Shown: in pieces, positions 1-64,000 of the stretch
Layout of the letters: each line of letters opens with the position of its first letter
How positions within the stretch are numbered: position 1 is the stretch's first letter
NCBI GenBank assembly: GCA_002269645.1
Contig: NIVC01000056.1
Location: forward strand, 186,001-250,000
DNA length: 64,000 nucleotides
Reading direction: 5' to 3'
From: Macrostomum lignano
Taxonomy: Eukaryota
Program-made: the position numbers and the translations under genes
The notes under the pieces: generated by a model
Databases searched by the model: none
The model's input: the letters and a program-made list of their open reading frames with translations, nothing else
What the model was told of the DNA's origin: nothing

Positions 1-1431
1 GTTATAGTCCTATTAATGTTCACTTGTTTTATTATTCATGATGTTGCCGTGTATTCAAAAGTAAAAATAATTACGCAAAACAAACTGCAACATTGCCCAA
101 ATGCCTTATATTGACCCATTAATACATTATTAATATTGGGTATGAATGATAACTACAGATAGTAGTATAGTACATTATTTTCATTTTTAGTATATAAATA
201 TTCAAACATAAATGTTCAAAAAACTGTTCAAACAGTTGTCTTGCAATCAACTGACCATATGGCAATGACACAAAAATTATGGTGCTAGATAAAGTTTACC
301 TATTAGTAGGCCCTAGTACTTGATCAATTTTTTATTAGCTTAGTAAAGCCAAATGTCTATATAGTATTCATATGGTGCGTAGCAGTCATTTTATCTGCCA
401 CCTTTTCATCTGCCAGTAGATGAAACGACTTTTTAAGAAGAAAAATTAAAGTATAGCTACATAGTTAGTAAAGCTAATTTTCTATAATTAAATATTGCAA
501 GTCATGCAAAAAGAGTTAAAATGGGATATTAGTTTTTTTAAGTGTAATTTTGTTATAGCAATATTTTAAAGAAATATAATATAGATTTTAAACATCCATA
601 GAAAAGAAAAACTTATTAACAGGAAGGAAGGGATGTTGCAGTTACAAATATTAAAGGCAGAGATAGAGTTTGCGGTTGTCGATTGAATACAATTGGCCGG
701 CTATTATGAGAATTATTATGACCCCATCCAATGATGATAACACATTTTTATTATAAACATTATTTAGCTTGCAAAATTTATATACAAAAAGCTAGTGTAT
801 GTACTTAAGTAAAAATATTTTTTGATTGTACTCTCATGCTTCTAGTTCTAACATAATGTACTTTTTAAGATATATAGATATTAATTTTCATTATTATATA
901 TATCAGCATTGTATTTAGTCTTAATATTTTATGGTAGACAAAATGATTGTATCATATTTTTGTAGACAAAAGAATGGCAAATGAATAGGCAGCAGACAAA
1001 ACAATTGTCAACCATTCATATAATTAAAGGATAAAGCCATAGTAACATTAAAAAACTATTCCTTGGTTTAAGTTAGGCCTAGCTAGTTATTAGCTTAGGC
1101 TAGACAGACCCTAGGGCCAAAAATCACTTAGATAATAAAGTATAATATTTTTTCAGACTAGTTGCTTAAGTTTTATTTTAATAGTATAAAAATATCATTC
1201 TTAAAAAATAGATATTTAAATATGCATAAATTAAATATTTTAATCATGTTTTTTTAATTAAGCTCTAATCCTAATTTGATAAGGTCTAGATAAAATTAAT
1301 AAACCAAGGTCTTAAAACAGGGACAATAATACTAGCAGCATTTAAATACAAAAAGACAAAATAGATTTAGACCTATTTTTCTTTTTTTAATTTGCTTTTA
1401 AATAAAATAATTGATGCAGGGCTTGCTTCTG
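1..1431. other. AT-rich, CpG-poor block, probably decayed repeat DNA; continues at 6152-~7370 beyond the LTR insertion
   Basis: Roughly 25% GC and only about 7 CpG counted by eye in 1.4 kb. GCAGACAAAA-like motifs occur in opposite orientations at ~385-420 and ~935-1010 and recur at ~30890-30935. No credible ORF. Confidence 0.5.
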
Positions 1432-1647
1432 TGTAGACTAAGGCAGAGAGATGCGACTGAGAGTTGACAAAGCCTCTTGGCGTTTATTAGATCGATACGC
1501 AGGTTAAATACGATACAACGATTGTTACAAAACTGGGTATAAAAGATAGAGACAGGGGTGGGTGAAAAGCACGTACATGCTGTACAATAGCAACCCCTAC
1601 CCCGCTCTAGTGACTGGCGCATACAAGTACACTTGCAACTCACTACA
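1432..1647 (-). repeat. 3' LTR
   Basis: TG...CA termini; 211/216 identical to 5936-6151. Confidence 0.97.
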
Positions 1648-1657
1648 ATCCTCCCCA
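1648..1657 (-). other. Polypurine tract
   Basis: Minus strand reads TGGGGAGGAT immediately upstream of the 3' LTR. Confidence 0.8.
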
Positions 1658-1803
1658 GCAAAAAAGATCAATAACATTCGAACGAATAATTTGAAGGAAA
1701 CATAAGAACAGTAAAACATTCGAAACAATATTGGTATAAAGAATTTCTCGCTTTCAAATAATTCGCAATAGTCAGTAGAACAGTCACTGAGTCAATTAAC
1801 AAT

Positions 1804-4800
1804 TCAACTGGCCACATAGCGATCCACTGGCATCCGCCTACACACTGGGTAGCGTCTCGGGGGCGGCTCCTCGTCCGCCTCATCGCCATCGTGCGCCGCG
1901 TGCGCAAAGGGCGGCTGCAGGAAGCGCTCTCCATCAGGGACTGGCAGAATCCGCGGCCGCAGACGATTCACATTCACCCTGCGGGTCCAGCCATTCTCAA
2001 TCTTTCGAATTTCGACTACCAGATCCCACTGCGACAGCACCTGCCAGCCCGGCTCCCAGTACGGCGCCAGCTTGGAACCCCTCAGCTCGATGCGCAGCAG
2101 GACCTCGTCTCCAGGACTGAACGTGCGCAGCTGCCCGGTCGACCTGTCGTAACCGCTCTTTTGCTCGCCAGCCGCCTGCACCAGATGCTCCTCGACAAAC
2201 TCTCGAATTTGCAGCAGGTCGCCCTCAAGCTTGTCGGCGTAGGTGCGCACGTCATAAAATCGCCTAGACTGCTGGCTGATGACCGGCAGGCTCGGATCGC
2301 GCCCGGTGAACACCTTCAGTGGCGGCAGCTGTGTTGAGCAGTGCACCCAGGAATTGTAGGACAGCAGGATCAGTGGCAGCTTGTCCTCCCACTCGCTCTC
2401 TCGCTCGGTGAAACACCTGAGTAACTGCAGCACTGACTTGTTGCCCGACTCTGCTAATCCGTTGCCTTTGGGATTGTAAGCCGTTGTTTTTGTCTTCGTG
2501 ACTCCCAGGCCTCGCAGAGTGTCTTGAAAAAGCTGAGACTCGAAATTCGGTCCTTGATCGGAGTGGATGACTCGGGGAAGTCCAGTCTGGGAGCAGATGG
2601 AGAGGAAGGCGCGAGCAGTAGTCTCAGCAGTCTGGTCAGGAATCGCCACGGCCGTCAGGTACTTGGAAAACTGATCCTGAGCCACCAGCAGGTATTTGTT
2701 GCCGCGCGATGATGGCGCCACCTTGACGATGTCGATAGCCACAGAATCCCACGGCGAGCCGATTGGCAGTTCTCCGAGTGGCGCGCTGGTCCGCGAGCCC
2801 GCTTTCTTCTCCTGACAGACAGAACAACTCTGGCAGTGTTGCACGATGTCTTCAGCCATGCCGGGCCAGTAGGCGGTCAGTTTCAGTGTGCGGTAGCATT
2901 TCTCGGCTCTGAAATGACCTCCCAGACCTTCGTGAGCGTTGGTCAAAAACTGTTGTCAAAGCCGCGCTGGCACCACTGGAACCTCCCGCAGGCCGTCTGG
3001 GTCATTGAACTTGCGCAGTAGAACACCGTCATCATCCAGCTTCAGCTTCTTCCAGATTCTGCCGAGTTGCTGCAGTGGTCCTGCTCGCCATCTGGGTACA
3101 ATTTCTGCATCCTTGTCCATTGCCTAAATCACCTGGCTGAGCTCCGGGTCATGTCGCTGCGCAGTTTTGAGCTCTTCAGTGTCGATTTCCGGAGTCAGCT
3201 GTGTAGCTGCAACTTCTTGGCCGTGCAGTCTGGACAGCGCGTCAGCATCTGTGTTCTCAACGCCTCTTTGGTACTTGACGGTGAAGTCGAACTCTTGAAG
3301 CAGCAGACGCCATCGTCCTAGCCTGCCGTAGCTGTCAACTCTCTGTGAATCGATGTAAGTGAGCGGGCAGTGATCCGTGTGCACCGTGAAATGCTTGCCG
3401 AGAAGATAGTGGCGAAAAACTTTGAAATGCGTGCAGGATGGCCAGGCACTCCTTTTCTGTTGCAGAGTATTTCTTCTCAGCTGAATTGAATGCGCGGCTT
3501 GAGAACTCGATCACCGCCTCGCCTTGCTTCAGAATTGCACCAACTCCGCTGCCACTGGCATCCGTGAAGACTGAGAACTCCTTAGTGAAATCCGGGTTCA
3601 CCAGGATCGGAGGACTAATTAGGCACCTTTTGAGCTCGTCGAAGGCCGTCTGGCATTTCGAAGTCCAGTCAAATGGGACGCCCTTGCCAGTCAGATGGTG
3701 CAGCGGTGCGGCGATGGCAGCAAAGTTGGCTACATGGTGTCGGTATTGGTTGCACAGGCCGATGAACTGACGCACCTCCTTGGCTGACCTCGGCTCTCTC
3801 CACTGCTGAATTGCCTCCAGCTTCTCCTGGCTGGGCTGGGCACCATCCTTTGAATACCGTGTGCCGAGAAAGGTCACTTCGGGTACCGCGATCTTGCACT
3901 TGGAGCCTCTTAATGTCAGTCCGGCTGCTCGAAGTCGCTCGAAGGTCTCTCGAAGTTGCCGCAGATGATCCGACTTGGTCTTTGAGAAGCACAGGCTGTC
4001 ATTGAAGAACGTGAAGACGAAATCGCAGCCGTTGAAAACTTTTGACATTAGCATGCAGAATATGCTTGGGCATTGTGAATGTGCCCGACAGACCTTGGGG
4101 CATTCTCTTAAATTGGTACAGCGGCATCCCTGGTCCCAGACAGAAAGCAGTTTTTAGCTTGTCTTCTTCTGCCATCAGAATTTGAAAATAGCCTCCATTG
4201 AGATCCAACACAGAGAACACTGAACTGCCTGCGATTCGATCTCTTGCCTCCTCCATCAACGGAATTCCCTGTGCAGAGCGAATAGTCTTCTTGTTGATCT
4301 CTCGATAGTCTATGGTCAGGCGGAGACTGCCATCCTTCTTTGTCACGTACACCGGTGGGGCCACGTACGGACTTTTGCTCAGCTCTATCACGTCGTTCTC
4401 CAGCAGTTCCTGAATCAGCTGCTCTACCTTCTCCCGGTAATGCACAGGCATTCGGCGCGGTGGCACTCGGACAGGTACTTCATCCGAGAAAACAATTCGG
4501 TGCTGTTGCAGATGAGTTAGTCCCGGCTTTTTCTTGAACAAGTCTTTGAACTCCACCAGCAGCCGTTGTACATCAGGGTCGTCGGTAGTCGGCAACTCGA
4601 ACTCTTCACAGCTGAACTCGGGGACGAGTGCGTCTTCGATGTCAACTGGATCGTCGGTGTCAGTCTAGAATCTGGTGCTGCAGACTTGGCCGGCTTCTTG
4701 TGAAGATCCTGTGAAGTCCAGTTGCAAATTATGCTTGCCGATGAAGTCGACTCCAACAATGACAGGGCAGACCAAACCTGACACAACGAAAAACAATTGC

Positions 4801-5150
4801 CGGGCTGTCACTCCACCGACTGTAAGTGGCAATTCGATTTGCCGTTCTATGCTAATTGGCTGCTTGTTCACTGAATGAAGTTGCACTCTGGCTGCAGTTG
4901 CCTGTCTGAGCTGGAATTTTGTCAGGATGCTGGACTCAACTAATGAGCACTGGCTTCCGGTGTCTAACAGCGCCTTCACACTTCTGCCATCAAGCTTGCA
5001 CTCACACTGCGAAAGTCGGTCGGGCGCGACGCTGCATCCGTCAAAGATCCCGCCGACTGTGAGCGCCGGCCTTGAAGCCGCTGCTGCTGGGCCCGCAGTT
5101 ACTGCTGGCCGGGGTTGCGGGCCCGCACACCCCAGCCTCTGGCATTTCCC
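1804..5150 (-). pseudogene. pol: Disrupted pol (protease, RT, RNase H, integrase)
   Basis: Protease ALLDTGS (4665-4979), RT (3999-4595 and 3335-4054), RNase H (TDASG...TDH...DADALSR), integrase with HHCC zinc finger and D,D-35-E core (1804-2946). In-frame stops at 4665-4667, 3124-3126 and 2956-2958. Frameshifts near ~4070 and ~3420. The RT catalytic YxDD reads FFND. Confidence 0.93.
5089..5150 (-). promoter_or_regulatory. Candidate -1 programmed ribosomal frameshift signal (slippery heptamer plus H-type pseudoknot)
   Basis: G_GGA_AAU in the gag frame (5150-5144), a 6-nt spacer, stem 1 GGCUGGGGU/ACCCCGGCC and stem 2 GGGCCCGCA/UGCGGGCCC. The -1 frame is open from here into the protease. Confidence 0.85.
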
Positions 5151-5908
5151 GGCTGTCGCCTACTGTAGCAATCTCTGGCAATGTGGCCGGCCTTGTGGCA
5201 GTTGTAGCAGATGATGTCAGACTTCGAACGGTGCTGCGGTCTCGTTGTGCTGCTCGTCCTCACTCCACAGGCTGCCAGCTGCTGCAGCTGGGAACTCAGG
5301 GTGCTCACCGATGCCTGCAGACTCTGCACAGTGTCCCGCAGCTCCTGAACTTCGCTGGATTGGCTCGGCTGAGGTTGCACCGCTGCTGCTAGGATGCTTG
5401 GCGAGCTGTGCTGCATCAGTAGCTGGGCCTTTTGAAGCGCTTGCTCTGAGGTCTTAACGCTGGAGTCCGTGCGAATCTGCCAGCTCACGGATTCGGGAAG
5501 GCCACAGACGAACTGATGGAACAGCAGAGCCTCTTGAGCATCTTTGTTGTCCACGGAGGAGCTTTTGAGCATCTTCTTTAACTCGTAAAGATACATGCGT
5601 GGAGTCTCATTCGACAAAATCTTCCTTGATTTGAACGCATCCATGACGGCGAAGTGCTCGCGGTTCGGGTGGAATGCATCATCCAATGCCTGGACTACTT
5701 TGTCGTAGTCTGCCTGATCTCCTGCCGAAAGTTCCAAATAAACGACGAGAGCCTCGCCATCCAAAAATGTGGCCAGTCGCTCCGCTTTGCACGTGTCCCA
5801 CTTGTTGACTTTTGCGCATACATTGAAACGCTGCAGCCATTCCTTAAAGTTGCCGGTACTGAAAACTCTGGGCAGCGCTGCACTGGCGGTCAAACCTTTC
5901 TCAGCCAT
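5099..5908 (-). CDS. gag: Gag (269 aa) with C-terminal CCHC zinc knuckle
   Basis: Intact ORF just downstream of the PBS; contains CYNCHKAGHIARDC. Confidence 0.93.
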   Translation of the reverse strand: MAEKGLTASAALPRVFSTGNFKEWLQRFNVCAKVNKWDTCKAERLATFLDGEALVVYLELSAGDQADYDKVVQALDDAFHPNREHFAVMDAFKSRKILSNETPRMYLYELKKMLKSSSVDNKDAQEALLFHQFVCGLPESVSWQIRTDSSVKTSEQALQKAQLLMQHSSPSILAAAVQPQPSQSSEVQELRDTVQSLQASVSTLSSQLQQLAACGVRTSSTTRPQHRSKSDIICYNCHKAGHIARDCYSRRQPGNARGWGVRARNPGQQ

Positions 5909-5922
5909 TCTAGAATAATTTG

Positions 5923-5933
5923 CTCTGCTACCA
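5923..5933 (-). other. Primer-binding site for initiator tRNA-Met
   Basis: TGGTAGCAGAG starts 2 nt after the 5' LTR and is complementary to the tRNA-iMet 3' end (...CTCTGCTACCA). Confidence 0.85.
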
Positions 5934-5935
5934 GT

Positions 5936-6151
5936 TATAGACTAAGGCAGAGAGATGCGACTGAGAGTTGACGAAGCCTCTTGGCATTTATTAGATCGAT
6001 ACGCAGGTTAAATACGATACAACGATTGTTACAAAACTGGGTATAAAAGATAGAGACAGGGGTGGGTGAAAAGCACGTACATGCTGTACAATAGCAACCC
6101 CCACCCCGCTCTAGCGACTGGCGCATACAAGTACACTTGCAACTCACTACA
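5936..6151 (-). repeat. 5' LTR
   Basis: Copy of 1432-1647. Its PBS-proximal terminal CA is changed to TA. Confidence 0.97.
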
Positions 6152-7442
6152 TCTGTCCTTATAAATAGTTCCACAATGTCACCAAAGTTGTAACAAGGGA
6201 TTAATTCTTCTTACTGATCTTACTGGTTATTACTGGTAGCACATGTACTTCTATTGATAGTGTATGTACTTCTATTGTACTTTCTGGCCTGAGCAGTCTT
6301 TTAGGCACTGTCTATCCTATTCCTATACCCTTCTAAAGATATTATTCTATTATTCTCTCAGTCCTGGGTGTTCCTGGGATCAGAGGGTCACAGCTTACTT
6401 GCTGGGTATTCTGCCCTGAGGCGGGTTTCTCAGACTCTGAGTCTGGACTTCTCTACCCTTTGGTAGGATTCCTGCCTTCTAAAGGCGATTTCTTAGATTC
6501 TAGATCTGGATGTCTTGTTCTCTGAGAATGGACTGAACTCCCAATCTTGGGGCAACTCCTATGTCACTATCTACTACTCAAAATAAGTAACACGAGTGAT
6601 GACAAGCCCAAGGCTGATTTGAAGCTTGATCAATGTTCAAAGCAATGGTACAAGGCCAACAAACAAGAAAAGGTTATTTATTTTGGCTCCCAGCTGACTC
6701 CTTTTTATAGTAAAATTTTTCCTATTATTTAACACAAAGTATTAATACATAGAATATTCAGAATATTCTGCATATAAGAAATATTTTTAATATTCGTGTA
6801 GTATGACAACAGTAATACATTTTTGAAATGCAACTTTTTCTAAGAAATTGTTATAAAAACTGGAGGCCTATTATATAATTAATAGTATTAATTGGCCTAA
6901 ACTAAAATTGCTTTACCTAATTGCAAAGCTTTTTATCTTTTTTAAAAATGCCTATTAAGTATATTGCCCTAATATTGAATTAGCTCTATAAAGAATGTTA
7001 GCTCCAACTTTCAAATATATTTTACAATATAATATTGTAATCACACAAGATATGTTTTAGTACTATAAACATAAATACTTATATATCTACACAGATCATT
7101 AAGGGGTGCAGCAGGCATTAAGAGTGTACATTATTAATTAGAAAGTCAAGGCTGTTGTGCACCATGCGTGAGTGTGTGTACACTTGTATGCTCAGATTGT
7201 TGTGGGGGTCAATGTTGCTAGTGACTGGTATCATTTTGTGGCATTTATCTACCCAAGTCAAACCTAGTCATAGCATTTTAAATTTAACCAAACATTTAGT
7301 CTAGCTTTTAAAAAAAGAGATTTTCTAAGAAATGCAAGCATATAGTTTCAACAGCTTAATTATCGATTGCACACATGGACTCCCATAGTCTTATTATCGA
7401 TTGCAAGTTGCAACCATGGACTCCTAATTATCAATTGTAGCC

Positions 7443-7904
7443 ATGGACTCCCATCCTGGCGGTTTCAAACAGGAGATGCCGCCCAAAGGCGGATTTAAAC
7501 CAATTGATTTCGTTCGCAAGCAGATTAAGCGTCCTTGGCGTGGTCACCTGCTAATTGCCGGCACCTACCTGTGGACCTACGCCGGCATCACCCTGTGGAT
7601 CACTCCCCAGCGGCAGAGATATTATTACCAGAAGCAGGAGGCTCAGGAGGTCCGCATCGCAGCTTGGCCATTTGTCCTGGCCGAGCGGAACCGGTTGTAC
7701 CTGAAGCACCTCATCAAACTGCGCGACGCTGAGTCTGAGCTCATGAAGGACGTGCCCGATTGGAAAGTTGGCCACTGGTTCTCCACGCCGATATTTCACA
7801 ACCCCCGCGGCCTGTGGATTGACCCGCTTCTATACGGCTTCTACGCTCTCAATTCTAAGAAAGACTACAAGTACAGGCGCTTCTTCCACCATTATTTCGT
7901 CTGA
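7443..7904 (+). CDS. NDUFA13: NADH:ubiquinone oxidoreductase subunit A13 (GRIM-19), intronless, 153 aa
   Basis: KQEMPPKGGFKPIDF N-terminus, a single hydrophobic segment, and MKDVPDWKVG match the NDUFA13 signature. Confidence 0.93.
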   Translation: MDSHPGGFKQEMPPKGGFKPIDFVRKQIKRPWRGHLLIAGTYLWTYAGITLWITPQRQRYYYQKQEAQEVRIAAWPFVLAERNRLYLKHLIKLRDAESELMKDVPDWKVGHWFSTPIFHNPRGLWIDPLLYGFYALNSKKDYKYRRFFHHYFV

Positions 7905-8255
7905 GCTGGCTGGCTTTTGAAAGCGAACTTGGCCGATTGTTGACCCTCACCTTAGAACTGCACATCTGTAGTAGCACTACTATTAGTAGTTAACTATTCA
8001 ATTCAGATAGTTACAGGTACTGCTAATGATATATTTATTATTAACTAATCTGAAAGCCAGCCTTTGTAGCCGCACACACAGTCTAAATGTAGACTAATTT
8101 GGCTATCCAACTTCTTTCTCTCTACTGTTAGTAGTAGGAAAACAAAGAGCCCTGGTTTTTGCTAACTAAATATTCGACCGAGATAGAATGTGAAATATAC
8201 GATTTAAGCTTAAAACTGTATTTGGCCAGAAATCCTTTGTTTGTTTATTCCATCA

Positions 8256-8623
8256 GGCCGTCACCCCAGCTTGTTTAGTTTTACTGCCCCAAGCTTTTGA
8301 TTGGCCGTCACCCCAGCTTGTTTAGTTTTACTGCCCCAAGCTTTTGATTGGCCGTCACCCCAGCTTGCTTAATTTTACTGCCCCAAGCATTTAATTGGGC
8401 CGTCACCCCAGCTTGCTTAGTTTTACTGCCCCAAGCTTTTGATTGGCCGTCACCCTAGCTTGCTTAGTTTTACTGCCCCAAGCTTTTGATTGGCCGTCAC
8501 CCCAGCTTGTTTAGTTTTACTGCCCCAAGCTTTTGATTGGCCGTCACCCCAGCTTGTTTAGTTTTACTGCCCCAAGCTTTTGATTGGCCGTCACCCTAGC
8601 TTGCTTAGGTTGACTGCCCCAAG
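8256..8623. repeat. 47-bp minisatellite, about 8 copies
   Basis: Unit GTCACCCCAGCTTGTTTAGTTTTACTGCCCCAAGCTTTTGATTGGCC. Confidence 0.95.
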
Positions 8624-8699
8624 CGATGGCTCACCACACAAATCTGCTGCAAAAAACATATTAAAGCTGCCGCCCAATCTTGCAGCAGAGCCAGTCTCA

Positions 8700-10687
8700 A
8701 TGTCCAGCAGCGCCGCCATTGACGAAGGCTACCAGGGCCCGCTAGCCAGCAAAATACGCGCCAAATTAAGCGCCGAGTTGGCGCCAAGCCACCTGCTGGT
8801 AATCAACGAGTCCGCTGGGCACGGAGCCGGGCCCACCGGGGAGTCGCATTTTAAGGTGCGGTCAAGTTTTATTTATATTTTTTTGTTAAAAGCAGGGGTT
8901 GTACGCACCCTGGCGCACTTTAAGCGACATTGTCACACAACCGGCGAGAGGCATTACTACCCATTACGCCGATTCCCCTGAGCAGGCACACAAGCGTGCG
9001 GATACATCACACAGGAGTGTACAGCGGCCCCAACTTTATTTTATCGTTAGGCATGTACACTTCACTGTGCCTTGGGGATTGGTCCTCAAGCTGACCGCTA
9101 ATTGCACGAGCAGAGCCAAGCCAAGATTCCTATTTAGCTCCAATCAATGCTCTTGGAATCGAGCCTATGCCGCTTGCACATCAGAGCGCCGCGCTAGACG
9201 GCCCTCCCCCTGTACTATATCTAGAGATGCAGGACAAATTGACACTCCTACAGTTAACCTGTTCGAACCACCTTAAAATTCTACGCAATCATTAACTGAA
9301 ATATTGCCATTGTAAATCCTCTAAAAAGCAAATCTTCCTTCATATCCCCGCAACACTGTGTGTGTGCCTTCTGAGTCTTCAAATCTTATTGTTAATCGCC
9401 TTTCAACACTAAAAAACTGGCCTTTAAATCCTTATTGTAAATCGGCATTCAGATCCCCATGAAAATTAGCGTAATGATCGGCCTTAAAAAATCCCTGTTG
9501 TTTAATGGCCTTGTATCCCCCGATGAGATTCGGCCTTCAAATCCATATTTTTTTATAAATCGGCCTTTATAAATCCCTATTTCTGAACCGGCCTTCAAAT
9601 CTCTATTTCTGGATCGGCCTTCAAATCCCTATTTCTGGATCGGCCTTCAAATCCCTATTTCTGGATCGGCCTTCAAATCCCTATTTCTGGATCGGCCTTC
9701 AAATCCCTATTTCTGAATCGACCTTTAAATTCTTATTTCTGGATCGGCCTTCAAATCCCTATTTCTGGATCGGCCTTCAAATCCCTATTTCTGAATCGAC
9801 CTTTAAATTCTTATTTCTGGATCGGCCTTCAAATCCCTATTTATAAATCGGCCTTCAAATCCCTATTTCTGGATCGGCCTTCAAATCCCTATTTCTGAAT
9901 CGACCTTTAAATTCTTATTTCTGGATCGGCCTTCAAATCCCTATTTCTGGATCGGCCTTCAAATCCCTATTTCTGGATCGGCCTTCAAATCCCTATTTCT
10001 GGATCGGCCTTCAAATCCCTATTTCTGAATCGACCTTTAAATTCTTATTTCTGGATCGGCCTTCAAATCCCTATTTCTGGATCGGCCTTCAAATCCCTAT
10101 TTCTGAATCGACCTTTAAATTCTTATTTCTGGATCGGCCTTCAAATCCCTATTTATAAATCGGCCTTCAAATCCCTATTTCTGGATCGGCCTTCAAATCC
10201 CTATTTCTGAATCGACCTTTAAATTCTTATTTCTGGATCGGCCTTCAAATCCCTATTTCTGGAACGGCCTTCAAATCCCTATTTCTGGATCGGCCTTCAA
10301 ATCCCTATTTCTGGATCGGCCTTCAAATCCCTATTTCTGGATCGGCCTTCAAATCCCTATTTCTGAATCGACCTTTAAATTCTTATTTCTGGATCGGCCT
10401 TCAAATCCCTATTTCTGAACTGTGCTTCACAAGAAGCAATCGCACATACATACACCTGTCAATCCCCTCCGCAGGTAGTGGTGGTGTCGGACCGGTTCGC
10501 TTCCGTGGCCCGCCTCCGACGGCACCGGATGGTGAACGACAGCCTTGCCGAGGAGTTGAATACGCAAAGCGCAGATCACAAACAGAAAATTCACGCCCTC
10601 AGCATTGTGGCGAAGACTCCGGAGGAGTGGGCAGCCAGCGACGCCGTGCCCGCCACACCGCCGTGCGGGGGCGGTGGCGGACGCTGA
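8700..10687 (+). CDS. BOLA1: BolA-like protein 1, two exons (8700-8855, 10475-10687)
   Basis: Spliced product ...LVINESAGHGAGPTGESHFK|VVVVSDRF...RHRMV...IHALSIVAKTPEEW...TPPCGGG with a phase-0 GT-AG intron. The start codon is tentative. Confidence 0.9.
9079..9210 (-). mobile_element. tRNA-derived SINE copy inside the BOLA1 intron
   Basis: Minus-strand tRNA-like head with B-box GGCTCGATTCC (9155-9165); homologous to 36464-36597. Confidence 0.6.
9520..10418. repeat. 26-bp intronic minisatellite
   Basis: Unit TTTCTGGATCGGCCTTCAAATCCCTA with a recurring variant TTTCTGAATCGACCTTTAAATTCTTA. Confidence 0.95.
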
Positions 10688-10919
10688 CAAGAATTTTTCT
10701 TCCCCGATTTGTTAAGTAGTAATGAACGCGCTTGAATGTAGCTTTTTGATACAAGCAAATAAATAAAGATCATGAAGTCTATGCGACTGTTTTTTATTCG
10801 ACCACCAGATTGTTCAGCCACAGCAGGCGCAGTTTAGGTTGACGTGACTTGCTGATTTTTTGATCAGGTTGAGATTTTAGCGATTTTTAGCTTAGCTTAG
10901 GGTAAGGTTTCACAGTCCA

Positions 10920-11342
10920 ATGGTGAGATTTTGAGATTTCTGTTTTAGGGCGAGATTTTGTGATTCCCAGTCTAAGGTTGAGATTTTGTGATTCCCAGTC
11001 TAAGGTTGAGATTTTGTGATTCCCAGTCTAAGGTTGAGATTTTGTGATTCCCAGTCTAAGGTTGAGATTTTGTGATTCCCAGTCTAAGGTTGAGATTTTG
11101 TGATTCCCAGTCTAAGGTTGAGATTTTGTGATTCCCAGTCTAAGGTTGAGATTTTGTGATTCCCAGTCTAAGGTTGAGATTTTGGGATTCCCATTGTTGG
11201 GTGAGATTTATAGATTCCCATTGTAGGGTGAGATTTTGATATTCCCATTGTAGGGTGAGATTTTGAGATTCCAATTGTAGGGTGAGATTTTGAGATTTCC
11301 ATTGTAGAGTGAGATTTTGAGATTCCAATTGTAGGGTGAGAT
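10920..11342. repeat. 28-bp minisatellite
   Basis: Unit GAGATTTTGTGATTCCCAGTCTAAGGTT, grading into a variant unit toward the right. Confidence 0.93.
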
Positions 11343-11416
11343 CTTGTTATTGTTTGAGAATGCAACTTTCCGCCGCATTGCCCATGCAGTTGAAAATATT
11401 TTTCAGCCAGTCTGAA

Positions 11417-12611
11417 ATGTCCTCCAACTCGCCGAACTCCTCGCCCTCCAAGTCCACCCTGGACGCCAATCTGTTGAACTTCCCGCCCCGCCGGGAGCGC
11501 TTCTTCGTTGCCATGGTGCCGCTGCAGGAGGCGGTGGAGGCCTGTCAACGCCTGGCGGTCAGCCCGGACACGGACGGCCAGGTGCTGTCCAGCTTCGTGC
11601 TGACGGAGACTGACCACTGGGGCAACAACTACGAGAAGCTGGTGTTCCTCACCGAGCGGTCGGTTGTGCTCAGCAAGTTCGACTTTGTCACCCGGCGGCA
11701 TCGGCACTCGCGCCGGCTGTTGTTCAGCGACCTCACCAAGGTGGCGCTGGGCGACCTGACCCTGCCGGCGCGCTCCTTGGCGCCGATGCGCTGCCACGGC
11801 GCCCTTCGACTGTTCTGGGGCGAGCCGAGCCGTGTGGGGGTGGGGCAGACCTGGAACCCCTTCAGCTCGGTGGCCATTCCCTACACCACCCTGGCTCATC
11901 ACCCGCTGCACTACTGCGAGCCCGAGGCCAAGAACCCGGTGTACGACTTGGACTGCTTCGCCTCGTCACTGATTGGCACTTTGGCTGATCGGGCACCTCA
12001 GGCATGAAACACCTGTCTGCTTGCTGGGGTTTTTCTCTGCTTTCTCTCCTCACGAGGGCCAAATCCCCAGGCTTAGCGTGCTCAGGGGGTCATCGAAATG
12101 AGCATGAGTCCCACTGAGAACGTTACCGTGACAAGAATCGCTAAAGAGTTCAAGTTGCAAACAAAACTCACTGGTGACTCTATAGCGACTCCAGCACGCC
12201 TCAGACACGACCCTACGAGTCATTATAGAAGCGCCATAAAACACCTGAAATTGACTCTTCGGCTACTCTTTGACGACGTTTTTTAGCGACTTGTACCGTG
12301 ACATCTTGTTTTAGAATCGTCCAGCAAGTGACTGTGGGGTGCTTCTTGCTTTACTGTTCTATAACAAACAGTTCACGGGGGTTTGATAAATTTGGTCCAA
12401 AAAGTAATAAATGAAAGCAAAGTGTTTTAATAAGTCTGGAAACATTGCCGTCTAAAATATGTATTACACAATTTGCTTTGCTCGGTCGCGCCCACAGGTG
12501 CAAGTGGTGTCGGAGCCGCTGCCACTGAACCTCTATCACGGCATCTCGTCAACCGTGTTCAACCAGAGCTGGCTGGGCTACTCAAAGGATCGAAATGGAG
12601 CCAGTTTTTAA
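11417..12611 (+). CDS. TPRG1L: Tumor protein p63-regulated gene 1-like (hSac2 domain), exons 11417-12001 and 12498-12611
   Basis: LTETDHWGNNYEKLVFLTERS, KFDF and WNPFSS..PYTTLAHHP, plus a terminal exon VQVVSEPLPLNLYHGISSTVFNQSWLGYSKDRNGASF, match the TPRG1 family. The intron requires a GC donor. Confidence 0.85.
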
Positions 12612-12796
12612 TATCGAGGACGCAGGTGATTTGGGACTAACGGCGCAAGTTTCTACTCAACTCAGTGTTGTGACTTTGGAAACTGTCAGGTCTATCTAGT
12701 CAAAGCAGTTTTTTCAGTTTAGCCTCTAGTCTTGTTTGAGAGCAACTTTTCAGATTGTACTTTTTTGCTACGGTGTTAGTCGGTTAAATGTTTTTT

Positions 12797-14927
12797 CTGA
12801 CCCCCAGTTAGCGACTGTCTGACCCCCAGTTAGCGACTGTCTGACCCCCAGTTAGCGACTGTCTGACCCACAGTTAGCGACTGTCTGACCCCCAGTTAGC
12901 GACTGTCTGACCCCCAGTTAGCGACTGTCTGACCCCAGTTAGCGACTGTCTGACCCCCAGTTAGCGACTGTCTGACCCCCAGTTAGCGACTGTCTGACCC
13001 CAGTTAGCGACTGTCTGACCCACAGTTAGCGACTGTCTGACCCCCAGTTAGCGACTGTCTGACCCCCAGTTAGCGACTGTCTGACCCACAGTTAGCGACT
13101 GTCTGACCCCCAGTTAGCGACTGTCTGACCCACAGTTAGCGACTGTCTGATCCACAGTTAGCGACTGTCTGACCCCCAGTTAGCGACTGTCTGACCCCGA
13201 CTGTCTGAGTTAGCGACTGTCTGACCCAGTTAGCGACTGTCTGACCCCAGTTAGCGACTGTCTGACCCCCAGTTAGCGACTGTCTGACCCCCAGTTAGCG
13301 ACTGTCTGATCCACAGTTAGCGACTGTCTGACCCCCAGTTAGCGACTGTCTGACCCCCAGTTAGCGACTGTCTGACCCCCAGTTAGCGACTGTCTGACCC
13401 CCAGTTAGCGACTGTCTGACCCACAGTTAGCGACTGTCTGATCCACAGTTAGCGACTGTCTGACCCCCAGTTAGCGACTGTCTGACCCACAGTTAGCGAC
13501 TGTCTGACCCCCAGTTAGCGACTGTCTGACCCCCAGTTAGCGACTGTCTGACCCCCAGTTAGCGACTGTCTGACCCACAGTTAGCGACTGTCTGATCCAC
13601 AGTTAGCGACTGTCTGACCCCCAGTTAGCGACTGTCTGACCCACAGTTAGCGACTGTCTGATCCACAGTTAGCGACTGTCTGACCCCCAGTTAGCGACTG
13701 TCTGACCCCCAGTTAGCGACTGTCTGACCCACAGTTAGCGACTGTCTGATCCACAGTTAGCGACTGTCTGACCCCCAGTTAGCGACTGTCTGACCCCCAG
13801 TTAGCGACTGTCTGACCCCCAGTTAGCGACTGTCTGACCCCCAGTTAGCGACTGTCTGACCCACAGTTAGCGACTGTCTGATCCACAGTTAGCGACTGTC
13901 TGACCCCCAGTTAGCGACTGTCTGACCCACAGTTAGCGACTGTCTGACCCCCAGTTAGCGACTGTCTGACCCCCAGTTAGCGACTGTCTGACCCCCAGTT
14001 AGCGACTGTCTGACCCACAGTTAGCGACTGTCTGACCCACAGTTAGCGACTGTCTGACCCACAGTTAGCGACTGTCTGACCCCCAGTTAGCGACTGTCTG
14101 ACCCCCAGTTAGCGACTGTCTGGCCCACAGTAAGCGACTGTCTGACCCCCAGTTAGCGACTGTCTGACCCACAGTAAGCGACTGTCTGACCCCCAGTTAG
14201 CGACTGTCTGACCCACAGTAAGCGACTGTCTGACCCACAGTAAGCGACTGTCTGACCCCCAGTTAGCGACTGTCTGGCCCACAGTAAGCGACTGTCTGAC
14301 CCCCAGTTAGCGACTGTCTGACCCACAGTAAGCGACTGTCTGACCCACAGTTAGCGACTGTCTGACCCCCAGTTAGCGACTGTCTGACCCCCAGTTAGCG
14401 ACTGTCTGACCCACAGTTAGCGACTGTCTGACCCCCAGTTAGCGACTGTCTGACCCACAGTTAGCGACTGTCTGATCCACAGTTAGCGACTGTCTGACCC
14501 CCAGTTAGCGACTGTCTGACCCCCAGTTAGCGACTGTCTGACCCAGTTAGCGACTGTCTGAAGCGACTGTCTGACCCCCGACTGTCTGAGTTAGCGACTG
14601 TCTGACCCACAGTTAGCGACTGTCTGACCCCCAGTTAGCGACTGTCTGACCCCCAGTTAGCGACTGTCTGACCCCCAGTTAGCGACTGTCTGACCCACAG
14701 TAGCGACTGTCTGACCCCAGTTAGCGACTGTCTGACCCACAGCGACTGTCTGACCCCCGACTGTCTGACCCCCGACTGTCTGACCGACTGTCTGACAGTT
14801 AGCGACTGTCTGACCCCCGACTGTCTGAGCGACTGTCTGACCCCCAGTTAGCGACTGTCTGACCCCCAGTTAGCGACTGTCTGACCCCCAGTTAGCGACT
14901 GTCTGACCCCAGTTAGCGACTGTCTGA
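12797..14927. repeat. 22-bp minisatellite, about 2.1 kb
   Basis: Unit CTGACCCCCAGTTAGCGACTGT with CCCAC and ATCCAC variants; degenerates at the right end. Confidence 0.97.
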
Positions 14928-15739
14928 CTGCTACTTAATTAACTTTGACCGTTTGACAATTGTTTTTTTAGTCTCGTTGTGCGTTGAAGCCCGCCCTGTT
15001 CCCCTGTTTTGGGTGTTTTAAGTTTTATAAGTTCTAATTTACTAAGAGAGCCGTATAGACCGGATGCTGTACGGAGCTGGGATATTTAGGGAAGTCCACC
15101 ATTTTTTGCTTGCTGTTGGCTGTGAATATCGCCGCGGTATTTTATTAGAAAGTATCCCTAGAACTGTTTTGAATTTTAATATTCGGTCGTTTTATCAACT
15201 GGAATATCGCACCATCTATCATAGATTACTCATCGATCAATATTCTAATATTTTATATTAATTTGCTGTCTTTGCTGTGCTTCTTTATTGTCTCGTGCGT
15301 TTAACCCCGTAGCAGCTTTTTGCCACTGTTTTTGTGCGATGCCTTTGCAACACCATTTCCTGTTTTCAGTCATAAAAATAAAATTCAACGCTACTCATGC
15401 TACTGCTTAGCAGTAGTCTAAAACGAACCTTATTTGTTTTAATTAACAATAAATTTGTGATTTACGCATAAAACGCCTCGTTATCGGGATGTCTGTAGAT
15501 TGTTATCAAGCACTATATCACACTTGAAGAATTAGGTTTTGTTTTTGTACTGTATTTATCCTCTTCTTTCACATTAAAGTACACAGGGCCAAGTCTGATT
15601 GGAAGTCGGTGAGAGTTGGAAAATAGAAACTGATGATGAGTGGAAAAAATGGGAACACGTGCGAACGACCATCGACATTCTACCCGTAACTGCTGCAAAA
15701 TGGCGAATTGCTCAATCGCTCTGACACTAAATGGTCATA

Positions 15740-16912
15740 ACTGAGATACAGAGTCGTCACAACTGATACAGAGTCACTCTAACTGACACTGAATCGCCAC
15801 AACTGATACAGAGTCGCTCTAACTGACAATGAATCGTCACAACTGATACAGAGTCACTCTAACTGACACTGAATCGCCACAACTGATACAGAGTCGCTCT
15901 AACTGACACTGAATCGTCACAACTGATACAGAGTCACTCTAACTGACACTGAATCGTCACAACTGATACAGAGTCACTCTAACTGACACTGAATCGTCAC
16001 AACTGATACAGAGTCACTCTAACTGACACTGAATCGTCACAACTGACACTGAATCTTCACAACTGACACTGAATCTTCACAACTGACACTGAATCTTCAC
16101 AACTGACACTGAATCGTCATAACTGACACTGAATCGTCATAACTGACACTGAATCGTCATAACTGACACTGAATCTTCACAACTGACACTGAATCGTCAT
16201 AACTGACACTGAATCGTCATAACTGACACTGAATCGTCACAACTGACACTGAATCGTCATAACTGACACTGAATCGTCACAATTGATACAGAGTCGCTCT
16301 AACTGACACTGAATCGTCACAACTGATACAGAGTCACTCTAACTGACAGAATCGTCACAACTGACACTGAATCTTCACAACTGACACTGAATCGTCACAA
16401 CTGATACAGAGTCACTCTAACTGACAGAATCGTCACAACTGACACTGAATCTTCACAACTGACACTGAATCGTCACAACTGATACAGAGTCACTCTAACT
16501 GACAGAATCGTCACAACTGACACTGAATCTTCACAACTGACACTGAATCGTCACAACTGATACAGAGTCACTCTAACTGACACTGAATCGTCACAACTGA
16601 TACAGAGTCACTCTAACTGACACTGAATCGTCACAACTGACACTGAATCTTCACAACTGACACTGAATCGTCACAACTGATACAGAGTCACTCTAACTGA
16701 CAGAATCGTTACAACTGACACTGAATCTTCACAACTGTCACTGAATCGTCACAACTGACACTGAATCGTCATAACTGACACCGAATCGTCATAACTGACA
16801 CTGAATCGTCACAACTGACACTGAATCGTCATAACTGACACTGAATCGTCATAACTGACACTGAATCGCTCTAACTGACAGAATCTTCACAACTGATACA
16901 GAATCGCACTAA
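15740..16912. repeat. 20-bp minisatellite with alternating monomers (40-bp higher-order unit)
   Basis: AACTGACACTGAATCGTCAC alternates with AACTGATACAGAGTCACTCT. Confidence 0.95.
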
Positions 16913-17983
16913 CTACGGTAGAACCAGCAAAATGTATGTAGAATCGACACTAACTCTTTAAAATCGCTTAAAACTGCTGCAGAATGGCCCCTAGCAGCTG
17001 CAGAAGCACGCTTGAACGATAGACAGTGCAGCAGTTTAGAAAAGAATTGAAACCGACAGCAGCCGCATTGAATTGTGAAATTAATATCGTGTGAAATATT
17101 AATTATATATGAACAGGCAATCAGCCGGTTTGCAATTGTATTATGTGTATGTAAACAAAGCATTTACAAAACTACCAATGCTAGTTGATATAAAAACGGC
17201 GAACAATGGTGAAACATTATTATTCTCATTATTATTTTAAATCGGTATGCAATTAGCAGTTGAAATTATTCTGAACAAAGCAGGCGGTGACTGTGACAGT
17301 TGTTTGCCAAGCGGCAATCAACAATAAACTGACAGCAAAAAGTGCACTGCAATTAGACAGGAGCAGCTCGAACGGGAGGGGAGTTTAAAGACCAGCTAAT
17401 GGGTATATAAAATAAGCAGAAGCCTGTTCAAGGGTCCTCACGGTCTCCTACAAATAGTTCTTGCACTGGCCACCCAATCACTGGCTCTGGCGCAGATTAA
17501 AATATTGAAACTGTTTATCTGCGTAGTCAGTAAATGGCTGCACAGCCAGTATGTACACAGGAACTGCCAGAGCCAGCAGAAACTAATCATTCAATTATAT
17601 GCAACAGGTGAATATGCACGGACAGCATAAATATAGTATAAATATAGAAATAGCAGTTAGAACGGGACAACAAAGGAACACGGAAGGTCATTTACTTACA
17701 GAGAAGGTGCCCAAGGCCGATTTAGATTGAAGAGACAATCTCTAGGGAGATGGGGAAATGCAGGAGAGTGAACTAGCTGGATACAGGCTGGGTCAGAGCC
17801 GAAGAAATTTATAAAAAAAGGTCAATTTGAATAACACAACGGCGCAAGGAAGATGATTTTGTGAAGAAGAGTTGGATGATCAGAGTTGCAAAATAAAGCA
17901 ATTGAAACAGAAGAGACCAGCACGGAGCCGCTCCGCTTATTAAAAACAAAGGCAAATGTCTGCTTGGCCCATGGGCGGCGGCC

Positions 17984-27238
<9,255 letters not shown>

Positions 27239-27408
27239 CTGATTGTCGGTTTGGTGAGCATTTTGGTGTCTGAATTACTTCTTTAACTAATAACTTTGTG
27301 CAGTACACTGTGGATATAAGTTTTGTAAGATGTATCTAAAATAGCCTTATGTTTAAATAAAATTGTAAAAAATTCGTTTCTTTTCTTTGATTTTTTGTGT
27401 GGTTACAC

Positions 27409-27983
27409 AAGGGGTCGGCAAACTCTGACTCGCGAGCCACACGCGGCTCGCAGAGCCTCTCTATTTGGCCCTCGGGCCTTTTGAAACTTCACAATAGCAA
27501 TCCGTTCTTATCTCTTCTCAGCGCTCTCCTCTCTACATGTAATATCCACTCCACTCTTTTTCTCTCTCTTCTCTTCTCACTCCTCTATTCTCTTCTCAAT
27601 CATCTACTCTTTAGTCTCTCCTCGCCATTCTCTTTATCTCCTCTCCTCTCATCTCCTCCTCTCCTAACCATTCTCTTCATCTCCTCTCCTCCTCTCCTAA
27701 CCATTCTCTTCATCTCCTCTCCTCCTCTCCTAACCATTCTCTTCATCTCCTCTCCTCCTCTCCTCTCCTTTCCATTCTCCTATCCATTATCCTTATCTCC
27801 TCTCCATTCTCCTCATCTCCTCTCCTCTCTCCACCCCTCTCTTCTCCTTTATTCTCTACCCTCTCCTTTCCCCTATATCCCTTCTCTCTCCTTTATTCTC
27901 TCTCCTCACTCCCCTCCTCCGGTCTGCAGTCATTATCTAGGTTATCTATCTGGCCTTTGAGGTAAAAAGTTTGCCGACCTATG
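27409..27983. mobile_element. hAT-type non-autonomous DNA transposon (MITE) carrying a CT-rich tract
   Basis: TIRs AAGGGGTCGGCAAACT and AGTTTGCCGACCTATG resemble the CAGGGGTCGGCAAACT hAT end. Flanks GGTTACAC and GGTTACAA form an 8-bp TSD with one mismatch. Confidence 0.75.
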
Positions 27984-27989
27984 GGTTAC

Positions 27990-30900
27990 AAAAATAGAGC
28001 ACAAATCCATGTTTGGCAAGAGTTACCCGTTTTTAAAACAAAACATGCACAAAAACTAAGAAACCTGGCTTAATATTGTTGATGATTGTTGCAAGTTTTA
28101 ACTTCAATAGCTTGTAATTGTTTTTTGGCAAATAAAGTAAGTTGCTAACAATAGAAAAAAACAGCAGTGGTTTTAACTAAAAATGGTGCTTATATGAACA
28201 GATATGCAATTAACAGCTCAGCCACAGCTATTGCATGACACACGTCACATCTGAAGGTTGCATATGGCTGTTCAGTCCAAGGACTGGGGGGTTGCCACAC
28301 ACCCTGAATTACCCCAGCTAATGCTGGCACCCACTTTATAGCTAGGTGAACCAAAGCAATATAGAGTTAAGTATCTTGCTCAATGACACAAATTGTTCTA
28401 GGTGGGACAATAATTGAGCCATTGACCTTCAAGTTATGACATACATGTGCAACACCTGGCCTAGCAGGGGCCAGTCAAGGTAAGCCACGAAAAATGCCCA
28501 CCTAGAAATACAGATTTAGTATTAATTAGATGACTTTAGCCTTAAAGATTTAGTCAAAGTTAGTCTAACCATTTATCCAAAATTACATTAATTTTTGCTT
28601 TGGTTTCTTACATAGGTAAGTCTTAGTTTTGATCAGAAAGTAAGTCCCATGGCCAGAATAAAGCAGGGGGGCTGTGTATGTAAGTCATAAGCATAACTAA
28701 CCTTTGAGCATAATACATTGTCTTGGATATCAATGTTTTATTTTAGTCATGTGTATTAGTTTGTATTTTAATTTTTTGATTTGTTTACTAAATGTGAAGG
28801 TAAATGAATGCACTTTGATTAAAATAAGTATCTTTATATATAAAAAACTTTTTAGGAATATTTTAAGACTTTAAAATTTGATACACCTTTATAAGTCAAG
28901 TTATAATATATTTATGTTCTGTATTTATTATATTTTATTTTTAATAATACTAAATAGTTTTAATTAGTAACTAAAATGAATACTATTAGAAGTATTCAGT
29001 ATACCTGAAGATAAAAACTATTACATATCTTCCTAACACAATTTTTTGTTTAAATTCTTATTCAATTATTTGTTAATAATTCGTAAAATTTAAATTAATA
29101 AATATAGGTAACAAAAAATCAAATTATAAACTGTAGTCATCTATAGTAATGAAATAAAATAAAATATACTTTGCATTGACTAGAAATAGAATAGGTGGTT
29201 AAAATCAAAATTTCTTCTTATTAGATTTCAAATATTATATTGTAAATGTGTATTGACTTTTATAATAGATTAATATATTTCTTTATGTGCATAGCTCGTC
29301 CCAATTCTTTTACAAAATTGATAATTGCATAACTCATTTTGATTGCATGCCAAATCTAGGAAAACACATTTGTTATAATACCTATATTTTTCATAATATT
29401 TTATGTGAACTAATTTGTGTTTAAACTAGCAGTAAATTATAGTATAAATAGAAGCATTTTTGTCGGAGAGTTATTTATTGATTGGTTTCTTTATATTTAA
29501 CAATTAAGACTAAAAATGGGTCAATAAAATTCAGAAATGTAAATAAATTAACAATAGATTGTACAGTCCAGCGGAGCGCTCACAAAGTTAAAATGAGAGA
29601 AGGAGAGAGAGATAAATGAGCACAAGTGTACACCTGGAATACTCTAAAGAGGGCACTGGCACAATGATTGGCAAGTTGCTTATTTAGGATTGGTTTATGC
29701 AATTTTATATACAGGGCTTCAAGCACTTTTAGTCTGTATTCATTTGAGCATATATGGATGGTGGAAAAGTTTTTATCTATTTGGCTGTCATAGAGCAGAG
29801 CAAGATTCCTATATTAGCTTTAATGGATTAATGCTTATTAATGATTATCAGTTAACTTTCAGTTAATTTAACAAAATTAAGAGTTTATAAGTTAATATTT
29901 TTTGTTTTAATGCTAACACTTTTGCCATTAATGGAAGTTAAGATTTTCATTAATGGTATCTAACACAGTTCTTTGAATCTATATTGCTTAAAACCTACTT
30001 AAACTAAAGAAGTGAAAACCATATGATCTATAATCTCTTTTGCTATTGTATACTTGTATTTTTGTGATAGTTTTTGCTATAGGGAAATTTTTAGTGCTAA
30101 ATCAATAGTTTGGCATCTTATTTTTCACTTTCAAGTACCATAGGCACTAGGCTTATCAAAAAGTAACTTTTGTCACCAAGTCTAGCATTCTAAAAAATGA
30201 ACTAGAAAAAGTGCCACTTAAAAAAAGTAATCTATAGTACTAAAAATGCTGAAACTCAAACTTTGCTCAATACTAATTATACAATTATTCAAGAATCTTG
30301 TAATAAACAAAATTATATATACAAAAATGATATCTCATTATAAGTTTTATATGATTCAAAAATCTTATCTAAAAAATAAGCTTTATAATATAGGCCTATG
30401 TAATTTATTTAAATTTCTTTTTTTTCAAAGTTTTTATTTGCCAATAGATAAATTGACTATATAATAAGCAAGCCTATAGTATTATGCATGGTTATATTAT
30501 ATTAATATATCAATTGGTTTCAAAATTAGTATAAATACAGAGTGAAAGGTAAAAAAAATAGACATGGCACAACTTATAGTATTTTGAGCTTATCCTCCAC
30601 TTTGTTGCAAACTAGCCAAATATTCAAGTTAGGTTTATGTATTCTAGTATATAAAGCTTTAGCAAATTTTAATTTATTATTATATTTATAATATTTAATT
30701 AATAATTTCATTATTAATTTATTAACAGTTTTTAGACTAGTTTGTTCATAAATATACTAGTATATTAGGATTATTTGGATTGAATTAGCCCTAACAATAT
30801 CTATGATAGACAAATTTTGATAAACTTGTTATAAGTTCATTATCTTATAACTATTCAATAAGATTCATATTTTTGAGCTATTGTTTTTTGCAGACAAAAG

Positions 30901-31640
30901 AGTGGCAGACAAACTGATAGGCAGACAAATGACTAGGTCTATTATTGTATTAACTGCTTGTTTTAGTCTAGGCATAATTAAGAATAAAGTAAATATATAG
31001 GTATTTAAAATACATAGAATCTTTAGTTACTTACTGGTGGCCGATTTGGGTACATTCTTTTGGCTGACTTTATGTTTTTCTGTTTAGTTGAATCAATGGT
31101 GCTGGCTTTTATATTAGTTTTTTAGTTAAAATTAGCTAGTGACAACTGTGGTCAACAATATATAATTCAATTTTATCAAATTGAAATCCAAAATATTAGA
31201 TAGACCTAAAGAATAAGTGGAATCTTCAACACACAAGGTTTCTCCTATGTCAAGTAATTTAGGCCTAACTAAACAAAGTTTTAAATGGCATGGGTGTTTC
31301 ACAGTAAATGACAAATTTTCTATTAGGCCTATATTTCAGACATTTGGCCTAGAAATATTTGTTGTGAATTAGTAAATATAAAACAAAATTAATTTTTACC
31401 AACCAATAACACGAATTATTCGCTTTGGTTAGGCCTATGTCAAAAGAAATAAATAACTAACTTAGAAAGCTAACCACACCATAAAAAATCGGACAAAGAG
31501 ACGAACAAATAGCAAATAACGCTTTCTTTAGTTTAAAATTACCAGATTTCGTATAGGCATGTATAAAAATTAGTCTGAAAATATTTTTTTAATTATTTGC
31601 ATTTCAGTCACTTCTGCATTTCCGAAACTTTAAGATTTTG
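27990..31640. other. AT-rich, strongly CpG-depleted block upstream of the TLE Q-domain exon
   Basis: About 10 CpG counted by eye in 3.4 kb. TA and CTAG are abundant. Shares motifs with the 1-1431 block. Confidence 0.5.
28320..28440 (-). mobile_element. Degenerate SINE-like fragment
   Basis: AAGTATCTTGCTCAATGACACAA...AATTGAGCCATTGACC resembles a SINE central region next to an antisense B-box. Judged by resemblance only. Confidence 0.3.
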
Positions 31641-32039
31641 TTTTAATTGTTTGTTTAACTTTAATTTTATAGATTACGGCCGTCGACAATTGCCTTAACC
31701 TGCTGTCAATGAGAAGGGGTCGTTCCAATACGCCAATTTTTTTAACGTCTGAGTAAATTTTTTAAGTGTGACGTTGTCCATCCAAGTAGCCCCGTGAAGG
31801 GCCGTTTTAGCATGCGGTACCAATTTATAATATTGTTAATTTAATGGTCCAGTCCTCTCACGCGTACGTCTGCTTTAAGTAGTGCCCAAAGAATTTTAAA
31901 CAACTTGCGTACATTTGTAAAGCCTAAGTACAGTAGGCGATCGATAATTTCTGCTTTTTTCTCGCCGGTCAATAGAAAATCCGCGCATAAATTATATGTT
32001 AGCCTGAAATTAAGGTTTCCGCGCGCACCCACCCGGCCC

Positions 32040-32330
32040 AGCCCGCGATCCTTAGGCCTTTTCATATTACCAATTCCAGAACCAGAATCGGTTCGGAATT
32101 CCAAGAAAAACAGCAGTATAACTATTAAACTCTGTTAATATTTGACTGCCTTAACAACATAACTTAGCACAATTTTTCACTTTCTTCTTGGCGATTGTCA
32201 TTCAATAATAAAAACTTTATAGCACGTATCTCCCTCTAGTTATGGAGACAAAAAGTTATACTTCACAAATTGGTTCTGGTTCTGGAACCAGAACAAGCAA
32301 TATGAAAAGGCCCCTTATCAGTCCTGTCTG
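32040..32330. repeat. Imperfect inverted repeat (possible MITE)
   Basis: GGCCTTTTTCATATT...TTCCAGAACCAGAA (~32055-32090) pairs with TTCTGGTTCTGGAA...AATATGAAAAGGCC (~32274-32312). Confidence 0.5.
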
Positions 32331-32935
32331 GCTGGGGCGCTCGGGGTTATCCCGCCTTAGACCCCTTAGACCTTTGCCACCCCGGCACTCCTTGTTTGCT
32401 TGCCTTCTCTCTCCGCCTCGCTCCGCCACAGTTCTAAACCACGCCTCTGCCAAATCTCAGTCACGCCACCTCTACTGTCTGTACGGCTAGCTCTCGCTAC
32501 GAGCACCGCCACCACGTACGTTCACCGCCATCACATCGTCACTATTGCCTCAGGCTCATCGACTCACTCTATCGTCTACCATCTATATTTTTGTTGCGTA
32601 GCCGCCCAGTGCATTTCTTACGGATTCAGCAAGTACTCTGATCTATCTCTGTTGACCACACCCAGACGGAATTGATAATAGCAAGCCTCCTCTCATACGG
32701 TTACAATAAACAAAGACTGCTGCCGTTGCCCGCATCAGTCGGTACTAGCATCAAGTGCTACCGCTACAAAATTTGCCTCTGCCGTGTTTGTCTTCGTTGA
32801 TTACTTTCGAGGCCACCGGATAATCGTCACAAAAGGATCGAAACGTCATACAAGGCTGAAATCTCATAACGCCGAAAATTCAAGATTCAGCATCTTTCAC
32901 TAGACCGAAAATTTGTAACGCCATAGCCAAAAAAG

Positions 32936-33455
32936 ACACGTTTTTATCTTCAATCTCATACAAACTCCATTCACTTTAGACAATCGGAAGTTGAACTCTA
33001 GCTCTGTACATGTAAATCTACATTTACCGGTATTTTAGACAAACTCTTATCAATATAGACAGCAGGCACAAATAATTTGTATGAGGAAGAAAGCATATGT
33101 TGTTTGGAACAAAACTTCATTTCATTTTCGCTATAGATCGCTAGGATCGCTAGCACAGCTGGGATAAAATACTCCTTCGGCGGAAGGGTGGGCGCCCACC
33201 TAACCAAAACGAGACATTGGGCGAACGACCAAGCGCCAACAATATAATGGCTTTCTTCCTCATACAGTACAAATTTGTGCTTGCTGTCGATATTAAATAG
33301 GAGTTTGTCTAAAATGAATGTAGACAGAGAATTGAATGTTCAAAAAGACCATAGAAGACCATCAACATACAGTCAGTACAGAGCTTAGAAGTGTCGAAGC
33401 TGCTGCATGTATTGTCTAAAGTGAATTAGAGTTTGAATGAAGGTAAAATGGTGTA
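32936..33455. mobile_element. Foldback or Mutator-like MITE with long imperfect inverted arms
   Basis: Arm ~32936-33095 (…CACTTTAGACAAT…ATTTTAGACAAACTC…TGTATGAGGAAGAAAGC) is the reverse complement of ~33251-33455. No TSD identified. Confidence 0.7.
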
Positions 33456-34167
33456 CTTACAAGGGCCTCTCACAAGAACTTAGTGTCCGAAAGACATAAA
33501 GACCAAAAGTTAAAGACCAAAACTTTTAAGAACTTAGCCTTAACTCTAACCCAAACCAACTTTACTCCGGTCTTGCACGTAACTCATACCCATCAACATT
33601 CAGACATGCAAGGACCACGTAGGTTACCGTGGTCCTTGCATTCATAAATTTCAGCTTCCACATTATAAAAGTACGTCGTTCATGCTGTCTCGAGGTAAAT
33701 AAAGTATTTTCTTTCATCTATGATTAAAATTTTAGTTCTTTTAAATAAAAATTATTGGAAAGAGCATTCAGTTATTTTAATCATATTTTGTGCAAGTTTA
33801 ATTCGTTTACGTACATCATGCACATGTATACATGCATATGCCATGGCTATTTTTTCCTGTTGATTTAAAGGGTCACATGGATACATACATTCACATTCAT
33901 GTAAATACATACATACCTTGTATGTCCACGAACTAGATCGAGGTTTGCTTTTTAATTTTTGAAATACGCCATGTACGAGCGTAAGTAACAGTGGTACATT
34001 CTGTATTTAAGTGCCCTACTGCCCCATACATGTACATGTACATACCTTTACATTGATTCGAATGCATATACGAGTTCACATGTACATGTACAATTAATTG
34101 TACCCGTACGAACGTACGTCTTCTGTAAATGTCATACATGTACAACCATGTAAATTATACAGTAGCA

Positions 34168-37100
34168 TCACAACTCATTGAAGGTGACCCCCATCCCTGC
34201 ACTGTTCCGAATGCCAACGCCGCTCGGCTGTTTGATAGTTCCACAGTCAGCATCATCGTCTGCACTTTTACTATTCCGAGTTGCTGGTCGCCCGCGGCCA
34301 ATGAAACGCAGGCGACCGCCTTCCCGACCGCGCCTTTTGCGACGCCGACGTCCAGCAGCTGATCTGCTGATTGCCGCGGCGTGCTCCGGCGACGCCTTGA
34401 CGATGCCCAGCCGCCTGCCTAACCGCCGGACCTTTTGAATGGCCTCCTCTTGCATCAGCTTGAAGCACATGGCGAATACGGACAGGCCGACGGCCACGTA
34501 GATGCAGGTGGCAATCAGCTTCTCTTTGGGGTTCTTTGGATCGATCTCGGTGCCTGCAGAAGTGTTAAAAAGAGTTTTGAATTACATTCTGGTATAGTAA
34601 AGGAGATTTCTAAACTCTCCGCATGGCGCCACCCAAACTGTCAGCATGGCGCCACCCAAACTCTCCGCATGGCGCCACCCAAACTCTCCGCATGGCCCCA
34701 CCCGAACTCTCAGCATGGCGCCACCCAAACTCTCCGCATGGCGCCACCCAAACTCTCAGCATGGCGCCACCCAAACTCTCAGCATGGCCCCACCCAGAAC
34801 TCTGCGCATGGCGCCACCCAAACTGTCCGCATGGCGCCACCCAAACTCTCCGCATGGCGCCACCCAAACTCTCCGCATGGCACCACCCGAACTCTCCGCA
34901 TGGCGCCACCCAAACTGTCCGCATGGCGCCACCCAAACTCTCCGCATGGCGCACCCAAACTCTCCGCATGGCGCCACCCAAACTCTCAGCATGGCCCCAC
35001 CCAGAACTCTGCGCATGGCCCCACCCAAACTGTCCGCATGGCGCCACCCAAACTCTCAGCATGGCCCCACCCGAACTCTGCGCATGGCGCCACCCAAACT
35101 GTCCGCATGGCGCCACCCAAACTGTCCGCATGGCGCCACCCAAACTCTCCGCATGGCGCCACCCAAACTGTCCGCATGGCGCCACCCAAACTCTCAGCAT
35201 GGCCCCACCCGAACTCTCAGCATGGCCCCACCCGAACTCTGCGCATGGCGCCACCCAAACTGTCCGCATGGCGCCACCCAAACTGTCCGCATGGCGCCAC
35301 CCAAACTCTCCGCATGGCGCCACCCAAACTGTCCGCATGGCGCCACCCAAACTCTCAGCATGGCGCCACCCAAACTCTCAGCATGGCGCCACCCAAACTC
35401 TCCGCAGGGCGCCACCCAGAACTCTGCGCATGGCGCCCCTAAGCTCATGTTTCATAAAGCGTATCGCCGATTCATATCCAAGCTTTTTTAGCAGCAAGAA
35501 GACTTAAAAGTACGTGCTCGATGTATTGCAGCTATACTGTAATGTTATTTGTCGACATAATTAGTACATGCTGAAGGTATTTCAGGCTTATGGCTGGGTA
35601 ATAGTAGTCTTTGGTTTTAGATTGAGTTTATTAAAAGTTCTCACGCTATTAGAACTATCAATCTCAGCTCAAACAAACCCGCCGAACAGTTCGGAGTTGT
35701 TTGAAGACAATCGTGTGCATCTTTGACTGCACTGCATTTTGCTGCAAAAGCAACAAATTCTCAGCAAATTAACTGCGACTCAGTTGGCTTTTAAGCAAGG
35801 GTCAGAGAAAAATGTCTCACTGTGTTTTAAGCCCTAAAACGAGCTCAATTTAATAGCTAACAGACACAATTGATAGCTGTCAAGAGATGAAGCTGAGAAG
35901 CTGAGAGGCCAACAATTAATCTTGCTCGAATGGTTTCTGCATGGTCTATTTTCCTTTTATAATTGCCGCTACGCTTTTGCGGCAGTAGAAAGTATGAGAA
36001 ATTATTATTCATAATTGTGCTACTTAGCGGACCGTGGGAAGCGGCAGGTGGACTCTGAGACCTACGCAGCTCTAATTTGCCCCGCTGTCTCCCTTGCAGG
36101 TATCGCTGAGTAGCTGCTGCATCGTCTCTGAAGCGTGAACATTTCCTGCACCGGTCTGGAACGCACCGAAAGCTCCGTTGCACAAGGACTGCTACGGTTC
36201 TGAGTGACCGCGGTGATCTCTGACTCACTGACTTCGTCTCTGACTTCTCTCTTTCTATAGTTGATTCTTTAGTATAGTGGCTTCACCCCTCGCGCTCGGA
36301 AGTAATTGAAACTGCATAATGATTTTTTTAAAGAGCAAGCTTTCCTTTCTAAAAGAGCAACGAAATCATTGTACATGTTCGTCTGCATAACCATTTTTAA
36401 TGGTTGCTCAGGTTACTCAGGTTGTTTTTAGTTACAAGCGTTACAAGTTACATGTTACAAGGCTTGGTCCTCAAGAGTGTTAATTTCACGAGCAGAGTCA
36501 ATCCGAGATTCCCAATTTAGCCCTAAGTTAATGTGACTGACGGCACTTGGAATCGAGCCTGGGCCGCTGGCACATCATAGCGCCGCGCTGGACCACTGGT
36601 CTCAGAGAGAATTACTCTTTTGAAAAAAACTATTTTGGGGTAGGAGTGTCACTTCCATATCTCCAGTGTTCCCAGCTCTGGGTCGGGCTCCTCCGATTCT
36701 TATTTTATTTTTCAATTTTGACATCCCTCTCAAATCTGCATGAGTTTCCAGGGCCTCGGAGCAGATCGAACGCTGCGGGGAGCCTTCTCTGAGCGGCGGG
36801 AAAAAGCGTTAGACTTGGGAAGTAATCATTTTTCAAAGGAAATCACCATTCCATTGGCGGCCTCTTGAGAGGCATACTGTATGGCAGCGTATCGAGCGCC
36901 AGCTAGAAGGGCCCTCATCGCCCTGGCTGGGCCCGCTGCCGCCTTACCTGGCACAATGTCGCCAAAACCGATTGTGCTCAGCGTGATGAAGCAGAAGTAG
37001 GACCACTTCACGTAGTCCCTATTCTCCCAGATGGTGAATAGAAATGAGCCCAGCACAACATATCCGACCATGAGTGTCACTGAGAGACTCAGCGGCACCG

Positions 37101-39364
37101 TCACTTTGCGCAATCTCCGGCTCACAGACAGCCGCTGGAGTCGATCGAGTCGACGGCGAAGATCCAGCAGCCGCTGCATTCGGTGGTGGTTCTGTCCGCC
37201 TGCGGCGAGGTCTCCTGGAACAGCGACGGCTCCGGCAGCCACGGCAGCGCTGGCCGCAATGCTGCTGGGGCCAACCGAATTCTCCAAGTCATGGCTGACC
37301 GCCAGTGCTTCAATGTCCAGCGAGCCAACAATCTCCAATGGGTTGGAAGATGCCAGCGACATGGTCGACGATGAGGATGAGTCTTCAGAAGAGGGATGCT
37401 CCGGACTTGGTAGGCTGATGTAGCTGATGCATCTGGGCAGCGGCTCGGCCTCCCGCTCAACCTCGTTAACTGTTTTGACGCCGGCTGCTGGTCCAGAAAA
37501 ATCCCAATCGATGACGGTCCAATCAACCAGCGGTGCCGCGCATTGTGACGGTGCTCTCGCGAGGTTAGTGGTGGTGGGCGCTTCTGGCACCGAGCGACTG
37601 CGGACAAGCGGCGTGCGGACCTGCGGACGAGCCGCCGTAGCCGGGAGAATCCTAGCTGTGGCGACGCCCCGCCGAACCCTCGTCGAGTCCTGACCGGAGG
37701 AGTCGACGGCGGCTGGGTTGATTTCGACCGGCTTCGCTTCAAACAGAAGATCCCGCTTTGTGCGCGACGACTCTGGAAGCGGCGCTCTCTGGCGTGAGCC
37801 GCAGATTCCGATGCCGTGCGAGACAACGGCCTAGCAAAATCGGTTTTGACGCGAACAATATCGAATGCCTCTCGGTGGCGACTCCTTCGTCGGGTTGTCT
37901 CACTGTCGTTGCCCTCTCCGTTGTCTTGCCGGTCAAAAAGGCGCATGCGTTTCAACCGCGGCCGGCAGGTGTTACTGTACAGGTAGCGGAACCCGTCGGC
38001 AAGGTAGTCACCGATGTTATTCAGGTAGAGAAACATTAGCGGTATGCCGAGGAACGCACAGGCCATGGTACCCAGCATGCCCTCCAGTGTCTTCGGCACC
38101 GCGTGTCCGTAGCCTACAGATGCATATGATTTGGCTTGAAGCTGATTTGATGTAATGGAAAACTTGTGCAGTTTTGGAGTCTCTGATCCTATAGCTATAT
38201 ACGCTGCCTCCCAGCTGGGCGCCAGAGCAAGTCACTGCACTCTTCCCAGCTGGGTAATATTTCTGCTTGACTTCCCGTCGCTATCACCCCGGGGCATAGC
38301 ACAGATTGAAAATGAATAAACAAAGAAGCATATATCCCGAATGGTTCTACAGCTTTGCCGCTAATCAGAGACTGCTTCTCGTACAACAAGGCGAACGTTT
38401 ACGGCTTAAGAACATCCGGCTGTCTTTCAATCATCGTCTATTTTCAGATCCTGTCTCTCGGGCTGGCCCAGAATGATACCTATATCAATTTTGCACCATA
38501 TGAACACTTTGGTTGCCCTGATGTTGCATTAATTATGATATCCTCGTCGCCAAATGAGCCGGCATGTGGGAACGACTTCTACCCCACTGCTTAAAGAAGT
38601 AGCCTGAGAATCCCGGACAGTGCACTGCTTCGCTGCAGCGAAGAGCGGTATAAACGATATGCAACAGCATATTTTATGTCTATTAGCAGCTATTTTTAGG
38701 GCACAGTAATATCGATAGCAGCCGTCATGCTAGTTATAATAAGTCTGCCACCCCGTCACTGCAGTCAGTTGAAAAGTGCAACCAAGGGAGCGGTCAAGAG
38801 CTCGACAAACTCACCGATAGTTGTGATAATTGTGACCACAAACAGCAGCGCCCCCGGCAAGTTCCAAGTGTACTCGTGCTCCTGCAAGCTGCCATTCCAA
38901 CCGTCCTCCTTCACATACTTGGTAATGTTGGCCACAACCTGAGCGAGGGTCTCGTTGGCCAGGTGGCCCAGTTTAGCCAGCTGACTGTCGGTCAGGAAGC
39001 ACCTGCTGCTCGAATTTTCTCGAATTTCCACGACACTCTCGGAGCAGAGCAGCCGCTTCTGCCTGCTAAGAAACGTCGCCAGAGTGTTATTCTTGAACCG
39101 CCGAATCTGCTCACGCAGACTGAGCTCGAAAGGCAGCTCGATGGCTTGGAAGGCGAGACCGCCAGCTAGGATGTAGGCGACAATGAGGCAGGACAGTCCA
39201 ATGTGGCTGAAAGTGAAGGCCAGAAACTTCTTGCAGAAGGTGCCCGCTTGTCGGAGTTGTCTCCGTCGGCGCTCGCGCTTCTTCAATCGGCGCCGTTCCA
39301 GCCGGGACAGACGCTGACGTCGCGATGATGACGACGCCACCGACACCTGGCGTTCAGTGGGCAT
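34168..39364 (-). CDS. Two-pore-domain (K2P/TWiK family) potassium channel
   Basis: Four TM segments. Pore 1 TTIG|YG and pore 2 STIGFGD. Exons 39364-38815, 38113-~37904, ~37772-36948 and 34553-34168. The loop needs a frame switch (see findings). Confidence 0.92.
34612..35437. repeat. 23-bp minisatellite in a K2P intron
   Basis: Unit CTCTCCGCATGGCGCCACCCAAA. Confidence 0.96.
36425..36600 (-). mobile_element. tRNA-derived SINE copy in a K2P intron
   Basis: B-box GGCTCGATTCC (36549-36559), homology to 9079-9210, and a (TGTAAC)-like repeat tail at its 3' end. Confidence 0.6.
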
Positions 39365-40493
39365 TTGGATTTGTCGCTTGCAGGACTGAGGGTGCTACCT
39401 ACCGGGGATTCAGCATATTTTCCACCTTAATCCGCTTTCAACTCAGCTCGGTCTTCCCATCCACCGCGCCTATGCAGCCAGCCAATGAAAGCGAGGCTGT
39501 CATTCCCCAAGCGAAGTCTTTCTTCCTTCCCGACGACTGCTGCAAGCTTGCAGTGTCAGCCCAGCAAAGCAGTGTTTGTCGGAGGCAAAGTATTGCATAG
39601 CAAACTCTGCCGGGCGACTTAACTCTCTTAGCATGATTTCAGCTTCACATAAGCAATGAAGTTATTCAACTCAACTGGAGGGGTTGGGGGCAAGCATTGT
39701 ATACCGAATGCAAACACTTTGCAGTGTTGCAGGTGAGCAGAGTACGAGTATTTACAGTTTTGCACTCGCTGCTTTCTCAAACAGCGTGATCCTTAAGTTT
39801 CAATGCATTTTTACAGCCGCCCACTCAAGATAGCTAAGACTACATTAGAGTCTGACTAGTAATGCATTTGAGCAGTTTCAGAGTCAGAAATAGAGTATCA
39901 CGCTATTTTGATGCTCTCGTCACGCCGCATCGCGCACTGGTCATTGTGAGTGGAGATATAGCTATAGAACAAGAATAGGCTAGCGGTCCACGCGTCCAGC
40001 CGTCTAACAGGCCCAGCGCGCCTTGAGCAGTGCGTCACAGTAATTATACCTCTCCAACCCACACACAGAGTGCCGAGTAAGTCCATGAGAAGCAGCGAAG
40101 GCTTTGCGCTTTTTATCTAGATAAATGCTAACTGTTCGCTACTAGACCCTGGGCAATTGTCACTACGGCAGTCGCAAATAAAAAAAGAACTTCATCTTTC
40201 AAACCATTTTTTAAGCCTCCCAGGCCCATAAAATCACTCAGCAGCATCGTGATGTCCTCGGTCCACGCCACGCCACTTCGTACCCCATTAACGGAGCAAT
40301 TTCGCTCGCTTAATGAGGGCTGCCCAATAGCTTTAACCAGCTGCGACAATGTAGCCGTCGCATTGTCTTACTCGTCTGTCTGCTCTATTCAAGATGGCGA
40401 TTATAAAAGAAGGGCAGATTATGAACTCTGTTAGAGACTACTTGAGCCCACTCAGACTAAGGAGTCTGACATCATATTTTTAATGCTATTACA

Positions 40494-42978
<2,485 letters not shown>

Positions 42979-43450
42979 ATGCGCAAATGACGCTACTGAC
43001 TACCAAAAATAGTAGTATGATCGAGTCACTTCCGTCTTGCCTGACACATCATCAGCACCTTCCCATGATTTTCTCAACCATTTTCTCCCTCATCCTTCAT
43101 CCTCAATTGTTTCGTTTTCAATAACAAAATGCCTGCCGTCCAACGATGCTAGCAACAAGCTGTAAAGTTTGCTTCTAAATTCTAAATTTTAGTTTTTGCA
43201 ATTGCCTAGTAGTGCAGCCGCCATGTATTCATGAGCAGCTTGAGTTGCCAAGCCTTCGGTAGAGACTTCTCAGTAAAGCGCTTTGAAGAACGAGATTCTC
43301 AAGGACCTCGAGTGCAGATGGCAAAGCGGAATTCGGGGAAAACAAAGGAGAGCAACTGCAGCTCGTAAGCATGCCGAAATGTCAGAGCGCTTTTGAGATA
43401 TTTGAGTATGTAAACAGTATCTCCATTGATTAAAAGTACTTAATTTATAA

Positions 43451-43856
<406 letters not shown>

Positions 43857-44744
43857 CCTCGTAGATAGATGGATAGATAGACAGGCAGGTAGACAGACTG
43901 GCAGACCGACAGAAAACCACTTTTAATTGAAGAAGAATGGATGAGAGATCTTTCGTGTTGTGTTTCAAGTGCACTTGTCTCTCCTAGGGGCCAAGAATAT
44001 TCGACCCTCCGCTCTGCGCATCTCTCCTGCGCTCACTCCAGTACTTTTTTGAGTGCCGATGAGCTGCCAGCTGTGCCTCATCAAGATCGCTCTTAAGATT
44101 TGAAGATTTCCAGCCAGAGGGACTGCTCGGGTAGCGCATTCTGGAGAACTCGTGCAGAGTGTACGGTAGAACTGTACTATAGATTTTACTCTATGTAAAA
44201 GATCTCTTATTGAGATTCAAGCGTTGCGATAATTCGGTCTCAACCCATCTCATCTATCTAATGCATAATTGAGAAGCCTCAATGCCGCTCCCAAAAAGCA
44301 ACACCAAAGGCTCTTAAACACGAAAAAAAGCCAACTCACGAAAGAAAAGTTACTATTGAGACTTTTTAGCCGGCTTAGCGAATTCCATTCAAGCAATGGG
44401 TCTCGAAGAAGCAGAAGCAGATGTCAGGGGATGGCTGCAAGCATAGATGGAATAATGCTCAAGCATCAAGGAACTTTCTCACGCACTATAGCAGACTGGC
44501 TGAGTGAGCAGCTACTCAAGGGGACTCATTTGCTCCAGCAGTATTGGATTAATGCGGCATCCTCACGGCACTGGGCCTGAGGGCGGTGATCGATCACTGC
44601 ATGGCAACTCCATCATTCGACACGCTCTCAGAATCCTTTTCACTCCATTATGAGAATCATCTTACACAGTCGGCTTCATGAGCATCATCGATTATTGAGG
44701 CATTGCGGAGGCTGCTTAAGCTTCTAACGCTGTTACCTGTCCAT

Positions 44745-45042
44745 AGACATGTCACACATGCCTTCACTATAGACAAGACACATATCACAGTGCCATAGAC
44801 ACATGTCATAATGTACCATAGACACATGCCAGTACCATAGACACACGCCATATGTACCATAGACACACGCCATATGTACTATAGACACATGCCAGTACCA
44901 TAGACACACGCCATATGTACCATAGACACACGCCATATGTACCATAGACACACGCCATATGTACCATAGACACATGCCAGTACCATAGACACACGCCATA
45001 TGTACCAAGACACACGCCATATGTACTATAGACACATGCCAG
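44745..45042. repeat. 22-bp minisatellite
   Basis: Unit CCATATGTACCATAGACACACG. Confidence 0.92.
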
Positions 45043-45265
45043 TTCCAAATCAGACGTATCAAATAGCATCTGCTCCGAACTACGGCAAGGAATTCAGTAT
45101 TGATGAAAGTTATAGAAATTCTGGCTGCAGAAATTCTGCATTCTGATTGGCTGAATTCAGCACCAGATGTCGTATCTGCTGTATAAGTAACGCCGTTGTA
45201 TACTAATGATTTGCTAAATTTCCAAAATCAGTACAAGAAAGCTCACCTATTACAAGCCTGTTAAA

Positions 45266-45727
45266 ATGCCACCCACCGTAAAACTGGCCCTCGCTCTGAT
45301 AGCTCTGATTCACCTGATTGATTACCCAGCTCTCGCCTTGAACCAACCGGGTAAGACAGCGAGAACTTCTTTCAAACTTAATATCAAGAAAAATTCTCAT
45401 TTTTCTACCCTAGTTGATTCTGTCCCAATTTATTAAATTTCAGATTTTTCACCTGAAGAAATTGCCAGCCTTAATGAGGCTATGGAAAAGCGATTTGCAG
45501 GTAAACACCTATTCTGTACGGCGTAAACACGAGTCTGTTTTGTAAATACCTTGATGTTAAGCAAGAATTATGGATTTATCGCTCCTCCTGCAGACCCGGA
45601 GAGCCTGTTCGGCAGTCCGCTGCAGTGGAACAGCGAGGACATCGAGTTCCGGCCGGCCTCCAGCACTGCGGGCTTCAAGCCGCTGAGAGGCAAGAGGACC
45701 CGAGGCCGAGGCAGACCTGATAACTGA
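45266..45727 (+). CDS. Putative neuropeptide precursor (91 aa), exons 45266-45350, 45444-45500 and 45594-45727
   Basis: MPPTVKLALALIALIHLIDYPALALNQPDFSPEEIASLNEAMEKRFADPESLFGSPLQWNSEDIEFRPASSTAGFKPLRGKRTRGRGRPDN. It has a signal-peptide-like start, a KR site and a G-KR amidation signal. Both GT-AG introns are phase 1 and preserve the frame. Confidence 0.75.
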
Positions 45728-46039
45728 GCAGCCTTTTAGACTGCAGACTAAACTACACACACCTGTACTCGAGCTTAACACCTTTGATTCGAAAGGAGCT
45801 CATTAAAGTTTCATGCCAATTCGGAAAACTTTGAATTAAAACTAAGTAGGATCCCTGCAAGAATTGGCTCGCATTTTTATTTAGCGTTTTGTCTTACTAT
45901 AAGTAGAGAAATAAGCAAAATGATTTTTACCATTGAATTTGTTCAAACTGTCGATTGAAGTCTCGTAAAATTGAGCCAATGCTAATGCTTGTCGTGCTGA
46001 TTGCACTATTATTAGATAAACCGCCAAAACGATGGCGCA

Positions 46040-47110
46040 AAACTGCATAGAAATGGCGCCAACATGCATAGAAATGGCACCAAATTGTATAGAAATGGCG
46101 CCAACATGCATAGAAATGGCGCCAAAATGTATAGAAATGGCGCCAACATGCATAGAAATGGCGCCAACATGCATAGAAATGGCGCCAACATGTATAGAAA
46201 TGGCGCCAACATGCATAGAAATGGCACCAAATTGTATAGGAATGGCGCCAACATGCATAGAAATGGCGCCAACATGCATAGAAATGGCGCCAACATGCAT
46301 AGAAATGGCACCAAATTGTATAGAAATGGCGCCAACATGCATAGAAATGGCGCCAAAATGTATAGAAATGGCGCCAACATGCATAGAAATGGCGCCAACA
46401 TGCATAGAAATGGCGCCAACATGTATAGAAATGGCGCCAACATGCATAGAAATGGCACCAAATTGTATAGGAATGGCGCCAACATGCATAGAAATGGCGC
46501 CAACATGCATAGAAATGGCGCCAACATGCATAGAAATGGCGCCAAATTGTATAGAAATGGCGCCAACATGCATAGAAATGGCGCCCAAATGCATAGAAAT
46601 GGTGCCAAAGTGCATAGAAATGGCACCAACATGCATAGAAATGGCGCCAACATGCATAGAAATGGCGCCAACATGCATAGAAATGGCGCCAACATGCATA
46701 GAAATGGCGCCAAATTGTATAGAAATGGCGCCAACATGCATAGAAATGGCGCCAACATGCATAGAAATGGCGCCAAATTGTATAGAAATGGCGCCAACAT
46801 GCATAGAAATGGCGCCCAAATGCATAGAAATGGTGCCAAAGTGCATAGAAATGGCACCAACATGCATAGAAATGGCGCCAACATGCATAGAAATGGCGCC
46901 AACATGCATAGAAATGGCGCCAACATGCATAGAATTGGCGCCAACATGCATAGAAATGGTGCCAAAATGCATAGAAATGGCGCCAACATGCATAGAAATG
47001 GCACCAAATTGTATAGAATTGGCGCCAACATGCATAGAAATGGTGCCAAAATGCATAGAAATGGCGCCAAAGTGCATAGAAATGGCGCCAAAATGTATAG
47101 AAATGGTACC
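46040..47110. repeat. 21-bp minisatellite
   Basis: Unit CATGCATAGAAATGGCGCCAA. Confidence 0.97.
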
Positions 47111-47639
47111 ATAATGTACACAATTTAGTCTAGGAGTGCACATATGAAACTCCATGAAATGAAGACCTATTTCCTCCCATTCTTTCCTCGCCAACAGTAA
47201 TTCAAGTGCATCAGAAATCTCAGTGCAAACGTTTAGGCTAATTTTTTGATAAGGCTAATCGTTTCAACTTGTGCCCGTTTTAACTATGCACCTCAGCACA
47301 GAGCCGCACAGGTTAAGTCCCCCCTGTCCGCAGCGAATATTGAATGGGAATTCAGTCAAGCTTGTTTGGCACACCTGGGCCACAGTGCCTTATCTTATCA
47401 GTTCTGGCGCACCCGCTAACCCTCTCTCCAGGGCAAACGGCCTCACGTAAGGTTGGGAGCAACCCCCTCCAACCTCCAACTGATAAGGAAAGTGGGGACG
47501 CCAGGTGTGCAGTCTGAGTAGGCCCAATATTAGCTATCTGTATGCACATGCATTTTATAGCGGACTCATCAAGAACCAGGGAAGCGAGGCGCACAAGAAT
47601 TGTCTTCGGTCTTTTCATCTGTCAGTCTGTCGATTAAAA

Positions 47640-49635
47640 ATGCAAATCACAGCATTTGTCTTTGCACTGCTGTCCCTGCCTGCTCTGGTGGCAGCGCAGG
47701 CGGCCTCGGCCGGCATCCAGTACATCATCGTGATCGACGCTGGCAGCACGGGCACCCGGCTGAACGCCTACAAGTTCCAGCTGGACGACAGCCACTCCAC
47801 CGGGCTGAGGATCCTCGAGCTGAGGGACAAGAAGATCTCGCCAGGCATGTCGGCCTACAAGAACTTCCCGGGCCGCCTGCGGCAGGCTCTCAGCCCGCTG
47901 ATGAAATTCGCCGAAGCTTACGTGCCGGCCAGTTTCCATGGCAACACCACAGCGATAGTGCGAGCGACGGCCGGCCTGCGACTGCTGGCGTCGAGGGATC
48001 GAGCCGCGGTGTCCCGGGTTGTCGTTGAAGTGCTGCGCAAGTCGCCATTCTTGGTGCCGGCCGCGGACGACAGGGCTGTGCGAGTCATCTCGGGCAGGGA
48101 GGAGGCCGAGTACGGCTGGGTGTCCGTGAACTTCCTCATGGACACCTTCGACCAGCCGGGCGGGGAGACTTACGGCATGTTGGACATGGGAGGCGGCTCC
48201 ACACAGATCACCTTTGTGCCTAAGGAGGACGACTTGCAGGTGCGTAGTATCCTCAGATTAGTTAGTCAGTCAGTCAGTCAGTCAGTCAGTCAGTCAGTCA
48301 GTCAGTCAGTCAGTCAGTCAGTCAGTCAGTCAGTCAGTCAGTCAGTCAGTCAGTCAGTCAGTCAGTCAGTCAGTCAGTCAGTCAGTCAGTCAGTCAGTCA
48401 GTCAGTCAGTCAGTCAGTCAGTCAGTCAGTCAGTCAGTCAGTCAGTCAGTCAGTCAGTCAGTCAGTCAGTCAGTCAGTCAGTCAGTCAGTCAGTCAGTCA
48501 GTCAGTCAGTCAGTCAGTCAGTCAGTCAGTCAGTCAGTCAGTCAGTCAGTCAGTCAGTCAGTCAGTCAGTCAGTCAGTCAGTCAGTCAGTCAGTCAGTCA
48601 GTCAGTCAGTCAGTCAGTCAGTCAGTCAGTCAGTCAGTCAGTCAGTCAGTCAGTCAGTCAGTCAGTCAGTCAGTCAGTCAGTCAGTCAGTCAGTCAGTCA
48701 GTCAGTCAGTCAGTCAGTCAGTCAGTCAGTCAGTCAGTCAGTCAGTCAGTCAGTCAGTCAGTCAGTCAGTCAGTCAGTCAGTCAGTCAGTCAGTCAGTCA
48801 GTCAGTCAGTCAGTCAGTCAGTCAGTCAGTCAGTCAGTCAGTCAGTCAGTCAGTCAGTCAGTCAGTCAGTCAGTCAGTCAGTCAGTCAGTCAGTCAGTCA
48901 GTCAGTCAGTCAGTCAGTCAGTCAGTCAGTCAGTCAGTCAGTCAGTCAGTCAGTCAGTCAGTCAGTCAGTCAGTCAGTCAGTCAGTCAGTCAGTCAGTCA
49001 GTCAGTCAGTCAGTCAGTCAGTCAGTCAGTCAGTCAGTCAGTCAGTCAGTCAGTCAGTCAGTCAGTCAGTCAGTCAGTCAGTCAGTCAGTCAGTCAGTCA
49101 GTCAGTCAGTCAGTCAGTCAGTCAGTCAGTCAGTCAGTCAGTCAGTCAGTCAGTCAGTCAGTCAGTCAGTCAGTCAGTCAGTCAGTCAGTCAGTCAGTCA
49201 GTCAGTCAGTCAGTCAGTCAGTCAGTCAGTCAGTCAGTCAGTCAGTCAGTCAGTCAGTCAGTCAGTCAGTCAGTCAGTCAGTCAGTCAGTCAGTCAGTCA
49301 GTCAGTCAGTCAGTCAGTCAGTCAGTCAGTCAGTCAGTCAGTCAGTCAGTCAGTCAGTCAGTCAGTCAGTCAGTCAGTCAGTCAGTCAGTCAGTCAGTCA
49401 GTCAGTCAGTCAGTCAGTCAGTCAGTCAGTCAGTCAGTCAGTCAGTCAGTCAGTCAGTCAGTCAGTCAGTCAGTCAGTCAGTCAGTCAGTCAGTCAGTCA
49501 GTCAGTCAGTCAGTCAGTCAGTCAGTCAGTCAGTCAGTCAGTCAGTCAGTCAGTCAGTCAGTCAGTCAGTCAGTCAGTCAGTCAGTCAGTCAGTCAGTCA
49601 GTCAGTCAGTCAGTCAGTCAGTCAGTCAGTTAGTC

Positions 49636-49679
<44 letters not shown>

Positions 49680-50513
49680 GGTTAGTTAGTTCATTAATTA
49701 GCTAGCTAGCAACCGGCCGCCATCACAACCTGCCAGGACAGCTACCGAGTCGTGTTCGAGACGGTGCGGGGCCGGAACTACGCCCTGCACCAGCACAGCT
49801 ACCTGGGCCTCGGCATGTCGCAGGCCATCCTCACAATGCTCGGCCACGTCGACGCTACCGCGGAGCCGACAGCCAACCTCAGTCGCTACGTGTCGCCCTG
49901 CCTTCACCCGGACTTTTCATCGACCTTCAGCTTCGGCAGCGTCACTGTAGACGTCGCGGGAGATCCCGACGTTGCTCCGGCTGACCGGCTGTCCGTCTGC
50001 CTCCGCGCCGCCCGACGCGCCCTCGCCGGCGGCAACGTGCACCAGCCGCCGGGCGTGAAGCACGCCAAGTTCGTGGCCGTCAGCTCATTTTTCTATGTAG
50101 CCCGCCAGCTGGTTGACTCGGACCCGCAGTGGCGCGCCGCTGTTCCCGGCAACGTGACGTTGATGCAGCTCGCCCAGGCCGCCGGGCGGATGTGCGCCAA
50201 CCCGCCAACCTCTGGCAGGTACGCGCCCTACCTGTGCTTCAACCTGGCCCACATTATCACCCTGCTCAGGGAGGGCTACCGCTTCCAGGAAGAGCAGGCG
50301 CTATACGTCACTGACGCAATCGACGGCTACTCGGCTGGCTGGTCTCTGGGCCTGGCAATCCACTACCTGACCTGCCACGACCCTGTCATCGTCCGTTGCC
50401 TGGTGCCAAACTCGAGCCGCGGCTCCGCTGCCGCATCCCCGGAACTCTGGAGCTTCTTCATGACGGCTGCCGAGCTGCTGCTGCCTGCCGTCATCAACGC
50501 TGCTGGCGCTTGA
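47640..50513 (+). CDS. GDA1/CD39-family apyrase, NTPDase5/6-like (about 458 aa), exons 47640-48239 and 49737-50513
   Basis: Apyrase conserved regions DAGSTGTR, ATAGLRLL, SGREEAEYGW, DMGGGSTQ and GWSLG, plus HSYLGLG. N-terminal signal peptide and a phase-0 GT-AG intron. Confidence 0.92.
48264..49690. repeat. (CAGT)n microsatellite of about 1.37 kb followed by (TAGT)n, filling the apyrase intron
   Basis: No interruption seen from 48264 to 49630. Confidence 0.99.
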
Positions 50514-50891
50514 CGAGCTTCTTAATTGGCTGATGGGGTTGCTTTTTTACCTGTACAGACGGACAGGGACGAGTCAGGGAAGCTCGCCTCTGCTTTTCTG
50601 GGGGTTGGGTCTTTATTTTACATGAGTTTTATTTTTAAGCAGTTTAACTAATGAATTGGGAAAACTGTTGATGCAATAATACATTGCTGCAAATAACTTC
50701 CGATATCTACTATCCTTTTGGGCCTAAACTACAATTTATAATAGCAATTCTGAGACTAAGCCTGCCTACTTACAGTAGCTTTATCGCAACTTTACTTTCT
50801 ATCAGTACAAATTGACTTTCTCAGAGAACATGATCCCGGCCCATTTTACTAGGGGTCAGATGCCCCCTTTCCAAAAGGTAGGTGGAAAGAG

Positions 50892-50931
50892 AGACAGACA
50901 GCGAGACAGCGAGACAGATAGACAGACAGAC

Positions 50932-50976
<45 letters not shown>
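50892..50976. repeat. (GACA)n microsatellite
   Basis: Imperfect GACA run. Confidence 0.9.
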
Positions 50977-51439
50977 TAAATCTCTCCGAGGCGCACTTCA
51001 AGCTGGCAGCATCTACTCAGCGCGGTCGGAAATGTGTTTGCAGCTGCACTGTGCTCGAATTCCTGTTCTGAAAAATATCATAAATTATCCCAGGCAGAGA
51101 CCAGACGGCTCGCATTGTCAGAACAAAGTTTATGGGACTCTGGTGGCTCATAGCGATTCGAATCACGAACTCAGTTTGAGCAGACGAAGGATAAACAGTG
51201 AGCAGTCAGCTGAGTGCTCCTCAGCCTCCCTCCAAAGCTAACAAACAAGATTGGCAACTGTCTTTGAATAGGGCTTCAAGTTTATGCACTCCCTGTGAAA
51301 ACATTAATTTCTACCTGGGTAGCTTCTGATACATGCAGAGATTCAGATTGGTTCAGAGCATTGTGATATTTATGGAACTGAAAGCTAAGTTGGTGACTCG
51401 GGCCCAATAATGGTCTATCTCATAAGTTTAAAGACAATA

Positions 51440-52425
51440 GAATAGGATATAATCGATAGAATAGGATAGAATTCATTGAATAGGAAAGAATCCATTCAAC
51501 AGATAGAATCGATTGAATAGCATAAAATCGATTAAATAGAATAGAACGATATAATTGGATAGAATAGGACAGAATTGATAGTAAAGGATAGAATAGGATA
51601 GAATCGATAAAATATGATACTCGTAGAATCGATGTTATAGGATAGAATAGGATAGAATCCATTAAATAGGATAGAATCGATATTATAGGATAGAATAGGA
51701 TAGATTTGATATTATAGGATAGAAAAGTATAGAATCGATTAAATATGATACTCGTAGAATCGATGTTATAGGATAGAATAGGATAGAATCCATTAAATAG
51801 GATAGAATCGATATTATAGGATAGAATAGGATAGAATTGATATTATAGGATAGAATAGTATAAAATTGATTAAATCGAATAGAATCGATATTATAGGATA
51901 GAATATAATAGAATCGATAAAATATGATACTTGTAGAATCGATTAAATAAGATAGAATTGATATTATAGGATAGAATAGTATAAAATTGATTAAATCGAA
52001 TAGAATCGATTAAATATGATACTCGTAGAATCGATATTTTAGGATAGAATAGGATAGAATCCAATAAATAGGATAGAATCGATATTATAGGATAGAATAG
52101 TATAAAATTGATTAAATCGAATAGAATCGATATTATAGGATAGAATATAATAGAATCGATTAAATATGATACTCGTAGAATCGATATTTTAGGATAGAAT
52201 AGGATAGAATCCAATAAATAGGATAGAATCGATACTATAGGATAGAATAGGATAGAATCCGTTAAATAGGATAGAATCGATATTATAGGATAGAATAGGA
52301 TAGAATCGATATTATAGGATAGAATAGATTATAGTATATCAATTATAGGATATAATTATCGGATACTATGGGATAGACTATAGGATATAATTGATTATAG
52401 TATATAATAGGATAGAATCGATTAA
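51440..52425. repeat. Degenerate AT-rich satellite
   Basis: Shuffled ATAGGATAGAAT and AGAATCGAT modules. Confidence 0.85.
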
Positions 52426-53175
52426 AAGGATGAAGTATAGTTGATGGAAAAAGAAGGAGCACTTGTAAGATATAATTGAAAGAATGAATTGAATAGGATA
52501 CATGTCAGTCCCAGTCAGCGGTTCAGTGATTTTCATATACCATTGCAATGGTGGACAGAGAGATGCCATTATGCATGCATGCAGGGCGGAGTCCGGGAGA
52601 GCCGTTAATAACGCTACTCTAACTCTACAGAAGTACCGCATTACGCTCGTAATAATTTCCAGACTTGGTTGCGGAAAATCCGATCTTCACAGCTACTGCA
52701 AAACTAAGAAATGAGAACAGTCAGAGAAAAATCTCATTAGTTACTTTTCAACAGGCAGGTGGCTCTCGCCAGATTCTTACAGTAACTCAAGATTTTCGAA
52801 GGCTCCAGCCATCTCTCCATGAGCCTTGGAATTGTGTATATATTCCGCTAAAAACGGCCACTATTGTCTTTGTACGCCCGCAGTCTGTTGTTGAAGTCAG
52901 GCTGTTTGAAAAATTACATCTCTTCTGGCATCTGCCGCCCCTGCACTCCCTCATTAGGGCAGGGCGAGGAGGCCTGAGAGATACCGACAGCCAATGACGA
53001 TGAGAGAAGAAGGGAAAGAGGGGGCAGAGAGGGTGAAAGACAAGACAAGAGGGTGAAAACTTGCTACATAAGCGGCAGTCGTAATGCTTCAATGCAAGAC
53101 TATACCCATGTGCAGCGGTGTTGTATACTGCACAGCTCAGTTTGACTGCAATACTCGAACTATTTTTTTCATAAG

Positions 53176-55298
53176 GCCCCGAAGACCATCAAGTTTGTTA
53201 GAGGAACCTATGCAGTTTGGCATGCCGCTCCGGCAACCTGAGTCGGTCGGCATGCCCTCAGTTAGCAGTCGCTTGTCCAATCGACAGGCGCACCAGGTGT
53301 CCAGAAACCGATGGACTTCGCGGCTCTGCGGTTGCTTCTCCGCTAACTCGGAAGCAACTGTCGATGCGTGGACGAATGGTAAGTACATTTATGTCCCTAA
53401 AAGTACATGTAGTACGTAACGGTAGCTAGAGATCAAAGTGTATAAGTGCGGAAGGCCATTATAATCATCCCTCAGCGATCCTCCTCAACTGCCGTGCTTG
53501 TGTATCAGCACACGTAGGCTGGTTAGGGTTCCTCTCCTTTTTATGCCTAACAGCGTGTTTTTTAAGCAAACTATAGAGTTTCTCTAGTTCCCCGTAATCC
53601 TCCGTCTCGTTGATTTCCGCCATTATTTTGGAGCCCTTCAGATTGTCAAGAGGAATCTATAGCGAGTAATAAACATTCGCCAATGCCGTATTTAACCCTT
53701 ATGCTTTCGATGCCCACGCAGCGAAGCGGGCATGCCTCAGACTGGCTGCCCCCGCAGCGAGCTCGATAGTGTTTCTCCCGCGGCCAGCCAGCCTGCAGCT
53801 GCTGCCGTGCTTTTCCAGCTGCGTCGAGACAAAAGTACATACCCCGTATGAGGAGATTTGGCTAGAAGATCGGCCTAGCTATGTAGGAATTCCTAGGAGA
53901 CATCAAATGCAATGAAGCCCTCCTCGCCTAGCGCCTAATCAACATTCTACTTTTTGCCAATACTTGCTACCAACTGTTCTCTACTTGTCGCAGTGTTGCC
54001 TCTGACAATGCAAATTTTTAGGCAGGCCCCTGCCGAACAGGCCTGATCGTCAATTGCAACAGAATTCCGAGCATTTAGAAGAGAATTCAAAGCAGAATTC
54101 AGAGAAAAACCGTCCAGAGCAGCGTCCAGACCAGTGCTCGGAGCAGCGTCCAGACCAGTGCTCGGAGCAGCGTCCAGACCTGTGCTCGGAGCAGCGTCCA
54201 GACCAGTGCTCGGAGCAGCGTCCAGACCTGTGCTCGGAGCAGCGTCCAGACCAGTGCTCGGAGCAGCGTCCAGAGCAGTGCTTGGAGCAGCGTCCAGAGC
54301 AGTGCTCGGAGCAGCGTCCAGAGCAGTGCTCGGAGCAGCGTCCAGAGCAGTGCTCGGAGCAGCGTCCAGAGCAGTGCTCGGAGCAGCGTCCAGAGCAGTG
54401 CTCGGAGCAGCGTCCAGAGCAGTGCTCGGAGCAGCGTCCAGAGAAGAATCCAGAAAAGCGTCCAGCTCATTCAATGCAAATTTCGATGCAACATTACCAA
54501 CCAAAATCACAGCTACATGTTGGCAACTACGCCAACTTGTCAGTCAGTCAAAGGGCAAAAAAACCAGGTCACGAATACGTCAACCTGCCGCACATAGGTC
54601 AGCGTGCTCAAGTGGCTGGCCACGTGGAACCGTGCTCAGCCTACATGGACATCGATTACTCAACCGGCGTTGGCAGGCCGGCTGCGACCGACTGGCAGAA
54701 GCAGCACGCAGCCGTTTTGAGGTGATTTTTCATAAAATTTCTCGCAGTTAAAAATCATTAGAAATACTCCGAGCTATACGAGCTATATACACCAGAAGCT
54801 TAAGCTTAAATTTGTAAAGTCAGACCCGACCATCAAATTTATGTCGATTTCGGCATATCCGTCATGCGATTCGATACCTCATTTGATGGCGGTCTAATCG
54901 AGCTTTTACCGCTAAGCTACTCTGCACCCTAACCCCTAATTAGCAGGTGTTCTGCCAGTTCTTGCCAGCATCAGCAGCAGGGACACCAGCAGCTGGACTA
55001 TGCTCAGCTTGACAACATTCAAGCTGCATCTTCTAATGACACCAAGCCGAAACCAGAAACCGCGGCAGCAGGGGCTGTTGTCTACTGCGAGATCGACCTG
55101 CGAGCTACCGCCGCCCTTGCGGACACGCTTCGAGAAGAGCAGCAGCAGCAGCAACAGCAGCAGCAGACATCAGACAGTCGAGACGCTCCTCAGCGAGCCT
55201 CCTCATTCACGCGCATCCGGTCCACTGTGAGCCGGTCCCTCAGCCGCCTCTCGGCCCGGCGTCAGCTGAGCTCGCCATCTTCGGGAGCGGAAAATTGA
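53176..55298 (+). CDS. 3' exons of a putative tyrosine-phosphorylated docking/adaptor protein with FRS2-like tail motifs; 5' end not found
   Basis: Phase-compatible exons 53176-53378 (tentative), 54022-54721 and 54947-55298. Motifs NYANL, EYVNL, AYMDIDY, LDYAQLD and VYCEIDLRATAAL. Confidence 0.55.
54110..54442 (+). repeat. 24-bp tandem repeat, apparently coding (CSEQRP[D/E]Q)n, about 14 copies
   Basis: Unit GAGCAGCGTCCAGAGCAGTGCTCG lies in frame within exon 54022-54721. Confidence 0.85.
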
Positions 55299-55599
55299 AT
55301 TTTAATAAATTATTTCCAATGCTTTTCTGCTGTTTCTCTTCACCGAACTTAACCTGCCGTCATGGCGCGTCCTTTCTCTCTGTATTTACAAAGTCTGTCT
55401 GTTGTGTCGCAATGTTTTGCATTCTCACCTTTTCGTCTCGTTGAGTCATCAGGTCGACCTGACTACCAAGTCCTACTGTACATGTAAGTACATGGATAGA
55501 CTGAATGTTGTCTGCATTCGAATAAGAAAATATAGAATCTGTATTTTGATTATCGCTCAACTTTTCCTGCTTATACATCAGTGCATCAGAGCCTCACAT

Positions 55600-56240
55600 T
55601 CATGACAGCACCTCTGACATACATGACAGCACCCCTCAAATCCATGACAGCACCCCTCAAATCCATGACAGCACCCCTCACATCCATGACAGCACCTCAG
55701 ACATCCATGACAGCACCCCTCGCATCCATGACAGCACCTCAGACATCCATGACAGCACCCCTCGCATCCATGACAGCACCTCAGACATCCATGACAGCAC
55801 CCCTCGCATCCATGACAGCACCTCAGACATCCATGACAGCACCCCTCACATCCATGACAGCACCCCTCGCATCCATGACAGCACCTCAGACATCCATGAC
55901 AGCACCCCTCGCATCCATGACAGCACCTCAGACATCCATGACAGCACCCCTCGCATCCATGACAGCACCTCAGACATCCATGACAGCACCCCTCGCATCC
56001 ATGACAGCACCTCAGACATCCATGACAGCACCCCTCACATCCATGACAGCACCCCTCGCATCCATGACAGCACCTCAGACATCCATGACAGCACCCCTCA
56101 CATCCATGACAGCACCTCAGACATCCATGACAGCACCCCTCACATCCATGACAGCACCTCAGACATCCATGACAGCACCTCAGACATCCATGACAGCACT
56201 CCTCACATCCATGACAGCACCTCAGACATCCATGACAGCA
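55600..56240. repeat. 21-bp minisatellite
   Basis: CATCCATGACAGCACCTCAGA alternates with CATCCATGACAGCACCCCTCG. Confidence 0.96.
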
Positions 56241-57244
56241 CCTCTACCATCTTTAACAGCACTCCCATCACCCCATATAGTGACAAGCCTGACAACACCA
56301 CAATATCTTCATGGCACCCATAAAAACTTACCCTGACAACGAATTCTGCCTCATATTTCACTACACCGAGCCAACAACGTCCTGTACAATCGCGCAGGGT
56401 TACGTGTACTCATTTATATATCTCAAAGCCGCAGAGGCACCTGATTGAATTCTGCAGATCGCAATCTGACTAATGCAAAACTTCCTCAGTCACTAAGCAA
56501 TCAATCACAGCGGTTAGCAACTAAAACTGGAATTTCTATCTATCAGTCCCCGAGCGGCAAGCCGCATTCTTCAGATAGAATTTCGCCGATCAATTTGAGT
56601 ACAGAAACAAGTCCCCAGACTCCCCTGTCCCCTGGCAAAAGTGCAGCGGCTTCCCAGCCAAGAAGTAAACAATAAATGAGTTAACAAAATACCGGAAAAT
56701 TAAGAAAACTTTTTTATTAAATGTGAGAAGCATCTAAAAATCATAAATGTTTGTTCGGTGCGGTGCATTCCAGCTGATTCCTCCATGAAAACGGGGGGCA
56801 TTCAATGGTGACGAGGCGCTTTACAAACGATCGCATACATAGGAGCAACTAAAGGAAATATTTTTGAAACTCTATGCTCAAAAGTCGCTACTAACGATTC
56901 TCTCATGCGAGTAGTGCAATCAGCGTTTAGCTTAAAATTGAATAACTTGAAAAAAACGATTTTTTGTAAAAAAAAAACAAGCAGCACCGTACAAATATGT
57001 GAACGCATTAATACGGCTACCACCCACCCCCCACGGAGTTGTTAAAACTTAAATTCATAAACCAAATTCTATAGAAACAAACTAAAATCAACATCTTTTC
57101 TATAAAAAGACAATTTGACGACGACAAAAACTGTAAAAAACGGTACAAAAATACAGCGACGGCAGCGCACCAACACTCTGATGAATTCTGGAACATCTTG
57201 CTCTGCTAGCAGAACTTTGGCCTGCTTTTTTCTGCCAGGGGTCC

Positions 57245-57572
57245 GAGGTAACGAATTAGGGTATCGATTTTACCCCAAGGTAACTAATTAGGGTATCGAT
57301 TATACCCCAAGGTAACTAATTAGGGTACCGATTTTACCCCAAGGTAACTAATTAGGGTATCGATTTTACCTTAAGGTAACTAATTAGGGTATCGATTTTA
57401 CCCCAAGGTAACTAATTAGGGTATCGATTTTACCCAAGATAACTAACTAGGGTATCGATTTTACCCAAAGGTAACTAAATAGGGTATCGATTTTACCCTA
57501 AAGTAACTAACTATAAGGTATTTATTTTACCCCAAGGTAACTAATTAGGGTATCGATTTTACCCAAAGGTAC
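57245..57572. repeat. 32-bp minisatellite
   Basis: Unit AGGTAACTAATTAGGGTATCGATTTTACCCCA. Confidence 0.93.
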
Positions 57573-57852
57573 GAGTAACTAACTATGGTAACCATCTTAT
57601 CCCAAAGAACCTACGCTTCTACAAGTCAGATCAAAAGTAAATAAAAAAGTATGGAAAAGTTAATTCCCACTGACTATATGCCTATAAACCAAGGTAGAAC
57701 TCACTAAAATTCGAAAAGGAAGATGTCACTTCAAACACAGAGCTTTCATTGAAATTCAACAAATCCTGCCTTCTGCGGTGAAGCAAGTTAAAAGTAGAAA
57801 AAATTATGGGAAAAAATAGAATTTTTGGTGCAAAGTTTCTTTGTGCTTTTAT

Positions 57853-60800
57853 TCACTGCTGCTGCGGCTGATGGTGCCTCCCGTCCGGTGCCTGCTGGGC
57901 CTGCAAAGCAAGGCTGCGATGAGGTCGGGGTCTCCCGGAGCTGGGTAAATACACTGACGCCTTGGCTATGGGCTGCTGGCCGCCTGAACCTCCCTGCAGT
58001 TTGTAGGGTAGATTGTGCAATAGTTTGTGGTGTAGATTGTGCAGTAGCTTGCGGTGTAGATTGTGCAGTATTTTTATTGTGGATTTAGCGGTTATATATT
58101 TTATTGTTTTGCAGTTTTCATGATTTTTTCTGTGATTATAGTTTAGGTGCAGTAGATTTTTTAAGCATTTTACTTAAGCTAAGGTAGATGCATGGCAGAT
58201 TTTAAGTAGTTTGTTGATTATGCGAGGTTTGCATTCTTCAGGCTCAATTTTAGTGTGAGCGAAGGCGCTCTGCACTCACGAGCTGCTGTGGCGAGGCAGT
58301 CCTGGGCGAGTTTTCAGCCGATGCGTTTCCGAAACCGACCGGCGGCGGGATGAAGCCTCCAGCTGCCACCAGGGACGCCGCGTCCGCAGCTGTTGATGCC
58401 GACATTCGACCGGACACCGCCGAGCGCGGAGTGACGGGCGGCGGAAGGTCGGAGGGCCGCTGGTAGCCCTGCCAGCCACCGATCACGGCCGGGCTCAAGT
58501 GCTGCGGGCTGCGGGTCGGCGGAGGCTTTGGTAGGGGATTCTTGGCCGGGGATTCTCCTGGAAGGAATTCCCTTTGAGGTGATTCTTGTCATGTAGATGA
58601 AGGAGATTCTCAGAGATGGGATTTTTGTCGATTGGGGGTTCTTCTGAAGGGGATTCTCCTGGAGGGGATTCTCCTGGAGGAGATTCTAGAGGGGATTCTC
58701 CTGGAGGAGATTCTAGAGGGGATTCTCCTGGAGGAGATTCTCCTGGAGGGGATTCTCCTGGAAGGAATTCCCTTTGCGGTGATTCTTCTCATGTAGATGA
58801 AGGAGATTCTCAGAGATGGGATTTTTGTCGATTGGGGGTTCTTCTGAAGGGGATTCTCCTGGAGGGGATTCTCCTGGAGGAGATTCTGGAGGGGATTCTC
58901 CTGGAGGAGATTCTCCTGGAGGAGATTCTAGAGGGGATTCTCCTGGAGGGGATTCTCCTGGAGGAGATTCTAGAGGGGATTCTCCTGGAGGAGATTCTGG
59001 AGGGGATTCTCCTGGAGGGGATTCTCCTGGAGGAGATTCTAGAGTGGATTCTCCTGGAGGAGATTCTCCTGGAGGGGATTCTCCTGGAGGAGATTCTCCT
59101 GGAGGGGATTCTCCTGGAGGAGATTCTGGAGGGGATTCTCCTGGAGGAGATTCTCCTGGAGGAGATTCTCCTGGAAGGGATTCTCCTGGAAGGGATTCTC
59201 CTGGAGAAAATTCTCCTGGAGGGAATTCTCCTGGAGAAAATTCTCCTGGAGGGAATTCTCCTTGTATAGATTCTCCTGGAGGAAATTCTCCTGGAGGAGG
59301 TTCTCCTGAAAAGAATTCTCTTGAGAGGTAATTTTCGATTAGTGAATTTCCCAGAAAAAAATCCGTTATAGGTATTGTCAAGTTTGGGATTCTCCTAGAA
59401 AGGATACTCAGTTGGAGATTCTTTTAGAGGGGATGCTCAGGTGGGACTGAGATAATGAATTTATTGGAGTTCTTGGGAATTAATTCTTTGATAAAATTTT
59501 CTCGCTTGATTTCCTGCTTCATTAAAAATATTACAGATAATAATAAAATATAGCTTACGGTTGCAGAGGTTGCAGAGGCGCCGTTGAGCTGGAAAAGCCG
59601 TTCTGACCCGGACTGCTGGACAAAGCCGTGGGCAGAGAGGGAGAAGGCGATTGCTGGCGACCTCCGCTGCCTCCACTGCCGCCTCGCTTGCCTTTTGCTT
59701 TTTTCTTCTTCCGAGTTGGCGCCAATTCAGACGGTGGCAGCTGCTGCGCCTGAAGCTGCTGGGGTGGCGGCAGATGTGGCGGCGTCGGCTCCGTGTGCAG
59801 CTGGTGACGCAAAACTGCGGCGCCTCCCCCACCTGAGTAATTCAGCGGCATGAGCTGCGGCGGCGGGCCGATGAGACGCTGCTTGTCCGGGGGAGTTCGC
59901 GGAGCTGCATGGAGAGCCGGTTTTTATTAAAGGTGTGAGGGGTTGGCTGGGTGAGGGGTTGGCTGGGTGAGGGGTTGGCTGGGTGAGGGGTTGGCTGGGT
60001 GAGGGGTTGGCTGGGTGAGGGGTTGGCTGGGTGAGGGGTTGGCTGGGTGAGGGGTTGGCTGGGTGAGGGGTTGGCTGGGTGAGGGGTTGGCTGGGTGAGG
60101 GGTTGGCTGGGTGAGGGGTTGGCTGGGTGAGGGGTTGGCTGGGTGAGGGGTTGGCTGGGTGAGGGGTTGGCTGGGTGAGGGGTTGGCTGGGTGAGGGGTT
60201 GGCTGGGTGAGGGGTTGGCTGGGTGAGGGGTTGGCTGGGTGAGGGGTTGGCTGGGTGAGGGGTTGGCTGGGTGAGGGGTTGGCTGGGTGAGGGGTTGTCT
60301 GTGTGATAGATTTGACAGGTTTATCAGTTTTTTACTGAATTAGCCATTAATAGTGATAAAGAAGCAAAAAATGGCGTGGAACTAACGATGACCTCCAGCA
60401 ATGGAATCTCCGTCTCTGCCAAACTGCGCAGGAGGCGGTGGTGCCGGCGCTGGCAGCTGCGATGACAACGTCACCGGTGGCTGTTGCTGCGAGGCTTCTG
60501 AAGCTGCGTAGCCGCCTCCAGCCGCCGCGACGGCATCCACCGAGCCGTTGTTTTCAGCCATCTGGCGCTGCAGTTTGTAGGGCGGCTGCGACCGCGTCAG
60601 CCGACGATCGGGATGGGGTGGCTGCTGCGGCGACTGCGGAGTTTGTGGCGTCTGCGGCGTTCGGCTCCTCGGCGAAGCCGTCGGCCGCGGGCCGCCCCTG
60701 GCCGCAGTTGGCCGCCTGGACTCTTGAGCCACCGATGATGCTGCGTTGAAATCTTCGCTGTCCATCGTGCGATAGGACTCGAGCAGCTGCAGCTGCTGCT

Positions 60801-63798
60801 GCTGAGGCTGGCGATGCTGCTGGGACGGGTCCGGCTCGCGGCGCTCGAACCCGTTTTCTGCGTCGCAGGCGTCTGCCGAGTCTTGATGGCCCTCCCGCTG
60901 CTCCTCCCGCTGCTCCTCCTGCTGCTGCTGAACTGGTGCCACGACGCCTCTGAGACGGCGCCGGGTAGACGAAGACGGCGACTTTGACCGGCTGGAGGGG
61001 GGTGTCGCTGGTGGCCTGGGCTGAATGTCCTGCGGGAGTGACAGAGTGACACACTGGTGGAGTGACACATTGGCTGAGTGACACATTGGCTGAGTGACAC
61101 ATTGGCTGAGTGACACATTGGCTGAGTGACACATTGGCTGAGTGACACATTGGCTGAGTGACACATTGGCTGAGTGACACATTGGCTGAGTGACACATTG
61201 GCTGAGTGACAAATCGGCTGAGTGACACATTGGCTGAGTGACACATTGGCTGAGTGACACATTGGCTGAGTGACACATTGGCTGAGTGACACATTGGCTG
61301 AGTGACACATTGGCTGAGTGACACATTGGCTGAGTGACACATTGGCTGAGTGACACATTGGCTGAGTGACACATTGGCTGAGTGACACATTGGCTGAGTG
61401 ACACATTGGCTGAGTGACACATTGGCTGAGTGACACATTGGCTGAGTGACACATTGGCTGAGTGACACATTGGCTGAGTGACACATTGGCTGAATGACAC
61501 ATTGGCTGAGTGACACACTGGCTGAGTGACACATTGGCTGAGTGACACATTGGCTGAGTGACACATTGGCTGAGTGACACATTGGCTGAGTGACACATTG
61601 GCTGAGTGACACATTGGCTGAGTGACAAATCGGCTGAGTGACACATTGGCTGAGTGACAAATCGGCTGAGTGACACATTGGCTGAGTGACACATTGGCTG
61701 AGTGACACATTGGCTGAGTGACACATTGATAAAGTGGGACCTGAACTAAATGAAATTCAGATTAATTCATTCACTCGTAACTGAATGCTCTCATGCTTAT
61801 AAAAACACTTAAATTTGTTGTTAGGGTGGTTATAAACGTTATAAAAGTAAAAGGCTAGCTATAAATAAACAAAAAAAACAAATCTTTATGAGCATTATGA
61901 GCAGTTTGTCTCACTGCCGGGTCGTTCGTGTCAGCTGAGAGTCTTCGGTCTCCCAGTTGCGCCGGCTGCTCACCGCCAGATTCGTAGCAGGAGGCGTCCA
62001 GCGAGACGGTCCTGGTGGAGCAGTGCAGCATCGGCGGCCTTCTGCTGGCGCCACCTTCAGCCAGCTGTGCGGCCTGAGTCCCCTGATCCGCTTGTTCTTC
62101 ATCAGAACCGTCATCCTCTTCATCATTGCTTGAGCAGCTGCTTTCGTTCCGTTGTTGCTGCTGTGGCTGTTGCTGGGGTTGAGTTTGAAGCGTGTTAGAG
62201 CTGTGTGTTAGAGCTATTAGCTGCGCTTGTCAACTACTGTTAGGGTTGGGGTTGGGGTTAGGGTTATGTTTATGGTTAGGGTTGGGGTTAGGGTTAGTGT
62301 TGGTGTTAATGCTACAGTGGCATTTGGGTTGCGCTACTAATGAAAAGTGCATGTACTACTGTAAGTACCAAATTGACAGGCGCTCGCATCTGATCCTGCA
62401 GCGAGTTCTGGCTGGCCAGTTCGAGGTCCTTGCACCGCTGCCTGTAGTGGCTGGCCAGGATCAGCTTGCAGTAGTTCAGCTGCCGCTGCTTGGCGTAGTC
62501 CCACGGGGTGGCGTGGTCCCGGTCCCGCGCCTCCATGTCGGCTGCGGAGCGGTTCGGGAGACTGATGGAGTGACAGGCTGATTGAGTGACAGGTTGATGG
62601 AGTGACAGGCCGATGGAGTGACAGGCTGATTGAGTGACAGGTTGATGGAGTGACAGGCTGATGGAGTGACAGGCTGATTGAGTGACAGGTTGATGGAGTG
62701 ACAGACTGGTGGAGTGATAGACTGATGGAGTGGCAGACTGATGGAGTGACAGACTGGTGGAGTGACAGACTGGTGGAGTGACAGACTGGTGGAGTGACAG
62801 ACTGGTGGAGTTACAGACTGATAGAGTGACAGCTGATAGAGCGACAGGCTGATGGAGTGACAGGCTGATGGAGTGACAGGCTGATGAAGCGACAGGCTGA
62901 TGGAGTGACAGGCTGATGGAGTGACAGGCTGATTGAGTGACAGACTGATGGAGTGACAGGCTGATGGAGTGACAGGCTGATGAAGCGACAGGCTGATTGA
63001 GTGACAGGCTGATGGAGTGACAGGCTGATGGAGTGACAGGCTGATTGAGTGACAGACTGATGGAGTGACAGACTGATGGAGTGACAGGCTGATGGAGTGA
63101 CAGGCTCCGAACTCACCACCCTGGTCCAGCAGGAAGTTGAGCACTTCGCCGTGGCCACCGATAGTGGCGAGGTGAACAGCGGACCGGCTGTCCTGGTCGC
63201 GGTAGTCAATGATGGACTTGCCGCCCACCTCCATGATGATCTTGCAGGCCGGGAGCGACCCTGCAAGCGGTTGGTTTGGTTCCGTGAAAATATTGCTTGC
63301 ATTCGGTGTCTTCTAAAAGAAAGTGTTTCTTCGAAACAGAAACAGATTCCTCACCCTGCTCAGCGGCCACCATCAAGACGTTTTTTCCGCTCATGTCTGT
63401 CACGACCGCGTTTTCCTCGGTGATGAGGGTCTGCAATTGAGATGAGCTGCGTTAGCGAGAATTCTCCCAGAATCTCCACCGAGATTTCCCCTGGGACCCC
63501 ATGGAATTCCCCTCAGAATTCCCCACTGACAATATTGCTCTGAAAGATTTCTGAAGAAAATCGATATTGATATTGAGCTGACCCTCAGGCACTCCAGCGG
63601 TTCCTGGCGCCTGACGGCCCAGTGCAGGAAGGTCCAGCCGGAGGCGTCCCGCTCCATGCCGTCGGCGAATTCGTCGACTTGGACCAGCCGGCTGAGGATG
63701 GCGAAGTGGTCGATGTTGTCGAGACGGCAGGCCCACATGGACGGCGTGGTCAGGTCTCTGTCCCGGACGCTGGGGTTGGCCCGGCTCTTCAACAGGAT
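57853..63798 (-). CDS. Ankyrin-repeat protein, 3' part; gene extends beyond the right edge of the window
   Basis: Phase-consistent exons 63798-63583, 63430-63355, 63260-63117, 62541-~62369, 62172-61915, 61029-~60393, 59904-59559, 58508-58280 and 57993-57853. ANK motifs GWTFLHWAV, GKNVLMVAAEQG, SAVHLATIGGHGEVLNFLL and TPWDYAK precede a low-complexity tail. Confidence 0.8.
58545..59310. repeat. 15-bp minisatellite containing a 200-bp direct duplication
   Basis: Unit GGATTCTCCTGGAGG. The segment ~58559-58670 is repeated at ~58759-58870. Confidence 0.92.
59935..60297. repeat. 16-bp G-rich intronic minisatellite
   Basis: Unit GGGTGAGGGGTTGGCT, near-perfect. Confidence 0.97.
61036..61728. repeat. 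16-bp intronic minisatellite
   Basis: Unit GAGTGACACATTGGCT. Confidence 0.97.
62558..63104. repeat. 16-bp intronic minisatellite
   Basis: Units GAGTGACAGGCTGATG and GAGTGACAGACTGGTG. Confidence 0.95.
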
Positions 63799-63814
63799 CT
63801 GCGGGGTGCGGTGA

Positions 63815-64000
63815 TTCTCAGGATGAGACGGTTCTGAGGATGAGACGATTCTCAGGGTGAGACGATTCTCAGGGTGAGACGATTCTCAGGATTCTTATCT
63901 CACAATTCTCACAATTCTCACAATTCTCAGAATGAGACGATTCTCAGGATGAGACGATTCTCGGGATGAGACAATTCTCAGGGTGAGACGATTCTCAGGA
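63815..64000. repeat. 17-bp intronic minisatellite, truncated by the window edge
   Basis: Unit GAGACGATTCTCAGGGT. Confidence 0.88.

Follow-up and report, generated by a model that had tools for sequence, protein, structure and literature searches.

In the genome of the flatworm Macrostomum lignano, which has been proposed as an experimental model system (PMC1828727), we found a small three-exon gene that, with a probability of roughly 0.6 as judged from its sequence features, codes for a precursor that yields one signalling peptide of 34 residues with an amidated C-terminus, either a neuropeptide or a hormone. The gene lies in a 64,000-nucleotide stretch of DNA that was analysed as a whole and is referred to below as the window. 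A chance open reading frame (ORF) is unlikely, because the amidation motif is rare, signal-peptide-like starts occur at a rate of 0.6%, the coding-like base composition is confined to the exons and two independent annotations exist. We regard the gene as a new candidate amidated peptide precursor; a flatworm tachykinin has not yet been reported in the literature.

Gene model and genomic copies

When the segments 45266-45350, 45444-45500 and 45594-45727 of the window are joined on the + strand, they form a 276-nt frame whose translation, MPPTVKLALALIALIHLIDYPALALNQPDFSPEEIASLNEAMEKRFADPESLFGSPLQWNSEDIEFRPASSTAGFKPLRGKRTRGRGRPDN*, is 91 aa long and agrees exactly with the protein quoted in an earlier note on this DNA, which had proposed the three-exon ORF and had also placed it, correctly, between two minisatellites, a 22-nt-unit array on one side and a 21-nt-unit array on the other. 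Both introns are 93 nt long and of the GT..AG type. The features of the gene and of its immediate flanks, in window numbering, are as follows.

44793-45041: minisatellite with a 22-nt unit, 11.7 copies, upstream of the peptide gene
45183-45189, + strand: TATA-like element TATAAGT, recognised by sequence reading, 44-50 nt 5' of the annotated 5' end; a putative promoter element
45233-45265, + strand: 5' untranslated leader, which appears translated (TRKLTYYKPVK) in the 5'-partial GenBank model PAA92305.1
45266-45350, + strand: coding exon 1, with the start codon, the codons for residues 1-24 of the predicted signal peptide (45266-45337) and the first part of the acidic spacer; ends in phase 1
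45351-45443, + strand: intron 1, 93 nt, GTAAGA...TTTCAG, G+C 0.30
45444-45500, + strand: coding exon 2, 57 nt, frame-neutral, in which the acidic spacer extends to 45487 and is followed by the KR44-45 site at 45488-45493 and the beginning of the predicted peptide at 45494-45500 (FA and the initial nucleotide of the Asp codon)
45501-45593, + strand: intron 2, 93 nt, GTAAAC...CTGCAG, G+C 0.40
45594-45688, + strand: exon 3, remainder of the predicted 34-residue peptide (DPESLFGSPLQWNSEDIEFRPASSTAGFKPLR)
45671-45688, + strand: codons of the tachykinin-like GFKPLR, within exon 3
45689-45697, + strand: Gly80-Lys81-Arg82, the amidation-donor Gly and the dibasic site, which together with Arg79 make a furin/PC-type RGKR
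45698-45727, + strand: C-terminal tail TRGRGRPDN and stop codon TGA (45725-45727)
45802-45840, + strand: two putative polyadenylation-signal-like ATTAAA hexamers (45802 and 45835) in the 3' flank
46032-47106: minisatellite with a 21-nt unit, 51 copies, downstream of the peptide gene

The G+C content is 0.54, 0.40 and 0.65 in exons 1 to 3, as compared to 0.30 and 0.40 in introns 1 and 2 and 0.36-0.37 in the flanks, and the GC3 of the coding sequence (CDS), 0.62, approaches the values of 0.72-0.83 found in the neighbouring exons with Pfam support. Upstream of the leader, the genomic sequence contains an in-frame stop (45206-45208), and an AG at 45230-45231 stands directly before the annotated 5' end (~45232-45233, in the context ...TTCCAAAATCAG). 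Many mRNAs of M. lignano are trans-spliced, and the annotated 5' end of this gene may represent either a spliced-leader trans-splice acceptor or a transcription start.

An exact-sequence look-up identified the same 91-aa protein in GenBank and UniProt (PAA50402.1 and A0A267DPB9, 'hypothetical protein BOX15_Mlig008231g3', Macrostomum lignano). This match bears out the flatworm origin that had been suggested from the sequence and, at the same time, qualifies the description of the ORF as hidden: it is indeed absent from the list of unspliced ORFs, but the protein was already present in both databases. The annotated gene spans positions 45233-45727 of the window (10001-10495 in locus L002). A second GenBank entry, PAA92305.1, is 5'-partial and has 11 residues, TRKLTYYKPVK, ahead of the Met, which are the translation of window positions 45233-45265; because this entry carries translated 5'-UTR, the model is apparently transcript-derived. 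In addition, an independent UniProt model (A0A1I8H6M5, 72 aa) agrees on the boundaries of exons 1 and 3 and skips exon 2, and two annotation efforts have thus called the gene independently. We conclude that the gene is genuine, annotated but uncharacterised, and apparently transcript-supported. In the searchable papers, neither the gene and protein identifiers nor FKPLR or PLRamide in the relevant sense were found; the flatworm neuropeptide catalogues of McVeigh 2009 and Koziol 2016, where the precursor may bear an 'npp' number, lay outside this search. The main text of Collins 2010, on planarian prohormones, mentions neither a tachykinin nor a PLR peptide.

The gene is present in two genomic copies, one in the window on NIVC01000056.1 and the other on NIVC01003643.1 (locus L001). 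The earlier characterisation of the gene as single-copy accordingly holds for the peptide, of which there is one per precursor, and not for the gene itself. The second copy is 97.8% identical to the window copy across the gene, and the two encode identical proteins: within the 462 nt of CDS and introns there are 2 differences, one synonymous (45721, GAT to GAC) and one intronic, with no non-synonymous change, as compared to 17 differing columns in the 363 nt of the immediate flanks. Because the wider region is overall ~99% identical between the copies, the divergence of the gene is not clearly below the regional background of ~1%, and the gene does not clearly stand out from its surroundings by stronger conservation.

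These data bear on the possibility that the gene is a transcribed but non-functional young ORF, whose features of secretion and processing are accidental and from which no bioactive peptide is made. The location in a minisatellite-rich, fast-evolving region, the two copies that are too alike to yield a signal of selection, and the outcome of two database-wide searches, neither of which found homologs outside M. lignano, would all be compatible with such an origin. We nevertheless consider it very improbable given that the frame is intact and identical in both copies, that coding-like G+C and GC3 are limited to the three exons, that a signal-peptide-like start is found in just 0.6% of comparable frames and that an amidation motif of the observed kind is expected only 0.044 times in the window.

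Precursor layout and predicted product

Residues 1-24 of the precursor are predicted to form a signal peptide that consists of the n-region MPPTVK, a 12-residue h-region (L7-I18, with a 9-residue Kyte-Doolittle maximum of 3.29) and an A-x-A site, with cleavage after Ala-Leu-Ala24 and before Leu25. The prediction was made with a home-made classical rule for the n-, h- and c-regions, not with SignalP, and the same rule is passed by 5 of the 783 ATG-started open frames in the window. The signal peptide is followed by the acidic spacer LNQPDFSPEEIASLNEAME (pI about 4), Lys44-Arg45, a 34-residue segment, Gly80-Lys81-Arg82 and a nine-residue basic tail, such that the processing sites lie between KR and F and between RGKR and T, with Gly immediately N-terminal to the dibasic pair. 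There is no Cys in the precursor. Each element of the layout that had been outlined before (signal peptide, acidic spacer, KR, peptide, G-KR) is therefore found, including a leader that passes the rule-based test. In the six-frame translation of the 64-kb window, the motif F.[GAP].RG[KR][KR] occurs once, against 0.044 expected occurrences.

What we observe are features of the sequence; reading them through the established PC/CPE/PAM pathway, we infer all the enzymatic steps that would lead to the mature peptide. The 24-residue signal peptide would be removed after Ala-Leu-Ala24. In the regulated secretory pathway, a prohormone convertase would then cleave the precursor C-terminal to Lys44-Arg45 and to Arg79-Gly-Lys-Arg82. 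The Lys-Arg pair would be trimmed by a carboxypeptidase E-type enzyme, and peptidylglycine alpha-amidating monooxygenase would amidate Arg79 at its C-terminus, with Gly80 as the donor. The expected output is the acidic spacer peptide together with one mildly acidic amidated peptide, FADPESLFGSPLQWNSEDIEFRPASSTAGFKPLR-NH2 (FADPES...AGFKPLR-NH2), which has 34 residues, a monoisotopic mass of 3794.869 and a pI of 4.5, with 5 acidic versus 3 basic residues. Of the two products that the earlier note had offered, it is this longer form, located between KR45 and Gly80, that is predicted.

The other one, GFKPLR-amide, is not favoured by the sequence, in which S-T-A stands in front of GFKPLR and an upstream cleavage site is absent. 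The 34-residue segment has only two other basic residues, Arg67 and Lys76. Both precede a Pro, and positions P4, P6 and P8 relative to Arg67 are free of basic residues. By their established specificity, prohormone convertases spare monobasic sites in a context such as that of Arg67. Since neither of the internal residues Arg67 and Lys76 has basic residues upstream of it and Pro comes after both, we do not predict any shorter form. That the active product is nonetheless the hexapeptide GFKPLR-NH2 or the 12-mer PASSTAGFKPLR-NH2 is, of all the readings considered here, the one to which we give the least credence. Most of the listed tachykinins have 7-15 residues, and a cut after Arg67 would release a 12-mer of typical size (mass 1229.688), but for the hexapeptide, the S-T-A ahead of GFKPLR includes no basic residue, and for the 12-mer, convertases following the established rules do not cut at an Arg that is followed by Pro and has non-basic residues at P4, P6 and P8.

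The same layout can be set against a different kind of secreted product. The gene might encode a small protein or peptide of a non-neuronal gland (e.g. prostate or seminal fluid, adhesive or rhabdite), with furin-type trimming at RGKR and a merely coincidental tachykinin-like end. We consider this unlikely because an acidic spacer, KR, peptide, Gly and dibasic pair in a Cys-free 91-aa precursor constitute the classical neuropeptide layout, even though the gene is an orphan found in M. lignano only, as are many lineage-specific secreted proteins, and RGKR doubles as a furin motif of the constitutive pathway. Furthermore, the acidity of the 34-mer (pI 4.5; 5 acidic and 3 basic residues) speaks against a cationic antimicrobial peptide, a candidate that was rejected for this reason.

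Resemblance to tachykinin-type and other peptides

A Pfam scan of the precursor at E<=10 yielded zero families. A word-indexed search of 5.8 billion proteins returned M. lignano models only, with no homologs outside this species, and a HMMER search of 1.84 billion representatives retrieved only the exon-2-skipped M. lignano model and a repetitive protein, P0004 (326 aa, with KKWNSQQLEGRP repeats), which was rejected as a relative because the match is a low-complexity artefact. Given that homologs outside M. lignano were not found in these collections, which apparently do not cover the transcriptomes of other Macrostomum species, membership in a family has to be judged from the C-terminus. Neuropeptide precursors diverge fast, and for this reason the missing homologs weaken the case for membership in the tachykinins without excluding it.

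The C-terminus of protostome tachykinin-type peptides is FxGxR-amide, with GFxxxR-amide in annelids and molluscs, and in the supplementary table of the review by Nassel and colleagues, the annelid and mollusc tachykinins are nearly all of the form G/A/S-F-x-x-x-R-amide. The GFKPLR-G-KR sequence of M. lignano fits the annelid/mollusc consensus GFxxxR-amide, encoded as ...R-Gly-dibasic. Pro occupies the position of the Gly in six listed mollusc tachykinins, five of which end in FxPxR-amide, namely FGFAPMRa of the oyster, which has been reported in an oyster peptidomic survey as well, SDALAFVPTRa and ASLHNTHFIPSRa of the octopus, and QLNFIPSRa and ISAEAFAPSRa of the cuttlefish. We derived a position-specific scoring matrix (PSSM) from published tachykinins of annelids and molluscs, 35 in all, of which 18 have Gly at position -3, 7 have Ala and 5 have Pro. 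Under this PSSM, GFKPLR scores 9.19 bits, above 6 of the 35 true members (leave-one-out range, 7.25 to 18 bits). The probability of such a score is 1.35e-4 for a random hexapeptide and 2.3e-3 given a C-terminal Arg, values that are weakened by a factor of some 30-40 because the tachykinin match was chosen post hoc among that many possible families. The likeness of the FxPxR-amide end to tachykinin-type peptides, which had been noticed before, is thus upheld by the mollusc precedents and by a PSSM score inside the range of the members.

Compared with the listed lophotrochozoan tachykinins, such as Cragi-TK1 of Crassostrea gigas (FGFAPMR-NH2), the Patinopecten peptide YGFHALR-NH2, Oct-TKRP-IV (SDALAFVPTR-NH2) and Sepia TK-6 (ISAEAFAPSR-NH2), the M. 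lignano peptide is alike in the Arg-amide, Phe at -5, Gly at -6, Pro at -3, the Gly followed by a dibasic site and the origin from a secretory prepropeptide. The two differ in size, the predicted M. lignano peptide having 34 residues and the listed annelid and mollusc peptides 7-13, and in number, with one copy per precursor in M. lignano as opposed to several in most of the listed species. Moreover, none of the reference peptides has Lys at -4, and homology between the precursors was not found.

It is possible, although on the present sequence evidence doubtful, that the gene is a true ortholog of the protostome tachykinin-type peptides and encodes the missing flatworm ligand, which would act via a tachykinin-type G protein-coupled receptor (GPCR). 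The fit of GFKPLR-Gly-Lys-Arg to the consensus, the five FxPxR-amide mollusc precedents for Pro and a PSSM score among those of true members all agree with orthology, as does the Ser-rich PASSTAGF, which resembles APSSSGF and AAPSGF of the tardigrade and Urechis peptides. Against this stands the fact that the likeness is confined to about four constrained positions, that the Lys at -4 occurs in 0 of the 35 reference tachykinins and that convergence on short amidated motifs is common among neuropeptides. The length of the predicted peptide has counterparts in N-terminally extended tachykinins of 39-40 residues listed from one spider and one scorpion, but the single peptide copy contrasts with the several copies in most of the listed invertebrate tachykinin precursors. 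At the level of the precursor, membership in the tachykinins is not borne out: there is a single copy, and Pfam (E<=10) and the two database-wide searches revealed no similarity to any relative. On the side of the receptor, a tachykinin-type receptor has been reported for a monogenean flatworm, and the 2019 review of tachykinins by Nassel and colleagues states that the peptides themselves have not been discovered in flatworms, which would leave a place for such a ligand.

Several other families were compared with the precursor. The natalisins, a sister group of the tachykinins, have the consensus FxPxR-NH2 in Drosophila, so that their C-terminus is shared with FKPLR-G-KR of M. lignano, and they are likewise fairly long (15-24 residues in Drosophila). 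However, natalisins have been described from arthropods and tardigrades only, are multi-copy in most of the species listed (2-15 copies, with one each in two tardigrades) and act on a receptor paralogous to the tachykinin receptor, whereas the M. lignano gene is a flatworm gene that encodes a single peptide. It is unlikely that such a gene is part of the natalisin duplication of the arthropod line, and the natalisin affinity raised in the earlier note is accordingly not retained.

Precursors of the DH31/calcitonin type and of the CRH/DH44 type consist of a signal peptide, a spacer, KR, a 30-40-residue peptide, GKR and a tail. This architecture and the inferred PC/CPE/PAM route are as in the M. 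lignano precursor, but the ends of those peptides (Pro-amide and Ile- or Val-amide, respectively) differ from PLR-amide, and there is no sequence similarity. NPF/NPY peptides have 36-39 residues, end in RxRF/Y-amide and directly follow the signal peptide. This family was rejected, in line with the earlier exclusion of NPF, given the PLR-amide end and the spacer and KR that separate the predicted peptide from the signal peptide. The C-terminal signatures of myomodulin, kisspeptin and calcitonin/DH31 are LRL-amide, LRF-amide and P-amide, respectively, and all three, along with pyrokinin/PRX-amide, were rejected because of the mismatch in C-terminal chemistry; in the pyrokinin FxPRL-amide, the order is P-R-L and not P-L-R as in M. 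lignano. Flatworm NPF, luqin-type and pyrokinin/PRX-amide peptides resemble the predicted peptide in being amidated products of small precursors, and the luqin-type peptide of parasitic flatworms is located at the C-terminal end of its precursor, but the M. lignano precursor has neither an RF-, RY- or RW-amide end nor a WRPQ/WRPH motif. The luqin/RYamide type, with WRPQ/WRPH...RF-amide (or RY/RW) and usually two C-terminal Cys in the precursor, was rejected because the motif is absent and the precursor has no Cys.

Returning to the amidated signalling peptide, the reading that we prefer, the mature product would most likely act via a GPCR as a neuropeptide or hormone, and its GF-x-P-x-R-NH2 end would play the part that the receptor-binding end plays in protostome tachykinin-type peptides. 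Because of this resemblance of the C-terminus, the first receptor to consider as a target is one of the tachykinin type. Signalling by tachykinins is considered to date back to the ancestor of bilaterians. When the Capitella tachykinin receptor was used as a query, 1597 matches were obtained, and the best 120 of these 1597 all came from other phyla, with none from flatworms. One monogenean transcriptome holds a receptor that has been placed with the tachykinin receptors, and receptors of Schistosoma and Schmidtea show weak, BLAST-level similarity to tachykinin receptors. In flatworms, peptide receptors greatly outnumber the known ligands, and many of them are orphans.

Our data tentatively raise the possibility that the M. 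lignano peptide is the first flatworm tachykinin-type ligand, such that Platyhelminthes would have kept this signalling via a highly diverged, single-copy, N-terminally extended FxPxR-amide peptide. If so, it would become clear why searches for the FxGxR-amide motif missed the flatworm tachykinin, and a ligand would be supplied for orphan tachykinin-like receptors of both free-living and parasitic flatworms. With this candidate ligand, the retention of tachykinin signalling in flatworms could be tested directly, by assaying a single synthetic peptide on a panel of receptors. Should the pairing hold, the GFxPxR-G-KR motif would provide a handle for the identification of counterparts in parasitic flatworms, whose neuropeptide receptors are discussed as drug targets; should it fail, the gene would be an ordinary case, one more lineage-specific amidated peptide precursor.

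Surroundings of the gene

Two genes flank the peptide gene on the same strand, and neither is informative on its function.

40494-42978, + strand: protein kinase gene
47508-50513, + strand: GDA1/CD39 nucleoside phosphatase gene, after the peptide gene

Tandem repeats are abundant around these genes and differ between the two genomic copies. The second copy contains, at L001 3978-9153, a minisatellite with the 24-nt unit TGCAATAATCCTTGGTTTATCAAG in about 216 copies (5.2 kb), which lies ~130 nt 5' of the annotated 5' end of the gene and is missing from the window copy (at 45098-45103); this array could influence the promoter activity of the second copy. In the second genomic copy, the 21-nt array downstream comprises about 15 copies of its unit, as opposed to 51 in the window. 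An array of 19/131-nt units located downstream of the CD39 gene (51437-51996) is apparently several kb longer in the second copy (L001 about 14600-18700). In the window, about 109 copies of (ATAG)n at 43447-43881 separate the kinase gene from the peptide gene, and the GDA1/CD39 gene contains, at 48260-49678, a near-perfect (AGTC)n microsatellite that runs for 1.4 kb, with about 355 copies and 99% matches, and which is presumably intronic and gives rise to an artefactual 714-aa ORF at 47505-49649.

Farther from the peptide gene, a 4-kb block at 28001-32000 has a low G+C content of 0.28-0.29, as compared to 0.40-0.56 elsewhere and 0.33 in positions 1-2000 of the window, and contains zero ORFs of 150 aa or more. 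A gene for a Groucho/TLE-type co-repressor occupies 19172-27238 on the - strand, with the Q-rich TLE_N domain in the ORF 25901-27238 and WD40 in the ORF 19960-20616; the ORF 19172-19951 has sub-threshold, low-complexity matches only (Extensin_1 below the cut-off, and Lactococcin, for which no individual stretch passed by itself). Finally, a segment resembling an LTR retroelement is found on the - strand at 1804-5908, with the following parts.

1804-2946, - strand: rve and zinc-binding integrase domains
3335-4054, - strand: RNase H/RT
3999-4595, - strand: RT
5099-5908, - strand: gag-like zinc knuckle

Because these domains are on separate ORFs, the element is probably broken by frameshifts or stops.
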